Source of the DNA: Candidatus Fimadaptatus sp.
GTDB taxonomy: Bacteria > Bacillota > Clostridia > Christensenellales > Aristaeellaceae
NCBI GenBank assembly: GCA_963928645.1
Contig: CAWVGT010000109.1
Coordinates: 1 to 57,762, forward strand
Length of the DNA stretch: 57,762 bases
Reading direction: 5' to 3'
Positions within the stretch are counted from its first letter, which is position 1, and each line of letters starts with the position of its first letter. Shown here one piece after another: positions 1-57,762 of the stretch. The notes beneath the pieces are model-generated. The model was not told where the DNA came from and did not search any database. It worked only from the letters and a program-made list of their open reading frames with translations. The translations under genes were made by a program, and so were the position numbers.

Positions 1-151
1 ATTCATGAGGCTTGAGCTCCTTCTGTGTTGTTGTTATTGCAATTCAACTATAGCAGATTTTCGCTCAAGTCTCACTTCTTTTTTGGAGGGTCGCTGTCCA
101 AAATGTATTGTAGCTCTACAGGGCTGGGTCCGGCCGGGCGGCGCATGCCTA

Positions 152-180
152 TTGACAAATGGCGCGCGCGCATATATACT
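152..180 (+). promoter_or_regulatory. Candidate sigma-A promoter for the downstream URO-D-like gene
   Basis: TTGACA (152-157), 17-nt spacer, TATACT (175-180). It lies about 50 nt upstream of the GGGAGG RBS and ATG at 231. Confidence 0.5.
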
Positions 181-230
181 GACAATGTTAAGCACAGTTT
201 ACGAACACAGCGACGAGGGAGGCGGGAGAT

Positions 231-1184
231 ATGAACAAGCGCGAAAGGGTCATGGCCGTGGTGCAGGGGCGCACGCCGGATAGGATACCGTCCGGATTCT
301 GGCTGCACTTTCCCCCGGGCAACGGCTATGGCAAGGCGGCCGAGGACATTCATGTGGACTTCTTCGAGCGAACCGGCACCGACATATGCAAGATAATGAA
401 CGAAAACCTGCTGCCCAAGGACGAGTCGATCAATGTGCCGGCGGATTGGAACCACATCAAGCCGTTTGACAAGAAGGCGGACTACATACAGCGCCAGCTC
501 GACCTGATAAAGCGCATAGCCGATCGCATGGCCGGCGAAGCGGTGCTGTTGGCGACTATACACGGCGTGGTAGCCTCCGTGTCGCATGTGCTGGGCGGCA
601 GCTCGCTCTACGACCGGGACAAGCTCACCCAGGTGCGCCACTTGCGCGAAAACCCGCAGGGCATGCGCGCCGCGTATGAGGCCGTGACCGAGATACTGGC
701 ATACCTGGCCGAGGAGTCGCTGAAGGCGGGCGCGGACGGCATATACTACGCCGCGCTGGGCGGCGAGAAGTACGGCCACACACCGGAGGAGTTTGACGAG
801 TTCATCCGCCCCGGCGACGTGGCGGTTATGAAGGCCGCGCAGGGGCGCAGCTGCTTCAACGTGCTGCACATCTGCAAGGACAACATAGACCTGGCCCGGT
901 ACGCGGATTACCCGGGCGAGGTGGTGAACTGGGGCGTGTACTCCGACAACCTGTCGCTGGCCGAGGGGCGCAAGCTCTTCCCGGGGCGCGTGATACTGGG
1001 CGGGCTGGACGATCGGTCGGGCGTGCTGGTGGACGGCACGCTGGATCAGATCCGCGCGGAGGTCAGGCAGATAGTGGACGGCTTTGGCAAAGAGGGCTTC
1101 ATGCTGGGCGCGGACTGCACGCTGCCGACCGAGATCGACTATGCCCGCATACGTTGCGCCGTTGAGGCGGCTGCGGGGTGCTGA
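231..1184 (+). CDS. Uroporphyrinogen decarboxylase (URO-D) family protein, MtaA/CmuA-like methyltransferase type
   Basis: 317-aa ORF with a GGGAGG RBS. The N-terminus (MNKRERVMAVVQGRTPDRIPSGFW...) and length are typical of the URO-D/methylcobamide methyltransferase family. It is a paralog of 19704..20741. Confidence 0.8.
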   Translation: MNKRERVMAVVQGRTPDRIPSGFWLHFPPGNGYGKAAEDIHVDFFERTGTDICKIMNENLLPKDESINVPADWNHIKPFDKKADYIQRQLDLIKRIADRMAGEAVLLATIHGVVASVSHVLGGSSLYDRDKLTQVRHLRENPQGMRAAYEAVTEILAYLAEESLKAGADGIYYAALGGEKYGHTPEEFDEFIRPGDVAVMKAAQGRSCFNVLHICKDNIDLARYADYPGEVVNWGVYSDNLSLAEGRKLFPGRVILGGLDDRSGVLVDGTLDQIRAEVRQIVDGFGKEGFMLGADCTLPTEIDYARIRCAVEAAAGC

Positions 1185-1654
1185 ATTGACTGAATGACAC
1201 GGGCGCGGCGCGCCCCTTCCACGGACGGCTTTGCCGCCTGCACGCTCTGTGGCGGGTTGTTTACCGCCGTAGATCGAGGTGGGCATATCGTCCGGTGGAG
1301 GGGGCGCGCCTTTGGTATGGCAAGTCTGGGAGCCAGCGTGCTGGCATAGCGCGGTGCGTTGAGCGATGCAACCGCAACTTGCGCTGGTGCGCGTATAGCC
1401 AGCCAGACCATTTTGCAGGCGCCGCTGTGCTGCAGCCTCATAGCCATACGCGTTTCCACGCATCGCCAACGACAGTACACCGCGCCGGCAATGCGCTTAC
1501 AGCAAGCATACGCCTGACGCATGTCCGCGCAGGACCGCCCGCTCGCTCCGAGCGGCGCGCAGATCGGCCACAGCCGCCACGGTGTCGCGTCCGCACAGTC
1601 GACGCCTGCGCCAACCTGCATCCAGGCTGACCGCGGCGCCGTCAGCCGCGCGGT

Positions 1655-2341
1655 CTATTGCAAGTCGAGCGCGCCCGGTCGATACAGGCGCACCTCGCCC
1701 AGCGGCGTGACTCGTCCGTCCTCAACGATCAAACCGCCCGCGCCGTGCGCCAGCGCATATACCGGCTTGCCGCGCTCGGTCAGCGCGCGGCGGATCGCGT
1801 CGCGCTGAGCAGGCGTGCCCTCGCAATGCACCTGCAGGTAGAAGTCGCTCAGATACGGCAGTCCTTCGTAATAGCTGAACTCCGCGTAGTCGTCGTCAGG
1901 GGCGAGGTAGTATTCGCGCAGCTGTATCACCGCGCCGGCGCTGTATCCGATTGCGATGCCGTCGTGACGCGCCAGTACGTCGTACAGCTCCATGTCGCGA
2001 ATGCGCGCCAGCATGCAGTCGGGAAGCCCGCCCAGGAAGTACACTATGTCGGCGCGCTCGATCTTGCGCGCTGCGGTCGCCGGAGTGTCGGTGAAGTAGT
2101 CGATAAAGCTGATGTTGGCGCGCGATATGCCGTACGCCTCGAAGCCGCCGGTTATGCCGCCGTAGTACATGCCGCGCTCAGCGCTGTAAAGAGCCGCCCA
2201 ATCCTCGGGCCCGTGCACGCGGTTGTCCCGAAATGATAGCGCGACCACCGCGACTGAATGCCCGGGCTTGATATGGCGCCCCAACGCGGCGCGCAGCCAG
2301 GGCGCGGCGATGTCGTAGCCTTCGAGCAATATGTTTACCAT
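1655..2341 (-). CDS. Peptidase S51 (PepE-like) family protein
   Basis: The track ORF 1655..2554 is trimmed to the ATG at 2339-2341 (MVNILLEGY...), which is preceded by AGGAGGAGG. It carries a GYSAGA serine-elbow motif and the LGG...DC pattern of the S51 / class-I glutamine amidotransferase-like fold. Confidence 0.75.
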   Translation of the reverse strand: MVNILLEGYDIAAPWLRAALGRHIKPGHSVAVVALSFRDNRVHGPEDWAALYSAERGMYYGGITGGFEAYGISRANISFIDYFTDTPATAARKIERADIVYFLGGLPDCMLARIRDMELYDVLARHDGIAIGYSAGAVIQLREYYLAPDDDYAEFSYYEGLPYLSDFYLQVHCEGTPAQRDAIRRALTERGKPVYALAHGAGGLIVEDGRVTPLGEVRLYRPGALDLQ

Positions 2342-2449
2342 GTTATGCCTCCTCCTGTAGATCCAAGTGCCCGGCGCTGCGCCGCCCGCGTCGAAGGGCG
2401 TGCGGCCCACAAAACGCGAACATATTTTTGCATAAACCCGGCAATGGCT

Positions 2450-2478
2450 TTGACATATGCGCACATATGTGCTATAAT
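2450..2478 (+). promoter_or_regulatory. lexA promoter with an embedded palindromic operator candidate
   Basis: Perfect TTGACA (2450-2455), 17-nt spacer, TATAAT (2473-2478). The spacer contains the perfect 12-bp palindrome GCACATATGTGC (2461-2472). That differs from the Firmicute SOS box core GAACATATGTTC only at the symmetric A/T positions. A half-box, CGAACATATTTTTG, lies at 2416-2429. Confidence 0.6.
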
Positions 2479-2501
2479 CAGTCTTAATTGAAACCGGTGG
2501 G

Positions 2502-3110
2502 GTGATGGCGATGCCGCGTGGCGATACGCAGGAGAGGATATACGAATTCATCAAGCAGACGATCGAGTTGAAGGGCTATCCGCCCAGCGTGCGCGAGATC
2601 TGTGAGGCGGTGCACCTGAGCTCGACGTCGACGGTGCACGGCCACCTGGCGCGGCTGGAAAAGCGCGGCCTGATACGGCGCGACCCGACCAAGCCGCGCG
2701 CGATAGAGGTCATAGAGCAGACCGGCGCGCGGGGCAAGGTGGTGCCAGTCGTAGGGCGCGTGCCGGCGGGGCGGCCGGTGCTGGCGATAGAGGACATAGA
2801 GGATTACATAATGGTGCCGCGCGAGCTGGCCTCAAACGGCGAGTACTTCGCGCTGCGCGTGCGCGGCGAGAGCATGGTAAACGCCGGCATACTCTCGGGC
2901 GACTACGTAATAGTGCGCAAGCAGCCCGACGCCGAGAGCGGCGAGATAGTGGTCGCGCTGGTGGACGGCGAGGACGCCACGCTCAAGCGGCTGTGCGTGG
3001 GCGAGGATGGGCGCGTGTGCCTAAGGCCGGAGAACGACTTCATGGAGCCCATCTATCCCGACGAGGTGAAGATAGTGGGCAAGGCGGTGGGTCTGTTCAG
3101 AAAGCTGTAG
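2502..3110 (+). CDS. lexA: LexA repressor (SOS regulator, S24 autopeptidase)
   Basis: The winged-helix N-terminus (ERIYEFIKQTIELKGYPPSVREICEAVHLSSTSTVHGHLARLEKRGLIRRD) and the C-terminal S24 domain (RVRGESMVNAGILSGDYVIV) are recognisable. The start is ambiguous between GTG 2502, ATG 2505 and ATG 2511. Confidence 0.95.
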   Translation: MMAMPRGDTQERIYEFIKQTIELKGYPPSVREICEAVHLSSTSTVHGHLARLEKRGLIRRDPTKPRAIEVIEQTGARGKVVPVVGRVPAGRPVLAIEDIEDYIMVPRELASNGEYFALRVRGESMVNAGILSGDYVIVRKQPDAESGEIVVALVDGEDATLKRLCVGEDGRVCLRPENDFMEPIYPDEVKIVGKAVGLFRKL

Positions 3111-3154
3111 CCCTGCCCGGGCGCGGAATGGAGCGTGAGGCTAAACGACGGGGT

Positions 3155-3790
3155 GCCCGCTGCGAATGTCGCGGCGGGCAGCCTCGGATATCGCCAAGGC
3201 AATCGGCGTGCGCTCGCCCGTTCGGCCAGCAACCGTGTTGGCCAGGCATGCAGACCGACGCTTGCCATAGAGTCGGAAGTTGGCGAGGCCGCACGAGCAC
3301 GTACATAACCAGCATTAGACAACGCGCTTCGCATTTGGCCGGGCTTATCAACATACTAAAGCTACCTGCTGTGCATTATCGCAGCAATCAGCTCCATTCT
3401 ATCGACAAAGCGACTTATGCGCAAATCCCAACTCGGATAGCAACAGTGTTGGCCAAGCATGCAGGCCAACGCTTGCCATGCAGTCGGAAGTTGGCTAAGT
3501 TGCCCAAGTCCAAATAGAGCCAATTTAAAGGAGCCACATTTCTCATTTGGTTCGGTTTTAACAACGCTTAAGGCTGCCCGCTGCGCATACCGCAACGGGC
3601 AGCCAAATTCTATCGACAAATCAACCAATGCGCAATGGCAAGGCTCAATTTGCAATCGAGATAGTACACTTTAGTAAACCGCAGGTCAACACTGGCCAGG
3701 AGCGCGAGAGCATGCAAACTCGTCCAGGAACAACAAATCCGCCTTGCAAGAATCACATATCCCGACAGGCATCATGTATACAATCGCGTC
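3155..3790. repeat. Degenerate tandem array of about 210-bp non-coding units (about 3 copies)
   Basis: Hairpin module GCCCGCTGCG...GGGCAGCC occurs at 3155 and 3586, with a decayed copy at 3364. Module ATTCTATCGACAAA occurs at 3396 and 3607. A 60-bp core (GCAAC.GTGTTGGCCA.GCATGCAG...CGCTTGCCAT..AGTCGGAAGTTGGC) occurs at 3229-3290 and 3440-3501, with about 8 mismatches in 60. The third unit is strongly decayed. No credible ORF is present. Confidence 0.8.
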
Positions 3791-3830
3791 GATTCCACCC
3801 ACCGCGCGTATCGCAACAGGCAGCATCGTT

Positions 3831-4415
3831 CTATTGCGCGTCAGTCGCGCGCATACGCGAAAACGGCGTCACCGGCGCAGGCACATCCTCGTGCGCGCCT
3901 ATCAGCTTTTCCAGCCAGACCATGCCGTACCAGCGCCCGAACTTGTAACCGCAGCGATGAAACTCGCCCACGCGCGCAAAGCCCATCCGCTCATGAAAGC
4001 GCACGCTGTCGCGCGTCAGGTATTCGTCCTCGACCTCGGGCCAGGCCACGCATGCGTTCAGGTTCAGCACGCCCTGCCGGCGCAGCAGCCGCTCCAGCTC
4101 CGCGTACAGCTCCCGGCCCACGCCGCCGCGCCGGGCGTCTTGGCGCACGTATATTGACGTCTCCGCGGCCCAGCCGTATGCGGCGCGCGCATGGAACGGG
4201 CCCGCGTACGCATATCCCACCGGCACGCCGGCGCGCTCGGCTACCAGATACGGATAGTTCGCGAGCGTGCGCTCGATGCGCTGCGCAAACTCGTCGGGCG
4301 TGGGCGCCAGGTATTCAAACGACACCGCCGTGCGCTCCACGTAGGGCGCGTATATCGCGGCCAGCGCCGGCGCGTCTGCAGGCGTGGCTATGCGCAGCGA
4401 AATACCCTCGCGCAT
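3831..4415 (-). CDS. GNAT N-acetyltransferase, phosphinothricin/methionine-sulfoximine acetyltransferase (PAT/Bar) type
   Basis: 194 aa. Motifs IRIATPADAPALAAIYAPYVERTAVSFE ... RRGGVGRELY ... FHERMGFARVGEFHRCGYKFGRWYGMVWLEK are characteristic of the PAT family. Confidence 0.85.
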   Translation of the reverse strand: MREGISLRIATPADAPALAAIYAPYVERTAVSFEYLAPTPDEFAQRIERTLANYPYLVAERAGVPVGYAYAGPFHARAAYGWAAETSIYVRQDARRGGVGRELYAELERLLRRQGVLNLNACVAWPEVEDEYLTRDSVRFHERMGFARVGEFHRCGYKFGRWYGMVWLEKLIGAHEDVPAPVTPFSRMRATDAQ

Positions 4416-4419
4416 GTGC

Positions 4420-4992
4420 TCAGCCCTGCGCCATGCCCAGGCCGATCGCGTCGGCGACCTCGCGCATGCCGGCCAGCGTCTCGGATATCACCTCGTCCAG
4501 CGGCGCGCCCAGCCGCTTGCAGCCGTCCTCGATCACGCTCCGGTTGACGCCGGCGGCGAAGCTGGGCTGCTTGAACTTCTTTTTGACGCTCTTGAGCTCC
4601 ATGTCCATCACGGAGTGGGACGGCCGCATCAGCGCGCAGGCGTTTATCAGCCCGGTCAGCTCGTCTATCGTGTAGAGCACCTTTTCCATATAGCGCTCGG
4701 GCTCCACGTCGGAGCACAGCCCGTAGCCGTGCGAGCATATTGCGCGTATCATGTCCTCGTCCACGCCGCGCTCGCCCAGTATCTGTCGCACCATCGTGCA
4801 GTGCTGGTCGGGGTAGCGCTCGTAGTCCAGGTCGTGCAGCAGGCCGACTGCGCCCCAGTATTCGACATCCTCGCCGTGCAGCGCGGCGTAGTGGCGCATC
4901 ACGCCCTCCACGGCCAGCGCGTGCTTTATCAGCGCGTCGGACTGGTTGAACTCGTGCAGCAGCTTTTCGGCTTCGGGCCTCGTAGGTACCAT
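4420..4992 (-). CDS. HD/HDIG-domain metal-dependent phosphohydrolase
   Basis: Start trimmed to the ATG at 4990-4992 (MVPTRPEAE...), 7 nt after GGGAGGA. HALAVEGVM...LLHDLDYE provides the H...HD signature. It sits 4 nt upstream of the PAT gene and 15 nt downstream of the 5007 gene, so an operon is likely. Confidence 0.8.
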   Translation of the reverse strand: MVPTRPEAEKLLHEFNQSDALIKHALAVEGVMRHYAALHGEDVEYWGAVGLLHDLDYERYPDQHCTMVRQILGERGVDEDMIRAICSHGYGLCSDVEPERYMEKVLYTIDELTGLINACALMRPSHSVMDMELKSVKKKFKQPSFAAGVNRSVIEDGCKRLGAPLDEVISETLAGMREVADAIGLGMAQG

Positions 4993-5006
4993 ATAAATTC
5001 CTCCCG

Positions 5007-6842
5007 TCATTCTGTCTCGTATACGTATCTGGCTATCAGGTAGGGATAGCCGCTCTTCAGGCCAGCCACGTCGGCGAACATCTTGTAGCGCTTGCCGGCT
5101 TCAATGGTGACGCTCGAATAGTTCTCTATGTACACCAGCTGCTCCTTGTCGGAACCCACGTCCAGCAACAGCAGCTGGTTGGACAGCGTCGCGTCGGCGC
5201 TGGCGGGCGCTTCGGTGGCGTTGGGCTCGGCCGTGGGCTCGGGCAACAGCTCCTTGACCTCGCCCTCGCACAGGAATATGCGGCCGGCCCAGACCTCGTA
5301 GTAGTTGAGCAGCGCTTCGTAGTCCATCTTCCAGGCCTTGGCGGAGTACTCGGCTTCGGTGGGCAGGTAGTAGATGGTATGGGTGATTACCGAGCTCTCC
5401 TTGCCGGCTTCGGACGCGGTTATCTTGATGGTGTTGTCGCCTATGCGCGTCAGGTTCATCTCAAAGCGGAACGTGCCGTTCACCGGGTCGATCTCGGAGC
5501 TGACCGCCTCGGGCGACACGCTCACCGTGGCGCCGGGCTCAAACGTGCCGCTGATTGTAACGCTGCTGGTGCTGGTGCTGTCTATCGTGTTAATATCCAG
5601 CTCCAGCGGTATGTCGAACACCGGCCGGTACAGCGTTATCTGCGCGCGCGTCTCCTTGTGCGAGGGCGTGAGCACGCTCACGTTGATGACGTTGTCGCCT
5701 ATCGGTTCCACGGTCTGGTTGACGCTTAGATAGCCGCGCTTGTCTATGAAGTCGGACATGTCGTTGCCGTTGACGGTCACATAGGAGCCGGGCTGCACGC
5801 GCATCTGCAGCGTGTACAGCGATATCAGCACTTCCTCGTAACCGCTTGCGGGCTGTATCAGCTCCAGCGGCGACGCGGGCACGGCGACGTCGTATTCGAT
5901 CGTATCCAGCACTACGACCTCGCCGCTGAGCTTGGTCAGCACCGGGTTGAGCACTACGGACGCGGTCGCGTCGCTTGCGGGCTCGGCGTCGAACCACTCT
6001 GAATCGTCTATATACACGTCGGCGCGGCCGTTGATGACCGGGAACGACTCGTTCAGCGCGTCTATGAATATGTTGCCGTCGTCGACCTCAAAGCTCACCA
6101 GGTGCATCTGCGAGCCGTCGACCTCGCACGCGTAGACCTTGGCCTCGCTGGTCTCGAGTATCGGCGCGTTGGGATCCGCCAGCGCTTCGGCCGCATCGGG
6201 ATTGGGCGTGGCGTTGGGATCGGGCGTGACGTTGGGATCGGGCGTCTGCGCGGGATCGGGCGTGGCGGCGGGATCAGGCGTGGGCGTGGGCACGGGCGTG
6301 GCCGTGGCGTTGGGATCGATCGTGGCCAGCGGATCCATGGTCACGCGGGGCGTGGCGGCGGCGTCCTGTGTGGCGGCGGGCCAGAGCTGTATGCCGGCGC
6401 GGGGCAGCAGCTCGCGCACGCCGAGCGCAACCACGCCGCAGGCGCACGCGCCCAGCAACACCAGCAGCGCCGTGCGCACCATTGGCGACAGCTCTATTGT
6501 CACGGTACGCTCGCGCCGGCGCCGGTCGCCTGTGCGGGCGGGCCTGTCCGCGGGCTGGGGCGCCTTGGGCCTGCCGGCATCCGCGGGCTGGGGCGCCTCG
6601 GGTCTGTCGGCGTCCGCGGGCGGCGCGGCCGGCTCGCGGCGTGCGCGCGCGGCGTACTCGCTTGCGGGGGCTTCGGGCTGCGCGGCTTCGGGCGCGGGCC
6701 GGGTCGGCTTGGCTGCGCGGGGTTCCACATGTACCGGCGCGCCCGACGCGGGCTTTTCGCCGGCGCGCCACTTGTCCAACGCGCGCTCGGTCTGACGTGA
6801 GCGCTCGTCCTCGCGCCTGTCTAAATCGCCGTTAGGATTCAT
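5007..6842 (-). CDS. Membrane-anchored protein of unknown function with a Pro/Arg-rich N-terminus, one TM helix, a TPDP-repeat linker and an extracytoplasmic domain of about 380 aa
   Basis: Start trimmed to ATG 6840-6842 (MNPNGDLDRRED...) behind GGAGGAAG. The TM segment is VRTALLVLLGACACGVVALGV. The low-complexity run is TPVPTPTPDPAATPDPAQTPDPNVTPDPNATPNPD. I recognised no family. Confidence 0.7.
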   Translation of the reverse strand: MNPNGDLDRREDERSRQTERALDKWRAGEKPASGAPVHVEPRAAKPTRPAPEAAQPEAPASEYAARARREPAAPPADADRPEAPQPADAGRPKAPQPADRPARTGDRRRRERTVTIELSPMVRTALLVLLGACACGVVALGVRELLPRAGIQLWPAATQDAAATPRVTMDPLATIDPNATATPVPTPTPDPAATPDPAQTPDPNVTPDPNATPNPDAAEALADPNAPILETSEAKVYACEVDGSQMHLVSFEVDDGNIFIDALNESFPVINGRADVYIDDSEWFDAEPASDATASVVLNPVLTKLSGEVVVLDTIEYDVAVPASPLELIQPASGYEEVLISLYTLQMRVQPGSYVTVNGNDMSDFIDKRGYLSVNQTVEPIGDNVINVSVLTPSHKETRAQITLYRPVFDIPLELDINTIDSTSTSSVTISGTFEPGATVSVSPEAVSSEIDPVNGTFRFEMNLTRIGDNTIKITASEAGKESSVITHTIYYLPTEAEYSAKAWKMDYEALLNYYEVWAGRIFLCEGEVKELLPEPTAEPNATEAPASADATLSNQLLLLDVGSDKEQLVYIENYSSVTIEAGKRYKMFADVAGLKSGYPYLIARYVYETE

Positions 6843-7030
6843 CTGCTTCCTCCGTATCAAACGCGCGCCGGCAGAGCGTGCATGCTGCCGGCGGCGCGCG
6901 TCGTATGAATATTATCCAGGATAAGTTCGCGCCCGCGCCGGTATATTCCTGCCAGCTGCGGCCGAATCCGACAAGTTGCCACGCTTTTTCCATCAGTGTT
7001 AACCTGAAGCGCCCGCGCCGGACTCGCGCG

Positions 7031-7972
7031 TCACGGATTTACGACGTTCTGGGGTGCGCCGGCAATGAACGCGGCCACGTTGCGGGTGGCGATGTCTATG
7101 AGCCGCACGCGCGCCTCGCGCGGGGCCCAGGCGATGTGCGGCGTTATGAAGCAGTTGTCCAGCCCCAGCAGCGGGTTGTCGGGCTGTATGGGCTCCTGCG
7201 AGGCCACGTCCACGGCGGCGGCGTACACCTTGCCCGACAGCAGCGCCTCGCGCAGATCGGCCTCGTTTATGACCGGGCCGCGGGAGGTGTTGATTATTAT
7301 GACGCCGTCCTTCATGCGGGCGATGGTGTCGCGGTTGATGAGGCCGCGCGTCTCGGGCAGCAGCGGGCAGTTGAGCGATATCACATCGCTTTCGCGCAGC
7401 AGCTCGTCCAGCGGCACGACCTCGGGATAGCTGTGGTGCGTGCCCGAGGCGATCACGTTCATCTTGAACGCGCGAGCAACCTCGCCCACCGCGCGACCGA
7501 TGCGGCCGTAGCCGATTATGCCCATCGTCTTGCCAGCCAGCTCCATCAGCGGATAGTCCCAGAACGCGAAGTCGGGGCTGGACGACCAGCGCCCGGAATG
7601 CACCGCGGCGCTGTGGTGGCCCACGTGATGGCAGATCTCCAGCAGGTGCGCAAACACCAGCTGCACGACCGAGTCGGTCGAGTACGCGGGTATGTTGGTC
7701 ACCGGTATGCCGCGCGCGCGGGCGGCGTCGACGTCGACTATGTTGTAGCCGGTGGCCAGCACGCCTATGTAGCGCAGCGCGCTCGCGTCGACGATCGTGC
7801 GCGCGTCCAGCGGGGTCTTGTTGGTCAGCACGATTTCAGCGCCGGCGATGCGCGCGGCTATGTCGGCGGCATCGGTGCGGTCGTAGACCTGCAGCTCTCC
7901 CAGCTTGCCCAGCTCGGCCCAGCTCAGGTCGCCCGGATTGGCGGTGTGTGCGTCTAGTATCACTATCTTCAT
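7031..7972 (-). CDS. D-isomer-specific 2-hydroxyacid dehydrogenase (glycerate dehydrogenase-like)
   Basis: Start trimmed to ATG 7970-7972 (MKIVILDAHT...) behind GAGGAG. It has the NAD-binding motif GIIGYGRIGRAVG and the catalytic-region motifs NTSRGPVINEADL and ITPHIAW. Confidence 0.9.
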   Translation of the reverse strand: MKIVILDAHTANPGDLSWAELGKLGELQVYDRTDAADIAARIAGAEIVLTNKTPLDARTIVDASALRYIGVLATGYNIVDVDAARARGIPVTNIPAYSTDSVVQLVFAHLLEICHHVGHHSAAVHSGRWSSSPDFAFWDYPLMELAGKTMGIIGYGRIGRAVGEVARAFKMNVIASGTHHSYPEVVPLDELLRESDVISLNCPLLPETRGLINRDTIARMKDGVIIINTSRGPVINEADLREALLSGKVYAAAVDVASQEPIQPDNPLLGLDNCFITPHIAWAPREARVRLIDIATRNVAAFIAGAPQNVVNP

Positions 7973-8205
7973 TGCATCTGCGCTCCTCAATCGCAGCCCA
8001 GCGCGGCGCGCCAAAGCTACTTTAATATGCCTGTACATTCTATCACGCGCTGCGCGCGGTGTCAACGCGGGGCACGCACGGCATCGCATGCGCATGCGGC
8101 GGTGCGCGGCGCAATTTTATGCTCAAAAATGATTGTATAAACTGCGTGAAATCTGCTATAATCTGGTCGGAGGACAAAAACGCGCTGCAGAGCGGGGGAT
8201 TGCAT

Positions 8206-8805
8206 ATGAAGATACTGTTTACCGGCTTTGAGCCATTTGGAGGCGAGAGCCTTAACCCGGCGTGGGAGGCGGTGAGCCGCCTGCCGGACAGAGTGGGCGG
8301 CGCGCAGCTGATAAAGCTCCGGCTGCCGGTTGAGTTTCAGAGCGTGGGCCGGCTGGTGCAGGCCGAGTTGGACGAGGCGCGCCCGGACGCGGTGGTGTGC
8401 GTGGGCCAGGCGGGCGGGCGGCGCGGCATATCGATAGAGCGCGTCGCGATAAACCTGGACGACACGTCGGCGCCCGACAACGCGGGCTACGCGCCCTCCG
8501 ACCAGACGATACGCCGCGGCGCGCCGGCCGCGTACTTTGCGACGCTGCCCATCAAGGCGCTGCTGCATCAGCTGACCGAGCTGGGCATACCCGCGCAGAT
8601 ATCCAACTCGGCGGGCACATATGTGTGCAATCACCTGATGTACTGCGTGCTGGACTACTTCAGCGTGCGCATGATGGACAACCGCGCGGGCTTCATACAC
8701 GTGCCGTACATACCCGCGCAGTGCCAGGACAAGCCCGACGCGCCGCGCATGGAGCTGGACGAGATAGTGCGCGCGCTCGAGGCGGTGGCGCGCGCGCTGA
8801 GCTGA
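8206..8805 (+). CDS. pcp: Pyroglutamyl-peptidase I (pyrrolidone-carboxylate peptidase)
   Basis: Start trimmed to ATG 8206 (MKILFTGFEPFGGESLNPAWE...). It has the SNSAGTYVCNHLMY catalytic Cys motif and FIHVPY. Confidence 0.93.
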   Translation: MKILFTGFEPFGGESLNPAWEAVSRLPDRVGGAQLIKLRLPVEFQSVGRLVQAELDEARPDAVVCVGQAGGRRGISIERVAINLDDTSAPDNAGYAPSDQTIRRGAPAAYFATLPIKALLHQLTELGIPAQISNSAGTYVCNHLMYCVLDYFSVRMMDNRAGFIHVPYIPAQCQDKPDAPRMELDEIVRALEAVARALS

Positions 8806-8848
8806 GCGGGCGCTAAATGTTCGCAATACGCAAAAGGAGTGAACGGAT

Positions 8849-10207
8849 ATGGCTGACATGATAATACAGGGCATGCACGGCTGCAGCGCGGCCGAGAGCT
8901 ACGTGCCGCCGCGCGAGGAGCTGGTGCGCGAGCGGCTGGAGTGGTTCATGGATCAGAAGCTGGCGCTGATGATGCACTTTGGGCCGTATGCGCAGCTGGG
9001 CATCTGCGAGTCCTGGCCGCTGAGCGACGAGGACGCGTCGTGGTCGCGCAGCGAGGTCGACTGGGAGCGCGACCCGGAGGTGTTTCGCCGCCAGTACGTG
9101 AACCTCAACCGCTCGTTCAACCCGGTGCGCATGGTGCCGGAGCAGTGGGCGGACATAGGCGCGCGCGACGGCTTTAAGTACCTGATATTCACGACCAAGC
9201 ATCACGACGGCTTCTGCATGTACGACACCAAGTACACCGACTACAAGGTCACATCGCCCGACTGCCCGTTCAGCTTACACAAGTACGCCGACGTGGCGCG
9301 CCACGTGTTCGACGCGTTCCGGGCGCGGGGCATAGCGATAGCGGCGTACTTCTCCAAGCCGGACTGGCACTGCCCGTGGTACTGGGCGCCGGGCATGGCG
9401 ATGCCCGTGGGCGCATGGCGCAACCCGACCTATGTGCCCCAGGAGCACCCGGAGCTGTGGGAGCAGTACGTGCAGTTCACGCACAATCAGCTCATGGAGC
9501 TGCTCACCGATTACGGGCGCATAGACATAATCTGGCTGGACGGCGGCCAGGTGTCGCCGCAGAACGGCCAGGATATACGCCTGGGCGAGGTGCTGAGCCG
9601 GGCGCGCGAGCGGCAGCCCTGGCTGATTTCGGCCGACCGCACCGTGGGCGGCGAGAACGAGAACTACATAACCCCCGAGCAGAGCGTGCCCACCAGCGTG
9701 ATACCCGTGCCGTGGGAGAGCTGCATAACGGTGGGCACGGGCTTTGCGTTCAAGTACGAGGACAGGTACAAGTCGCCGCGCGAGTTGGTCAATCTGCTTA
9801 TAAGCGTGGTGTGCCGCGGCGGCAACCTGGCGCTCAACATATCGCCGCAGCCCGACGGGCGGCTGCCGCGCGGCGCGGTGGAGTCGGCCGACGGCCTGGG
9901 CGCGTGGCTGCGCGCCAACGGCGAGGCGATATACGCGACCCGCGTCTGCGAGCCGTACGAGGTCGGCGAGTTCGCGTTCACCCAGCGCGCGAGGGAGCGG
10001 CGGGTGTACGCGCTGCTGCGGCTGGGCGAGGGCGAGCAGCTGGGCGAGGAGGTCGTGATACCGTATCAGGGCGATGTGCGGCGCGTCGTGCTGCTGGACT
10101 GCGGCGAGCTGGGCTTTGAGCGGGTTGAGCAGGGCATAAAGGCGCGCCTGCCGTATGCGCTGCGGGGCGCGGCGCCGATAGCGCCGGCGTTCCGGCTGGA
10201 GCTGTAG
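8849..10207 (+). CDS. Alpha-L-fucosidase (GH29)
   Basis: 452 aa with an AAGGAG RBS. The GH29 signature is GFKYLIFTTKHHDGFCMYDTKYTDYKV, followed by FSKPDWHCPWYW and IDIIWLDGG. Confidence 0.85.
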   Translation: MADMIIQGMHGCSAAESYVPPREELVRERLEWFMDQKLALMMHFGPYAQLGICESWPLSDEDASWSRSEVDWERDPEVFRRQYVNLNRSFNPVRMVPEQWADIGARDGFKYLIFTTKHHDGFCMYDTKYTDYKVTSPDCPFSLHKYADVARHVFDAFRARGIAIAAYFSKPDWHCPWYWAPGMAMPVGAWRNPTYVPQEHPELWEQYVQFTHNQLMELLTDYGRIDIIWLDGGQVSPQNGQDIRLGEVLSRARERQPWLISADRTVGGENENYITPEQSVPTSVIPVPWESCITVGTGFAFKYEDRYKSPRELVNLLISVVCRGGNLALNISPQPDGRLPRGAVESADGLGAWLRANGEAIYATRVCEPYEVGEFAFTQRARERRVYALLRLGEGEQLGEEVVIPYQGDVRRVVLLDCGELGFERVEQGIKARLPYALRGAAPIAPAFRLEL

Positions 10208-10252
10208 CCGGGCGAGTTTCGACGGTTTACAGATTCTTTATAAAAATACGTA

Positions 10253-10281
10253 TTGCCTTTGCGTCCGATTTGTGATATCAT
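10253..10281 (+). promoter_or_regulatory. Candidate promoter of the aromatic amino-acid operon leader
   Basis: TTGCCT (10253-10258), 17-nt spacer, TATCAT (10276-10281), with TGA immediately upstream (extended -10-like). Confidence 0.5.
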
Positions 10282-10365
10282 ATACGCGGATTTTATCGAC
10301 AAAGCGCCTGGTGCGTCGCATGCGATAAAGGCATTCGGCGGCCCGGAGCGGAAGGGATAACTGCC

Positions 10366-10431
10366 ATGAGCAAGCTGTTTGCAGCCGAATACTTTAGCTA
10401 CTTTTACTTTACCGGCTTGAGGTCAAAGTAA
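10366..10431 (+). CDS. Putative 21-aa Phe/Tyr-rich leader peptide (MSKLFAAEYFSYFYFTGLRSK)
   Basis: The reading is ATG 10366 ... TAA 10429-10431, found by hand because it is below the ORF-track cutoff. A GAAGGGA SD-like sequence lies 8 nt upstream. There are 4 Phe and 3 Tyr in 21 codons, six of them within the seven codons 9-15. The codon run TAC TTT TAC TTT ACC (10399-10413) is complementary to 10421-10436. Confidence 0.6.
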   Translation: MSKLFAAEYFSYFYFTGLRSK

Positions 10432-10474
10432 AAGTAATTCGTGCTGCACGCATTTTCCGATATAGAGGATAAAT

Positions 10475-10515
10475 GAGAGGATTCGCAGTTGAATTACTGC
10501 GGATCCTCTTTTTTG
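10475..10515 (+). terminator. Intrinsic terminator (attenuator) 31 nt upstream of aroF
   Basis: GAGAGGATTCGCAG-TTGAATTA-CTGCGGATCCTC forms a 12-bp stem followed by TTTTTTG. It sits between the leader ORF and the aroF RBS (AAGGAG at about 10534). Confidence 0.85.
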
Positions 10516-10546
10516 ATATTTTAATTAAGGTTAAGGAGATGTCACT

Positions 10547-11566
10547 ATGATAGTCGTGCTCAAGAAGGATACCCGCAAGGAAGAGATGGACAACCTGATA
10601 ACCTGGCTGGAGAGTCAGAACGTGCGCACGCATGTGTCGTGCGGCGAGTACCAGACGGTGATAGGCCTGATAGGCGATACGACGCAGATCGACACCGACC
10701 TGATAGGCGGCCTGGACATAGTGGACAGCGTGACGCGCATAACCGACCCGTTCAAGAAGGCCAACCGCAAGTTCCATCCCGACGACAGCGTGATCCAGAT
10801 CGCCGATCAGATAGCGGTGGGCGGGGGCCACTTCCAGTTCATCGCGGGGCCGTGCTCGGTGGAATCGGCGGAGCAGCTGATGTGCATCGCCGACGCGGTC
10901 AAAAAGAGCGGCGCGCATCTGCTGCGCGGCGGCGCGTTCAAGCCGCGCACCTCGCCCTATGACTTCCAGGGGCTGCACGACGAGGGCATAAAGTTGCTGC
11001 TGGAGGCCAAGCGCCGCACCGGCATGCCGATAGTGACCGAGATAATGAACGCGAATCACCTGCCGCTGTTTGAGGATGTGGACGTTATACAGGTCGGCGC
11101 GCGCAACATGCAGAACTTTGAGCTGCTCAAGGAGCTGGGCCGCACCAACAAGCCCATACTGCTCAAGCGCGGCCTGGCCAATACCATAAAGGAGCTGCTG
11201 ATGAGCGCCGAGTACATAATGGCGGGCGGCAACGAGAACATAATGCTGTGCGAGCGCGGCATACGCACGTTCGAGACCTACACGCGCAACACGCTCGACC
11301 TGTCGGCGGTCACGGTGCTGCACGAGCTGACGCACCTGCCGGTAGTGGTCGACCCGAGCCACGCCACTGGCGTGTCGCGCTACGTCAAGTCGATGGCGCT
11401 GGCCGCGGCGGCGTGCGGCGCGGACGGGCTGATGATAGAGGTGCACAACGACCCCAAGCACGCCAAGTGCGACGGCGCGCAGTCGCTGACGCCCGCGCAG
11501 TTCGACGACGTGGCGCGCTCGGTGCTGGCGGTGCGCGCGGCGATAGGGGGCGGGGACAATGGCTGA
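10547..11566 (+). CDS. aroF: 3-deoxy-7-phosphoheptulonate (DAHP) synthase, class I-beta with an N-terminal ferredoxin-like regulatory domain
   Basis: 339 aa. The N-terminal domain of about 70 aa ([26 protein letters not shown]...) is followed by a KDO8PS-like core ([35 protein letters not shown]). Confidence 0.93.
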
Positions 11567-12413
11567 GCGCAGCATGATAGGCGTGGTCGGGCTGGGCCTC
11601 ATCGGCGGCTCGATGTGCAAGGCGCTGGTCAAGGCGGGCCACGTGGTCGTGGGCATGGATGCCGACGCCACGACCGAGGACTACGCCAAACTCGCGGGCA
11701 TAATCGACGACAAGCTGAGCGACGCGCGGCTGGGCGAGTGCGACTACCTGTTCATAGCGCTGTATCCGGCGGCGGCGGTCGACTACCTGCGGCGCAACGC
11801 GTCCAAGCTCAAGCCGGGTGCGGTCGTGATGGACCTGTGCGGCGTAAAGCGCGCGGTGTGCGCGCCGTGCTTTGAGCTGGCCCGGGAGCATGGGTTCACC
11901 TACATAGGCGGCCACCCAATGGCGGGCACGCAGTTCTCGGGCATCAAGTACGCGCGCGACGACATGTTCAACAACGCCACGATGGTCATGGTCACGCGCG
12001 AGGACGAGGACCTGTACGTGCTCAGCCGCGTGCGCGACCTGCTGCGCGACGCCGGGTTCAAGGCGGTCACGCTGACCAGCGCCGACAAGCACGACGAGAT
12101 GATAGCGTTCACCTCGCAGCTGGCGCACGTCGTGTCCAACGCATACGTCAAGTCGCCCACGGCGCAGGCGCACCACAGCTTCTCGGCGGGCAGCTATCGC
12201 GACCTGACGCGCGTGGCCAAGCTCAACGAGACGATGTGGACCGAGCTGTTCCTGGACAACGCCGACTACCTGGGCAACGAGCTGGACTGGATAATCGGCG
12301 CGCTCAGCGAGTACCGCGACGCGATAAGGCGCGGCGACGCCGACACGCTCAAGCGGCTGCTGCGCGAGGGCCGCGAGCGCAAGGAGGCGATCGATACCGA
12401 ATGGAAGCGCTGA
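11559..12413 (+). CDS. tyrA: Prephenate dehydrogenase
   Basis: 284 aa with a Rossmann N-terminus (IGVVGLGLIGGSMCKAL), GGHPMAG and FTSQLAHVVS motifs. The start overlaps the aroF stop (ATGGCTGA). Confidence 0.9.
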   Translation: MAERSMIGVVGLGLIGGSMCKALVKAGHVVVGMDADATTEDYAKLAGIIDDKLSDARLGECDYLFIALYPAAAVDYLRRNASKLKPGAVVMDLCGVKRAVCAPCFELAREHGFTYIGGHPMAGTQFSGIKYARDDMFNNATMVMVTREDEDLYVLSRVRDLLRDAGFKAVTLTSADKHDEMIAFTSQLAHVVSNAYVKSPTAQAHHSFSAGSYRDLTRVAKLNETMWTELFLDNADYLGNELDWIIGALSEYRDAIRRGDADTLKRLLREGRERKEAIDTEWKR

Positions 12414-13462
12414 CGATAAACACGAAACCCGCCTACCGGGTGCTGCTGGGCCGGGAGCTGTTGGAGCGGGCAGGCGAGCTCAGCCGCGAGGCGCTGCGCG
12501 GGCGCAGGGTGCTGGTGGTGTCGGACGACAACGTGGCGCCGCTCTACCTTGAGCGCGTGCGCGAGTCGTATGCGCGCGCGGGGTTTGCCGTGGACGAGTA
12601 CGTGGCGCCGCATGGCGAGCACGCCAAGTCGCTCAATACGCTGAGCGACCTGCTCGAGCGCGCGGCGGCGCTGGGGCTGACGCGCGCCGACGCGATGGTC
12701 GCGCTGGGCGGCGGCGTGATAGGCGACCTGACCGGGCTGGCGGCGGCGCTGTACATGCGCGGCATAGAGCTGGTGCAGCTGCCCACGACGCTGCTGGCGA
12801 TGGTTGACTCGTCGGTCGGCGGCAAGACCGCGGTCAATCTGGCGGCGGGCAAGAACCTGTGCGGCGCGTTCTACCAGCCGCGGCTGGTGCTCTGCGACAC
12901 GGGCGCGCTGGCCACGCTGCCGCGCGAGATATACGCCGAGGGCATGGCCGAGGTCATAAAGTACGGCGCAATCTGCTCGCCCTGGATACTGGACGAGCTG
13001 GCGCGCGGCGGCGACCTGACCGCGGTGATACGCGAATGCGTGCGCATAAAGGGCGACATAGTCGAGCGCGACGAGCGCGACCTGGGCCTGAGGCAGCTGC
13101 TCAACTTCGGGCACACATTTGGCCATGCGATAGAGAAGCTCAGCGACTTTGGCATGTACCACGGCGAGGCGGTGAGCGTGGGCATGCTGATAGCGGCGCG
13201 CGTGGCGCAGGCGCAGGGCTGGTGCGCGGACGACGTGTACGGCGAGCTGCATGCGCTGCTCAGCGCGCAGTCGCTGCCGCTGACCACGCGCTTCACGGCG
13301 GCCGAGATAGCCGCGCACGCGATGAGTGACAAGAAGAAGCAGGGCGCGCGGCTGACGCTGGTGCTGCCCGAGCGGCGCGGCAGCTGCGCGCTGCGCGAGA
13401 TAGCCGCGTCCGAGCTCGAGGCGCTGATGGCGCCGTGTGAAGGACTGGTGACGGGCGTATGA
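12401..13462 (+). CDS. aroB: 3-dehydroquinate synthase
   Basis: Start trimmed to ATG 12401 (MEALTINTKPAYRVLLG...). It has GGGVIGDLTGLAAALYMRGIELVQLPTTLLAMVDSSVGGKTAVN and the HTFGHAIE metal site. It overlaps the tyrA end. Confidence 0.93.
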   Translation: MEALTINTKPAYRVLLGRELLERAGELSREALRGRRVLVVSDDNVAPLYLERVRESYARAGFAVDEYVAPHGEHAKSLNTLSDLLERAAALGLTRADAMVALGGGVIGDLTGLAAALYMRGIELVQLPTTLLAMVDSSVGGKTAVNLAAGKNLCGAFYQPRLVLCDTGALATLPREIYAEGMAEVIKYGAICSPWILDELARGGDLTAVIRECVRIKGDIVERDERDLGLRQLLNFGHTFGHAIEKLSDFGMYHGEAVSVGMLIAARVAQAQGWCADDVYGELHALLSAQSLPLTTRFTAAEIAAHAMSDKKKQGARLTLVLPERRGSCALREIAASELEALMAPCEGLVTGV

Positions 13463-14739
13463 ACATCCGGATAACCCCGGGCGCGCTGTCCGGGCGGATT
13501 AGCGACGTGATAGCGTCCAAGTCGCAGGCGCATAGGGTGCTGATCTGCGCCGCGCTGGCCGACGCGCCCACGCAGATAGAGTGCAACTCGCAGTCGCAGG
13601 ACATACGCGCCACGGCGCGCTGCATAGAGGCGCTGGGCGCGCGTGTGGAGTTCTGCCCGGGCGGCATGCGCGTAAGCCCCGTGCCGCGCGGCGCACAGTC
13701 GGCCGGCGCGGAGCTGGACTGCGGCGAGAGCGGTTCAACGCTCAGGTTCATGCTGCCGCTGGCGGGCGCGCTGGGCGCGGATTGCGCGTTCACGGGCCAG
13801 GGGCTGCTGGCCAGCCGGCCGCTGTCGCCGCTGTACGAGCAGCTCGCGCGGCACGGCATGGCGCTGTCGCCGGCGGGCGCGTTTCCGCTGAGCTGCGCGG
13901 GCAGGCTGCAGCCGGGCCGCTATGAGCTCGTGGGCAATGTGTCCTCCCAGTTCATCACCGGGCTGCTGCTGGCGCTGCCGCTGCTGGACGGCGACAGCGA
14001 GATAGCGGTCGCGGGACGGCTAGAGTCCGAGCCATACGTCAACATGACATTGGACGCGCTGGCGCTGTTCGGCATAGGCGTGGAGCGCGCGACCGGCGAC
14101 GACAGGGTATACCATGTGGCGGGCGGTCAGCGCGCGCGCACGCCGGGCCGGGTGCGCATAGAGGGCGACTGGTCGAGCGCGGCGTTCTGGCTGGCAGCCG
14201 GGGCGCTGGGCGGCATGGGCGTGGAGTGCGCGCCGCTCGACGCGGCCTCGTCGCAGGGCGACCGCGCTATACTGGACATACTCAGGCGCTTTGGCGCGGG
14301 CGTGGAGCTGAGCGGGGATGCGGCGCGCGTGCATCCGGCCACGCTCACGGGCATAGAGCTGGATGCGACCGACATACCCGACCTCGTGCCTGTAACCGCG
14401 GTGGTAGCGGGCGCGGCGCGCGGCCGGACGCGCATCACGGGCATAGCGCGGCTCCGGCTCAAGGAATCGGATCGCGTGGCGACGGTGTTAGCGATGCTGC
14501 ATGCGCTGGGCGTGGAGGCATTCGAGCACGACGGCGCGCTGACGATATACGGCCGGGGCACGCTGCTGGGCGGTACGATCGATTCGTTCAACGACCACCG
14601 CATAGCGATGGCGGCGGCGATAGCGGGCAGCGCGGCGCGCACGCCGGTCACGGTGCGGGGCGCGCAGGCGTGCGCCAAGTCGTATCCGGGTTTCTTTGAC
14701 AAGTTTGCGGCGCTGGGCGGCCGGGTTGAGGAGGTTTGA
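13459..14739 (+). CDS. aroA: 3-phosphoshikimate 1-carboxyvinyltransferase (EPSP synthase)
   Basis: 426 aa with SKSQAHRVLICAAL, a LDCGESGSTLRFM-type motif and a NDHRIAMAAAIAG C-terminal motif. The ATGA start overlaps the aroB stop. Confidence 0.93.
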   Translation: MNIRITPGALSGRISDVIASKSQAHRVLICAALADAPTQIECNSQSQDIRATARCIEALGARVEFCPGGMRVSPVPRGAQSAGAELDCGESGSTLRFMLPLAGALGADCAFTGQGLLASRPLSPLYEQLARHGMALSPAGAFPLSCAGRLQPGRYELVGNVSSQFITGLLLALPLLDGDSEIAVAGRLESEPYVNMTLDALALFGIGVERATGDDRVYHVAGGQRARTPGRVRIEGDWSSAAFWLAAGALGGMGVECAPLDAASSQGDRAILDILRRFGAGVELSGDAARVHPATLTGIELDATDIPDLVPVTAVVAGAARGRTRITGIARLRLKESDRVATVLAMLHALGVEAFEHDGALTIYGRGTLLGGTIDSFNDHRIAMAAAIAGSAARTPVTVRGAQACAKSYPGFFDKFAALGGRVEEV

Positions 14740-14740
14740 C

Positions 14741-15814
14741 ATGCCTTCGGTATTTGGCGATAGGATCAGGGTATCGGTATTCGGGCAGTCGCACTCGGAG
14801 GCGATAGGCGTCGTGATAGACGGCCTGCCCGCGGGCATTGCAATCGACATGGACGAGCTGCGCGCGTTTATGGCGCGGCGCGCGCCCGGGCAGGGCCGGC
14901 ACACCACCGCGCGGCGCGAGGCCGACCTGCCCGAGTTCGTGAGCGGCGTGGTGGACGGCGTGACCTGCGGCGCGCCGGTGTGCGCGCTGATACGCAACAC
15001 CGATACGCGCTCGGGCGACTACGCGAACCTGCGCGACGTGCCGCGGCCGGGCCACGCCGACTACACGGCCTACGTCAAGTTTGGCGCGGCGCACGACATA
15101 CGCGGCGGGGGCCACTTCTCAGGCCGACTGACCGCGCCGCTGTGCATAGCGGGCGGCATAGCGCTGCAGCTGCTCGCGGGGCGCGGCGTGAGCGTGGGCG
15201 CGCACCTGGCGTCGGTGGGCGATGTGGAGGACGCGCGGTTCGATCCGGTCAGCGTGTGCGCGCGGGACTTTGCGGCGCTGCGCACAAACGCGCTGCCGGT
15301 GCTGGACGCCGGCGCGGCGCAGCGCATGCTGGACGAGATAGAGCGCGCGCGGCTGGACGCGGACTCGATCGGCGGCACGATAGAGTGCGCGATAGTCGGG
15401 CTGCCGGCGGGGCTGGGCGACGCGCTGTTTGGCGGGCTGGAGGGCCGGCTGGCGCAGGCGCTGTTTGGCGTGCCGGCGGTCAAGGGCGTGGAGTTTGGCA
15501 GCGGGTTTGCGGGCGCGCGCACGCGGGGTTCGGTCAACAACGACGCGTTTGAGGTCGAGGCGGGGCGCATAAGGTGCGCGACCAACAACGCCGGCGGCAT
15601 ACTGGGCGGCATATCCAGCGGCATGCCGGTGGTGTTCCGGGTGGCGGTAAAGCCCACGGCGTCGATAGGCCGACCGCAGCGCAGCGTGAGCCTGAGCCGG
15701 GGCGAGCCGGCGGAGCTGGTGGTAAAGGGCCGGCACGACCCGTGCATAGCGCCGCGCGCGGTGCCGGTGATAGAGGCGGTCGCGGCGCTGGCGGTGTTGG
15801 AGTACATACTATAA
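14741..15814 (+). CDS. aroC: Chorismate synthase
   Basis: Start trimmed to ATG 14741 (MPSVFGDRIRVSVFGQSHSEAIGVVIDGLP...), 1 nt after the aroA stop. It has RPGHADY and GRHDPCIAPRAVPV motifs. Confidence 0.93.
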   Translation: MPSVFGDRIRVSVFGQSHSEAIGVVIDGLPAGIAIDMDELRAFMARRAPGQGRHTTARREADLPEFVSGVVDGVTCGAPVCALIRNTDTRSGDYANLRDVPRPGHADYTAYVKFGAAHDIRGGGHFSGRLTAPLCIAGGIALQLLAGRGVSVGAHLASVGDVEDARFDPVSVCARDFAALRTNALPVLDAGAAQRMLDEIERARLDADSIGGTIECAIVGLPAGLGDALFGGLEGRLAQALFGVPAVKGVEFGSGFAGARTRGSVNNDAFEVEAGRIRCATNNAGGILGGISSGMPVVFRVAVKPTASIGRPQRSVSLSRGEPAELVVKGRHDPCIAPRAVPVIEAVAALAVLEYIL

Positions 15815-15839
15815 TATAGAAGGGCAGAGGGCGAGCAAT

Positions 15840-16982
15840 ATGGACATGAATCAGATACGTCAGCGCATAGACGAGATAGATGCGGGCATAGTCGAGCTGT
15901 ATAAGCAGCGCATGGAGGCGGTCAGCGAGATAGGCGCATACAAGCGCGCCAACAAGCTGCCGGTATACGACAGCGAGCGCGAGCGCAACCTGCTCAACAA
16001 GGTGGCCGAGCAGGCCGGCGAGGAATACGAGGGCGGCGTGCGCGCGATGTTCCAGACGATAATGGATCTGTCGCGCTCGTATCAGCTGCGCGCACTGGGG
16101 CGCGCGTCCGCGCTGGCCGAGCGCATGAACGCGGCGGTAGAGTCAACCGAGCAGCTGTTCCCGCCCAAGGCCATGGTCGCGTGCCAGGGCGTGGAGGGCG
16201 CGTATTCGCAGATAGCGTGCGAGAAGCTGTTCAAGGCGCCGTCGATAATGTACTGCAAGAACTTCGAGAGCGTGTTCGCGGCGATAGAGGCGGGGCTGTG
16301 CCGCTACGGCGTGCTGCCGATAGAGAACAGCCTGGCGGGCTCGGTCAACAGCGTGTACGACCAGATGATATCGCATAACTTCTACATAGTGCGCAGCGTG
16401 CGCATCAAGGTGGATCACTCGCTGCTGGCGCGCCCGGGCGTAAAGCTCGAGCAGGTGCGCGAGGTGTACTCGCATGAGCAGGCACTGAGCCAGTGCTCGC
16501 AGTTCCTGGCCTCGCACAAGGACATACACGTCAACGTGTGCAGCAACACCGCGGCGGCGGCCAAGCTGGTGGCCGAGTCGGATCGCGACGACGTGGCGGC
16601 GATAGCCTCGGGCAACTGCGGCGCGCTGTACGGGCTCAACTGCATAGGCGCCGACATACAAAACGACGGCAACAACCACACGCGCTTCATCTGCATCTCC
16701 AAGAAGCTCGAGATCTACCCGGGCGCGGATCGCACCAGCCTCATGGCGGTGCTGCCCAACCGCGTGGGCTCGCTGTACCACATGCTGAGCCGGTTCTACG
16801 CGCTGGGCATAAACCTCACCAAGCTCGAATCGCGCCCGATGCCCGGCCATGACTTCGAGTTCATGTTCTACTTCGACGTGGACGCCTCGATATACGCGCC
16901 CGGGCTCAAGCAGCTGATAGCCGAGCTGGATACCGAACTCGACCGGTTCACGTACCTGGGCAGCTATTCGGAAGTGGTGTGA
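15840..16982 (+). CDS. pheA: Bifunctional chorismate mutase / prephenate dehydratase (P-protein) with a C-terminal ACT domain
   Basis: 380 aa. The CM_2 N-terminus is IRQRIDEIDAGIVELYKQRMEAV. The PDT core is VACQGVEGAYSQIA...LPIENSLAGSV. The ACT domain is TSLMAVLPNRVGSLYHMLSRFYALGINLTKLESRP. Confidence 0.92.
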   Translation: MDMNQIRQRIDEIDAGIVELYKQRMEAVSEIGAYKRANKLPVYDSERERNLLNKVAEQAGEEYEGGVRAMFQTIMDLSRSYQLRALGRASALAERMNAAVESTEQLFPPKAMVACQGVEGAYSQIACEKLFKAPSIMYCKNFESVFAAIEAGLCRYGVLPIENSLAGSVNSVYDQMISHNFYIVRSVRIKVDHSLLARPGVKLEQVREVYSHEQALSQCSQFLASHKDIHVNVCSNTAAAAKLVAESDRDDVAAIASGNCGALYGLNCIGADIQNDGNNHTRFICISKKLEIYPGADRTSLMAVLPNRVGSLYHMLSRFYALGINLTKLESRPMPGHDFEFMFYFDVDASIYAPGLKQLIAELDTELDRFTYLGSYSEVV

Positions 16983-16986
16983 CGGT

Positions 16987-18243
16987 ATGTGCGACATGGA
17001 GCGATACGGCCTGCTGGGCGAGAAGCTGGGTCACAGCTATTCGGCGCTGATACACGGCCTGTTCGGCGGGTATTCATATGAGCTGTATCCGATGCCGCGC
17101 GAGGCGGTGCCGGGGTTCATTGAGCGGCGCGAGTTCCGCGCGATAAACGTCACGATACCGTACAAGGAACTGGTAATGCCGTACCTGGACACAATATCGG
17201 ACAACGCGCGCGCGATAGGCAGCGTGAATACGATCGTAAAGGACGCGCAGGGCGCGCTGCATGGCTTCAACACCGACAAGTACGGCTTTGAGCAGCTGCT
17301 AAAGCGCTCGGGCATAGCCGTATCCGGGCGCAAGTGCCTGGTGCTGGGCAGCGGCGGCTCGTCCAAGACGGTGCGCGTGGTGCTGCGCGAGCAGGGCGCG
17401 CGGGAGGTACGCATAATATCGCGTACGGGCGAGGACAACTACTCCAACCTGGAGCGCAACGCGGACGCGCAGGTGATAGTCAACACCACGCCGGTGGGCA
17501 TGTACCCCAATACCGGGGTCGCGCCGCTCGAACTGAGCCGGTTCCCGCAGCTGGAGGGCGTGCTGGATCTGATATACAATCCGGCGCGCACGCAGCTGCT
17601 GCTGGACGCAGAGCGGCTGGGGGTGCGCTGCGCCAACGGGCTGCACATGCTGGTGGCGCAGGCCAAGCTCGCCAGCGAGCTGTTCCGCGACGTTCAGCTG
17701 GACGATGGCATAATCGATCGCGTGCGCGCGCGGATAGAGCGCGACACGCACAACATAGTGCTGATAGGCATGCCCGGCAGCGGCAAGACCACGCTGGGCG
17801 AGCGGCTCGCGCAGCGGCTCGGGCGGCAGCTGATAGACACCGACGAGAGCGTGATGGCCATAACGGGCGGGCGCGACGCGGCGTCGATAATCCGCAACGA
17901 GGGCGAGGCCGAGTTCAGGCGGATCGAGACATGCGCGGTGCGCGAGGCGGGCATGCGCAGCGGCTGCGTCATAGCGACCGGCGGCGGCGTGGTTACGCAG
18001 CGCGCCAACCGCGACCCGCTGCGGCAAAACTCGGTCATATTCTTTGTGGACAGGCCGCTTGAGCAGTTGGAGCTCAGCGATACGCGTCCGCTGTCTATGA
18101 CGCGCGCCCAGAACGAGGCGCTGTACGCGCACAGGCGGCCGCTGTACGAAGAGCTGTGCGACTATGCGGTGCGCAATATAGAGATCGATACGGCGGTGAA
18201 CGACATAATACGCGCGTTCGACGCGCACTTTGGCGAGGTGTGA
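16987..18243 (+). CDS. aroE-aroK: Shikimate dehydrogenase fused to shikimate kinase
   Basis: 418 aa. The N-terminal AroE part has LGHSYSALIH, NVTIPYKE, VNTIV and NTDKYGF. The C-terminal AroK part has the Walker A motif NIVLIGMPGSGKTTLGERLA and TGGGVV. The start could be 16987 or 16996. Confidence 0.9.
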   Translation: MCDMERYGLLGEKLGHSYSALIHGLFGGYSYELYPMPREAVPGFIERREFRAINVTIPYKELVMPYLDTISDNARAIGSVNTIVKDAQGALHGFNTDKYGFEQLLKRSGIAVSGRKCLVLGSGGSSKTVRVVLREQGAREVRIISRTGEDNYSNLERNADAQVIVNTTPVGMYPNTGVAPLELSRFPQLEGVLDLIYNPARTQLLLDAERLGVRCANGLHMLVAQAKLASELFRDVQLDDGIIDRVRARIERDTHNIVLIGMPGSGKTTLGERLAQRLGRQLIDTDESVMAITGGRDAASIIRNEGEAEFRRIETCAVREAGMRSGCVIATGGGVVTQRANRDPLRQNSVIFFVDRPLEQLELSDTRPLSMTRAQNEALYAHRRPLYEELCDYAVRNIEIDTAVNDIIRAFDAHFGEV

Positions 18244-18246
18244 GCG

Positions 18247-18693
18247 GTGAAACTGCTGATAATAAACGGCCCGAATATAAACATGCTGGGCATACGCGAG
18301 CCGGACATATACGGCCGCGAGACGTACCGGGGGCTGTGCGAGTATATCGCGAACCATGCCCAGGCGCTGGGCGCGGACATAGAGCTGTTCCAGTCCAACA
18401 GCGAGGGCGAGCTGGTGACCGCCATACAGAAGGCGTATGGCCATGTTGACGGCATAGTGATAAACCCGGCCGCGTATACCCACACCAGCGTAGCGATACT
18501 CGACGCGCTCAAGGCTGTGGCTATACCCGCAGTCGAGGTGCACCTGAGCGATATCAATCAGCGCGAGGAGTTCAGGCACATATCGTACGCGGGCATGGCG
18601 TGCGAGGCGCATTATGTGGGCCTGGGGTTCGAGGGCTATGCGCACGCCATGGAGTATCTCGTGAACAAGTACGGCGGCAAAACCGGGGCGTAG
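18247..18693 (+). CDS. aroQ: Type II 3-dehydroquinate dehydratase
   Basis: 148 aa with a GTG start. Motifs LLIINGPNINMLGIREPDIYG, GIVINPAAYTHTSVAI and EVHLSDI are present. Confidence 0.93.
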   Translation: MKLLIINGPNINMLGIREPDIYGRETYRGLCEYIANHAQALGADIELFQSNSEGELVTAIQKAYGHVDGIVINPAAYTHTSVAILDALKAVAIPAVEVHLSDINQREEFRHISYAGMACEAHYVGLGFEGYAHAMEYLVNKYGGKTGA

Positions 18694-19335
18694 CGCGAAA
18701 AATGGCGTGGCACCGGGGCTGCAAGGCGGGTGAGTCGATACATTCTGCACGGCCGGGCGGACGCTTGAGGCGGGTCTGCCTGGCGGTATATCGCAGCGCC
18801 GGGCCGTATGTGGGTTTGCGGCCGACAGGGCTTAATGGCACATTTGGGCGTCGCGTTTACAGCGCGGCGCTTTTGCATGCAGTTAAATGGTGCGCGGCTT
18901 TGATGGCAGCACGGACGGCGCTATCGGATGTGATTTGGCAAATCGGATGGCGGCACATATCGCGGATAATGCCAGCCAGGGCGCTCCGACAGGATGCCTG
19001 TACGGCGGCTAAACCGGGGCCGTGGCGCGACAAAATGGCGCGGCACCGGGGCTGCAGGTGGGTGGGCCGATACATTCTGCGCAGCCGGGCGGACGCTTGA
19101 GGCTGGCCAGCCTGCGGCATATCGCAGCGCCGGGCCGGATGCGGGTTTGCGGCCGGTCGGACTTAAGGCACATTTGGGCGACGCGTTTACAGCGCGGCGC
19201 TTTTGCATGCAGCTAAATGGCGCGCGGCTTTGATGGCAGCACGGGCGGCGCTGTCGGATGTGATTTGGCAAATCGGATGGCGGCACACATCGCGAATTAT
19301 GCCTGCCAGCGCACTCCGGCGGGACGTCTGTGCAC
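18671..19335. repeat. Tandem duplication of about 331-333 bp (2 copies, roughly 85-90 percent identical by eye) starting inside the aroQ 3' end
   Basis: ACGGCGGCAAAACCGGGG (18671) matches ACGGCGGCTAAACCGGGG (19002). AATGGCGTGGCACCGGGGCTGCA (18701) matches AATGGCGCGGCACCGGGGCTGCA (19034). Long blocks such as CGCGTTTACAGCGCGGCGCTTTTGCATGCAG and TCGGATGTGATTTGGCAAATCGGATGGCGGCACA are shared by both copies. No credible ORF is present. Confidence 0.9.
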
Positions 19336-19703
19336 GGCTTGCAGCCGAAGCGTCGCTTTGCTTGCGGCAATGCGCATGGCTAATGCGGGGCTTGCCGTAT
19401 GCGTTTTGCCTGGCTTGTGTCGACTGACATGAACGCTTGCCGGGAGAGCTATGGACCAGCGCGGTAAAACGCGCGCTGAAGTCGAGTGTACAGCGCACCA
19501 TGCGGCTGCACTGCGAGCCATATCGACAGGGCATATAGGCGAATATGGCCGCCGCACGCTCAAACTGCGCAGAGTGAGAATATTCCAAACGCAGTGCCAA
19601 AAACACCGAAATCGAGTTATATACCAGCTCGAACGCGCGCGCTATAATAGCCCCATAAAGCGTGCGGGGGCGCACCCCGCCAGCATCACAGCGAGGTGTC
19701 AAT

Positions 19704-20741
19704 ATGAATTCGTTTGAACGGGTTGTCGCCGCCATGAACCATCAGCAAGTGGATCGCGTGCCGGTCTATCCGATACTCTGCGGCGCTACGCGCCGGTTGA
19801 TCGGGGCGAGCTATCCGGTCTGGTCGCAGGACAGCGCGGTCTGCGCCGAGGCGTTTTTGAAGAGTACAGAGGAGTTCGACCTGGACTGCATAGTGACGCT
19901 GATCGACCTGTCGGTCGAGTGCGACGCGTGGGGCCAGAAGATAATCTACCCCGAAAACGAGGCCGCGCATCCGGATTACTCGCAGTCGGTCGTCAGCTGC
20001 ATAGAGGACTATGCCAAGATAAAGAAGGTCGATTATCGAAACAGCAAGCGCATGATGATGCACATAGACGTGGTGCGCCGCCTGGCCGCGGCCAAGAAGG
20101 GCCAGCTGCCGATAATCGCGTTCGTGTTCGGCCCGCTGGGCACGCTGTCGATGCTGCGCAGCCAGCAGGAGATGTACATGGATCTGTACGACGACATAGA
20201 CGCGGTGAAGGGCGCGACCAACGAGATAACCGAGACGCTGATAGAATACGTAGGCGCGCTGTGCGACGCGGGCGCGGATGCGATCATGTTCGACACGCTG
20301 TTCGCTTCGGGCTCGATAATGTCCAAGAAGATGTGGGTCGAGACCGAGGCCGAGCCCATGCGCCGGCTGGCCGACGAGGTGCGCGCGCACGGCGCGCTGC
20401 CCATGGTGCACAACTGCGGCCAGAAGATATACTTCGACGCGCAGATAGAGGCGATGCACCCCGCGGCGATATCGTTCCTGTATCCGCCGGACGACTGCGA
20501 GAGCTTTGCCGACTGCAAGCGCAAGTATGGCGACAAGACGATGCTGGTGGGCTGCGTGACGCCGGCCAACGCGGTCATAGGCAGCGACGAGGATTGGGAC
20601 AAACAGTGCCGCGACCAGATAGACGCCATGGCGGCGGGCGGCGGCTTCATGCTGGCGACCGGCTGCGAGTATCCGGCGAACGCGCCGTTTGAGCGGGCGT
20701 ACCGCATGATAGAGATCGCCAAGACCTATGGCAAGTACTAA
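19704..20741 (+). CDS. URO-D family protein, MtaA/CmuA-like (methylcobamide-type) methyltransferase
   Basis: Start trimmed to ATG 19704 (MNSFERVVAAMNHQQVDRVPVYPIL...). The length and pattern (DAIMFDTLFASGSIMS, VHNCGQ, ATGCEYPANAP) fit the URO-D fold family. Confidence 0.8.
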   Translation: MNSFERVVAAMNHQQVDRVPVYPILCGATRRLIGASYPVWSQDSAVCAEAFLKSTEEFDLDCIVTLIDLSVECDAWGQKIIYPENEAAHPDYSQSVVSCIEDYAKIKKVDYRNSKRMMMHIDVVRRLAAAKKGQLPIIAFVFGPLGTLSMLRSQQEMYMDLYDDIDAVKGATNEITETLIEYVGALCDAGADAIMFDTLFASGSIMSKKMWVETEAEPMRRLADEVRAHGALPMVHNCGQKIYFDAQIEAMHPAAISFLYPPDDCESFADCKRKYGDKTMLVGCVTPANAVIGSDEDWDKQCRDQIDAMAAGGGFMLATGCEYPANAPFERAYRMIEIAKTYGKY

Positions 20742-21633
20742 GATTGACCTGATAACCGGCTTTCTGGGCGCAGGCAAGACCACGCTGATACGCCGCTACG
20801 TCGCGCTGCTGCGCGCGGGCGGCGTAGCCTGCTCGGTGATAGAGAACGAGTTTGGCGCGGCGGGCGTGGACGCTGCGGTGCTGGAGCGGGACGGCGTGCG
20901 CGTGCGCGAGCTGTCGGGCGGATGCGTGTGCTGCACGCAGAAGCTGAACTTCCACGACGCGATGCGCGAGCTGGCGCACAGCTGTCAGCGCGTCATCGTC
21001 GAGCCCTCGGGCATATTCCGCGCCGACGACTTCATCGACATGCTGGGCAGCCCCACGCTGGCGAACCGGGTCGAGCTTGGGCTGCTGCTGTGCGTGGTCG
21101 AGCCCGAGCTGCCCGAGCGCGGTTCGCCCGCCGAGCAGGTGCTGCGCGACGAGCTGGCGTTTGCGGGCAGCGCGTTCATCAGCCGCGCCGACGCGGCGCC
21201 GCGCGGGGCGGTGGAGCGGACGCGGGACAGGCTGACTGAGCTGGGCATGGCGCCGGAGCGGATATTTGCGCAACCTGTGGACAGCCTGACGCTGAGCGAC
21301 TTTGAGCGCATGAGCGGGGGCGTGCCCGAGCGGCGCCGGTTCGCGCCGACGGACGTGGCGCATGCGACTGCGTTTCAGAGCACCACGCTGCGGCCCGGGC
21401 GCGAGTTCACGCGCGGCGAGGCGGAGGCGGCGCTGCATCGATTGGGGGATGGCGCCTGCGGACGCGTGCTGCGCGCGAAGGGGCAGCTGCACGGCGAGCA
21501 GGGCGCGGGCCTGGCAGTGAATATGACGCCGTATGCCGTGAGCGTGGAGCGCTGCGCTGGCGGCGAGGCGTATCTGAACGTGATAGGCGAGCAGCTTAAC
21601 CGGCGCAACATATACGCATTGTTTTCCGATTAA
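20728..21633 (+). CDS. CobW/COG0523 (G3E family) P-loop GTPase metallochaperone
   Basis: 301 aa with the Walker A motif GFLGAGKTTL and the GCVCC (CxCC) metal-binding motif. The start overlaps the preceding gene by 14 nt. Confidence 0.88.
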   Translation: MASTKIDLITGFLGAGKTTLIRRYVALLRAGGVACSVIENEFGAAGVDAAVLERDGVRVRELSGGCVCCTQKLNFHDAMRELAHSCQRVIVEPSGIFRADDFIDMLGSPTLANRVELGLLLCVVEPELPERGSPAEQVLRDELAFAGSAFISRADAAPRGAVERTRDRLTELGMAPERIFAQPVDSLTLSDFERMSGGVPERRRFAPTDVAHATAFQSTTLRPGREFTRGEAEAALHRLGDGACGRVLRAKGQLHGEQGAGLAVNMTPYAVSVERCAGGEAYLNVIGEQLNRRNIYALFSD

Positions 21634-21653
21634 ATAATGGATTGTTCTAACAG

Positions 21654-21709
21654 ATCGCGCTCTATACCGCCTGTTGGCGGCAGGGTAGGGCGCGATTGTT
21701 TTTGCTTTT
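21654..21709 (+). terminator. Intrinsic terminator after the CobW-like gene
   Basis: ATCGCGC (21654-21660) pairs with GCGCGAT (21690-21696). There is an inner CCGCC/GGCGG helix, and the stem is followed by TGTTTTTGCTTTTG. Confidence 0.6.
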
Positions 21710-22005
21710 GAACGCAGCAAACGCATACAGACAGTTGATCTATAATTGAACAATGTACAAAAAGTATGGAAAGAAATTGCAGTAATCTAACTGGTTTAGA
21801 TAGAGAAGTGGCGGATTCAGGCGATAAAGTTATCGATAGGCGGCGATAGTGGCACGACCAAAGAACCTGCACACACAATCAGCATGAAGCTGCAGAACCC
21901 GCATGAACTGTTCAATCACAAAATTGACCTGAGTACAATTTAAAACACGTCCTGTGAACACGAGTCCCATATACAATCAAACGATAATTGACCACAGTCT
22001 AAAAT

Positions 22006-23151
22006 CTACCTTCTCCCCAGATCCCCACGCTCAGCCCGCCTGAACGCGCCCGGGGTGACGCCCCGTGCCTTGCGGAACGCGCGAGTAAAGTAACTCTGAT
22101 CCTCAAACCCGCAGGCGGCCGCGATATCGCACAGCGGCGCGTCCGACTCGCGCAACAGCTCGCACGCGCGTTCGAGCCGCAGCCTGAGTATGTACTCGAA
22201 CAGCCCTTCGCCTGTCTGCTGATGGAACATGCTGCTCACATACGAGCGGCTCAGGTGCACATGCGCGGCCACGTCGTCGAGCGATATCTTGTCGGCCAGA
22301 TGCTCGCGCACATAGCGCCGCGCCTTGAACAGCGCGTCGGCGTTCACCGCGGGCGTGAAGTTGAACGCGTAGCAGATAAAACCGCGCGTGAGTTCGCCCA
22401 GCCAGACGTTGAGCGAGTCGATGTCGTCAAAGCGCGCTATCTCGCGCGCGTACTCGTCGGGCGCGCGGAAGAACCCCGGCGCGCCGCAGCGCGAGAACAT
22501 GTCAATCAGCCGGAGCGCCCGCGCGCGCAGCGTGTTCACATCCAGATCGCCCGAAAAGTACATGTCGCCCAGTATCTCGTTCATCAGCCGCTGCGCGCCT
22601 ATGCGGTCGCCCTGGGCCACGGCGCGCCGCAGCCGGGTTGCGAATGCCTGGGCGCGGCCGTCGGGTGCGTCGGCACCGCGCGCGCCGGCGGGGGGCTGGG
22701 GCCTGGGCGCGCGCAGGCATATGTCGGCCGCGCATGCGTCGGCGACTCGGCAGTAGCCGCTCAGCCGCGCCGCGGTGTACAGCGGCAGGCTCGCGGCCAG
22801 TTCGGCGGCGTGACAGACCTCGCTGAGCGCGTCCTCGCGGCGCTGTCCCAGCAGCATCGGCCCGGCCATCAGGCAGCCGCGCAGCGCGTCGCGCTCATAC
22901 AGCGCCGTCGTCGCAAACGCCAGCCCGGCCTCGCAAAAGTACACATACGTGCCGCCCCAGCGCAGCGATTCGCGCCCGCCGTACTCGCAAGCGCGCACCG
23001 CGTCGCACAGCCCGCAGCCCGCGCAGTACTTGGGCGCGCGCCCCGGGGCGAATGCGCCGCGCGCCGCATCCATCACGGCTATGTCCAGCTCCGAGAGCGC
23101 GCCCAGCTGCGCCGACATGTCCAGCGCGCGCGCCTCCATTTCGCGCAGCAT
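22006..23151 (-). CDS. AraC-family transcriptional regulator with an N-terminal Cys-containing sensor domain (PocR-like)
   Basis: 381 aa with an AAGGAGGTGA RBS. The C-terminal double HTH is ISLDDVAAHVHLSRSYVSSMFHQQTG...IAAACGFEDQSYFTRAFRKARGVTPGAFR. The PocR-like call for the N-terminal region (CAGCGLCD ... YFCEAGL) is tentative. Confidence 0.8.
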   Translation of the reverse strand: MLREMEARALDMSAQLGALSELDIAVMDAARGAFAPGRAPKYCAGCGLCDAVRACEYGGRESLRWGGTYVYFCEAGLAFATTALYERDALRGCLMAGPMLLGQRREDALSEVCHAAELAASLPLYTAARLSGYCRVADACAADICLRAPRPQPPAGARGADAPDGRAQAFATRLRRAVAQGDRIGAQRLMNEILGDMYFSGDLDVNTLRARALRLIDMFSRCGAPGFFRAPDEYAREIARFDDIDSLNVWLGELTRGFICYAFNFTPAVNADALFKARRYVREHLADKISLDDVAAHVHLSRSYVSSMFHQQTGEGLFEYILRLRLERACELLRESDAPLCDIAAACGFEDQSYFTRAFRKARGVTPGAFRRAERGDLGRR

Positions 23152-23174
23152 GCGCTCACCTCCTTCGCCGCGGC

Positions 23175-23825
23175 TCAGCCCTGTGGGCCCGCATGCGCAT
23201 ACAGCCAGTCAATGCCGCGCGCCATGCGCCCCGGCGCGTCGACAAAGTGATTGCCCGGGTTCCATTCGAAAGCGACGTCGAGCCCGCGCTGCGCCAGCAG
23301 CTCCCGCGCGCGCAGCGTGCATTCGCCAACGCGCGCCAGCCGCTTACTGCGCGCGCGCGGCTCGGCGCTGCCCAGCGACAGGTAGACCGCGCGTACCCGG
23401 GGCGGATGCGCCGCGAGGTACTCGTCGAAGCCGTCGTACCACAGCGAGCCCGATATCGAGCCCACGCCCTGGAACCAGTCGACCTGTGCGGCTGCCCACA
23501 GCGCGCACAGCCCGGCCAGCGAGTAGCCCGCCAGCAGCGTGCGCGCCGGCGCGCCGCCCAGCTCCGCCCCGGCCTGCTCGCGCCACGCGGGCAGCTGGGC
23601 CGCGATGCGCGCGAGCGTGTCCGACGCGCTGCCTGCAAACGGCTGGTCGGGGCGCAACCCGGGCGCGGGCCAGGGTGAGAGCGCCGCGTTCCAGTCGTCA
23701 ACGTCCAGCGCCGCCAGCGCAACCGGCGCGCTCAGCCGTGCGCGCACCGCCTCAAGCGTCGCCGGGTCGGCGCCGATCAGGATCGCAAGTGCGCCGCCGC
23801 GCGCCCTCGATTCATTGCCGCTCAT
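23175..23825 (-). CDS. Alpha/beta-hydrolase (esterase family)
   Basis: 216 aa with a GGAGG RBS and the nucleophile elbow GYSLAG. Distal acidic and His candidates are present (LSLGSAE, NPGNHF). Confidence 0.7.
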   Translation of the reverse strand: MSGNESRARGGALAILIGADPATLEAVRARLSAPVALAALDVDDWNAALSPWPAPGLRPDQPFAGSASDTLARIAAQLPAWREQAGAELGGAPARTLLAGYSLAGLCALWAAAQVDWFQGVGSISGSLWYDGFDEYLAAHPPRVRAVYLSLGSAEPRARSKRLARVGECTLRARELLAQRGLDVAFEWNPGNHFVDAPGRMARGIDWLYAHAGPQG

Positions 23826-23856
23826 GTCGCCTGCCTCCGCCTGCGCTGGGCGCGAC

Positions 23857-24774
23857 TCACGGCAGCTCCTTGCCGGTCGCGCGGTACAGCTTGTACCAGT
23901 CCTCGCGCGACAGCGTTATGTCGCCGGCGCGACTCAGCGCGCGCACGCGTTCGGGCCGGGTCGTGCCCACTATCGGCTGCATGGGCTGCGGCAGCCGCGT
24001 CAGCCACGCCAGCGCGATCGCGGCCGGGGCGGCGTCGTAGCGCTGGGCGAGCTCGCCGAGGCACTGGTTTAGCTCCGGGAAGTCAGGGCTGTCCACGAAG
24101 TTGCCCTCAAAGAAGCCGTACATCAGCGGCGACCAGCACTGCACCGTGACATCGTGTTCAGCGCAGAAGTCGAGCGTGCCGCCGTCGCGGTCTATGCCAG
24201 CGTCGTTGTGCATGTTGGAGTTGAGCGAGGCGTCGACCATCGGGCAGTGCATCACGCTCAGTTGCAGCTGATTTACGCTCAGCGGGCGGTCGAGCGCGCG
24301 CATCAGCCGGCGCATGCGCGAGGGGTTCTGGTTGCTCACGCCGAAGCCGGCCACCTTGCCGGCGCGATACAGCTCGTCAAACGCCGCGGCGACCTCGTCG
24401 GGCTCCATCAGCGCGTCGGGGCGATGCAGCAACAGCATGTCCAGCCGCTCAATGCCCAGGCGCTTGAGCGAGCCCTCGACCGAGCGTATGATGTGCTCGC
24501 GCGAGAAGTCGAACATGCCCGGGCGTATGCCGCACTTGGACTGTATGACCATGCCGTCGCGCAGCCCGGGCCGCGCGGCCAGCACGCGCCCGAACACCGC
24601 CTCTGACTCGCCGCCGCCGTATATGTCGGCGTGGTCGAACAGGTTGATGCCGCTGGCAAGCGCGGCGTCTATCAGCGCGCTGACCTCGGACTCGCCGAGC
24701 TTGGATATGCGCATGCAGCCCAGTCCGATCTCGGAGGTCTGGGGCGCGTCGGGTTGCCATTTGATGTATCTCAT
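23857..24774 (-). CDS. Aldo/keto reductase
   Basis: Start trimmed to ATG 24772-24774 (MRYIKWQPDAPQTSEIGLGCMRI...) behind GGAGGG. It has DHADIYGGGESE, LLLHRPD and SPL motifs. Confidence 0.88.
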   Translation of the reverse strand: MRYIKWQPDAPQTSEIGLGCMRISKLGESEVSALIDAALASGINLFDHADIYGGGESEAVFGRVLAARPGLRDGMVIQSKCGIRPGMFDFSREHIIRSVEGSLKRLGIERLDMLLLHRPDALMEPDEVAAAFDELYRAGKVAGFGVSNQNPSRMRRLMRALDRPLSVNQLQLSVMHCPMVDASLNSNMHNDAGIDRDGGTLDFCAEHDVTVQCWSPLMYGFFEGNFVDSPDFPELNQCLGELAQRYDAAPAAIALAWLTRLPQPMQPIVGTTRPERVRALSRAGDITLSREDWYKLYRATGKELP

Positions 24775-24886
24775 GCTTGCCCTCCTGCCTGCGCCGCGCG
24801 TGGAGGCCGCGCCGCGCATCGTTTTCTATACAATAGCAAAAGCCCGCCGCCCTGTCAAGCGCGCTGCGCAAATGCGCGCGGCGATT

Positions 24887-24916
24887 GAATAACCTGCGCC
24901 GGCGCAGGCAAAGCTA
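24887..24916 (+). promoter_or_regulatory. Candidate forespore (sigma-F/sigma-G type) promoter of sigG
   Basis: GAATA (24887-24891), 15-nt spacer, GGCAAAGCTA (24907-24916). This compares with my recollection of the sigma-F consensus, GCATR-15-GGnRAYAMTW, matching 8 of 10 positions at -10. The spacer is the perfect palindrome CTGCGCCGGCGCAG. Confidence 0.35.
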
Positions 24917-24945
24917 ATATCACAACAAACGCCGGGGGTAATCGC

Positions 24946-25746
24946 ATGGCAGGTTATAAGGTTGAGATCTGCGGCGTGGATACATCCTCGCTGCCCGTAC
25001 TGAAGAATGAGCGCATGCGCGAGCTGTTTCCGCGCGTGCACGCGGGCGATGCGGCGGCGCGCAGCGAGCTGATATCGGGCAATCTGCGGCTGGTGCTCAG
25101 CGTGATAGCCCGGTTTACGCGCTCAGGCGCGTATGCCGGCCGGGGCCGGGGCGCGCCGAACGCCGACGACCTGTTCCAGGTGGGCTGCATAGGGCTGATA
25201 AAGGCGATAGACAACTTTGATACCGACAAGGACGTGCGCTTTTCGACTTACGCCGTGCCCATGATAATCGGCGAGATACGCCGCTATCTGCGCGACAACA
25301 ACCCGATACGCGTGTCGCGCTCGCTCAGGGACGTGGCATACAAGGCCATGCAGGCGCAGGGCGAGCTTCAGGGCAGGCTGGGCCGCGAGCCCACGCTTGC
25401 CGAGATAGCCCAAGCCATGGGCGTGGACGCGGACATGGTCTACCTCGCGCTGGAGTCGACCTACGAGCCGGTGTCGCTCTACGATCCGGTCTATCAGGAC
25501 GGCGGCGACGCGATCTGCGTGATCGATCAGGTGCGCGACGAGGGCGTGTCGACCGACAACTGGGCCACGCATCTGGCGCTCAAGAGCGCGATAGACCACC
25601 TGGGCGAGCGCGAGCGCGGCATAGTGCTCAAGCGCTTCTTTGCGGGCAAGACACAGATGGAGGTCGCGCGCGAGATCGGCATATCGCAGGCGCAGGTATC
25701 CCGGCTGGAGAAGGCCGCGCTCAAGGAGATGCGCCGCTACGTGTAA
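24946..25746 (+). CDS. sigG: Sporulation sigma factor sigma-G
   Basis: 266 aa. It is near-colinear with B. subtilis SigG as I recall it: KVEICGVDTSSLPVLKNERMRELF, NLRLVLSVI, DDLFQVGCIGLIKAIDNFD, FSTYAVPMIIGEIRRYLRDNNPIRVSRSLRD, GKTQMEVAREIGISQAQVSRLEKAA. It carries an extra insertion of about 9 aa (AGRGRGAPN) before DDLFQ. Confidence 0.9.
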   Translation: MAGYKVEICGVDTSSLPVLKNERMRELFPRVHAGDAAARSELISGNLRLVLSVIARFTRSGAYAGRGRGAPNADDLFQVGCIGLIKAIDNFDTDKDVRFSTYAVPMIIGEIRRYLRDNNPIRVSRSLRDVAYKAMQAQGELQGRLGREPTLAEIAQAMGVDADMVYLALESTYEPVSLYDPVYQDGGDAICVIDQVRDEGVSTDNWATHLALKSAIDHLGERERGIVLKRFFAGKTQMEVAREIGISQAQVSRLEKAALKEMRRYV

Positions 25747-25802
25747 ATGTGGCCAGGCAACATTGGCGCCGCGTCGGCATATGCTGTGCTGGGGTGGTGC
25801 GC

Positions 25803-26066
25803 GTGACCTTTTCGGAATTGAGGCTCAAGGAAGTGATAAACGTAAGTGACGGCGCGCGACTGGGGCGCGTGATAGACATAGTGTTCGAGCGCGACGCCGC
25901 CTGCGTCGAGTCGATCGTGGTGCCCGGGCCGCGGTGCTTTGCCGACATGCTAAAGGGCGTGCGCCAGGGATATGAGATACATTGGAGCAGCATAAAGGCA
26001 ATCGGCGCCGACGTGATACTGGTCGACGTCGATCCCGAAAAGCTGTGCGCGGGCGCCGAAACGTAA
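25803..26066 (+). CDS. YlmC/YmxH-family sporulation protein (PRC-barrel)
   Basis: The start is GTG 25803 behind GGGGTGGTG. The protein (V)TFSELRLKEVINVSDGARLGRVIDIVFE... matches the typical family N-terminus. Its position directly after sigG fits a sporulation role. Confidence 0.8.
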   Translation: MTFSELRLKEVINVSDGARLGRVIDIVFERDAACVESIVVPGPRCFADMLKGVRQGYEIHWSSIKAIGADVILVDVDPEKLCAGAET

Positions 26067-26766
26067 AGCGGCGCCCGCTCAGTCTATTGACAAAGTATGC
26101 CGCATACGGTCTGTCTGGCCAAACATGCAAAGTGGCCGGCAAAGTGTGCAAATAAAGCGGAAAGCTGCTTATTCCATACCAGTTTTGCAACACTTCTCAT
26201 AGACCGTTTCAAAAAGCCGTTTGCAATAAATCGTTTGTCCAGCCCCGGAGCCTGTCAGCGTTCTGCACGGGCGCCGAAACGTAAAGCGGCGCCCGCTATT
26301 TCGGCTGGCGCGCATGCGGCGCGCGCTGGCCCTGTGGCTGCGACGCAGAGCGGCAGGTTCGCCAAAGGCGCAGCCAGCACGGGCAAATTGGCGGTCATGC
26401 GGGCCGCGCCGCGCCGTGCGCCGACATTTTCTGTGGCTTATCGGGACTTGTTTGGTATTGATTGAGAAAATAATACTTTACAATATGCCTCGAATGATTT
26501 ATAATGTTAAGAAGGGTAGGAATTTATAGGCTCGAATAGGCCGCTCAGCAATACTGCTCAGCGCGGGAGGTCGGGGCGCGCTCAGCGCGGCCGCACCGCT
26601 CGTCGTTTGGCTGGCGTCGGCTTTTTTGATGTCGGTATGCCCGGAAGCGGCAGCTTTACTCGCGGCAGATCGCGCGCGCGATCGAGTCCGGCCATGCCGG
26701 CGCGGTCGCCGAACAGTTTTCAACGTCGAGCGTGACTACCAAATAATGAAAAAGCGAGGGATTGAA

Positions 26767-27468
26767 ATGGCACACGAATTGATATTGGCCGTGGACGATG
26801 AGGCTCACATTCTCGAACTGCTGTCCTTTAATCTGGAGAATGAGGGGTATCGCGTCATGACCGCTGCAAACGGCGAGGACGCGCTTACGGTGTGCACGCG
26901 TGAGCGGCCGTCGCTGGTGCTGCTTGATCTCATGCTGCCCGGCATAGACGGCATGGAGGTCTGCCGCCGGCTCAAGGGCAATACCTCTACGGCGGATATA
27001 CCGATAATCATGCTGACGGCCAAGGGCGACGAGGTCGACAAGGTGCTGGGCCTGGAGCTGGGCGCCGACGACTACATAACCAAGCCCTTCAGCGTGCGCG
27101 AGCTGATAGCGCGCGTCAAGGCGCTGCTCAGGCGCGCCCAGGCGCAAAACGACGAGGAGGGCATACTGCGCGTGGGCCCGCTGGTGATAGATACCAGCAA
27201 TTACGAGGCGTTCCGCAACGGCGAAAAGCTCTCGCTCACGCTCAAGGAGTTCGAGCTGCTCAAGCTGCTTGTGATCTCGCGCGGCAAGGTGCTCACGCGC
27301 GACTTCCTGCTGGATCGCATCTGGGGCTACGAGTTCTACGGCGAGACGCGCACCGTGGACGTGCACATCCGCCATATCCGCCAGAAGCTGGGCGACGACG
27401 CGCACTATATCGAGACCATTCGCGGCGTGGGGTACAAGCTCAACGACAAGCCCGAGGCTAAGGTGTGA
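26767..27468 (+). CDS. OmpR/PhoB-family response regulator
   Basis: Start trimmed to ATG 26767 (MAHELILAVDDEAHILELL...) behind GAGGGA. The receiver domain has LLDLMLPGIDG and MLTAKG. The winged-helix output has LTLKEFELLKLL and TVDVHIRHIRQKL...IETIRGVGYKL. Confidence 0.92.
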   Translation: MAHELILAVDDEAHILELLSFNLENEGYRVMTAANGEDALTVCTRERPSLVLLDLMLPGIDGMEVCRRLKGNTSTADIPIIMLTAKGDEVDKVLGLELGADDYITKPFSVRELIARVKALLRRAQAQNDEEGILRVGPLVIDTSNYEAFRNGEKLSLTLKEFELLKLLVISRGKVLTRDFLLDRIWGYEFYGETRTVDVHIRHIRQKLGDDAHYIETIRGVGYKLNDKPEAKV

Positions 27469-29261
27469 AACCAAGACTTGCGATCTACACCCTTGTCATC
27501 ACGCTCATAACCTGCTTTACCGTGGGGTTTGCCGCCAGCGGCGTGCTCAGAAGCAGCGCGATAGACGCCGCGCAGGATCAACTCGAGGCGCAGGCGCGCA
27601 CGCTGGCCACTATGCTGGAGACAGGCGGCCTGAGCGGAGACAGCGCCGTTATGGAGCAGCTGCGCGACGTCGCGTCCAGCGAGGGCATGCGCATACAGCT
27701 GATTCAGCAGGACGGCACGGTCGTGGCCGATACGCGCACGCTCAGCGGCACAATAACGCTGGATACCGACGAGAACCCCGAGATAGGCGAGGCGTTTTCG
27801 GCAGCCTCCGCACACCGGCTGCGCCGGGAGGGCAGCACGGATATGCTGTACGTGGCGGTGCCGTATTCCAGCTCGCTGGTGCTGCGCCTGGTGAAGTCAA
27901 TGAGCTCGGTGTACAAGGATGTCGATTCGCGCATCCGCGTAATCTGCATGTGGCTGGCCATATCGCCGGCGCTGGCGCTGGTGCTGATATGGTTCATGTC
28001 GCGGATGCTGGGCGATACGGCCAAGCGGTTGCGCGAAGGCTTCAGGCAGCTTGAAAATGGCGAGTTCTCCACGCGCATCGAGGTCAAGCACGCGGATCCG
28101 GATGGGCTGATAAGCGGATTCAACGAGATGGCCGATCAGATAGAGCGCAAGTGGACGAGCGTTCGCCGCCGCAACCATGCGATGAACATGGTGACAAACA
28201 CGATGCAAAACGGCATACTCGCCGTGGACAGCGACCTGCACATAGTGCTGATAAACCCCGCCGCCAAGCAGATGCTGGGCATAGTAGGTTCGGCCGAGGG
28301 CATGTCGATAAGCGAGGCGTCGCACGACGTGCGGCTCAATCCGGTGTTCACCGATGCCATGGCGCAGGAAGGCGTGTACACGCGCGACGTAGTGGCGCGC
28401 ACCGCAGTAGGGCGCGCGCGCCGGCCGCTCAGGCTGTATGTGACCGCGCTGCGCGACGATGGCAATACCGTGGGCGCGCTGGCGCTGGTCGAGGACGTGA
28501 CCGAGCTCAAGCGCCTGGAGCAGGTGCGCACCGACTTCGCCGCCAATGTGTCGCACGAGCTCAAGACGCCGCTGACCAGCATAAAGGGCTTTGTAGAGAC
28601 GCTGCAGGCCGGCGCGATAAACAAGCCCGAGATGGCGCAGAAGTTCCTGAACATAATCATGCTGGAGGCCGACCGGCTCACGCGGCTGATAAACGACATA
28701 CTCTCCATCAGCAAGCTCGAGTCGGGCAACGACAAGGTCGAGATGCAGGCGCTGCAGCTGAATACCATGGCCAATGAGATCTGCGATTTGCTGCGCATGC
28801 ACGCCGAGCAGAAGCATATCACCGTCAACTGCGCCGAAAACGCGCCGCAGACGTTGATCTGGGGCAATCCGGATCGCGTAAAGCAGATGCTCATCAACCT
28901 GATCGACAACGCCATCAAGTACACGCTGGACGGCGGCAGCGTGACGGTAGCCGTGTACAAGGACGACACCACCGCCTACTTCTCGTGCAGCGACACCGGC
29001 ATAGGCATTGCCGAGGAGAACATACCGCGCCTGTTTGAGCGGTTCTACCGCGTGGACAAGGGGCGCTCGCGCTCGATGGGCGGCACCGGTCTGGGCCTGG
29101 CCATAGTCAAGCACATAGTGCTGTCCATGAACGGCCACATAGAGGTGCACTCCAAGCTCGGCGAGGGCACCGAGTTCCTGATATCGATACCGCTGTACAA
29201 CGGCCAGACCGTGCAGCCGGTGACCGGCCAGTCGATGGACTCGGCCGACGAGATTAAGTGA
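27465..29261 (+). CDS. Sensor histidine kinase (two TM segments, HAMP, PAS, HisKA, HATPase; PhoR-like architecture)
   Basis: 598 aa with a GTG start overlapping the response-regulator stop. The H-box is FAANVSHELKTPLTSIKGF, the N-box is NLIDNAIKYT, and the G-boxes are DTGIGI and GGTGLGLAIVKH. Confidence 0.9.
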   Translation: MKPRLAIYTLVITLITCFTVGFAASGVLRSSAIDAAQDQLEAQARTLATMLETGGLSGDSAVMEQLRDVASSEGMRIQLIQQDGTVVADTRTLSGTITLDTDENPEIGEAFSAASAHRLRREGSTDMLYVAVPYSSSLVLRLVKSMSSVYKDVDSRIRVICMWLAISPALALVLIWFMSRMLGDTAKRLREGFRQLENGEFSTRIEVKHADPDGLISGFNEMADQIERKWTSVRRRNHAMNMVTNTMQNGILAVDSDLHIVLINPAAKQMLGIVGSAEGMSISEASHDVRLNPVFTDAMAQEGVYTRDVVARTAVGRARRPLRLYVTALRDDGNTVGALALVEDVTELKRLEQVRTDFAANVSHELKTPLTSIKGFVETLQAGAINKPEMAQKFLNIIMLEADRLTRLINDILSISKLESGNDKVEMQALQLNTMANEICDLLRMHAEQKHITVNCAENAPQTLIWGNPDRVKQMLINLIDNAIKYTLDGGSVTVAVYKDDTTAYFSCSDTGIGIAEENIPRLFERFYRVDKGRSRSMGGTGLGLAIVKHIVLSMNGHIEVHSKLGEGTEFLISIPLYNGQTVQPVTGQSMDSADEIK

Positions 29262-29371
29262 TTAGCGGCGCGCGACGCCGCGCGGTGACAAGCCGTCCGG
29301 CGTCGCGCTGGCCGCGTTAAATTGCCTCACATATTTAAATCAATCGATAAATGCGCTGGAGGTAATGAGCT

Positions 29372-30508
29372 ATGGAACACAGGGTATTTCCGAACACCGA
29401 TGTATGCGCGTCGCTGCTGGGCATGGGCTGCATGCGGCTGCCCACCGCGCCGGACGGCACGATAGACGAGCCCCGCGCGATAGAGATGATACGCTATGCT
29501 ATCGACCACGGCGTGACGTACGTGGACACCGCGTATGGCTACCATGACGGCAAGAGCGAGGTGCTGGTGGGCAAGGCGCTGCGCGACGGCTACCGCGAGC
29601 GCGTAACGCTCACGACCAAGCTGCCGGTGTGGCTGGTCAAGGAGTACGACGACATGGAGCGGCTGCTCGATGAACAGCTCAGCCGCCTGCAGACCGACCA
29701 TGTGGACTTCTACCTGCTGCACGCGATCGGCCGCGAGCGGTTCGACATGCTGCGCAAGCTGGACTACAAGCGCTTCCTGAACGACATGGTGGCCAAGGGC
29801 AAGATCCGCTATCCGGGCTTCTCGTTCCACGACGACGCGGCTGCGTTCCGCGAGATACTGGACGACTACGACTGGAAGCTGGCGCAGGTGCAGATGAACC
29901 TGCTGGACGAGTTCAACCAGGCCACGCTGGACGGCGTGCGCTATGCGGCGCAAAAGGGCATAGGCATAGTGATAATGGAGCCGCTGCGCGGCGGCATGCT
30001 GGCCAAGAACCCGCCCGAGAACGTGGCGCAGGTCTACGCCAAACTCCCCGGCGAGCGCACGCACATCGACTGGTGCTTCCGCTGGCTGTACGATCAGCCG
30101 GGCGTCAAGGTCATACTCTCGGGCATGTCCAACATGGATCAGCTCGTCGACAACCTGCGCATATTCGAGCACACCGGCACGGACTGCCTGACCGATGCCG
30201 AGCGCGCGCTGCTGACCGAAGTGCGCAAGGCGTACGAGAGCCGCGTGCGCGTGGGCTGCACCGGCTGCCGCTACTGCGCCGACTGTCCCAAGGAGGTCAA
30301 TATCAGCCGCATATTCCGCGAGCTGGATACCTGCTATATGTTTGACGACATGGAGCGCTATCGCAAGGTGTACGCCAAGCTCGTCGAGGAGCAGCACGAC
30401 GGTTCGCAGTGCATAAAGTGCGGCAAGTGCGAATCGGCGTGTCCGCAGAAGTTCCCGATACGCCAGCTGCTGGCCGACATAGACGCCGAGTTCCACACCG
30501 CCGGCTGA
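29372..30508 (+). CDS. Aldo/keto reductase fused to a C-terminal 4Fe-4S ferredoxin-type domain
   Basis: 378 aa with a GGAGGT RBS. The AKR part has LGMGCMRLP, DTAYGYHDGKSE and YLLHAI. The C-terminus has CTGCRYCADCP and CIKCGKCESACP cluster motifs. Confidence 0.88.
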   Translation: MEHRVFPNTDVCASLLGMGCMRLPTAPDGTIDEPRAIEMIRYAIDHGVTYVDTAYGYHDGKSEVLVGKALRDGYRERVTLTTKLPVWLVKEYDDMERLLDEQLSRLQTDHVDFYLLHAIGRERFDMLRKLDYKRFLNDMVAKGKIRYPGFSFHDDAAAFREILDDYDWKLAQVQMNLLDEFNQATLDGVRYAAQKGIGIVIMEPLRGGMLAKNPPENVAQVYAKLPGERTHIDWCFRWLYDQPGVKVILSGMSNMDQLVDNLRIFEHTGTDCLTDAERALLTEVRKAYESRVRVGCTGCRYCADCPKEVNISRIFRELDTCYMFDDMERYRKVYAKLVEEQHDGSQCIKCGKCESACPQKFPIRQLLADIDAEFHTAG

Positions 30509-30548
30509 CGGGCCGGGGGGAGTGCAGGGCGCCATTCGATATCGATCA

Positions 30549-30592
30549 AAAGCGCGCCGCGCGGTCAAAGGGCCGCGCGGCGCGCTTTTATC
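30549..30592 (+). terminator. Terminator hairpin after the AKR-ferredoxin gene
   Basis: AAAAGCGCGCCGCGCGG-TCAAAGGG-CCGCGCGGCGCGCTTTT is a perfect 13-bp GC stem with an A/T-flanked base. A diverged second copy lies at 30771-30812. Confidence 0.75.
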
Positions 30593-30964
30593 GTTGATAC
30601 CACTGGCGGCTGAACAGATGGATGTATTGCGGGCAGCTTTTTAGCAGCCTGCGGGCAATGCTGCAAACCAGTTTGCTATAAGCAGCTGGGCGCTTTAGTT
30701 ACATGCTTTGCCAGTTGCTTTGGCGCGTTTGGTAAATTGGCCCATGTGCGGCATACCTTGCCAATAGACTGAAGCGCGCCGTGCGGTCAGAGGACCGCGC
30801 GGCGCGCTCATATATTGGCAAAGGGCGCGCTTCCGTCTGCACGTCGCGTTGATCAGCCCCAGGTGCGCGATTCGATACCCACATGGAGCCGACGATATGC
30901 GCGTGATTGGACAGGCGCGGCATTGGCCGTGAGGCTAGTGCTCATATGGCCGCACTGACCGCAC

Positions 30965-31004
30965 TATAAAGCCGAGCCCACGCGTATGCCTGCGCGGGCT
31001 CGGC
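30965..31004 (-). terminator. Terminator after the CNNM/CorC gene
   Basis: On the minus strand, GCCGAGCCC-GCGCAGGCATACGCGT-GGGCTCGGC is followed by TTTATAG. It starts 29 nt after the stop at 31033. Confidence 0.7.
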
Positions 31005-31032
31005 CTGCTACGTCTTATTCTGATGGACAGCG

Positions 31033-32385
31033 TCAGTTTGCGATCGGATAGTCGTCGTCCTCCTGATCGTCCTGCTGCGAAGCGTCGGACTCGGCCTCAG
31101 CGGGGGCTTCGATCAGCCCCGCAGGTTCGCGCACCTCTTTGTCAGCAATGGGCGTAAGGCGCAGCTCAAGCACATGGCGCTTGTCGGCCTTGGTGACCTC
31201 CACGTGATAGCCGGCGTAGTCAAAGCTGTTGCCGACCTGCGGTATATAGCCCAGGTTCTCGATCGCCCAACCGCTGGCGGTCACGGCGTCTATGTCGTCG
31301 GGCAGCTTGCCCCAGTCGAAGTGTTCGAACATGTCGTCCAGGTTGGCGCCGGCGTTGACTATTGTAGAGCCGTCGGGCTGAGGCGCGAAGAACTCGATCA
31401 CCTCGTCGTGCTCGTCCCAGATCTCGCCGACCAGCTCCTCGATCACGTCCTCGAGCGTGACCAGGCCCAGCGTGCCGCCGAACTCGTCGAGCACGATCGC
31501 CATGTGCAGCTTTTCCAGCTGGAGCCGGCGCATCAGCGCGGATATCTTGAGGCCGCCCTGCACGTAGAGCACCGAACCTATCTCATCGGCGAGCTTGAAC
31601 TCGCCCTTGAGCTGGCTGGAGTAGAAGTCGCGCTCGTGCAGCACGCCGATCACGTTGTCTATCGAGCCATGGTATACCGGCAGGCGCGAGTAGCCGGTCT
31701 CCTCGTAGGTGTGGGTGATCTCCTCGACGGTGGCGGTGTCCTCTATCGCGCTTATGTCGACGCGGGGGGTCAGTATCTCCTCGACGTCGCGGTCGTGGAA
31801 CTCTATCGCGGAGCGTATCAGCGCGCTCTCGTGCTCGTCGATGCCGCCGTCGTCCTCGGCCTCGTCGACATAGGTCATCAGTTCGTCCTCGGTTATGGCG
31901 TTGTCGTTGGCTTCAGAATGGGGTATCAGCTTGCTTGCGCTGCTCTTGAGCACTATAAATGCGCGGCTCACCGGCAGGAGTATTTTGACCAGCACCGACA
32001 TTATCGGCGCGGAGAAGCGCGCGAAGCTCTCGGGATTCTCCTTGGCCAGCGATTTGGGAGTGACCTCGCCAAACACCAGCACCAGTATCGTCATTACGAT
32101 CGTGCTTATCGTGACGCTCGCCTCGCCGAAATACTGCGTGCACATCAATGTCGCCAGCGAAGCGGCGGCTATGTTGACTATGTTGTTGCCGACCAGTATG
32201 GCCATGAGCAGTTCGTCGTATCTGTCGGCCAGCGCGAGTATGCGGCGGGCCTTGTCGTCGCCGTTTTCGGCCTGGGATTTGAGTCGAATGCGGTTGATGC
32301 TCAAAAATGCGGTCTCGGTTGCAGAGAAGTAAGCGCTCATCATAAGCAGTATGACCAGCACAATGATCTGTATACCAGCACTCAT
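31033..32385 (-). CDS. CNNM/CorC-type transporter (DUF21 TM domain, CBS pair, CorC_HlyC domain; 'hemolysin family protein')
   Basis: 450 aa. The N-terminus LLMMSAYFSATETAFLSINRIRL is the DUF21 signature. The central CBS region and the C-terminal domain are followed by an acidic tail. Confidence 0.9.
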   Translation of the reverse strand: MSAGIQIIVLVILLMMSAYFSATETAFLSINRIRLKSQAENGDDKARRILALADRYDELLMAILVGNNIVNIAAASLATLMCTQYFGEASVTISTIVMTILVLVFGEVTPKSLAKENPESFARFSAPIMSVLVKILLPVSRAFIVLKSSASKLIPHSEANDNAITEDELMTYVDEAEDDGGIDEHESALIRSAIEFHDRDVEEILTPRVDISAIEDTATVEEITHTYEETGYSRLPVYHGSIDNVIGVLHERDFYSSQLKGEFKLADEIGSVLYVQGGLKISALMRRLQLEKLHMAIVLDEFGGTLGLVTLEDVIEELVGEIWDEHDEVIEFFAPQPDGSTIVNAGANLDDMFEHFDWGKLPDDIDAVTASGWAIENLGYIPQVGNSFDYAGYHVEVTKADKRHVLELRLTPIADKEVREPAGLIEAPAEAESDASQQDDQEDDDYPIAN

Positions 32386-32600
32386 ATAGGTAAAAATTCA
32401 CACTCCTAAAGTCGTTGGGTTAGGCGGTGAGACACCGCCGGCGGCAGCGGGCAGTCGTCAGACTACGCAAAAAAAGCCTGCAAAGCGGCCGGTGCCATCA
32501 AGGCGCCAGCTTACCCGCACGCGTCGGACCACGGTATTCAGTTGATGATCGACCCGGTTCAGGCACGTCGTCCACAGAATTCACCCCTAAATGTTTTATA
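32386..32600 (-). promoter_or_regulatory. Long (about 215 nt) structured 5' leader of the CNNM/CorC gene; candidate cis-regulatory RNA, class unassigned
   Basis: It lies between a near-consensus promoter and the start codon. On the minus strand it contains TTAGGGGTGAATTCTGTGGACGACGTGCC...GGGTCGATCA...GCTGG, a run GCAGGCTTTTTTTGCG, and the hairpin GGCGGTG-TCT-CACCGCC. Confidence 0.35.
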
Positions 32601-32606
32601 GACAGC

Positions 32607-32635
32607 ATTATACCATGATTTCGCTATTTATGCAA
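32607..32635 (-). promoter_or_regulatory. Promoter of the CNNM/CorC gene
   Basis: On the minus strand: TTGCAT (32630-32635), 17-nt spacer, TGG-TATAAT (extended -10; TATAAT = 32607-32612). Confidence 0.6.
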
Positions 32636-32789
32636 GCGGCTGATGCGAATTTTGCTCGCCTTAATGATATGCTAACGTGGTTTGCGGCATGCCAGGTGTG
32701 ATAATATGCGTGCAAACATTGCCGGAATTTGGTATAATGGCCATATTGCGCCGGCAGGCGCTCAAGACACAAGGCAAGGAGCTTGGCAA

Positions 32790-33704
32790 ATGAATGCTAT
32801 AAGACATGGCATATATCCAACGATGATAACGCCCTACAACGCGGACGGCAGCGTCGACTTCGGCGCGCTGGACGCGATAGTGGACTGGTATCTGCAAAGC
32901 GGCGTGGACGGCATATTCGCGGTATGCCAGTCCAGCGAGATGTTCTGGCTGACCGAGGCAGAGCGCGCGGCGATAGCCGGCCGGGTGGTCGCGCGGGCGC
33001 ACGGGCGGGTGAGTGTGGTCGCGTCGGGCCACGTGTCGGACAGCGCGCCGGCGCAGGCGCACGAGCTGCAGCGCGTGCGCGACGCGGGCGTGGACGCGGT
33101 CGTGCTGGTCAGCAACCGCCTGGCAGCGCCGGATGAGCCGGACGACGCGCTGCTGAGCCGACTGGACGCGCTGACGGCGCAGCTGGACGGCGTGCTGCTG
33201 GGCATGTATGAGTGCCCATATCCGTACAAGCGGCTGCTCACGCCGCGCGTGTTGGAGCACATGGCGGCAAGCGGCCGATTCGCGTTTATCAAGGACACCT
33301 GCTGCGACGCGGCGCTGATAGCCCGGCGCGTGGCCCAGCTGGGCGAGCGCGCGGCGCTGTTCAATGCCAACTCAGCCACGCTGCTGGATTCGCTGCGCGC
33401 CGGCTGCGCAGGCTTCAGCGGCGTCATGGCCAACTTCCACCCAGCGCTGTACGGCTATCTGTATCGCAACTGGCGCGATTCGGGCGAGCGCATCGAGGAG
33501 CTGGCGGCGCTGCTGTCGTTCGCGTCGGGCGTGGAGCGCGGCGCGTATCCGACATCGGCCAAGTATCACATGAACCGCATGGGCGTGACTATGAACCTGG
33601 CGTGCCGAAATCAGCCCGCCGGGGCGTTCACGCCGCTACTCCGGCGCGAGGTCGACGCGCTCGTCGTGCTGGAGCGTGCGGCCATGCGCGCGTGCGGACT
33701 CTGA
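32790..33704 (+). CDS. Dihydrodipicolinate synthase / N-acetylneuraminate lyase (DapA) family class-I aldolase
   Basis: Start trimmed to ATG 32790 (MNAIRHGIYPTMITPYNADGSVDFGALDAIVDWYLQSGVDGIFAVCQSSE...) behind AAGGAG. FIKDTCCD provides the Schiff-base Lys context. The substrate is not assignable. Confidence 0.82.
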   Translation: MNAIRHGIYPTMITPYNADGSVDFGALDAIVDWYLQSGVDGIFAVCQSSEMFWLTEAERAAIAGRVVARAHGRVSVVASGHVSDSAPAQAHELQRVRDAGVDAVVLVSNRLAAPDEPDDALLSRLDALTAQLDGVLLGMYECPYPYKRLLTPRVLEHMAASGRFAFIKDTCCDAALIARRVAQLGERAALFNANSATLLDSLRAGCAGFSGVMANFHPALYGYLYRNWRDSGERIEELAALLSFASGVERGAYPTSAKYHMNRMGVTMNLACRNQPAGAFTPLLRREVDALVVLERAAMRACGL

Positions 33705-33712
33705 GCGCGCAC

Positions 33713-33763
33713 AAAAAACGGCGGCCCTACCCGCACCTAAAGCGCCGCGGGCAGGGCCGCCGT
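33713..33763. terminator. Bidirectional terminator between the convergent DapA-like and hydrogenase genes
   Basis: AAAAAACGGCGGCCCTACCCGC-ACCTAAAGCGCC-GCGGGCAGGGCCGCCGT. The A-run on one side serves as a U-run for the minus-strand transcript. Confidence 0.65.
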
Positions 33764-33784
33764 CACATGTCGGGTCAACCTGAT

Positions 33785-35227
33785 TTACTTGCCGGAAAGC
33801 GCGTCGGTCATCGATATGGCGTCGGTTATCGACTTTTCGAAGGCCTCGTGGCCATACGCGTCGACCTCGCTCTTGTCCTTGGCGCCGTGGGTCAGGCAGC
33901 CCGCGCCGCCTATGCAGCCGCTAATGCACGCCATGCCCTCGATGAAGTTCTCGGGCAGCTTGCCCGCGGCCAGCTTGAGCAGCGCCATGCGGCACTGTTC
34001 GATGCCGTCGCAGGCGATCGGGCGGTAGTCGAAGTCTATGTTCTGCTCCTTGCAGGCCTGGCGCACCGCGTCGGACAGGCCGCCGCTGCGCGCGAATATG
34101 CGGCCGTAGTAGCTCGCGTTGTCGAGCACGTCCTCCTCGAGAGAGGACATGTCTATGTCGCGGCTGTCTATCAGCGCCTGCAGCTCCTCAAACGTCAACA
34201 CGCAGTCGACCAGCTCCTTGACGCGGTCGCGCTGGCGCTCGGCCTTCTTGGCGGTGCACGGCCCAATGAAGATTATCTTGCAGTCGGGGTCAGTGGACTT
34301 CATATAGCGCGCTAGCTCGGCCATGGGCGAGAGGTTGTGCGAAATGTACTTGACCAGCTTGGGGAAGGTCTTTTCGATATAGGTCACGAAGGCGGGGCAG
34401 CAGCTGCTGGTCAGCACGCCCTTTTCGGCGAGCTCGCGCGCCTCGGAGAAGGCCACCATGTCGGCGCCCAGCGCAGCCTCGACCACGCTGTAGAAGCCCA
34501 GCTCCTTGAGCGCGGTTATCACCTGGCCCAGCTTCGCGTAGCGGAACTGGCTGGATATCGACGGCGCGACTATGGCGTAGACCTTGTACTTCTCGTTGTT
34601 GTCGCTGCCGCGCAGTATGTTGATCGCGTCGAGTATGTAGGACTTGTCGCTTATGGCGCCGAACGGGCACTGATACACGCACGCGCCGCACGATATGCAC
34701 TTGTTGTCGTCGATATGGGCCACGTTGTCGGCGCCGCGCGATATGGCCTTGACCTTGCACGCCTTTTCGCAGGGGCGCACGTGGCGCACGATGGCGCTGT
34801 ACGGGCAGACCGCGGCGCACCGGCCGCACTCCTTGCACTTTTCAGGGTCGATATGCGCCTTCTGATGATCGTCGAACGATATCGCGTTGGCGGGGCAGGC
34901 GGCCTGGCAGCGGTGCGCGATACAACCGCGGCAGTCTATGCCGACCTCATACCGGCTTATCGGGCACTCGTCGCACGCTATCGGTATGACCTCGATGACG
35001 TTGGCGTTCTGCTTGTCGCCGCCCATCGCGAGCTTGATGCGCTCGTTGAGTATCGCGCGCTCCTTGTATATGCAGCAACGCATCGTGGGCTTGGGGCCGG
35101 GGGCGAGCTGCTTGGGTATGTCCACGTAGCAATCCGGCAGGTTGTCGGCGTAGGCATGGCGCGCGACCTCGCGCAGCACCTCGTATTTGAGCATCTGAAC
35201 GTTGGTATCAAAAATTCGCATGCGCAT
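33785..35227 (-). CDS. [FeFe]-hydrogenase catalytic-type protein (N-terminal multi-[4Fe-4S] region plus H-cluster domain)
   Basis: 480 aa. Ferredoxin motifs are CRGCIAHRCQAACP, CKECGRCAAVCP and CISCGACVYQCP. H-cluster motifs are TSSCCP (L1), GPCTAKKAE (L2) and MACISGCIGGAGC (L3). Confidence 0.88.
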   Translation of the reverse strand: MRMRIFDTNVQMLKYEVLREVARHAYADNLPDCYVDIPKQLAPGPKPTMRCCIYKERAILNERIKLAMGGDKQNANVIEVIPIACDECPISRYEVGIDCRGCIAHRCQAACPANAISFDDHQKAHIDPEKCKECGRCAAVCPYSAIVRHVRPCEKACKVKAISRGADNVAHIDDNKCISCGACVYQCPFGAISDKSYILDAINILRGSDNNEKYKVYAIVAPSISSQFRYAKLGQVITALKELGFYSVVEAALGADMVAFSEARELAEKGVLTSSCCPAFVTYIEKTFPKLVKYISHNLSPMAELARYMKSTDPDCKIIFIGPCTAKKAERQRDRVKELVDCVLTFEELQALIDSRDIDMSSLEEDVLDNASYYGRIFARSGGLSDAVRQACKEQNIDFDYRPIACDGIEQCRMALLKLAAGKLPENFIEGMACISGCIGGAGCLTHGAKDKSEVDAYGHEAFEKSITDAISMTDALSGK

Positions 35228-35276
35228 CCTCCGTACTGGTGGCGCGCCGGGTGGCGCGCGCTGAAGTATTGGGGCT

Positions 35277-35308
35277 TAAAAGAGGCGGCCTTGGGAAAGA
35301 CCGCCCTT
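35277..35308 (-). terminator. Terminator-like hairpin between the PP2C and hydrogenase genes
   Basis: On the minus strand, GGCGGTC-TTTCCCAA-GGCCGCC is followed by TCTTTTAAG. Confidence 0.45.
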
Positions 35309-35313
35309 TGTGC

Positions 35314-36486
35314 TCAGAAGTAGGACACCTTAATGCGCTTGCCCATGCGCTCAAGGCACTTGCTCAGGTTCTCGATGAGCTGTATCTTGATGCCAAAGGT
35401 GATCGGCAGATCGGGGTTCTGGTGCGCGGGGTTAATCGCCTTGCCGACGAAGAAGTTGATGTCGGTCGCGTTTTCGAACAGCTCCTTGGCTATCAGCGAC
35501 GCGCCGTCCTTCTTGCCCAGCCAGCTCACGTCCGAATCCGAACCGTCCAGGAACTGCTGCGCCAGCGCCAGCACGCGCGATATCGTGACCACGCCCTCGG
35601 TGGTCAGATCGACGCCCGCTATGCGGCTTATCGGAGGTATCTCGGGATCGGGGTAATCCAGCGTGGGCACCACGGGCTTGCCAAGGTAGCGCGCGGCCAC
35701 CGTGGCGGTCGTGCCGCCGCAGACTATCTTGGTGCCCTGCTTGGAGAAGAACAGGTTCATCATCTTTATGTCCTGATCGCGCGTGGAAGGCGGGCCTATG
35801 ACCAGGTTGACCTGCTGGCGCTTGCGCACGCGCATCACGGCCAGCGTGGTATCGTCGCCGGGCTCGTTCTGATAGAGCGCGTTGCAGGCGTCGGCTATAA
35901 TGCCCGCGGTGGTCTTGGCGGAGTTGTCGGGGGAGTAGTTCTCCTCGGCGAACTTAATGATGTCGTCGCGCTGCCAGCCGTAGTTGAACGACATGCCTAT
36001 GCCGGCGTATATCGCGCCGTCGCTCATCGCTATGAACACGTCGTTTTCGCATACCGGGAAGCGGCTCTCGTGTATCGTCTTGCCCTCGACCACGCGCGTG
36101 GTCATAGGATAGTCCCAGTTCTTGCCGTCGCGCAGCACGATCACGTTGGGGTTGTCGAACTGTATCAGCTCGCAGACCTCGTTGTCGAGCATGCGCACCA
36201 CGGTGAACGTGGAGTAGGCTATCTTGCGCACCTGGCAGACCGGCAGCGTGCTGGCGATGGTGTTGACGCACTCGTCTATCGGCATGCCGCCGGCTATCAT
36301 AGTGCAGAGTATCTTGCTGGTGAGCGTGGACAGTATGTTGGCCTTGACGCCCGAGCCCAGCCCGTCGGCGAGCACCATTATCGTGGAATCATCAGTTGAG
36401 GATATCTCGACGCGATCGCCGCAGAGCTGCTCGCCATGCTTGTTGAGCGATACGTATCCCACATCGGTGCACAGATTATTTGCCAT
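35314..36486 (-). CDS. SpoIIE/PP2C-family serine phosphatase with a C-terminal domain of unknown role
   Basis: I take the start as ATG 36484-36486 (MANNLCTDVGYVSLNKHGEQLCGDRVE...), which overlaps the upstream stop as ATGGCAAATAA. PPM motifs are LADGLGSGVKA, MSDGAIYAG and GDDTTLAV. Confidence 0.85.
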   Translation of the reverse strand: MANNLCTDVGYVSLNKHGEQLCGDRVEISSTDDSTIMVLADGLGSGVKANILSTLTSKILCTMIAGGMPIDECVNTIASTLPVCQVRKIAYSTFTVVRMLDNEVCELIQFDNPNVIVLRDGKNWDYPMTTRVVEGKTIHESRFPVCENDVFIAMSDGAIYAGIGMSFNYGWQRDDIIKFAEENYSPDNSAKTTAGIIADACNALYQNEPGDDTTLAVMRVRKRQQVNLVIGPPSTRDQDIKMMNLFFSKQGTKIVCGGTTATVAARYLGKPVVPTLDYPDPEIPPISRIAGVDLTTEGVVTISRVLALAQQFLDGSDSDVSWLGKKDGASLIAKELFENATDINFFVGKAINPAHQNPDLPITFGIKIQLIENLSKCLERMGKRIKVSYF

Positions 36487-38149
36487 CCTGCATCGCATCC
36501 TTCAGCTTAGTGAGCGCGAGCTTGGTCTCGGCGGTGGTCTCGCCCAGCAGCGACGCGATCTCCTGAACCACGCGCATCTGCTTGTCTATGACCTTGTCCG
36601 TCACCTCGACGGTCTGGCGCTTGAGCTCCTGCTCCTGTTCGCGGGTCTGTTCGCGCTCAGTGACGTCGCGCATTATGCTAATGAGTATCTTGTACTGCTT
36701 GTCGTAGGTCACCGTCTCCTCGACATACAGCTTGTATTCGGGTATGTAGTGGCACTTGTTGACGATGCTGTTGCCGGTCTGCACGACCAGCATGTAGTCG
36801 GTGGGGTCGAGCAGCCGGACTATCGGCGCCTTCACGATATCGTCGGGCGAGCGAAGCTTGAACATGCGCTGCGCCGCGGCGTTTATCTGCTGCACGATCA
36901 AATCCTCGTTCATAACGATTATCGCGTTGGGCGTGGACGATATTATCTTGTCGGAGAAGGACTCGGCCTTCTCGCGCAGGAACGGCAGGCACATGCCGAT
37001 CTCGGCCTTGCCCATGCACACCGCCGCCGCCTTGTCGCGACAGGTCGGATAGCCGCAGCAGCCGCAGTTGAGCTCCTTGTCGGGGGAGGTCTTGCCCATT
37101 GCGATCATGACCTCCTGAATCGCGGCGCTGCCGGGCATCACGCGCCTGAGGCCGCTGGGCGCGAACTGCTCGGCCATGTTGGCGGGCGCCTTGGCCTCGA
37201 AGTCGGAATGGCCGGCATACGAGGCGACCTTGAGCACGCCGGTGAGCGGGCGCTCCGCGTGTTCGCGCAGTATCGGGCCGCTTATGCAGCTGCCCTTGCA
37301 CGCGCTCATCTCGATAAACGCGTTGTCAAAGCTGCCGGCGCGCATCTCGTCGAGCGCGGCCATGCAGCTGTCGGTGCCGTCCAGCGCGATGTACTCAAAG
37401 CCCTTGGGCAGATCCATGGACTTGAGTATGCCGCCGGTGGTGGGGTAGAAGCGGGAGCGCTTGCCGTCGGCGTGCTCGCGGGGCTTGGAGACCGGGCGGA
37501 TGCTCTGCGCGTCCAGCCAGTCGCTCAGCTCGTCGAACGTGAGGCAGGCGTCGACCATGCTGGACTCGTCGGCCTCCTTCTTCTTGGCGATGCAGGGGCC
37601 GATGAACACGGTGAACGCGTCGGGCTCGCGCTCCTTGATCGCCTTGCAGTGGGCCTGCATCGGCGAGAGCACGTGCGCGAGCTTGTCGAGCAGGTCGGGG
37701 TAGTACTTCTGTATCAGCGAATTGATCGCCGGACAGCAGCTGGTTATGATGACGCGTCCATGCCCCGCGCTCGCCAGCATGCGCTCATATTCGCGCGAGA
37801 CGAACTGCGCGCCTATCGCGGTCTCCTCCGCGCCCGCAAAGCCGAGCTGGCGCAGCGTATCGGCCATGTCCTCGATATCCGCAAAGCCGGTGCCGGTTAC
37901 GAACGAGGGCGCGACCGAGGCGATCACGCGCTTGCCGGCGCGCAGCGCGTCGCGCACCTTCTGTGCGTCGCCGCGCACCTGCTTGGCGTTCTGGGGACAG
38001 ACTACGTAGCACTGGCCGCACAGTATGCACTCGTCCTCGATTATCTGCGCCTGGTTGTCGGCGAAGCTTATCGCCTTGACCGGACAGGAGCGTATGCACT
38101 TGTAGCAGTCCTTACAGCCCGAGGGCTTGAGCTTCAGGTATTCTTGCAT
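36476..38149 (-). CDS. Sensory-type [FeFe]-hydrogenase (HydS-like, group C) with a C-terminal Cys cluster and PAS domain
   Basis: 557 aa. The N-terminus has 2x[4Fe-4S] (CKDCYKCIRSCP, CILCGQCYVVCP). H-domain motifs are TSCCP, GPCIAKKKE, and the atypical L3 MSACKGSCISGP. A CGCCGYPTC...C cluster follows, then a PAS-like region (TPNAIIVMNEDLIVQQINAAAQRMF) and a coiled-coil tail. Confidence 0.85.
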   Translation of the reverse strand: MQEYLKLKPSGCKDCYKCIRSCPVKAISFADNQAQIIEDECILCGQCYVVCPQNAKQVRGDAQKVRDALRAGKRVIASVAPSFVTGTGFADIEDMADTLRQLGFAGAEETAIGAQFVSREYERMLASAGHGRVIITSCCPAINSLIQKYYPDLLDKLAHVLSPMQAHCKAIKEREPDAFTVFIGPCIAKKKEADESSMVDACLTFDELSDWLDAQSIRPVSKPREHADGKRSRFYPTTGGILKSMDLPKGFEYIALDGTDSCMAALDEMRAGSFDNAFIEMSACKGSCISGPILREHAERPLTGVLKVASYAGHSDFEAKAPANMAEQFAPSGLRRVMPGSAAIQEVMIAMGKTSPDKELNCGCCGYPTCRDKAAAVCMGKAEIGMCLPFLREKAESFSDKIISSTPNAIIVMNEDLIVQQINAAAQRMFKLRSPDDIVKAPIVRLLDPTDYMLVVQTGNSIVNKCHYIPEYKLYVEETVTYDKQYKILISIMRDVTEREQTREQEQELKRQTVEVTDKVIDKQMRVVQEIASLLGETTAETKLALTKLKDAMQDGK

Positions 38150-38382
38150 TTAGCCAACACTTCCTTTTCAAAGAAGGCTTCCGTGGTTTCAGGCTTGACC
38201 GAGAACTTCTCCCCGTCGAGCGTCAGGCAAACGCCGTTCATGCAATCGCCCATGCAGAACTGCCCGCCGAGTTCCACCTGGTCCTGAAGGTTATTGTCGT
38301 TGACGAGCTGCTGCAGCTTCTCCACTATCTGGCGGGACCCCTTGAGATGGCAGGAGCTGCCGATGCAAATCGTTATCTTCAT
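38134..38382 (-). CDS. Thioredoxin-like [2Fe-2S] ferredoxin (NuoE/HndA-like small protein)
   Basis: Start trimmed to ATG 38380-38382 (MKITICIGSSCHLKG...). The Cys pattern is Cx4C...Cx3C (CIGSSC, CMGDC). The 3' end overlaps the hydS-like start by 16 nt. Confidence 0.8.
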   Translation of the reverse strand: MKITICIGSSCHLKGSRQIVEKLQQLVNDNNLQDQVELGGQFCMGDCMNGVCLTLDGEKFSVKPETTEAFFEKEVLAKCKNT

Positions 38383-38470
38383 GTACGTACACACCTTTCC
38401 TTATCGAAATATATTGGGTTGACAACGCCATGCGCCCCTGCGGGCGCGAGTTATACTGTATTATTCTATG

Positions 38471-39169
38471 CTATACTGCGTTTTCCCTGCTGCGCTCGGG
38501 CGTATGCGCAATTTTTGTCATGTTTTCGCGCTCATTTTCGGGCACGGCCTCGGCCAGGTGCTTGGACAGCATAGCCAGCGACGCGGCCATGTTCTCGGTC
38601 TGCACCAGCACGCCCTCGGGCACGTACAGGTGAATCGGCGCAAAGTTCCATATGGCCTTTATGCCGGCTTCGACCAGCGCGTCGCACACCGACTGCGCCT
38701 GCGACGCGGGCACGGTTATTATGCCTATGTGCACGCCCAGGCGCCGGCATATGTCGCCCAGCCGCTCCATTGTAAATATCTGCTTGCCGGATTCGGTGGC
38801 GCCGGTGCGCTCGGGGTCGGAGTCGAACGCCGCCAGTATGTTCAGACCGTATGACTTAAAGCCGTCGTATTCCATCAGCGCGCGGCCCAGCCGCCCGGCG
38901 CCGACCAGCACCGCGTCGTGCGCGTTGTTGTAGCCCAGGAAGTTCTCGATCTCGTCTATCAACTGAGTCGTTACGTATCCGACCTTGGGGCGGCCTGAGC
39001 TGGACACCTGCGCCAGATCCTTGCGCACCTGAACCTGGCCCAGCCCCAGCGCGTCGGCAATGCCCGTGGCCGATATGTACTCGGGCGCGTCGGGTCCCAG
39101 CGACTTTAGATAGCTCAGGTAGCGCGGCAATCTGCGCAGCGTGGGCTGCGATATTGTGCTCACCGTCAT
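38471..39169 (-). CDS. rex: Redox-sensing transcriptional repressor Rex
   Basis: Start trimmed to ATG 39167-39169 (MTVSTISQPTLRRLPRYLSYL...) behind AAGGAGG. The winged helix is ISATGIADALGLGQVQVRKDL, the Rossmann motif is VLVGAGRLGRAL, and IWNFAP is present. Confidence 0.92.
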   Translation of the reverse strand: MTVSTISQPTLRRLPRYLSYLKSLGPDAPEYISATGIADALGLGQVQVRKDLAQVSSSGRPKVGYVTTQLIDEIENFLGYNNAHDAVLVGAGRLGRALMEYDGFKSYGLNILAAFDSDPERTGATESGKQIFTMERLGDICRRLGVHIGIITVPASQAQSVCDALVEAGIKAIWNFAPIHLYVPEGVLVQTENMAASLAMLSKHLAEAVPENERENMTKIAHTPERSRENAV

Positions 39170-39434
39170 TGTACGGCCTCCTTTCCGGCTCACCTTCGGT
39201 ATAAATTATAGCGCACTTTTGTTAACACAATGAGTATAGCGCTAGAATTCTATCGATAATCCATGACCTAATATTGGCTGCGCCGCCGCGGCGGACAAAA
39301 AAAGTTGAGCGCGCGCCGCGCGGGCGGTTTCACACGCGTCCAAACGGGGTACAATTTATCTGTGGGCTTATTTGAGTGGGCACCCGGCCGGTGCCGCAGC
39401 GGCGGTCAACCGGTTTGAATATGAAGGGGGATAT

Positions 39435-40445
39435 ATGGATACCTGTGCGTGTGCCGCGCAGAGCGGCCAGGATGGTTTATCGAGGGGCAACTGCCTGCTG
39501 GCTGAGCGCGAGGGACTGCTCGCGTACAAGCCGCTGGCGCTTATGGATCGAGCGGTGCTGGAGCCGTACATACAGGCTCAGGAATTTGAAAACTCGGAGC
39601 TGACGTTTGCGGACATGTACATATGGCGCAAGAGCTGGCGCGTGGAGTGGGCGATAGCGCTGGGCGCGCTGTTTATGCGCATGCGCATGCCGGGCAAGTG
39701 CCTCATGTATCCGGTGATGCCGCTCGACGGCAGGCTGACGCGGGCGCAGCTCGAGCTGGCCGTCGGCGATATGCGCAGCGCGGGCTGGCGACCGGTCATG
39801 ACCAGTGTGGGCGAGGGCTACCTTCAGCGCGTGCGCGAAGCGATGCCGCTGGGCTGGCGCGAGCTGGAGCTGGAGGATTTCGAGGACTATGTATACCGGG
39901 CGCAGGATCTGATTTCGCTAAAAGGCCGCAACTATCACGGCAAGCGCAACCATCTGGCGCGCTTCATGCGCGCGTACGAGGGCCGATACGTCTATCGGCC
40001 GCTGCGGGCGTGCGACATGGCGGAATGCCTGCGGCTGTGGGACAGGTGGTACGCCGAGCGCGTGGGCGGCATGGACGATGGCGAACGGCTGGCGGCGGCG
40101 CAGGAGCGCGAGATGGTGGCGGAGGCGTTCGGCGCGATGCACCTGCTGGGGCTGCGCGGCGGCGTGGTCGAGGTGGACGGAAGCATGGCCGGCTTCACGC
40201 TGGGCGAGCGCGAGCGCGACACGCTGCTGGTGCGGCTGGAAAAGGCGCTCGACCAGTACGAGGGCATATACGCATTCATAAACCGCGAATTTGCCGAGCA
40301 CGGCTTTGAGGGCGTGCGCTGGATAAACCGCGAGGAGGACATGGGCATACCCGGGCTGCGGCGCTCCAAGCAGTCGTATTATCCGGATCACATGGTAAAG
40401 AAGTACCAGCTCGACTTCAGCGCCGCGGAGGAGGATGCGCCATGA
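39435..40445 (+). CDS. DUF2156 protein (LysX/MprF C-terminal-like, GNAT-fold)
   Basis: Start taken at ATG 39435. Motifs ELTFADMYIWRKSW, GKRNHLARF, INREEDMGIPGLRRSKQSYYPDHMVKKY are typical of DUF2156. Confidence 0.75.
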   Translation: MDTCACAAQSGQDGLSRGNCLLAEREGLLAYKPLALMDRAVLEPYIQAQEFENSELTFADMYIWRKSWRVEWAIALGALFMRMRMPGKCLMYPVMPLDGRLTRAQLELAVGDMRSAGWRPVMTSVGEGYLQRVREAMPLGWRELELEDFEDYVYRAQDLISLKGRNYHGKRNHLARFMRAYEGRYVYRPLRACDMAECLRLWDRWYAERVGGMDDGERLAAAQEREMVAEAFGAMHLLGLRGGVVEVDGSMAGFTLGERERDTLLVRLEKALDQYEGIYAFINREFAEHGFEGVRWINREEDMGIPGLRRSKQSYYPDHMVKKYQLDFSAAEEDAP

Positions 40446-40840
40446 CGCCGGTGGTGGCAGGCGTGCTCCGGCGCGACGGGCGCTATCTGCTGGCGCGGCG
40501 TGTGCGCGGCGCGGAGGCGGGCCGCTGGGAGTTCCCGGGCGGCAAGCTCGAGCGCGGCGAGACGCCCGAGCAGGCGCTGGCGCGCGAACTGCAGGAGGAG
40601 CTGGGCATCGAGGTGCGCGTGGGCGCGCTGGAGCACTGCATAGTCGACTGGGAGGGCATGGGCGGCGCAGGGCTGCTGTTGCTGTTTTACGGTTGCGAGC
40701 TTGCGGGCGGCGAGCCGAAGTGCCTGGACTGCGGCGGAGTTGAGTTTGTGACGCCAGGTGAGCTGAGCGAGCTGGAGCTGGCGCGCAACGACCGGCTGTT
40801 TGTCGAGCGCTGCCTGGGCGTGGCCGGCGTGGCGCGCTGA
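40442..40840 (+). CDS. NUDIX hydrolase (MutT-like)
   Basis: 132 aa with the Nudix box GGKLERGETPEQALARELQEELGI. The ATGA start overlaps the DUF2156 stop. Confidence 0.88.
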   Translation: MTPVVAGVLRRDGRYLLARRVRGAEAGRWEFPGGKLERGETPEQALARELQEELGIEVRVGALEHCIVDWEGMGGAGLLLLFYGCELAGGEPKCLDCGGVEFVTPGELSELELARNDRLFVERCLGVAGVAR

Positions 40841-41444
40841 TATGGAGCTGGCGATATGCTGGGCGATGCTGTGAAGATGCGATTTGTTCGCGCAAGAACC
40901 GTTTATAAAGCTTTAACTGTATGGACAGCCTGCAGCAAGCCTGTTCCTGGATCAGAATGAAAGAAACCCGCAATTGCAATGGCCATAAAGATGGCTTTAT
41001 GTTATTTGCAAACCATGACAGCCGGAAGCGCAAGCTGAGCCGAGTCGCCCGCATTCGGCTCGGTTCGGTCATCGTGAACATGGATGGGGGACGCTCTGTC
41101 CGCGTTCAGGCTGTTTGTAAAGTCGTGGCTGCTGTACGGCGCGATTCATAGTAATGCGTGGGCACTGTATTTGCAATGATTGAAAGCAACCATTGCATAC
41201 TGAGCCGGCTTGTCAGCGCACGAGCCGCTTAATCGATTGACAGAACGCGGACAGGAAGTGACCTGTCCGCGCCGTTCGTATCGGGTCGTTTATGATAGAC
41301 GCCGCGCAATCGCATGAGTGCGAACAGCGCTGCCGATGTCAAACGATCATGCGCCAACGTGCGCGCTTGAGGTGCGATTCGCAGCGACAATTCCTTCACT
41401 CCGCGCTTAACTCCTAATAACTGGCGCAGCGAACCGCCAGCACC

Positions 41445-41483
41445 AGACAAAACGGCGCGGACAGTCGCTTGATCTGTCCGCGC
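41445..41483 (-). terminator. Terminator after leuB
   Basis: On the minus strand, GCGCGGACAG-ATCAAGCGA-CTGTCCGCGC is followed by CGTTTTG. It starts 16 nt after the leuB stop. A near-identical hairpin in the opposite orientation lies at 41237-41262. Confidence 0.75.
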
Positions 41484-41498
41484 AGTATAACATGCGCC

Positions 41499-42560
41499 TT
41501 ATTGCAGATATCCCGCGATCAGCTCGCCGCAGCGCCGGCAGCCGACCCGGGTCGCGCCGGCGCCCATTATGTCGGCGGTGCGATAGCCCGCGTCCAGGAA
41601 CGCCGACACCGCGGCCTCTATTGCGTTCGCCTCGCGCGGCAGGTCGAAGCTGAAGCGCAGCATCATCGCTGCTGCTAGTATGGTGCCGATGGGGTTGGCG
41701 ATATCCTGGCCGGCGATGTCCGGAGCCGAGCCGTGTATCGGCTCGTACAGGCCGCATGCGCTCGCGCCCAGGCTGGACGAGGGTATCATGCCTATCGAGC
41801 CGGTTATCATGGACGCCTCGTCCGAGAGTATGTCGCCGAACATGTTCTCGGTCACGATCACGTCGAACTGCGAAGGATCCTTTACGATCTGCATCGCGCA
41901 GTTGTCGACCAGCATGTCGCTCAGCGCAACGTCGGGGTATTCGTGGGCCAGCTCGTGCATGACCTGCTTCCACAGCCGGCTCGAATCCAGCACGTTTGAC
42001 TTCTCCACCGAGCAAAGCCGGCCGCGCCGCCGGCGCGCAGTCTCAAATCCGATGCGCCCTATGCGCTCTATCTCGGCACGGCTGTACCGGAGCACGTCTA
42101 TCGCGGTATCGCCCTCGGTGCGGTGCTCGCCAAAGTATATGCCGCCGATCAGCTCGCGCACTATGATGAAGTCTATGCCCTTGTCTACGATCGACTGCCT
42201 GAGCGGCGACGCGTCGGCCAGCTGCGGCCAGATCCTGGCCGGGCGGTTGTTGGAGTACACGCCCATGCCGGCGCGCAGCCGGAGCAGGCCCTTTTCGGGG
42301 CGCATCGGGCCGGGCACGTCGTTCCACTTGGGGCCGCCGACCGCGCCCAGCAGCACGCTGTCGGATTCCACGCACCTTTTGAGCATGTCGGCCGGCAGCG
42401 GGTCGCCCCAGCGGTCGATCGCGCAGCCGCCCATGTCCACGTCTATGTACTCGAAGCTGTGGCCGTACAGCGCGGCCACGCGGTCGAGCACGCGCATCGC
42501 CTGCGCGACTATCTCGGGGCCTATGCCGTCGCCGCGAATCACCGCTATCCGCTTATCCAT
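41499..42560 (-). CDS. leuB: 3-isopropylmalate dehydrogenase
   Basis: 353 aa with [44 protein letters not shown] and [12 protein letters not shown] motifs. Confidence 0.95.
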
Positions 42561-43050
42561 TCGCCGCGCCTTCTTTCAGCGACTTGAGCAGCCCGCCGCT
42601 TCTTATTATATTCTGTATGAACGGCGGGAAGGGCTGCGCGCGGAACGACTCGCCGGTCGTCAGGTCGGTTATAACGCCGGTATCGAAATCCACGCTGACC
42701 TCGTCGCCGGCGCTTATGGCGTCGGCCGCGGCCTCGCACTCGAGTATGGGCATGCCTATGTTTATAGCGTTGCGGTAGAATATGCGCGCAAAGCTCTTGG
42801 CGATTATGCAGCCCACGCCGCAGGTCTTTATCACCAGCGGCGCGTGCTCACGCGACGAGCCGCAGCCAAAGTTCCAGCCGCCCACAATCACGTCGCCCGC
42901 GCTCACGCGCTTTACGAAGTCGGCGTCGATGTCCTCCATGCAGTGCTGCGCCAGCTCCTGCGCGTCGGGCGTGTTCAGATAGCGCGCGGGTATTATCACG
43001 TCGGTGTCCACGTTGTCGGGATATTTGAATACCTTGCCCTTGGCGTTCAT
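42553..43050 (-). CDS. leuD: 3-isopropylmalate dehydratase small subunit
   Basis: 165 aa with [14 protein letters not shown] and [15 protein letters not shown] motifs. It overlaps the leuB start by 8 nt. Confidence 0.93.
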
Positions 43051-43053
43051 CGC

Positions 43054-44313
43054 TCAAGCCTCCTTGTACTCGGTTATGTAGCCGGCCAGCGCGCTGGCCG
43101 CGGCGGTGTGCGGCGAGGCCAGGTACACCTCGCTGTCCACGTGGCCCATGCGCCCCACGAAGTTGCGGTTGGTCGTGGCCACGCAGCGCTCGCCCGCGGC
43201 GAGTATGCCCATGTATCCGCCCAGGCAGGGCCCGCAGGTCGGCGTGGACACGACCGCGCCCGCGTCTATGAACGCGGTGTACCAGCCGCGCTGCACGCAC
43301 TCGCGCAGTATCTGCATCGTGCCGGGTATTATTATGCAGCGCACGCCGCGGGCTATCTGCTTGCCATTGATTATGTTGTACGCGGCCTCCATGTCCTCCA
43401 GGCGGCCGTTGGTGCAGGAGCCTATCACGACCTGAACGATGGCAATGTCGTGCAGCTCGCTGGCGGGGCGGGTGTTCTCGGGCAGGTGCGGGCAGGCGAC
43501 GGTGGGCACAATCGCGCTCAGGTCGATGTCGATTACGCGCTCGTACTCGGCGTCGGCGTCGGCCGCATACTCTACCGGGGTGCGCTCGCTGCGGCCCGCG
43601 AGGTAGGCGCGCGTCACGTCGTCGACCGGGAATATGCCGTTCTTGGCGCCGGCCTCGACCGCCATGTTGCAGATGCAGAGCCGGTCGTCCATCGAGAGCG
43701 CGCGCACGCCCTCGCCCGTGAACTCCATGCTCTTGTAGAGCGCGCCGTCCACGCCTATCATGCCTATGATCGTCAGTATCACGTCCTTGCCGGAGCAGTT
43801 GCCCGGCAGCCTGCCGGTCAGGTTGAACTTGATCGCCGAAGGCACCTTGAACCAGGCCGTGCCCGTGGCCATGCCCGCGGCCATGTCGGTGGAGCCAACG
43901 CCAGTGGAAAACGCGCCCAGCGCGCCATAGGTGCAGGTGTGGCTGTCCGCGCCGATTATGCAGTCGCCCGCGGTCACTATGCCCTGCTCGGGCAGCAGCG
44001 CGTGCTCAATGCCCATCCTGCCGACGTCGTAGAAGTGGCTGACGCAGTGAGCGCACGCGAACTCGCGGCTGGTCTTGGACTGCTCGGCGGCCTTGATGTC
44101 CTTGTTGGGCACGAAGTGATCCAGCACTATCGCGATCCGGTCGCGATCGAACACGCCCTCAAAGCCCGCCTTTTTGAACTCGTTCACGGCCACGGGCGTG
44201 GTTATGTCGTTGCCCAGCACGATGTCCAGCCTGGCGCTTATCAGCTGTCCGGCGACCACGCTGTCCAGCCCGGCGTGGGCGGCCAGTATCTTCTGAGTCA
44301 TTGTCATTGCCAT
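43054..44313 (-). CDS. leuC: 3-isopropylmalate dehydratase large subunit
   Basis: 419 aa with aconitase-family motifs: [23 protein letters not shown], and the cluster Cys residues in IGSCTNGR and CGPCLG. Confidence 0.93.
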
Positions 44314-44316
44314 AGA

Positions 44317-45987
44317 TCATTTGCCTCCTTTGGTCATGTTCTGAAACGCGCTCAGGAGCGCCTTGGTGCTGGCGGTAATTACGTCGGTATCGGTGCCCGC
44401 GCCCCAGAACATATCTCCGTTTTCGCGCTCAAGTCCTATGTAGGATGCCGCGACGCTGCGCGAGCCCTGGCCCTGCATGCTGTGCTGGGTGAACACCTGC
44501 AGCGCGTACTCCTCGCCGGTGAACTCCTTGAGCGCGTTGTTTATCGCGTTGAGGGTGCCGTTGCCCTCGGCCTCGAGCTCGGTCTCTTCGCCGTCGCGCA
44601 GGAAGGTTATCGTTATCTTTACCGTGTCGTTCTCGCGCATGAAGTCGAAGTCGCTCACGCTGATGCGGCACGGCAGGTTCAGGTAGTTCTCGGTGAATAT
44701 GTCCAGCACCTCGTTGGGCTTGAGTTCCTTGTGCTCGCGGTCGGATATGCCCTTGCACATGTAGCTGAAGTGCTCGCGCATCTTGGGCGGCAGGTTGTAG
44801 CCAAACGTCTGCTCGAGCAGCGAGCCGATCCCGCCCTTGCCGGACTGGGAGTTTACGCGGATCACGTCCGCGTCGTAGGTGCGGCCGATGTCGGTCGGAT
44901 CGATCGGTATGTACGGCACGCTCCACTCGTGCAGCTTTTTGCGCTTGCGGTACTTCATGCCCTTGGCTATGGCATCCTGGTGGCTGCCCGAGAACGCCGC
45001 GAACACCAGCGCGCCGGCGTAGGGCGTGCGCTCGTAAACGTGCATGCGGGTGCACTTCTCGTACTCCTCGACCAGGTAGTTCATGTTCGAGAAGTCGAGC
45101 TTGGGATCTACGCCGTGCGAGTACATGTTCAGTGCCAGCGTGATTATGTCGACGTTGCCGGTGCGCTCGCCGTTGCCAAACAGCGTGCCCTCCACTCGCT
45201 CCGCGCCCGCCAGCAGCGCCAGCTCGGTATCGGCCACGCCGGTGCCGCGATCGTTGTGGGGATGCAGCGAGAGCGTCACGTACTCGCGGTACTTCAGGTT
45301 TTCGCTCATGAACTCTATCTGGCTGGCGTAGACGTGCGGCAGGCTCATCTCGACCGTGGCCGGTATGTTGATTATCACGTTGTTGTCAGGCCCGGGCTCC
45401 AGCACGTCCAGCACCGCGTTGCACACCTCCAGCGAGTACTCGGGCTCGGCGCCGGTGAACGATTCGGGCGAGTACTCGAACCGGAAGTTGCCCTCGTATT
45501 CGCCGGCCAGCTTCTTGACCAGCTTCGCGCCGTCGATCGCTATCTGCTTTATCTCGTCCTTTGACTTTTTAAACACCTGCTCGCGCTGCGCCACGCTGAC
45601 CGAATTGTAGAAGTGGATTATCGCGCTGGGCGCGCCCTTGCAGGCCTCAAACGTCTTGCGTATTATGTGCTCGCGGCACTGCGTGAGCACCTGCACCGTC
45701 ACGTCCGGAGGTATCATGCCGTTGTCTATCAGCGTGCGCAGGAACTCGAACTCGGTGTCGCTGGCCGCTGGAAAGCCGACCTCTATCTCCTTGAACCCGA
45801 CGCCCAGCAGCACCTTGTAGTACTCCAGCTTTTCCTCCAGGCTCATGGGGATGACCAGGCTCTGGTTGCCGTCGCGCATGTCCACGCTGCACCAGATGGG
45901 GGGATGCTCTATGTGGTCGCGCTCAGACCACTTGCTGTACTTAGTGTCGACGGGGAAATAGCCCACGCGGTACTTGGTCGAATCCAT
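44317..45987 (-). CDS. leuA: 2-isopropylmalate synthase, long (LeuA type 2) form
   Basis: Start trimmed to ATG 45985-45987 (MDSTKYRVGYFPVDTKYSKW...) behind AAGGAGAAG. It has WCSVDMRDGNQS, LSLHPHNDRGTG and a C-terminal LeuA dimerisation/regulatory domain. Confidence 0.93.
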   Translation of the reverse strand: MDSTKYRVGYFPVDTKYSKWSERDHIEHPPIWCSVDMRDGNQSLVIPMSLEEKLEYYKVLLGVGFKEIEVGFPAASDTEFEFLRTLIDNGMIPPDVTVQVLTQCREHIIRKTFEACKGAPSAIIHFYNSVSVAQREQVFKKSKDEIKQIAIDGAKLVKKLAGEYEGNFRFEYSPESFTGAEPEYSLEVCNAVLDVLEPGPDNNVIINIPATVEMSLPHVYASQIEFMSENLKYREYVTLSLHPHNDRGTGVADTELALLAGAERVEGTLFGNGERTGNVDIITLALNMYSHGVDPKLDFSNMNYLVEEYEKCTRMHVYERTPYAGALVFAAFSGSHQDAIAKGMKYRKRKKLHEWSVPYIPIDPTDIGRTYDADVIRVNSQSGKGGIGSLLEQTFGYNLPPKMREHFSYMCKGISDREHKELKPNEVLDIFTENYLNLPCRISVSDFDFMRENDTVKITITFLRDGEETELEAEGNGTLNAINNALKEFTGEEYALQVFTQHSMQGQGSRSVAASYIGLERENGDMFWGAGTDTDVITASTKALLSAFQNMTKGGK

Positions 45988-46080
45988 AGCTGCAACTTCT
46001 CCTTCTGCGCTCAGTAATCGGGAAACTGTGGCGCCGCGGGCGAACCCGGCGGCCAGGCGGGCCGCGCCCTGCCGGGCGAT

Positions 46081-46376
46081 AAAAAACACCCGTCCCAAAG
46101 CACGTGCTCGCTTTGAGACGGGTGAAACATACTTGCCACTCGCGGTACCACTCAAATTGCGGATATCCATCCGCCACCTCTTTGAAGTCAAACAACTTCT
46201 ATGCACTGACGTAGCATGCACGGGGCGCCCTACTTAACTCTCCGAAAGAGGTTCAGGAGCCCGGCTCGAAAGGCAGAGGACAAAGGGCTCGCGTGCCGGT
46301 TTGCACCAACCACCGGCTCTCTGGGACGCACTGCGCCTTGACCATTCTTCGTCATAGCCTTTGTGTTATTTAATTG
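46081..46376 (-). ncRNA. T-box leader (tRNA-sensing riboswitch) of the leuACDB operon
   Basis: On the minus strand: the T-box motif AATTTGAGTGGTACCGCGAG (46139-46158); the terminator CACCCGTCTCAAAG...CTTTGGGACGGGTG plus TTTTTT (46081-46124); and an upstream AGAGAG element followed by the hairpin CCGGTGGTTGGTGCAAACCGG, which fits a Stem-I distal region. Specifier candidates are CUC and CUU, but the codon is not resolved. Confidence 0.85.
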
Positions 46377-46382
46377 CTGACT

Positions 46383-46411
46383 ATTCTATCACGCGGAACC
46401 GGCGGTGTCAA
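46383..46411 (-). promoter_or_regulatory. Promoter of the leu T-box leader
   Basis: On the minus strand: TTGACA (46406-46411), 17-nt spacer, TGA-TAGAAT (TAGAAT = 46383-46388). Confidence 0.65.
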
Positions 46412-47430
46412 TGGTGATGATGAAAATTAACAGGATGGGGCAGCCCGCTCGTATTGCCTATTTGAATTGAGCTGTAAAGGTGTGGCACAGATGTGACTTG
46501 TGCAACATGCCAAGATGCGCCAGGCGCTGTTGTCGGATGTGGACGGCTCGCATCATGTCATTTCATGGCAGTGCACCGACCGCCCAGCCATCATTGCTCA
46601 ACCCTTGCCGCATGCGCCTATCAGCACAGGCGGCAGTCCCGCATGCAATCGAACCCAACTGCGACGCTCTCCATCTGGTCGAGCGACAGTTCGTCGGACG
46701 CATTGCTAAATGTCAACACACTCGGTTGCCCGGGGCAAGTGAGGGCTTACCAGTGGCTCGCCGTCGGTGATGGCCAGCTGTAAAGCGCCGCAACCAATGA
46801 GCTGGTCGAGTATTACATGAGTTGGCACTCCGACAGTTCGGCATTTTCCTGCGCACGCTCTTTGGCCTACGCCGTGGAGCAGTGCAGGCAGTTCAGATTG
46901 CATCGACCGGCGATGCTGATGCGCTAGCGGCTTGCGGGCAAAGGGCAGCCCTCGGTAGCGCTGCCGAGGCGTTAGCTGCGCGCCCGGCGACGCAGGCACG
47001 ATGCGCCCTGCCAGAAGCTGCGTGTAAACTGCGGGCGGCGCTTCATTCATGCTGTTATACCATCATGAATATATGCAATTGCCCGCTGAACAGTAAAATG
47101 GGCCTGCTGCCTTCGCGGATTCCAAGTATTGTAGGTTTTAAGGCTCGAATGGCGGTGTGCCATTGCGCATCCATGAAATTGGGTTTTCGATGCGATATGG
47201 CTCTGAGATTTTTGATGGTACATAATGTTGATATAAAACGCCTATCTGAACGTTCATATCGACTAGCCCAGGTATAAAGCGCGAACCTCTTGCCACATCA
47301 ATGACACTCAATAGGGCACAAAAACGGTTGACATTGCCGGCGGCAAATTCGAATATGCGCTCATGTATGCGCTTTAGTCCCGCGTGTCGACGTATCGGTC
47401 AAGCCAGTTAAGCCGTCCTGGCAAATAGGC

Positions 47431-47478
47431 CTTGTCAAAGGCAAACCCTCCCGCGCAACGCCCGATCGCGCAGGAGGG
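47431..47478 (-). terminator. Terminator after the GH-like gene
   Basis: On the minus strand, CCCTCCTGCGCGA-TCGGGCGT-TGCGCGGGAGGG (one mismatch) is followed by TTTGCCTTTG. Confidence 0.6.
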
Positions 47479-47489
47479 CCGTTCTCCGC

Positions 47490-49211
47490 TCAGTTCAGAC
47501 TCACCAGCCGCTTCTCACCGGGCGCCAGCGTGAGCCGCACAAGCTCGCGCGCACCATATGCGCTCAGGTCGAGCGCCAGCTGCATGTCACCTGCGCGCAG
47601 GTTGGCGACCTCGAGCGCGTCGTCCGCGATGCGGTATGCTATGCCCACGCCCTCCAGCCGCACCGAGGCGCCTGTGGGCGCGAGCGGCGCGAGCCTCAGG
47701 TCGGCGTCCAGCGCGGGTTGCACGCCCAGATAGTCGTGAATCAGCACCCAGGCGAATACGTTCGGGTATTCGTAGTAGTAGGCCGCGCCATGCCAGTTCA
47801 CGTCGCTCTGGTAGTAGACGTGGTTCATGTCGTAGCGCTCGCCCATGCGCCAGTTGTCGAGCTCGGCCTGTGCAGCCACATGCGCGAGCTGGCCGGCCAG
47901 CATGTCGCCGCGGCCGAGGCTGCGCCAGTACGCGGCGTCCCAGCACCAGTACCGCCCGGCAGCGCACAGGTCGTATGGGCCGCCGTCGCCAATCTCGCTG
48001 GGAGTGTAGTCCTGTATGCGTGCGGCCATGAACGTGGGGAAGCGCTGATATTCGGCCAGATTCTGCTCAATCAGCGCGGCTACGGCGCGGCGCTGCGCCG
48101 CGTCGCAGTAACCCATCAGTACCGGCAGCACGTTGGCCAGCAGGTGTATGTGATCGTGCACTTCGCCGTTGCGGTCTATCCAGTCCACAAAGCGCGCCTG
48201 GGACGCGTCCCAGAAGCCGTCGGGCAGCGGCCGGACGAGCTGACGGGCCAGGCGCGCCTCGAGCGTGCGGTAGTGCTCCGCCTGTGCGGCGCGGCCCAGC
48301 AGCGCCTCCAGCTCGCCCAGCTGCCCGAACGCATGCGCGGCCAGCGCCGCGGACATGCACTCGCTGCCGTCCTTCATCACCTGATCCTCGTAATAAACGT
48401 CCGACCAGAGCCGGCCGTTGCGGTCGATCAGGCCCTCGGTCAGCGAGGCCGCGCCCTCCAGCTCGGATATGTGCGCGCCCAGCCAGTCAAAGTCCTTGCG
48501 CAGCGCCACATACAGCCAGGCGCTCTGTATCACCTCGACATTGCCGGTTATCAGGAACATCTCGGCGTTCGTCCGGCCGTCAAGGCTGTTGCGGCGCACG
48601 TGGTACTCGCGCGAGCCGTCGCGCTGTATGGCGCAGGGGTTGCGGTACAGCCCGGTCGGATCCTCGCGCATCAGCTTGAACTCGAGCTCCAGCATGCGGC
48701 GCACCAGATCCAGGTCGAGCGCGCTGCCCAGCGCTATGCGGCCCTTGCACTGGAACTCGTGGTCGACGTCGGGGTATGTGCCGCCGTACACATTGGTCTG
48801 CAGCGTGGACAGCACATAGCCATCCGGGTAGCAGGGTTCAGAGCGCTCCACCACGCAGGGCAATAGCGTATCCCAGTAGAAGGCGGCCAGCGCGCGCATC
48901 AGCTCGGGCGCGCCGGGCAGATTCACGTCGATGCGCCCGCCGAGCGCGTCGGCGTGTGGAAAGCGGGGATGACGTTCGACCTGCGCTCGGGCGATGCGCA
49001 GCGTCAGATCGCCGGCGTAGGGCGCGGCGAGCTGCGCGTCAACAAGATGCAGCGCCGGCTCGCCGTCGGCGCCGGGTATCAGCCATATGTGTCCGGGGGA
49101 TTGCCGCGAGTCCCAGCTCTGCCTTACGAACCATTGAGCGCCGTCGCAGTAAACGAAGAATATGCGGCCGTTCTCAAGCCGCAGCGTGCTGTCCGTCAGT
49201 GTGTCGTACAT
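47490..49211 (-). CDS. Putative glycoside hydrolase-like protein ((alpha/alpha)6-barrel type, family not assigned)
   Basis: 573 aa with coding-like composition throughout. The Trp/Tyr/Asp-rich C-terminal two thirds (IHLLANVLPVLMGY, GRYWCWDAAYW, ERYDMNHVYY) recall six-hairpin glycosidases. Its position divergent from a LacI regulator fits a carbohydrate role. Function is low confidence. Confidence 0.55.
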   Translation of the reverse strand: MYDTLTDSTLRLENGRIFFVYCDGAQWFVRQSWDSRQSPGHIWLIPGADGEPALHLVDAQLAAPYAGDLTLRIARAQVERHPRFPHADALGGRIDVNLPGAPELMRALAAFYWDTLLPCVVERSEPCYPDGYVLSTLQTNVYGGTYPDVDHEFQCKGRIALGSALDLDLVRRMLELEFKLMREDPTGLYRNPCAIQRDGSREYHVRRNSLDGRTNAEMFLITGNVEVIQSAWLYVALRKDFDWLGAHISELEGAASLTEGLIDRNGRLWSDVYYEDQVMKDGSECMSAALAAHAFGQLGELEALLGRAAQAEHYRTLEARLARQLVRPLPDGFWDASQARFVDWIDRNGEVHDHIHLLANVLPVLMGYCDAAQRRAVAALIEQNLAEYQRFPTFMAARIQDYTPSEIGDGGPYDLCAAGRYWCWDAAYWRSLGRGDMLAGQLAHVAAQAELDNWRMGERYDMNHVYYQSDVNWHGAAYYYEYPNVFAWVLIHDYLGVQPALDADLRLAPLAPTGASVRLEGVGIAYRIADDALEVANLRAGDMQLALDLSAYGARELVRLTLAPGEKRLVSLN

Positions 49212-49744
49212 TGTGCGAGCGCCTCCTGAAGATGATGTTTACAGGTGTGAATGAGTATGTTTTGAATAAACGCAATGTTGAAACGCGGCATGATTGCGAA
49301 CCGGCGGCTCGTGTTGGATTCAAAACAGGTATGTCCGAGCGACGCCTTGCGTGCAAGCATAGCACTGATAGGGGTGATTGTCAAGGGCGACAAGGCTCGC
49401 AGGTCTGTGCACTATGTGTTTATGAGCAATCTGGACAGCGTTCCTGCAGATCAAATCGGGAGCTAATATGCCGAATTGGCCGCCGCGCATGGTTATGTTG
49501 AGGCTCCGGACTGATTTACTTATAGACGGATGCTCTACGCTGTTGGCCGATGCGATTTAATCATGGTGTAGCATGGTTATCACTGGATTTCCTTCTGGTG
49601 TTGAGAGCTCACATAGACACATGGAGAATAAACAAAAGCGCAATAATGCCGCAATTTCACAAGAATGCAGCCGCGCTCCGGCCCAAATTCGCCATAAATG
49701 CGCAAATCGACCCTTTACAAACGGCGCGGGTTGGGTTATACTGG

Positions 49745-49769
49745 TTATACGTATAAGTGATACGTATAA
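49745..49769 (+). promoter_or_regulatory. Two adjacent LacI-type operator candidates downstream of a TATACT -10 box
   Basis: TTATACGTATAA (49745-49756) is a perfect 12-bp palindrome with a central CG. It is immediately followed by TGATACGTATAA (49758-49769). A TATACT box lies at about 49737-49742, and the LacI start is at 49808. Confidence 0.5.
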
Positions 49770-49807
49770 GCACAGGCCCGCAAGGGCAGATGACGGGAGG
49801 CGCGGCG

Positions 49808-50842
49808 ATGCAAAAACATGGTTCCCGCAAGGCCGTGACGGCAAAGGACGTCGCAGAGGCGTGCGGGGTATCCCAGGCTACGGTGTCATATGTCATAAAC
49901 AACTCGGCCGGCGGGCGCATAAGCGAGGCCACGCGCCGGCGCGTTATGGACATGTCGCGCAAGATGGGCTACTGCCCGTCGCAGAGCGCGCGCTCGATGC
50001 GCATAAACCGGGCGATGGCGGTGGGCGTGGTGCTGGGCGGCAACAGCCTGTCGTTGGGGGTTTCGCGCGCGCTGCGCGGCATAAAGCGGCGCATGGACGC
50101 TGCAGGGTATGCGCAGGTGCTGCTCAGCGACGAGGACGACGTGCTGCCGGGCGTGGACTACCTGTCGGCGTATCGCGCCGGGCGGATAGACGCACTGCTG
50201 TTCCTGTTCCACGACATGCCCGACGAGCTGATCGAAGAGCTGCGCGCCGAGCGCGTGCCGTATCTGGCGCTCAGCGAGCAGGGCATAACCGGCGAGCAGC
50301 TCGCGCTGCCCAGCGGCTATGGCGAGGCGCTGAGCGACTGCGCGGCGCTGCTTAAGCGGCGCGGGTTCCGGCGCGTGCGCTACTACTCGCTGCAAAGCGG
50401 CGCGGTGCTGCACTCGCGCAAGTTCAACATGTTCCGCGAGGCGCTGGAGCGCGTATATCCGGAGGCGCAGCTCAGCCGCGTGGTGCTGCGTGCCGACGGG
50501 CGCAGCGACGAGGAGCTGCTGGACTCGCTGCTGGAGGACATACGCGTGGGCGAGTTTGAGGCGGCGATAACGCCGCACGCGCGGCTGGGCTGGATGGTGC
50601 AAAACGCTATTATGCGCGACGGGCTGTCCACGCCGCAGCGCATACGCCATATCTGCCTGTCCACCGCGCACCCGTTCACGCTGGTGTACCCTTCGATCAC
50701 AATGATAGACATACCGCTGGCCAAGCTGGGCGAGGTCGCGGCGGGCTATATGCTGGACATGCTCGCGCCGGAGCAGATCGGGGGCGACGCGGTGCCGGTC
50801 ACTGTGTCGTGCCGGCTCAGGGAAGGCATGTCAACGCTGTAA
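49808..50842 (+). CDS. LacI-family transcriptional regulator
   Basis: Start trimmed to ATG 49808 behind GGGAGG. The HTH is VTAKDVAEACGVSQATVSYVINN, followed by a periplasmic-binding-protein-like effector domain. Confidence 0.88.
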   Translation: MQKHGSRKAVTAKDVAEACGVSQATVSYVINNSAGGRISEATRRRVMDMSRKMGYCPSQSARSMRINRAMAVGVVLGGNSLSLGVSRALRGIKRRMDAAGYAQVLLSDEDDVLPGVDYLSAYRAGRIDALLFLFHDMPDELIEELRAERVPYLALSEQGITGEQLALPSGYGEALSDCAALLKRRGFRRVRYYSLQSGAVLHSRKFNMFREALERVYPEAQLSRVVLRADGRSDEELLDSLLEDIRVGEFEAAITPHARLGWMVQNAIMRDGLSTPQRIRHICLSTAHPFTLVYPSITMIDIPLAKLGEVAAGYMLDMLAPEQIGGDAVPVTVSCRLREGMSTL

Positions 50843-50884
50843 ACGGGCGCTGTTTATAAATATCGGGGGAGGATGCTTCCAGTT

Positions 50885-52636
50885 ATGAGAAAGCTGTTTC
50901 CGTACATCAGGCCGCAGCTGGCGCCGTTTGTGTGGTCCATGGTGCTCAAGGCCGGCGGCACGTTCACCGACCTGCTGATACCGCTTATAATGGGCGTGGT
51001 CATAGACAACGGCATAGCCACCGGCGATACCGACACGATAATACGGCTGTGCGTGCTGATGCTGATAGTGGCGGTGGCGTCGCTGGCGATGAACCTGGGC
51101 GGCCACTTCCTGTCGGCGCACGCGACCCAGGCGATAGGCGCCAACATACGCGACGCCATATACCGCCACATACAGGGCATGACGATAGCCTCGGTCGAGG
51201 ACGTGACGACCGCCTCGCTCATCACCCGCAACACCAACGACGTGGAGCGCGTGATACGCACGCTGCTGATGATGACCCGCTTTATGATGCGCGCGCCCAT
51301 CACCGCGATTGGCGGTGTGATACTGGTGCTGCTGATAGACCCGTGGCTGACGCTGGTGATGCTGGTGGGCATGGTGCTGCTGGCGCTGGCGTCCACGTCG
51401 GTATACAAGGTCACGCGCCCGATATACATGCGCGTGCAGCGCACCGTGGACCGCATGACCGCAGTGCTGCGCGAGAACCTGGACGGCATACGCGTGGTCA
51501 AGGCGTTCAACAAGCAGCAGTACGAGCTCGACCGCTTCGAAACTCAGTCGCATGAGGTGCGCCGCCAGGAGATGAAGGCCGGCACGTTCAACGCGTTCAT
51601 GAGCCCGGGCATAGCGTTCATATCCAGCCTGACCACGGCGGTGGTGCTGTACGTGTCGGGCTTCCGCATAGAGGCCGGCGGGCTGCAGATAGGCAGCGTC
51701 GTCACGATACTCAACTACATCAACATGGTGCTCAATGCCATGAACATGATACCGCGCATGTTCATGATGTTCTCGCGCGCCAATGCCTCGGCCGAGCGCA
51801 TAAACCGCGTGCTGGACGACGACGCGCACACCGATTACGGCACCCAGCGCGACGGCGTGCTGGACGACGACGGCAACGAGCCGCCGGTGCTCGAGTTCCG
51901 CCACGTCAGCTTCCGCTATCCGGGCTCGAGCGTGGACGCGATAAGCGATGTGAGCTTTGTGATACCGCGCGGTCGCACGCTGGCGGTCATAGGCAACACC
52001 GGCGCGGGCAAGACCACGCTGCTCAACCTGATACTCAGGCTCTACGAGCCCACGTCGGGCGAGATACTGCTGGAGGGCCGCGACATACGCGAGTACGAAA
52101 AGGAAGTGCTCACGCGCAAGATAACCGCCGCGATGCAGCAGTACAACATATTCGCCATGAGCATACGCGACAACATATTGCTGGACAAGCAGCTGGACGA
52201 GGCGCGGCTGGACAACGCCGTCGAGTCAGCGCAGATAGCCGATCTGATAGGCGAGCTGGACGGCAAGTACGACTATATGATATCGCAAAACGGCAACAAC
52301 CTCTCCGGCGGCCAGAAGCAGCGCGTGAGCGTGGCGCGCACGCTGTATCGCGACAGCGACCTGGTCGTGCTGGACGACGTGTCCTCGGCGCTGGACTACA
52401 GCACCGACCTCAAGCTGCGCAAGGCGCTGCGCGACAACTACGCGCACACCTCGGTCATGCTGATATCGCAGCGCATAGCCTCGGTGCGCAGCGCCGACCA
52501 GATACTGGTGATGCACAACGGCGAGTGCAAGGGGCTGGGCACGCATGAAACGCTGATAAGGGACTGCGAGACCTACCGCGAGATCTGCGCAACGCAGAAC
52601 GTAGAGGTGGGCGGGGAAGGAGCCGTGGCGGTATGA
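50885..52636 (+). CDS. ABC exporter, fused permease/ATPase (type I exporter half-transporter)
   Basis: It has a six-TM N-terminal half, then Walker A GNTGAGKTTL, the signature LSGGQKQR, and Walker B LVVLDD. ATG 50885 is preferred over 50873, which abuts the GGGGGAGG SD with no spacing. Confidence 0.9.
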   Translation: MRKLFPYIRPQLAPFVWSMVLKAGGTFTDLLIPLIMGVVIDNGIATGDTDTIIRLCVLMLIVAVASLAMNLGGHFLSAHATQAIGANIRDAIYRHIQGMTIASVEDVTTASLITRNTNDVERVIRTLLMMTRFMMRAPITAIGGVILVLLIDPWLTLVMLVGMVLLALASTSVYKVTRPIYMRVQRTVDRMTAVLRENLDGIRVVKAFNKQQYELDRFETQSHEVRRQEMKAGTFNAFMSPGIAFISSLTTAVVLYVSGFRIEAGGLQIGSVVTILNYINMVLNAMNMIPRMFMMFSRANASAERINRVLDDDAHTDYGTQRDGVLDDDGNEPPVLEFRHVSFRYPGSSVDAISDVSFVIPRGRTLAVIGNTGAGKTTLLNLILRLYEPTSGEILLEGRDIREYEKEVLTRKITAAMQQYNIFAMSIRDNILLDKQLDEARLDNAVESAQIADLIGELDGKYDYMISQNGNNLSGGQKQRVSVARTLYRDSDLVVLDDVSSALDYSTDLKLRKALRDNYAHTSVMLISQRIASVRSADQILVMHNGECKGLGTHETLIRDCETYREICATQNVEVGGEGAVAV

Positions 52637-54429
52637 AGCTCAGACAGGAGATAGAGCAGAAGCACAAGTTCGGCGCGCTGTGGCAGCTGTTCAAGTACCT
52701 GTTCAGGTACAAGGGCATGTTCATGTGCGTGGCCGTGATAGTGATAGCGTCCAACCTGCTGGCACTGGTGATACCGCAGGTCACGGGCATAATAGTGGAC
52801 GCGCTCAACCTGGGCAAGGGCGCGATAGACTTCGACACCGTGCTCAGAAATGTGATATACATAGTGCTTATCGGCCTGGGCACATACGTGCTGAGCGTGC
52901 TGCAGGGCGTGCTGATGCTGCGCACCGCACAGAACGTGGTCGTGGACCTGCGCCACGACGTGTTCAGCAAGCTCAGCCGGCTGCCGGTCGGCTTCTTCGA
53001 CGGCAACACCAAGGGCAATATACTCGCGATACTGGTCGAGGACATCGACAACATCTCCGAGACCGTGTCCTCGGATGCGATAACGCTGCTGACCGGGTTT
53101 GTGACGCTGGTCGGCGCGATATGGATGATGCTGATGATATCGGCGCCGCTGACGCTGGTGTTCGTGGTCACGGTGCCGATAATGATAGTGGTCGCGGGCG
53201 TGGTCAAGAACAAGGCGCGCATACTGTTCCGCATAAAGAAGAACTGGTTCGGCCGGCTGTGCGGCTATGCCGAGGAGATGATAACCGCTCAAAAGACGAT
53301 CAAGGTCTACGGCATAGAGGACTACAACGAGCGCAAGTTCGACGAGATGAGCGAGTCGCTGCGCGTGAGCGGCTCCAAGGCCGAGTTCGTGTCCTCGACG
53401 ATGATGCCCCAGATGAACTTCATAAACAACCTGAACTACATAGGCATCTGCGCGTTCGGCGCGCTGCTGGCGGTGTCGGGCGGCATATCGATAGGCAATA
53501 TATCGACGTTCACGCTCTACGCCAAGAAGTTCTCCGCGCCCATAGTGGACACGGCCAACATAGTCAACATGCTGCAGGCGACGCTCGCGGCGTGCGACCG
53601 CGTGTTCAGCGTGCTCAACGCCGAACCTGAGCCCGATCAGCCGCTGCTGCCCGCGGCGGGCACGACCTTCCCCAAGCCGTCCGAGATACGGGGCGAGATA
53701 GAGTTCAAGCACGTGAACTTCGCGTACAACCCCGAGACCCCGGTGCTGGAGGACATATCGTTCACCGTAAAGCCGGGCGAGAAGGTCGCGATAGTCGGCG
53801 CGACCGGCTCGGGCAAGACCACGATAATCAGCCTGCTGATGCGCTTTTACGAGTGCACCGACGGCGAGATCACTATCGACGGCATCAACATACGCACGAT
53901 ACCGCTGGCCACGCTGCGCAGCTACCTGGCGCTGATACTGCAGGACAGCTGGCTGTTCGAGGACACCGTGCTCAACAACATATCCTACGCCGCGCCGCCC
54001 GAGCGCCGCTCGCCCGACAAGGTCAAGGAGCTGTGCCGCGACATAACCGTGGACGAGTTCATAAACACGCTGCCGCAGGGCTACGACACGATGCTGCGCG
54101 CCGACGCGGGCGGGCTGAGCCAGGGGCAGAAGCAGCTGATGAGCATAGCGCGCACGTTCCTGTGCGACCCGCCGGTGTTCATACTGGACGAGGCCACCTC
54201 GTCCGTCGACACGCTGACCGAGCGCCACATACAGCGCGTGACCGCGAACGTGACCCGCGGCAAGACCAGCATAATAATCGCGCACCGCCTGTCCACGATA
54301 CGCGGCGCGGACCGCATAATCGTCATGAAGGACGGCCGCATACGCGAGGTCGGCTCGCACGACGAGCTGCTGGCGCGCGGCGGCATGTACGCCAATCTCT
54401 ATCGCAGCCAGTTCGCCGAGATCGCGTGA
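52633..54429 (+). CDS. ABC exporter, fused permease/ATPase (partner half-transporter)
   Basis: 598 aa with Walker A GATGSGKTT, the signature LSQGQKQL, and Walker B FILDEATS. The ATGA start overlaps the preceding stop, so a heterodimeric exporter is likely. Confidence 0.9.
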   Translation: MKLRQEIEQKHKFGALWQLFKYLFRYKGMFMCVAVIVIASNLLALVIPQVTGIIVDALNLGKGAIDFDTVLRNVIYIVLIGLGTYVLSVLQGVLMLRTAQNVVVDLRHDVFSKLSRLPVGFFDGNTKGNILAILVEDIDNISETVSSDAITLLTGFVTLVGAIWMMLMISAPLTLVFVVTVPIMIVVAGVVKNKARILFRIKKNWFGRLCGYAEEMITAQKTIKVYGIEDYNERKFDEMSESLRVSGSKAEFVSSTMMPQMNFINNLNYIGICAFGALLAVSGGISIGNISTFTLYAKKFSAPIVDTANIVNMLQATLAACDRVFSVLNAEPEPDQPLLPAAGTTFPKPSEIRGEIEFKHVNFAYNPETPVLEDISFTVKPGEKVAIVGATGSGKTTIISLLMRFYECTDGEITIDGINIRTIPLATLRSYLALILQDSWLFEDTVLNNISYAAPPERRSPDKVKELCRDITVDEFINTLPQGYDTMLRADAGGLSQGQKQLMSIARTFLCDPPVFILDEATSSVDTLTERHIQRVTANVTRGKTSIIIAHRLSTIRGADRIIVMKDGRIREVGSHDELLARGGMYANLYRSQFAEIA

Positions 54430-54612
54430 CCGGCGCGCGCCGCCGCGGATGAGCTGATCTGCGGCGGCGCGGCGCGTCTGCGCGGCATTTAACGCGCGGC
54501 GGTTGAAAAACGCGGGGCGCGGTGGTATCATTATGTACATGGGAGCGCAGAGCCGGCCGGGCGCGCGGCGGCGCGTCGAACTGAGCCGGGGCGAAAGGAG
54601 TGCCGTATTGCC

Positions 54613-55569
54613 ATGGATATGATAAAGAAGATAGAGGCGCTGGGCATAGTGCCGGTGGTAAAGCTCAATCGGGCCGAGGACGCGGTGCCGCTGGCGCGGG
54701 CGCTGACGGCCGGCGGGCTGCCGGTGGCCGAGATAACGTTCCGCACCGACGCGGCCGAGGAGTCGATTAGGCGCATATCGGCCGAGCTGCCCGACATGCT
54801 GGTGGGCGCGGGCACGGTGCTGTCCATCGAGCAGGTCGACCGCGCGCTGGCCGCGGGCGCCAGGTTCATAGTCACGCCCGGGTTCAACCCGCGCGTGGTC
54901 AAGCACTGCCTGGAGCGCGGCGTGCCCGTGTTCCCGGGCTGCCCCACTACCAGCGACATCGAGCAGGCGCTCGAGCTGGGGCTGAAGGTCGTGAAGTTCT
55001 TCCCGGCCGAGCAGATGGGCGGGCTGGCCACGATCAAGGCCGTGTCGGCGCCGTATGGAGCGATGCGGTTCATGCCCACCGGCGGCGTAAACGAGCGCAA
55101 TCTGAACGATTACCTGGCCTCGGATAAGATAGTCGCATGCGGCGGCAGCTGGATGGTAAAGCCCGAGCTGATAGACGCGGGCGACTTTGCGGCGATAGAG
55201 GAGCTGACGCGCAGCGCGGTCAGGCACATGCTGGGCTTTGAGATACGGCATGTGGGCGTAAACTGCGCGGACGGCGCGGAGGCGCTGGCGGTGGCGCAGC
55301 GGTTCGCGCTGCTGTTCGGCTGGCCGGTCAGCGACGGCGCGGCGTCGGCGTTCGCGGGCACGGCGATAGAGGCGATGAAGGGCGCCGGCCGCGGTACGAA
55401 GGGCCACATAGCGGTCGCGACCAACAGCGTGGCGCGCGCGATGGCGCACCTGGAGGCGCTGGGCGTGCGCGTGGCCGAGGACTCGATCGCGTATAAGGGC
55501 GGCAAGCCCACGCTGGCGTACCTGGCCGAGGAGATCGGCGGGTTCGCGGTGCACCTGGTGCAGAAGTAA
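54613..55569 (+). CDS. eda: KDPG/KHG aldolase (Eda) with a C-terminal extension of about 105 aa (VOC/glyoxalase-like by appearance)
   Basis: The N-terminal 210 aa has VPVVKLNRAEDAVPLARAL...GLPVAEITFRT...GAGTVL...FIVTPG...VKFFPAE...PTGGV. The C-terminal part (IRHVGVNCADGAEA...GHIAVATNSVARA...FAVHLVQK) looks like a single VOC module. Confidence 0.85.
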   Translation: MDMIKKIEALGIVPVVKLNRAEDAVPLARALTAGGLPVAEITFRTDAAEESIRRISAELPDMLVGAGTVLSIEQVDRALAAGARFIVTPGFNPRVVKHCLERGVPVFPGCPTTSDIEQALELGLKVVKFFPAEQMGGLATIKAVSAPYGAMRFMPTGGVNERNLNDYLASDKIVACGGSWMVKPELIDAGDFAAIEELTRSAVRHMLGFEIRHVGVNCADGAEALAVAQRFALLFGWPVSDGAASAFAGTAIEAMKGAGRGTKGHIAVATNSVARAMAHLEALGVRVAEDSIAYKGGKPTLAYLAEEIGGFAVHLVQK

Positions 55570-55675
55570 ACCGAATATGTGAATAATGCGCCGCCGCGCG
55601 AGAGCCGGCGGCGCTTGGGCGCGCTGAGCGCGTCCGGGCGAAAGGAGCGCGCGGCGGCGGGTCGCGCGGGCGGAT

Positions 55676-56998
55676 ATGGATAAGTACGAGGCACTCAGGC
55701 GCTACTTTGGGTATGACAGCTTTCGGCCGGGCCAGGAGGCTATAATCGACGCGCTGATAGCGGGCCGCGACGTGCTGGCGGTCATGCCGACCGGCTCGGG
55801 CAAATCGCTGTGCTATCAGATACCGGCGATAGCGCGGCCGGGCATGGCGATAGTGATATCGCCGCTGGTGGCGCTGATGCGCGACCAGGTGGACGCGCTG
55901 CGCGCGGCGGGCGTGCCCAGCGCATATGTGAACGGCACGCTCACGCCGCGGCAGATCGAGCTGACGCTCAGGGGGGCGGCGCGCGGCGATTACAAGATAC
56001 TCTACGTCGCGCCGGAGCGGCTGATAAACCCGGCGTTCAAGCAGTTCATAAGCGGCGAGACGGCGGGGAAGCGCGGCGCGCCGAGCATAGGCGCGGTGAT
56101 AGTCGACGAGGCGCACTGCATATCGCTGTGGGGCAGCGCGTTCAGGCCCAGCTACCAGCGCATAGACGAGTTCATAGCGTCGCTGCCGGTGCGGCCGGTG
56201 ATAGGCGCGTTCACGGCCACGGCCACGGCAGCGGTGGCGCGAGACATAGAGCAGCTGCTGGGGCTGCGCGAGCCGCTGAAGGTTTCGACCGGGTTCGACC
56301 GGCCCAACCTGTACTTCGACGTGCGCGAGCCGGCCGACCGGCTGGCCGAGCTGAGCGAGCTGCTGCGCAAGCGGCGCGGCCAGTGCGGCGTGGTGTACTG
56401 CCTGACGCGCACGGCGGTCGACGAGGTCAGCGAGGCGCTGCGGCGGCAGGGCTTCAACGCGGGTCGCTACCACGCCGGCATGAGCAGCGACGATCGCGAG
56501 CGCTCGCAGCAGGACTTCATAAGCGGCAACGTGGACATAATCGTGGCGACGAACGCGTTCGGCATGGGCATAGACAAGCCGGACGTGAGGTTCGTGATAC
56601 ACTACAACATGCCCTTGAGCCTGGAGAGCTACTACCAGGAGGCCGGGCGCGCCGGCCGGGACGGCGAGAAGGCCGACTGCATACTGCTGTTCAGCGAGGC
56701 GGACATATCGGTGTGCAAGTGGCTGATATCGCATTCGGCGCTGGGCAGCGAGCTGACGCCGGAGCAGGCGGCCGAATTCAAGCGGCGAGAGCTGGAGAAG
56801 CTGGATCACATGGTGGCTTACTGCCGCACGCACGAGTGCCTGCGCCATGCGATACTGGAGTACTTCGGCCAGGATTCGGCGCCGGAGTGCGATTGGTGTT
56901 CGAACTGCATCCGCTATGCGCTGGTGCGCAAGCTGGGCAAGGGCGCGTTGACCCGGCTGGCGCAGCGCGCGAGGGAGAGCCGGGACAAGTCGCGCTAG
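55676..56998 (+). CDS. recQ: RecQ-family ATP-dependent DNA helicase (short form without HRDC)
   Basis: 440 aa with YFGYDSFRPGQEAII, MPTGSGKSLCYQIPA, the DEAHCIS box, ATNAFGMGIDKPDVRFVIHYNMP, YYQEAGRAGRDG and the Zn-finger Cys cluster CRHAILEYFG...CDWCSNC. Confidence 0.9.
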   Translation: MDKYEALRRYFGYDSFRPGQEAIIDALIAGRDVLAVMPTGSGKSLCYQIPAIARPGMAIVISPLVALMRDQVDALRAAGVPSAYVNGTLTPRQIELTLRGAARGDYKILYVAPERLINPAFKQFISGETAGKRGAPSIGAVIVDEAHCISLWGSAFRPSYQRIDEFIASLPVRPVIGAFTATATAAVARDIEQLLGLREPLKVSTGFDRPNLYFDVREPADRLAELSELLRKRRGQCGVVYCLTRTAVDEVSEALRRQGFNAGRYHAGMSSDDRERSQQDFISGNVDIIVATNAFGMGIDKPDVRFVIHYNMPLSLESYYQEAGRAGRDGEKADCILLFSEADISVCKWLISHSALGSELTPEQAAEFKRRELEKLDHMVAYCRTHECLRHAILEYFGQDSAPECDWCSNCIRYALVRKLGKGALTRLAQRARESRDKSR

Positions 56999-57589
56999 CG
57001 CTGCAAAGGGCGGCTGCGCTGCGGCGCCACTGGGTGTCGAGTGGGCGCGCCGCTGATGCGCAGGGCTTATTCTGTGTGTGCGCTTGGCAGCACAATGCAG
57101 GTTGGACGGAGTGAGATGGGGGCGCATCGAGCGAACGGCGAGATATGCCGCGTCTTTTGCGGATACACATGGATCTGTGCTCATGCCAGCTGACCCGGAT
57201 GGCGGGACAGTAGCGATATCGCTGCGGATCGATATGCGATACGCATACATCCACTGCGGTTGTCTGGTATAACTGGTGCCAGATAGTGCCTTGCCCAGAT
57301 GCCATTCAATAGATGCCCGTGCATCTGTGAAATGCGATTTCATTTTAGCGCTTCACTTAGCGGAAAGCAGATGATTCGTTACCATTCTCAGAGGTGATAT
57401 ACATGTTCCCCGAAATAAAGTCGCTGAACATGCGAAGGCTTTGCATCTCAGACTTCATGGGCAGTGAGTTGATTTATAGATTGTTGACGCAATAGAACCA
57501 TAACAAATGGCGTGCGAGTCGGGCTGCTAGGTTGCGTCTACACGAGGCAAGTGATATAATGGCACTATCACAGTAAAGAGGGTGACATC

Positions 57590-57762
57590 ATGGAGAAATC
57601 ACAGCATCGGCATGATATCAGCGACAAAGCGTGGGCGATTTTAGAGCCAATGCTACCGGGACAGCGAGGGCAATGGGGCGGAATCGCGGAGGACAACCGC
57701 AGATTTATCAACGGAGTGTTCTGGATTCTTCGCACCGGAGCGCCATGGCGTGATCTGCCGCC
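57590..57762 (+). mobile_element. 5' part of an IS5-family (IS4/5 DUF4096-type) transposase gene, truncated by the window end
   Basis: ATG 57590 lies behind AAAGAGGGTGA and a GATATAAT -10-like box. The translation MEKSQHRHDISDKAWAILEPMLPGQRGQWGGIAEDNRRFINGVFWILRTGAPWRDLP matches the conserved N-terminal module of IS5/IS1031/IS427-group transposases. The element ends cannot be located. Confidence 0.75.

Follow-up and report, generated by a model that had tools for sequence, protein, structure and literature searches.

The window analysed here, that is, the whole 57.7-kb stretch of DNA, carries on its forward strand an operon for the biosynthesis of aromatic amino acids, with an intrinsic terminator placed directly in front of its first structural gene:

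10475..10514, + strand: intrinsic terminator, 15-pair stem (10475-10489 with 10496-10510), 6-nt loop, T6 run at 10509-10514
10531-10537, + strand: Shine-Dalgarno sequence of aroF, AAGGAGA
10547..18693, + strand: aro/tyr/phe operon of eight genes, aroF-tyrA-aroB-aroA-aroC-pheA-aroE/K-aroQ, as assigned by Pfam scans

According to the Pfam assignments, the aroF product is a DAHP synthase with an N-terminal FXD domain, the pheA product has the arrangement CM-PDT-ACT, aroE and aroK are fused, and aroQ encodes a type II enzyme. Both tyrA and pheA lie inside the operon, so that Phe and Tyr, the amino acids enriched in the leader peptide described below, are its end products. The T run of the terminator ends 31 nt before the aroF ATG (10547). 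An earlier note on this DNA had described a strong terminator with a T6 run at this distance, which is what we find, although the stem comprises 15 pairs rather than the 12 bp that it counted.

Upstream of the terminator lies a short reading frame with its own promoter and ribosome binding site:

10253..10281, + strand: sigma-70-type promoter, -35 TTGCCT (10253-10258), 17-nt spacer, extended -10 TGaTATCAT (10273-10281)
10305..10350, + strand: predicted stable hairpin in the 5' UTR (minimum-free-energy fold), directly upstream of the leader Shine-Dalgarno sequence
10350..10357, + strand: leader Shine-Dalgarno sequence GGAAGGGA, 8 nt 5' of the ATG (10366)
10366..10431, + strand: leader ORF of 21 codons plus stop, peptide MSKLFAAEYFSYFYFTGLRSK
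10390..10410, + strand: regulatory codons 9-15, TAC TTT AGC TAC TTT TAC TTT (Y F S Y F Y F), where the ribosome is proposed to stall

The promoter shows 9 of 12 consensus matches plus the TG of an extended -10, is one of just two promoter-like sites within 9800-11000 (shuffle mean 0.4), and its -35 and TGnTATAAT elements are kept in the two nearest relatives, L001 and L002; transcription is expected to start near 10288. The stretch between this start and the leader ORF is poorly conserved, the nearest relatives included, and the hairpin at 10305-10350, which is partly conserved in L001 and L002, may serve in mRNA stabilisation or as a pause element. Within the leader ORF, Tyr and Phe make up six of the seven codons 9-15, with F-Y-F at codons 13-15, and this is the sole short ORF on either strand of the window with at least six aromatic residues in eight. 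The promoter-like element and the Phe/Tyr-rich ORF were thus both present where the earlier note had placed them, the latter with a Shine-Dalgarno sequence upstream.

We compared this arrangement with 81 aroF upstream regions from a set of 80 genomes whose AroF proteins are 63-94% identical. As had been predicted for orthologous loci, an ORF with at least six aromatic residues in eight was found in 57 of the 81 regions, as against 2/81 on the reverse strand and 0/81 in dinucleotide shuffles, the enrichment in F and Y being confined to one strand and one frame. The ATG, the Shine-Dalgarno sequence and the in-frame F/Y run are kept over 68 related leaders while the flanking sequence diverges, and the peptides of these leaders contain 19% F, 15% Y and 0.1% W. 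A purine-rich, Shine-Dalgarno-like sequence precedes most of 69 candidate leader ORFs from related loci, and all 68 analysed leaders possess a hairpin and T-run terminator located 16-101 nt (mostly 20-60 nt) 5' of aroF. In most Oscillospirales, Lachnospirales and Christensenellales-like Clostridia of gut and rumen, a leader of this family stands before aroF. The element is real and widely conserved in Clostridia, and its cultured carriers include Pseudoflavonifractor sp. AF19-9AC (L018) and Angelakisella massiliensis (L051). The 13 loci that lack an obvious leader mostly have aroF within an operon or belong to Bacteroidaceae, and an Rfam search of these 13 gave no match. Among individual loci, the leader of one is displaced upstream by about 400 nt (L036), another has only a weak F/Y leader (L058), and a third retains a terminator-like hairpin but has no F/Y ORF (L004).

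In a first alternative, the element is a stalling attenuator that reports general translation stress, such as antibiotics or global starvation, in the manner of erm, vmlR and hflX-type leaders. The combination of an upstream ORF with a terminator and antiterminator is indeed common to antibiotic-responsive Firmicute leaders (PMC9226507, PMC8632094). However, the genes downstream of the present leader are those of Phe and Tyr biosynthesis rather than resistance, and the trait that is conserved is a run of 5-8 F/Y codons and not a specific arrest peptide. Furthermore, a pattern search of metagenomes returned the same leader type in front of aroF in 8 of 10 matches and once in front of a putative binding protein of an amino-acid ABC transporter, which makes a general stress sensor extremely improbable. 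One metagenome match (L082) consists of a simple hairpin followed by neither an ORF nor an aro gene, and is probably a chance match.

A second alternative treats the small ORF as incidental and the leader RNA itself as the sensor of a ligand, a tRNA or a protein, in the manner of a riboswitch, a diverged T-box or a TRAP/PTRAP-like target, acting through the same terminator and antiterminator. Such systems are common on Firmicute amino-acid operons, and one of them lies within the window itself, where the Rfam library also used on the leader recovered the T-box that the earlier note had assigned to the leu operon, at 46111-46364 on the minus strand (91.5 bits, just below the Rfam cut-off of 93; E about 1e-18 to 1e-20), with leuA-leuC-leuD-leuB downstream. 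In addition, a diverged T-box can evade Rfam (PMC5314783), and the 78-nt 5' UTR holds the unexplained stable hairpin at 10305-10350. Against this, Rfam gave no matches anywhere in the window at gathering cut-offs, and at E <= 10 the leader region 10150-10600 returned no T-box (RF00230) or riboswitch, its matches being chance-level microRNA and lncRNA families and an 18-bit match to a leu/phe leader considered below. The T-box motifs GGUGGNACC, GGUGGNACCGCG-like and GGTGGNACC are likewise missing from the leader, in agreement with the earlier reading that it contains no T-box motif, and membership of a T-box or riboswitch family was rejected here. The TRAP site of the B. subtilis trp leader consists of nine to eleven (G/U)AG triplets, 2-3 nt apart, that overlap the antiterminator. 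We found just nine scattered GAG/UAG triplets of irregular spacing over 10346-10536, with no regular (G/U)AG array, a pattern that does not fit TRAP-type attenuation. Taken with the strand- and frame-specific F/Y enrichment, the retention of start codon, Shine-Dalgarno sequence and F/Y run across 68 leaders, and the poor conservation of the stretch between transcription start and ORF, these results render a sensing RNA very unlikely.

Between the F/Y codons and the terminator, the transcript can adopt alternative helices formed by the following segments:

10379..10413, + strand: region 1 (5' strand of the anti-antiterminator), with outer segment UUGCAGCCGAAU and inner segment UACUUUUACUUUACC
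10421..10447, + strand: region 2, GGUCAAAGUAAAAGUAAUUCGUGCUGC, which can pair with region 1 or region 3; the leader stop codon (10429-10431) falls within it
10451..10475, + strand: small spacer hairpin between regions 2 and 3, within the loop closed by the antiterminator
10485..10498, + strand: region 3, GCAGUUGAAUUACU, comprising the upper part of the terminator 5' arm together with the loop and the beginning of the 3' arm; antiterminator partner of 10433-10447

The predicted fold of 10288-10520 has a free energy of -90.7 kcal/mol, as against -63.1 +/- 4.7 in dinucleotide shuffles (z = -5.9), and the predicted duplex energies of the 1:2, 2:3 and 3:4 helices are -29.9, -17.1 and -25.6 kcal/mol, respectively. 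The 1:2 hairpin had been proposed from the pairing of 10399-10413 with 10421-10436, an inner helix that involves codons 12-16 and that we also find; its extent was understated, however, as an outer helix is added by pairing of GCAGCCGAAU (10381-10390) with AUUCGuGCUGC (10437-10447), which involves codons 6-9. The antiterminator was likewise correctly located, but the helix found here, which pairs AGUAAUUCGuGCUGC (10433-10447) with region 3 over 14 bp with one bulge, is stronger than the 7 + 4 bp first suggested for it. Even so, the predicted antiterminator is weaker than the terminator (-17 vs -26 kcal/mol). The pairing segments of the spacer hairpin, UUUUCC and GGAUAAA, are kept in L001 and L002. 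Across the family, the consensus of region 1 is UUUGCAGCnGAA-UAC-UUU-UAC-UUU, that of region 2 is AAAGUAAAAGUGAUUUgUGCUGCAA and that of region 3 is cGCAGUGAAAUCACUGCg.

The predicted fold of these segments depends on the position of the ribosome. Equilibrium folding of the full-length leader retains the terminator under every ribosome mask, including one with the ribosome at the stop codon. Since a full-length equilibrium fold is no test of a kinetic switch, transcripts truncated before the terminator 3' arm were refolded. When codons 9-14 are masked in a transcript that ends at 10497-10500, the 2:3 helix forms in the minimum-free-energy structure, whereas this helix is absent from truncated transcripts that carry no ribosome or have the A-site at codon 15-16. 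The comparison of folds with and without masked regulatory codons that the earlier note had called for thus yields the antiterminator it predicted. Because the terminator is always kept at equilibrium, the switch would have to be kinetic, and requires a ribosome that does not fall behind RNA polymerase. The mask at the stop codon was applied on the full-length leader, the other mask positions also on transcripts cut before the 3' arm, so that we infer the behaviour under amino-acid plenty in part.

All three helices covary among the orthologs, as had been anticipated. In a swap test over 62 loci, cognate duplexes were more stable than non-cognate ones both for 1:2 (mean -24.2 vs -17.6 kcal/mol) and for 2:3 (-17.6 vs -12.1 kcal/mol), with Wilcoxon p values of about 1e-10 to 1e-11 (about 1e-11 for 2:3), while median per-locus z-scores against shuffles were -3.4 for 1:2 and -2.7 for 2:3. 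Column-wise pair counts were made on a plain MAFFT alignment of 42 leaders and are independent of structure. For the terminated-state structure 85% of cells were paired, compared with 75% in shuffles and 34-49% with slid partners, and 148 double-change cells were counted where 47 were expected, a number reached by 0 of 500 shuffles, which ignore relatedness. For the antiterminator the corresponding values were 77%, 72% and 31-57%, with 34 double-change cells vs 16.7 expected, again reached by 0 of 500 shuffles that ignore relatedness; antiterminator pairs with a change on both sides showed no excess over shuffles on this alignment (234/500), and antiterminator covariation on the MAFFT alignment is therefore modest. 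Compensatory changes in the terminator occur in L001 and across the 42 leaders, and changes from Phe UUU to Tyr UAU codons are compensated in region 2, columns 51/89 reading UA in 23 sequences and AU in 11. When the terminator-arm bases with upstream partners were counted locus by locus, the outcome was noisy (median 10 nt without and 15 nt with a ribosome mask), and we therefore relied on the shuffle z-scores, the swap test and the column-wise pair counts.

These patterns also bear on a third alternative, in which the product of the small ORF is itself a functional, hydrophobic micropeptide, or the ORF affects translation or mRNA stability and nothing else, and the terminator is constitutive and leaky, setting a fixed level of expression. 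Peptides rich in F and Y are hydrophobic and could enter membranes, the leader ORF is well conserved and has a good Shine-Dalgarno sequence, and the terminator always wins at equilibrium. However, the F/Y run is the sole part conserved as peptide: leader peptides range from 15 to 42 residues in length, and genomes differ in the frame in which region 2 is read, all three being represented (17, 15 and 10 sequences), which argues that it is conserved as RNA and not as peptide. Covariation between region 2 and the top of the terminator would be needless for a constitutive terminator, and the enriched amino acids are the end products of the operon itself. We consequently regard a micropeptide or a fixed leaky terminator as highly improbable.

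Together these observations make it very probable that the leader attenuates transcription by way of a ribosome on the leader peptide ORF, with charged tRNA-Phe and tRNA-Tyr as the signals sensed, and that the aro/tyr/phe operon is most likely switched on when charged Phe/Tyr tRNA becomes limiting. The trpL/pheL-type logic proposed in the earlier note gains support from each of its computational checks, namely the lack of a riboswitch match, the conserved ORF and terminator, the covariation and the ribosome masking. In the mechanism that we envisage, transcription would start near 10288 and the leader ORF would be translated as it emerges. When Phe and Tyr are plentiful, the ribosome would pass codons 9-15 and reach the stop codon at 10429-10431 inside region 2, which would then either lie under the ribosome or return to its pairing with region 1, allowing the terminator at 10475-10514 to form and transcription to stop before aroF. 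The placement of the stop codon inside region 2 fits such occlusion by a terminating ribosome, and 32 of the 42 aligned leaders have their stop codon within region 2 or immediately 3' of it. Under shortage of charged tRNA-Phe or tRNA-Tyr, stalling of the ribosome on YFSYFYF (10390-10410) would hold region 1 open, so that region 2 (10433-10447) could pair with region 3 (10485-10498) once the latter has been made; this pairing would take away the top of the terminator 5' arm and let RNA polymerase enter the eight-gene operon. Translation of the leader ORF, the relative timing of ribosome and polymerase, and the response to Phe and Tyr are, in this account, predictions from the sequence.

Since attenuation by a leader peptide needs a ribosome that paces RNA polymerase, the prevalence of this leader bears on transcription-translation coupling in Clostridia. 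Transcription in Bacillus subtilis reportedly runs ahead of translation. Data from C. difficile argue against such runaway transcription as a general feature of Clostridia, and a premature termination event has been seen at aroF in that species (PMC8237595). The present leader offers a well-resolved example of how the shikimate, Phe and Tyr pathways may be controlled in many gut and rumen Clostridia, here by a leader peptide rather than by the T-box or TRAP systems that standard teaching assigns to Firmicutes. For annotation, the small ORF and its leader should be recorded as a regulatory element instead of being labelled a hypothetical protein or left as empty intergenic space.

Several known systems resemble the leader to differing degrees. 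It shares with E. coli pheL-pheA and trpL-trp a short ORF with codons for the end products, alternative 1:2, 2:3 and 3:4 helices and a terminator before the first structural gene (PMC11802643), but it has no sequence similarity to them and no match to the Phe- or Trp-leader families of Rfam, mixes Phe with Tyr codons, controls the common pathway together with both branches, and occurs in a Clostridium-class Firmicute. The leu/phe leader of Lactococcus (Rfam RF01743) is likewise a Firmicute leader-peptide attenuator with Leu or Phe codons and a terminator; membership of this family was rejected at 18.3 bits (E = 1.7, gathering cut-off 70). In Acholeplasma, uORFC-13-1 lies solely upstream of aroF and has been proposed as an attenuator (Brewer et al. 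2021, PMC8632094). Compared by description, it too has an upstream ORF with a ribosome binding site, Phe codons and an adjacent intrinsic terminator, and it differs in being restricted to Acholeplasma and in having a U run that codes for at least one Phe, with no Tyr/Phe alternation reported (PMC8632094).

The aroR leader of Corynebacterium glutamicum also places a peptide with Phe-Tyr-Phe before a DAHP synthase gene (cited in PMC11802643 and PMC6429828), although it belongs to Actinobacteria and its peptide and RNA structure are described as distinct from the Firmicute motifs (PMC6429828). Experimentally, Phe limitation raised read-through into aroF while Tyr supply was without effect (Neshat et al. 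2014, as cited in PMC11802643), and, since this attenuator is affected by Phe and not by Tyr limitation, dual sensing of Phe and Tyr is not assured for the leader described here.

The closest systems are uORF-12 and uORF-13, published as candidate "aromatic amino acid attenuators" with an F-Y-F peptide and a terminator, located mostly before aroF/tyrA in Clostridiales, other Firmicutes and environmental DNA (Stav et al. 2019, BMC Microbiol 19:66, PMC6429828). About half of the 336 examples of uORF-13, whose type locus is in Clostridium novyi NT (NC_008593.1:2308872-2309418), lie upstream of aroF with tyrA next, and some precede amino-acid transporters; both motifs were proposed to work like the trp attenuator (PMC6429828). 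Rfam 15 contains no model of this published motif. The view that a leader-peptide attenuator would be unusual for a Firmicute, from which the earlier note had set out, is thus out of date: this kind of attenuator is already described, and the leader in the window adds a member. By the published description, the likeness extends to the short ORF with a ribosome binding site, F-Y-F, the downstream terminator stem and the aroF-tyrA context, as well as to the contexts seen in metagenomes, where our leader type precedes aroF and an ABC transporter binding protein. The F/Y run is enclosed by the outer helix found here (10381-10390 with 10437-10447; family consensus UUGCAGC:GCUGCAA), which by description only can be set beside P1 of the published motifs, in which F-Y-F is located "within the loop of P1" and no antiterminator is given (PMC6429828). 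In the present leader, by contrast with that description, the F/Y codons also pair with region 2 to give an inner helix, and a 2:3 antiterminator that covaries has been specified. It is conceivable, if rather doubtful, that the family forms a lineage distinct in sequence and structure from uORF-12 and uORF-13 and truly senses two inputs (Phe or Tyr), with RNA pairing limiting which codons it can use, the last point resting on the compensation of UUU to UAU changes in region 2. If so, its near-universal presence would imply tight transcription-translation coupling in these Clostridia, unlike in Bacillus subtilis. To the published candidate motif, the leader described here adds an explicit antiterminator supported by covariation and a prediction of the bases to mutate.

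Ahead of the eight-gene aromatic operon of the window, the leader at 10253-10546 very probably acts as a transcription attenuator in which the translating ribosome gauges the supply of charged tRNA-Phe and tRNA-Tyr, as judged from sequence comparison and modelled folds. The promoter, the 21-codon ORF rich in Phe and Tyr (F/Y), the competing hairpins and the terminator before aroF described in the earlier note were all found, arranged as follows (1:2 denotes the anti-antiterminator, 2:3 the antiterminator and 3:4 the terminator; SD, Shine-Dalgarno):

upstream neighbour, ending at 10207: alpha-L-fucosidase gene (Pfam scan)
10253-10281, plus strand: sigma-70-type promoter, TTGCCT, 17-nt spacer, TATCAT with extended -10 TG
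78-nt 5' UTR, plus strand: includes a predicted hairpin at 10305-10350 (predicted fold)
10350-10357, plus strand: leader SD, GGAAGGGA
10366-10431, plus strand: leader ORF, 21 codons, MSKLFAAEYFSYFYFTGLRSK
10429-10431, plus strand: leader stop codon, within region 2
10379-10413, plus strand: region 1, pairs with region 2
10421-10447, plus strand: region 2, pairs with region 1 or, through 10433-10447, with region 3
10485-10498, plus strand: region 3, top of the terminator, partner of 10433-10447
10475-10510, plus strand: intrinsic terminator hairpin of textbook form, 15 pairs, T run to 10514
10531-10537 and 10547, plus strand: SD and start of aroF, downstream of the terminator
10547-18693, plus strand: operon of aroF, tyrA, aroB, aroA, aroC, pheA, aroE-aroK fusion and type II aroQ (Pfam scans)

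The gene set of this operon is the entire common pathway together with both the Phe and Tyr branches, and the pheA product carries chorismate mutase, prephenate dehydratase and ACT domains (Pfam). Shikimate_dh_N and SKI domains are fused in one 418-aa shikimate dehydrogenase-shikimate kinase (16987-18243), followed at the operon end by the type II dehydroquinase gene (18247-18693); with these two closing the operon, a single transcript would encode every step between DAHP and the end products Phe and Tyr. AroF (DAHP synthase) has an N-terminal ferredoxin-like FXD domain (10547-10750, PF18152), which in Thermotoga-type DAHP synthases is the allosteric Tyr/Phe-binding module, such that Phe and Tyr may control the pathway at two levels, through allostery and through attenuation. 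The stable hairpin predicted directly 5' of the leader SD is partially conserved in the two closest relatives. A minus-strand promoter-like match over the aroF SD region (10518-10545; GTGACA, 16-nt spacer, TAAAAT; 10/12) points away from aroF and is probably a chance occurrence in AT-rich sequence.

The leader (10288-10520) folds at -90.7 kcal/mol, compared to -63.1 +/- 4.7 kcal/mol for dinucleotide shuffles (z = -5.9). In the minimum-free-energy fold of the ribosome-free leader, region 1 is joined to region 2 through an inner helix (codons 12-16 with GGUCAAAGUAAAAGUA) and an outer helix (GCAGCCGAAU with AUUCGuGCUGC), and the terminator forms too; duplex energies are -29.9, -17.1 and -25.6 kcal/mol for 1:2, 2:3 and 3:4, respectively. 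At equilibrium, full-length RNA retains the terminator under every mask, and hence any switch must operate kinetically, like that of classical attenuators. Transcripts ended at 10497-10500, before the 3' arm of the terminator, were also folded with a 30-nt ribosome footprint masked. With the A-site at codons 9-14, AGUAAUUCGuGCUGC (10433-10447) now pairs with GCAGUUGAAUUACU (10485-10498) in the predicted fold, in line with the proposal that a stalled ribosome would melt 1:2 in favour of 2:3; the switch is absent if the ribosome is omitted or its A-site is placed at codon 15-16. A ribosome masked at the stop codon, modelled on the full-length leader only, leaves the terminator intact; since region 2 contains this codon, it would be covered by a ribosome terminating there. 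Between regions 2 and 3 lies a small hairpin (10451-10475), and AGAGGAT is present twice (10465-10471 and 10477-10483), the first copy being a possible alternative partner for the 3' arm of the terminator.

In the proposed mechanism the leader ORF would be translated, with polymerase pausing presumably keeping ribosome and polymerase in step. When charged tRNA-Phe and tRNA-Tyr are plentiful, the ribosome would arrive at the stop codon, the terminator would form and the transcript would stop near 10514. Under scarcity, the ribosome would stall at codons 9-15 (TAC TTT AGC TAC TTT TAC TTT), keeping region 1 open; region 3 would be captured by region 2, and polymerase would proceed into aroF. Both Phe and Tyr would be sensed in this manner; that the leader serves instead as a general sensor of translation stress is hardly credible, as the gene context argues otherwise.

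Throughout the 57.7-kb window, on both strands, the leader ORF is the sole ORF in which some stretch of 8 residues includes 6 or more aromatic ones. For comparison we examined 80 aroF loci from species-representative genomes, with AroF 63-94% identical to that of the window, the closest belonging to a Candidatus Fimadaptatus MAG (Clostridia) and the others mostly to Oscillospiraceae, Acutalibacteraceae, Lachnospiraceae, Ruminococcus, Lawsonibacter, Pseudoflavonifractor, Angelakisella and Emergencia. In 68 loci, aroF is preceded at 100-250 nt by a short F/Y-rich ORF that has an SD (e.g. MRNSVAAVYFYYFYFTGIGSK, MLCKTNATAYSFFYFYFYFNEK and MSLFVFAAAYFYFYFIMTRSKSDLCCK), and all 68 leaders analysed have a strong hairpin with a T-run, placed 16-101 nt (mostly 20-60 nt) before aroF. 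Of the 81 forward upstream regions, 57 encode 6 or more aromatic residues in 8, compared to 2/81 reverse complements and 0/81 dinucleotide shuffles. Across loci the peptides comprise 19% Phe, 15% Tyr and 0.1% Trp, a composition that matches an operon predicted to make Phe and Tyr, not Trp. A riboswitch, T-box or protein-binding leader in which the small ORF is incidental is very unlikely, given that the F/Y run is conserved frame-specifically and that the leader has neither T-box or TRAP motifs nor a match to any T-box, riboswitch or other Rfam element.

Loci without the leader mostly have aroF within an operon, or belong to Bacteroidaceae, and none of them carries a T-box or other Rfam element. 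At one locus (L036) an F/Y leader (MSRTFGFPFAFYFYGYRKSFLRREG; 2023-2100 of L036) lies ~400 nt further upstream of aroF. At another (L004, AroF identity 78%), a hairpin resembling a terminator precedes aroF (~2390-2420) without an F/Y-rich ORF; here the sensor was possibly lost or replaced, or the start misplaced. Three loci from Lawsonibacter and Pseudoflavonifractor (L005, L013 and L018; leaders ~2265-2456) have ORFs of 37-39 codons that read through region 2, which encodes a second LFAA, and stop just short of the terminator, such that a terminating ribosome would sit much closer to it than in the window. All four Phe codons of the window leader are TTT, compared to 72 TTC and 26 TTT in nine neighbouring genes (8849-18693), and its three Tyr codons are the preferred TAC; summed over all leaders, TTT occurs 292 times and TTC 49 times. 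Either a requirement to pair with AAA of region 2 or an origin in AT-rich relatives would fit the choice of TTT.

The RNA switch is itself conserved. Side by side, the leaders show a nucleotide-level consensus with uuUGCAGCnGAA UAC UUU UAC UUU as region 1, AAAGUAAAAGUGAUUUgUGCUGCAA as region 2 and cGCAGUGAAAUCACUGCg, at the top of the terminator, as region 3, region 2 being complementary to both of the others. Terminator loop and region 2 vary jointly: GUGAUUU:AAAUCAC in most genomes, GUAAUUC:GAAUUAC in the window, AGCGA:UCGCU in L023 and GAAAUUUGUGC:GCACGAAUUUC in L038. Relative to shuffled region 2, median per-locus z-scores are -3.4 for 1:2 (below -2 in 57/68) and -2.7 for 2:3 (46/68). In an alignment-free swap test of 62 loci, cognate duplexes average -24.2 kcal/mol compared to -17.6 for non-cognate duplexes (1:2), and -17.6 compared to -12.1 (2:3), with the cognate partner at a median rank in the best 5-9% (Wilcoxon p ~1e-10 to 1e-11).

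With 42 leaders aligned by MAFFT alone, RNAalifold returns the 1:2 core and the terminator. In this alignment the terminated-state structure has 85% of cells paired (shuffles 75%, slid partners 34-49%) and 148 double-change cells versus 47 expected, a number reached by 0/500 shuffles. The antiterminator has 77.3% paired (shuffles 72.2%, slid 31-57%); its covariation score is 0.219 versus 0.153 and its double-change cells number 34 versus 16.7 expected, both values being reached by 0/500 shuffles; its number of pairs with any double change is no higher than in shuffles. Furthermore, where UUU (Phe) of the regulatory run has given way to UAU (Tyr), region 2 shows the compensating change (columns 51/89: UA n=23, AU n=11). 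A functional micropeptide followed by a constitutive terminator is highly improbable given that the 2:3 helix covaries and that region 2 is conserved independently of frame: it is read in frames 0, 1 and 2 in 10, 15 and 17 of the 42 leaders, yielding ...KSKSDLCCK in some and a UAA stop within AAAGUAAAAGU in others. The stop codon lies in or just 3' of region 2 in 32/42 leaders, peptide length ranges across loci from 15 to 42 residues, and protein-level conservation is confined to the F/Y run. The three frames and varying lengths count against a functional peptide product and favour a sensing role for the ORF.

The leu operon of the same window is controlled, as the earlier note held, by a T-box: leuA, leuC, leuD and leuB (41499-46050, minus strand) are preceded at 46111-46364 (minus strand) by a T-box leader (RF00230; 91.5 bits, E ~1e-18 to 1e-20, with GUGGUACCGCG). 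This T-box is genuine; its score falls just below the Rfam gathering cut-off of 93, and it is thus overlooked by a standard scan. One genome therefore pairs a T-box for Leu with a leader peptide for Phe/Tyr.

Conservation and covariation of the three helices back the reading of the aroF leader as a trpL/pheL-type attenuator, which would follow the logic of pheL and trpL in E. coli. Such a leader can no longer be regarded as exceptional in a Firmicute, as this kind of element is already described: Stav et al. 2019 (PMC6429828) found two "aromatic amino acid attenuators", uORF-12 and uORF-13, in C. novyi. The former has 1258 examples, with transporters downstream in most; the latter has 336, from Bacillales, Clostridiales, Thermoanaerobacterales, Negativicutes and environmental DNA, with aroF downstream in about half and tyrA next, and in it a terminator follows a short ORF whose conserved F-Y-F lies in the loop of P1 (PMC6429828). 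The published uORF-13 model is absent from Rfam; compared with its published description, the window element has the short ORF, the F-Y-F, the terminator and the gene context, as well as an outer 1:2 helix around the F/Y run that could correspond to P1, and it likely belongs to uORF-13 formally. Other leader peptides include those for His in Bacilli (Naville and Gautheret 2010, PMC2965389), for Leu in Streptococcus (Millman et al. 2017, PMC5314783) and, upstream of aroF in Acholeplasma, uORFC-13-1 (Brewer et al. 2021, PMC8632094); premature termination was detected in the C. difficile aroF 5' UTR (Fuchs et al. 2021, PMC8237595). In C. glutamicum, aroR, an F-Y-F leader before aroF, was shown by Neshat et al. 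2014 (as cited in PMC11802643), with an effect from Phe limitation only. The Lactococcus leu/phe leader of Rfam scores only 18 bits in the window against a cut-off of 70. In an exact-pattern metagenome scan, the same leader precedes aroF-tyrA-aroB in 8/10 matches; in one (L086, contig Ga0310786_10261501, reverse strand, ~200-1330), MKRLDSVLSSFYYYFYFYADAKK, region 2 AAAGUAAAAGUGAUUUGUG and a terminator precede an ABC-transporter substrate-binding lipoprotein (PF04392), not aroF, which echoes the transporter contexts of uORF-12 and uORF-13 and suggests a small regulon including uptake. To these systems our analysis adds an explicit three-helix model, in which the antiterminator is supported by covariation, and the finding that nearly all Clostridia of gut and rumen have the element upstream of aroF.

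Follow-up and report, generated by a model that had tools for sequence, protein, structure and literature searches.

A probable rex-hfsABCD-type operon with a putative H2-sensing [FeFe]-hydrogenase and a linked PP2C phosphatase in an uncultured chicken-gut Clostridia bacterium

The stretch of DNA analysed here, called the window below, is 57,762 nucleotides (57.8 kb) long. Five co-directional genes, rex, hfsA, hfsB, hfsC and hfsD, occupy positions 33785-39169 of its minus strand. All five had been listed in a first-pass annotation, and each was found to have Pfam or NCBIfam matches (Table 1). The locus is probably rex followed by an hfsABCD-type operon, and the host an uncultured Clostridia bacterium of the chicken gut with 62% G+C. 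The order 2Fe-2S protein, PAS-containing [FeFe]-hydrogenase, Ser/Thr phosphatase and ferredoxin-type [FeFe]-hydrogenase is present here and is near-universal in 84 related loci. The locus also agrees, in the order and the domains of its genes, with what is published for Thermoanaerobacterium hfsABCD and Ruminococcus albus HydS-HydA2. The genes were assigned to the hfsABCD systems because both this architecture and the published descriptions fit (PMC5707799, PMC11837493, PMC6776011), in line with the earlier proposal that a PAS sensory hydrogenase accompanied by a phosphatase represents hfsABCD. The cluster is an ordinary member of the hfsABCD / HydS-HydA2 system known from earlier work.

Table 1. 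Genes and regulatory features of the rex-hfsABCD locus (window coordinates).
Feature	Position	Strand	Evidence
rex, redox-sensing transcriptional repressor	38471..39169	-	NCBIfam NF003994, Pfam
Probable rex promoter region	39205..39236	-	Sequence read and mismatch scan
GC hairpin GCGCCC-GCAG-GGGCGC, without T-run	38432..38447	-	Sequence read
hfsA, thioredoxin-like [2Fe-2S] ferredoxin, 82 aa	38134..38382	-	Pfam PF01257
hfsB / HydS-like putative H2-sensing [FeFe]-hydrogenase, 557 aa	36476..38149	-	Pfam, CpI alignment
hfsC, PP2C (SpoIIE/RsbX-like) Ser/Thr phosphatase with extra C-terminal domain	35314..36486	-	Pfam, AF2, Foldseek
Terminator-like hairpin after the hfsC stop, weak U-run	35279..35309	-	Folding versus shuffles
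Second GC hairpin GCGCGCC-ACCC-GGCGCGC, hfsD leader	35242..35259	-	Folding versus shuffles
hfsD, group B (B1) ferredoxin-type [FeFe]-hydrogenase, 478 aa	33785..35221	-	TIGR04105, CpI alignment
Strong intrinsic terminator ending the operon, long GC stem and TTTTTT	33713..33762	-	Sequence read

HfsA carries the ligand pattern Cx4C...Cx3C (C6, C11, C43 and C47). Its PF01257 score lies exactly at the Pfam cutoff (24.8 bits), and its length equals that of 92%-identical relatives. The gene precedes hfsB in 72 of 73 related loci and is frequently duplicated. The 16-nt overlap between hfsA and hfsB noticed earlier was seen at 38134-38149, and that between the hfsB stop and the phosphatase start in ATGGCAAATAA; the latter is kept in 72/76 related loci. 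The start of hfsC was set at 36486 and an upstream ATG at 36498 was rejected, because the homologues are 390 aa long and begin with MANN. The overlaps point to translational coupling, but the claim that they imply stoichiometric co-translation goes beyond what overlaps show. Chicken-gut metatranscriptome contigs, which are short, of low depth and may include DNA, match each of the four hfs genes and run across the junctions hfsA/B and hfsB/C; the hfsC-hfsD spacer is crossed by none of them.

In HfsB, two N-terminal [4Fe-4S] motifs precede the H-domain, which is followed by a C-terminal Cx2Cx4Cx16C cluster, then by a PAS domain and finally by a long helix; the protein was matched in Pfam by Fe_hyd_lg_C (2e-50), Fer4, PF04060 FeS and PAS (25.9 bits, cutoff 22.6). 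The two N-terminal [4Fe-4S] motifs, the Cx2Cx4Cx16C cluster and PAS form the sensory motif set defined in PMC8163306. The four H-cluster cysteines attributed to both hydrogenases were confirmed by the motifs TSCCP, GPCxAKK and MSACKGSC or GMACISGC, found in HfsB and HfsD together, and by alignment to CpI, in which HfsB keeps the equivalents of C300, C355, C499 and C503. The deviant L3 motif and the extra cysteine cluster of the PAS-bearing enzyme were also as described, the latter formed by C362, C365, C370 and C387. Relative to CpI, HfsB shows the sensory-type substitutions E279Y, S319A, M353G and M497S, carries R286A as well, and keeps the equivalents of C299 and E282. Among 75 HfsB orthologues, E279Y is invariant, the C299-equivalent cysteine is kept in 73, and SSCC[HP], GPC and EMSACxGSC are conserved. 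Only 17% of sensory sequences are reported to carry a cysteine at the C299 position; since HfsB keeps it, the enzyme may retain more catalytic capacity than TmHydS. For HfsB, the B1 model gave 214 bits and the group A model 109 bits, against cutoffs of 450 and 406, respectively; because both scores are far under the cutoffs, it probably belongs to neither group. The first-pass annotation had held that membership of group A or B with an intact proton pathway would speak against a sensory role, and both the B1 score and the five substitutions point the other way. HfsB is likely, by its sequence, a group C [FeFe]-hydrogenase (phosphatase-linked, C3-like) with sensory-type changes and an apparently broken proton pathway; group C3 is called 'phosphatase-linked' in HydDB.

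Two characterized enzymes resemble HfsB to different degrees. TmHydS (Thermotoga maritima, group C / M2f) has the two N-terminal [4Fe-4S] motifs, the H-domain, the Cx2Cx4Cx16C cluster and the PAS domain in common with it, as well as M353G, M497S and a canonical proton pathway that is not conserved. The C299 position is Ala in TmHydS and Cys in HfsB and nearly all its orthologues; in place of the PP2C phosphatase and the group B enzyme linked to HfsB, TmHydS has a bifurcating hydrogenase as its linked partner. TamHydS (Thermoanaerobacter mathranii, group D / M2e) is also a putative sensor whose active-site pocket is altered and which has a [4Fe-4S] cluster at the C-terminus, but it has no PAS domain, carries M353S and M497L and, like TmHydS, does not keep the C299-equivalent cysteine. 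In a 2026 study of TamHydS, the C-terminal cluster was unresponsive to H2 and the partners were called unknown. Both TmHydS and TamHydS turn over H2, slowly.

The PP2C domain of HfsC (residues ~1-225) is followed by a conserved alpha/beta C-terminal domain (~226-390), and conservation in the homologue alignment extends along the whole protein. The protein was matched by Pfam SpoIIE (1.8e-13), its AF2 model has a pLDDT of 93.8, and Foldseek returned 5mqh (3.8e-14), 3pu9 (1.2e-13) and 3w40 (2.6e-11), the closest folds to the PP2C domain being SpoIIE, RsbX and the RsbU-RsbW protein Rv1364c. Loss of the metal-binding Asp residues of PPM enzymes had been named earlier as an argument against a phosphatase; D24, D41-G42, D156 and D211/D212 are all present, and across 99 diverse HfsC homologues each is either invariant or conserved to at least 90%; the aspartates correspond to SpoIIE D628/G629, D746 and D795. 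The C-terminal 165 residues gave a confident model (pLDDT 89.7), no Pfam match at E <= 0.1 and a best PDB match of only E = 0.015. Judged by residues and predicted fold, HfsC is a catalytically competent-looking SpoIIE/RsbU-type PP2C with an extra conserved C-terminal domain. It has the PP2C fold and the metal-binding Asp set in common with Bacillus SpoIIE, RsbU and RsbX, and two helices after its DG motif are the counterpart of their regulatory switch. The regulatory domains of those proteins are N-terminal, whereas the extra domain of HfsC is C-terminal and of unmatched fold. Ser85 of HfsC was considered as a kinase-linked serine, and this candidate failed an independent test.

The structural matches raise the alternative that HfsC acts by partner switching on a STAS anti-anti-sigma factor encoded elsewhere and thereby controls a sigma factor; PMC11418112 describes members of this PPM subfamily as typically targeting STAS proteins. 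No STAS substrate is linked to HfsC, however, in which it differs from SpoIIE, RsbU and RsbX. The absence of a STAS, anti-sigma or kinase partner noted next to the cluster holds across the whole window, no STAS or anti-sigma family recurs among 85 neighbourhoods, and the kinase linked to hfs genes in relatives belongs to the RIO/APH type and not to the GHKL anti-sigma kinases. We regard partner switching as highly improbable.

The gap between hfsC and hfsD measures 92 nt and contains two hairpins, against a median of ~13 nt in relatives. The first, already reported as a hairpin with a T-run between the phosphatase and the second hydrogenase, was recovered at about the same place (-17.4 kcal/mol, z = -3.7; 1/200 shuffles as stable), with a weak T-run (UCUUUU) that was not called by a consensus terminator scan. 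It may act as a partial terminator or affect RNA stability, and L085 and L088, relatives with 92% identity, also have a hairpin at this position after hfsC. The second (-19.9 kcal/mol; 0/200 shuffles as stable) is flanked by sequence that, in the minimum-energy fold, pairs with some of the GGAGG ribosome-binding site; the hairpin is not conserved in sequence, and relatives have a different small hairpin there. The start of hfsD is most likely the second ATG, at 35221 (MRIFDT), because GGAGG lies 6 nt upstream and the homologues begin with MRKFDT and are 478 aa long. The hydrogenase gene described earlier as encoding 480 aa, which is the reading from the first ATG (33785-35227), was thus confirmed with a slightly shorter product. 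TIGR04105 (FeFe_hydrog_B1) matched HfsD with 572 bits (cutoff 450) over residues 6-447, covering positions 1-461 of the 462 in the model. Compared with CpI, HfsD keeps E279, E282, S319, C299 and M497 and carries R286K and M353G. Its proton pathway is intact, and from its residues this group B enzyme is probably the working H2-evolving one.

Within the related loci, hfsB lies directly upstream of hfsC in 72/74 and hfsD follows hfsC in 63/71, while the remaining 8/71 have the hfsABC triad without hfsD, which can then adjoin a bifurcating hydrogenase. The hfsA-B-C triad is nearly invariant over the 84 related loci. These arrangements bear on the view, implied by the original name, that HfsABCD is one multi-subunit ferredoxin-dependent hydrogenase in which HfsB serves as another catalytic subunit, HfsA transfers electrons and HfsC has an accessory role in structure or maturation, with no H2 signalling. 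Such an enzyme would be consistent with the translational coupling of the hfs genes, with the H-cluster cysteines and the C299-equivalent proton-relay cysteine retained in HfsB, and with the slow H2 turnover of TmHydS and TamHydS, and a functional HfsABC hydrogenase without HfsD has been raised as a possibility (PMC13277313). Against it stand the invariant E279Y, the changes S319A, M353G and M497S typical of sensory enzymes, a PAS domain and a PP2C domain with intact metal ligands that serve no catalytic role, and the occurrence of the triad without hfsD beside a bifurcating hydrogenase. Moreover, hydrogenase activity goes up when hfsB is deleted, and the effects of partial deletions are not those of deleting the whole operon, which argues for regulation (PMC5707799). 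A purely catalytic assembly is, in our estimation, quite unlikely.

The rex product (232 aa, ATG at 39169, Rossmann motif GAGRLG) matched the Rex equivalog NF003994 with 292.8 bits (cutoff 130) and contains the Pfam domains Put_DNA-bind_N (PF06971) and CoA_binding (PF02629), that is, a wHTH and a Rossmann domain. A TATAAT -10 box is located upstream of the gene at 39205-39210 and is preceded by TACTCATTGTGTTAACAA (39219-39236), the top Rex-box-like site near the cluster, with 4 mismatches in 14 specified positions. As a Rex box, TACTCATTGTGTTAACAA is weak evidence because eleven sites in the window are equally good. Scanning with the consensus TTGTGAA-N4-TTCACAA or TTGTTAA-N4-TTAACAA, from which the operators of a high-G+C lineage may deviate, gave no operator with <=3 mismatches near the cluster, and the mismatch scan of the window gave no site in the rex-hfsA spacer. 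This spacer is 88 nt long and includes the GC hairpin at 38432-38447; as a whole its fold is no more stable than those of shuffled sequences (z = -0.9), and it contains no terminator and no sigma-70-like promoter called on the minus strand. Since it has neither a terminator nor a recognisable promoter, rex and hfsABC may share one transcript; rex adjoins hfsA here and is possibly co-transcribed with it. One contig labelled 'RNA?', of low depth and with possible DNA carry-over, bridges the spacer.

In the relatives, rex is usually found ~3.3 kb upstream, with adhE and a kinase gene in between. It abuts hfsA only in L060, L065 and the 92%-identical relatives, and L081 has the order rex-kinase-hfsA. 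The orders lysR-rex-adhE-kinase and rex-adhE-kinase occur in 5 and 2 loci, respectively, and kinase, adhE, lysR, rex and nfnAB are the recurrent families over the 85 neighbourhoods. Several relatives carry clostridial-type Rex boxes upstream of adhE or hfsA. The earlier suggestion that the adjacency of rex couples NADH/NAD+ sensing to H2 sensing holds in so far as the linkage recurs in 12/50 loci, but this is mostly via adhE, and the window has no recognisable operator. The adjacency may instead be a relic of an ancestral rex-adhE-kinase-hfsA order after loss of adhE and the kinase gene, with Rex having no special direct control of hfs. The usual spacing in relatives, the restricted occurrence of abutting genes, the Rex boxes of relatives and the poor sites of the window are in favour of this. 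A single rex-hfsABC transcript would itself couple the genes, however, the bridging contig is consistent with one, and the operators of this lineage may differ from the consensus used. A relic is a serious possibility, although we lean somewhat against it.

A small RIO/APH-like kinase is encoded directly upstream of hfsA in 28/68 loci (~40%). It is matched by Pfam APH and RIO1, and K24, HGD149-151, N156 and D169 are invariant. In loci seeded with this kinase, adhE is directly upstream in 46/48 and hfsC downstream in 25/36. The kinase gene sits between adhE and hfsA and is tied tighter to adhE than to hfs, which makes AdhE the leading candidate for the phosphoprotein, a suggestion drawn only from the gene neighbourhoods of relatives. 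The window contains neither the kinase gene nor adhE nor any other candidate substrate, and its locus is a stripped "rex-hfsABCD" form.

The cluster of R. albus described by Zheng in 2014 is said to have contained rex, adhE, kinase, phosphatase, HydS and HydA2. The novelty of the present locus was accordingly overrated in the first-pass annotation, as that combination is already on record (PMC6776011). The eight-gene HydS-HydA2 cluster of R. albus 7 (Zheng 2014; Greening 2019, PMC6776011) likewise combines a PAS group C hydrogenase, a Ser/Thr phosphatase and a ferredoxin-only hydrogenase; it is likewise associated with Rex, and H2-dependent control has been proposed. It differs in the additional adhE and Ser/Thr kinase, both missing from the window, and in its catalytic partner, described as group A1, whereas HfsD is B1 by TIGR04105. 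At low H2, a 111-fold decrease has been reported for this cluster (PMC6776011). The hfsABCD operon of Thermoanaerobacterium saccharolyticum and T. thermosaccharolyticum (Shaw 2009; Eminoglu 2017, PMC5707799; PMC11837493), compared by description, has the same four co-directional genes and a reported regulatory link to adhE and rex. In contrast, rex directly abuts hfsA in the window, hfsC and hfsD are set apart by the hairpin-containing gap, and the host is a mesophilic high-G+C gut Clostridia. Deletion of hfsA/B raises the ethanol yield and adhE expression, an effect that requires hfsC/D (PMC5707799).

The published genetics and transcriptomics of Thermoanaerobacterium and R. albus favour reading hfsABCD as an H2-signalling system, to which we assign a probability of roughly three in four. 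HfsB, with HfsA as redox partner, would report the H2 partial pressure and alter the activity of the translationally coupled HfsC, most plausibly via the PP2C alpha-helical switch (PMC8080068). The target of HfsC would then be a protein whose dephosphorylation shifts the cell between H2 evolution (HfsD) and ethanol formation (AdhE), and in relatives the small RIO/APH-like kinase, judging by its neighbourhoods, would oppose HfsC. A similar logic, as an analogy only, is found in HoxBC-HoxJ-HoxA of Cupriavidus necator, in which a low-activity hydrogenase is the H2 sensor that steers phosphorylation-dependent regulation of catalytic hydrogenases; those proteins are unrelated ([NiFe]) and signal through a histidine kinase and response regulator instead of a PP2C. 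A more specific version of H2 signalling would make HfsA-B-C a self-contained H2-controlled phosphatase switch, which in most relatives opposes the adhE-linked kinase with AdhE as the phosphoprotein. The lineage of the window would have lost adhE and the kinase gene from the locus and been re-wired independently of the kinase, with co-transcription with Rex and another target, e.g., HfsD or Rex. We put this version forward as speculative and, in its entirety, rather unlikely. The interest lies in the signalling step of hfs systems rather than in this particular locus: if the proposal is true, H2 would control ethanol formation post-translationally through AdhE, and the C-terminal alpha/beta domain of HfsC would be a previously undescribed one.

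The five co-directional minus-strand genes recorded in the first-pass annotation were confirmed between positions 33785 and 39193 of the ORF table, and their identities as Rex, a 2Fe-2S protein, a PAS-containing hydrogenase, a PP2C phosphatase and a further hydrogenase were upheld by Pfam and NCBIfam. The interpretation offered there, a sensory hydrogenase and phosphatase cluster, proved essentially right. Exact-sequence look-ups of the HfsB and HfsC proteins of the window returned no matching record, and the context was therefore drawn from homologues.

Coordinates of the hfs cluster and of other features of the window
Feature	Position	Strand	Evidence or remark
rex	38471-39169	minus	NCBIfam NF003994, 292.8 bits versus cutoff of 130
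hfsA, thioredoxin-like [2Fe-2S] protein	38134-38382	minus	PF01257, 24.8 bits, exactly the cutoff
hfsB, [FeFe]-hydrogenase, 557 aa	36476-38149	minus	Fer4, Fe_hyd_lg_C, PF04060 FeS motif, PAS (25.9 bits versus 22.6)
hfsC, SpoIIE-type PP2C	35314-36486	minus	Pfam
HfsC residue 85	36232-36234	minus	Gln in the window
HfsC residues 226-390	35314-35811	minus	separate alpha/beta domain in the model
Hairpin between hfsC and hfsD	35279-35309		-17.4 kcal/mol
In-frame ATGs of hfsD	35221-35227	minus	6 nt apart
hfsD, [FeFe]-hydrogenase, 480-aa ORF	33785-35221 (likely start)	minus	TIGR04105 (monomeric group B1), 572 bits versus 450
Terminator downstream of hfsD	~33713-33762		strong, canonical
leuA-leuC-leuD-leuB operon	41499-46221	minus	
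Near-Rex-like site	44172-44189		3 mismatches
Sigma-70-family factor, PRC-barrel gene, OmpR-type response regulator, PAS histidine kinase	24946-29261	plus	
Shikimate (aromatic amino-acid) operon	10547-18693	plus	part in a ~69% G+C stretch
URO-D-family protein (MtaA/CmuA-like), CobW GTPase	19662-23151		71% G+C stretch
Second URO-D-like gene	231-1184		
ORF, 573 aa	47490-49211	minus	coding-like codon bias
ORF, 617 aa	5007-6860	minus	coding-like codon bias
ORF, 196 aa	4420-5010	minus	coding-like codon bias

The two hydrogenases, HfsB and HfsD, were paralogues with 33% identity across the H-domain, and alignment to the reference hydrogenase CpI confirmed that both carried the four H-cluster cysteines. 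HfsD retained E279, E282, S319 and C299 (CpI numbering) together with the R286K exchange, that is, the whole group-A-type proton pathway, and also M497. The corresponding positions of HfsB were occupied by Tyr (E279), Ala (S319 and R286), Gly (M353) and Ser (M497), and the same M353 to Gly and M497 to Ser exchanges are found in the Thermotoga maritima sensor TmHydS (PMC8163306). Judging from 75 orthologues taken from related loci, these substitutions around the H-cluster are traits of the family: Tyr at E279 and Gly at M353 were present in all 75, Ser at M497 in 73 and Ala at S319 in 68. The deviant L3 motif ascribed earlier to the PAS hydrogenase, EMSACxGSCxxGP, belonged to the same HfsB-wide pattern. 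The additional cysteine cluster noted in this protein was exactly Cx2Cx4Cx16C (C362, C365, C370, C387), the motif by which the C-terminal [4Fe-4S] site is defined in groups C and D (PMC8163306). HfsB scored far below the cut-offs of both the group A and the group B models; therefore, a placement among catalytic group A/B enzymes with an intact proton pathway, which had been named as an argument against a sensory role, does not apply. A notable difference from the characterised sensors was the C299-equivalent Cys, retained in 73/75 HfsB orthologues, whereas TmHydS has Ala and only ~17% of the HydDB sensory sequences have Cys at this position. The HfsB of the window also carried TSCCP instead of the SSCCH usual in the family.

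HfsC has a large family of homologues that is conserved from end to end: among 1.8 billion representative proteins searched, 482 clusters matched it at E < 1e-30, mostly of ~390 aa. Across 99 aligned members, which share 31-56% identity with the window protein, the metal-binding Asp residues of PPM enzymes, whose absence had likewise been named as an argument against the sensory interpretation, were invariant or nearly so (D24, D41-G42, D156, D211/D212). The AlphaFold model of HfsC had a pLDDT of 93.8 and a pTM of 0.92, and its N-terminal 225 residues matched SpoIIE, a Sphaerobacter phosphatase, RsbX and the RsbU-like Rv1364c (E-values from 4e-14 to 1e-10). In this model, the predicted helices 46-65 and 70-80, following the DG motif, sit where the alpha-helical switch of SpoIIE/RsbU lies (PMC8080068). 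The C-terminal domain possessed its own invariant residues (CGGTTA, TEGxxT, VGxAxNPAH) and was still predicted confidently when folded alone (pLDDT 89.7). It had no significant PDB neighbour in Foldseek (best E = 0.015, TM < 0.4) and no Pfam match even at E = 0.1; any role for it in docking or ligand binding would be a guess.

A total of 84 loci encoding HfsC relatives were fetched and annotated with the window's own proteins. The gene order was very stable, with hfsB immediately upstream of hfsC in 72 of 74 loci, hfsA upstream in 72 of 73 (in duplicate in 31 of 77) and hfsD downstream in 63 of 71, and the HfsA-B-C core was nearly invariant. The hfsB and hfsC genes overlapped, usually by 8 nt, in 72/76 loci; thus, translational coupling of the sensor and the phosphatase is a conserved trait. 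In the window, the stop of hfsB and the start of hfsC overlap in ATGGCAAATAA, and hfsA and hfsB share 16 nt, both as previously annotated. The start of hfsC was placed at the Met of the hfsB/hfsC overlap because the homologues, 390 aa long, begin there. In three loci representing the context of one homologue (L090-L092), hfsA-hfsB-hfsC occurred without hfsD or the kinase and lay divergently to an operon for a bifurcating hydrogenase of the NuoE/NuoF type; the triad is therefore not bound to a single catalytic partner. When all neighbouring ORFs were clustered, recurrent upstream families emerged, namely a 249-aa kinase (Pfam APH and RIO1) immediately upstream of hfsA (28/68 loci), adhE (20/52), a LysR regulator (18/50) and rex (12/50), with nfnAB found occasionally and at variable positions. 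The most frequent extended order was lysR-(rex)-adhE-kinase-hfsA(A')BCD, with which the cluster of Zheng et al. 2014 reportedly agrees. The eight-gene H2-responsive cluster of R. albus 7 has the same arrangement (PMC6776011). The window and its closest relatives represented the shortest form, in which rex adjoins hfsA and unrelated genes lie at both sides.

The stable hairpin reported downstream of the hfsC stop and before hfsD was also recovered, with a short U-run after it. Only 1 of 200 shuffles folded equally well, and the hairpin was not among the terminators called by the consensus scan. A second GC hairpin was located immediately upstream of the hfsD ribosome-binding site. The second ATG of hfsD, at 35221 (MRIFDT), is the more likely start, giving 478 aa as in the relatives, since GGAGG abuts the first ATG and lies 6 nt upstream of the second. 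The gap between hfsC and hfsD has a median of ~13 nt in the relatives, against which the 86-92 nt hairpin-bearing spacer of the window is unusual; it was also kept in 92%-identical relatives. An apparent HfsC-HfsD fusion in one related locus (L023) proved spurious, produced by an alternative reading frame that stays open in the G+C-rich DNA; HfsC ends normally there and hfsD begins at its own ATG.

Rex boxes of the clostridial type (TTGTTAA-N4-TTAACAA, 2-3 mismatches) were present upstream of adhE or hfsA in several relatives. In the window, canonical operator scans found no Rex operator with up to three mismatches near the cluster; the best site there had four mismatches and overlapped the presumed rex promoter, and the rex-hfsA spacer held nothing better than six. 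The only near-Rex-like site elsewhere in the window lay inside the coding sequence of the leu operon, probably by chance. Co-transcription of rex with hfsABC is plausible because the rex-hfsA spacer contained neither a terminator nor a recognisable sigma-70 promoter. The adjacency of rex and hfsA may equally be a remnant of a rex-adhE-kinase-hfs ancestor. The window sequence was found in both metagenomes and metatranscriptomes of the chicken gut. In two metatranscriptomic runs, contigs matched hfsA, hfsB, hfsC and hfsD and crossed the hfsA/B and hfsB/C junctions; the hfs genes are expressed in vivo, with the reservation that these contigs are short and of low depth and that DNA carry-over is possible. 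One run of ambiguous nature ("RNA?") bridged rex and hfsA, and the hfsC-hfsD spacer was covered in none of four runs. Coverage by the Logan RNA contigs was too thin to fix operon boundaries.

The first-pass annotation had stated that no STAS, anti-sigma or kinase partner lies next to the cluster. A Pfam scan that covered essentially every gene of the window found no STAS protein, anti-sigma kinase or Ser/Thr kinase, and no HydE, HydF or HydG. A tblastn search with the kinase of the relatives found no homologue in the window either. The sigma factor and two-component genes on the opposite strand lie ~4.5 kb from hfsD, with no evidence tying them to the hfs cluster. The kinase had all catalytic residues intact (K24, HGD149-151, N156, D169), and its gene preceded hfsA immediately in locus L001 (6921-7670) and in 33 further loci, ~40% of hfs loci. 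A second, independent sample was obtained from metagenome contigs with the kinase as the search seed (L093-L172). There, adhE was immediately upstream of the kinase in 46 of the 48 loci with enough upstream sequence; among the 36 loci with both flanks, hfsC followed in 25 and the remaining 11 were adhE-kinase pairs without hfs genes; the kinase is therefore primarily an adhE companion. In Thermoanaerobacterium, the deletion of hfsB shifted NADH-ADH activity disproportionately to ALDH activity and transcript level, and its authors suspect post-transcriptional regulation (PMC5707799); hfsD, nfnAB and adhE act jointly there (PMC11837493). The tie of the kinase to adhE, with which both of these results agree, makes AdhE the simplest candidate for a phosphoprotein served by the kinase and HfsC, on grounds of gene neighbourhood only.

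Residue 85 of HfsC, located just after the predicted switch helices, was considered as a kinase target. Among the first 85 loci it was Ser in 34/34 kinase-adjacent loci and K, E, A, Q, D or N in 21/37 kinase-less loci, with ~8 independent changes, and no other column of HfsB, HfsC or HfsD behaved in this way. The kinase-seeded sample contained Ser in 31, Ala in four and Lys in three of 38 HfsC sequences, and these seven exceptions refuted Ser85 as an obligatory target. The remaining enrichment (65/72 kinase-linked versus 16/37 kinase-less and 17/99 in the broad family) may be phylogenetic in origin.

Elsewhere in the window, a complete shikimate operon encoded DAHP synthase, DHQ synthase, EPSP synthase, chorismate synthase, chorismate mutase-prephenate dehydratase, a shikimate dehydrogenase-kinase fusion and a type II dehydroquinase. 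The URO-D-family and CobW genes, which adjoin an AraC/PocR-type regulator, may represent a corrinoid methyltransferase system. Three ORFs of 573, 617 and 196 aa had no Pfam match at E <= 1e-5.

The gene content, genetics and transcript response of this system have already been described (PMC5707799, PMC11837493, PMC6776011; HydDB), and the window holds a reduced version of that cluster. Its own peculiarities are modest: rex joined to the operon, a locus that has lost adhE and the kinase, the structured hfsC-hfsD spacer and the TSCCP motif. As leads, the comparison provides the invariant core of HfsA, HfsB and HfsC, a PP2C whose C-terminal domain lacks annotation and a kinase closer to adhE than to hfs, the last of which singles out AdhE for phosphoproteomics. 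Fermenters of the gut and rumen widely carry putative H2-sensing [FeFe]-hydrogenases, which are thought to set whether electrons exit as H2 or ethanol, a choice that bears on the mitigation of methane, on gas production in the gut and on strains for biofuels.
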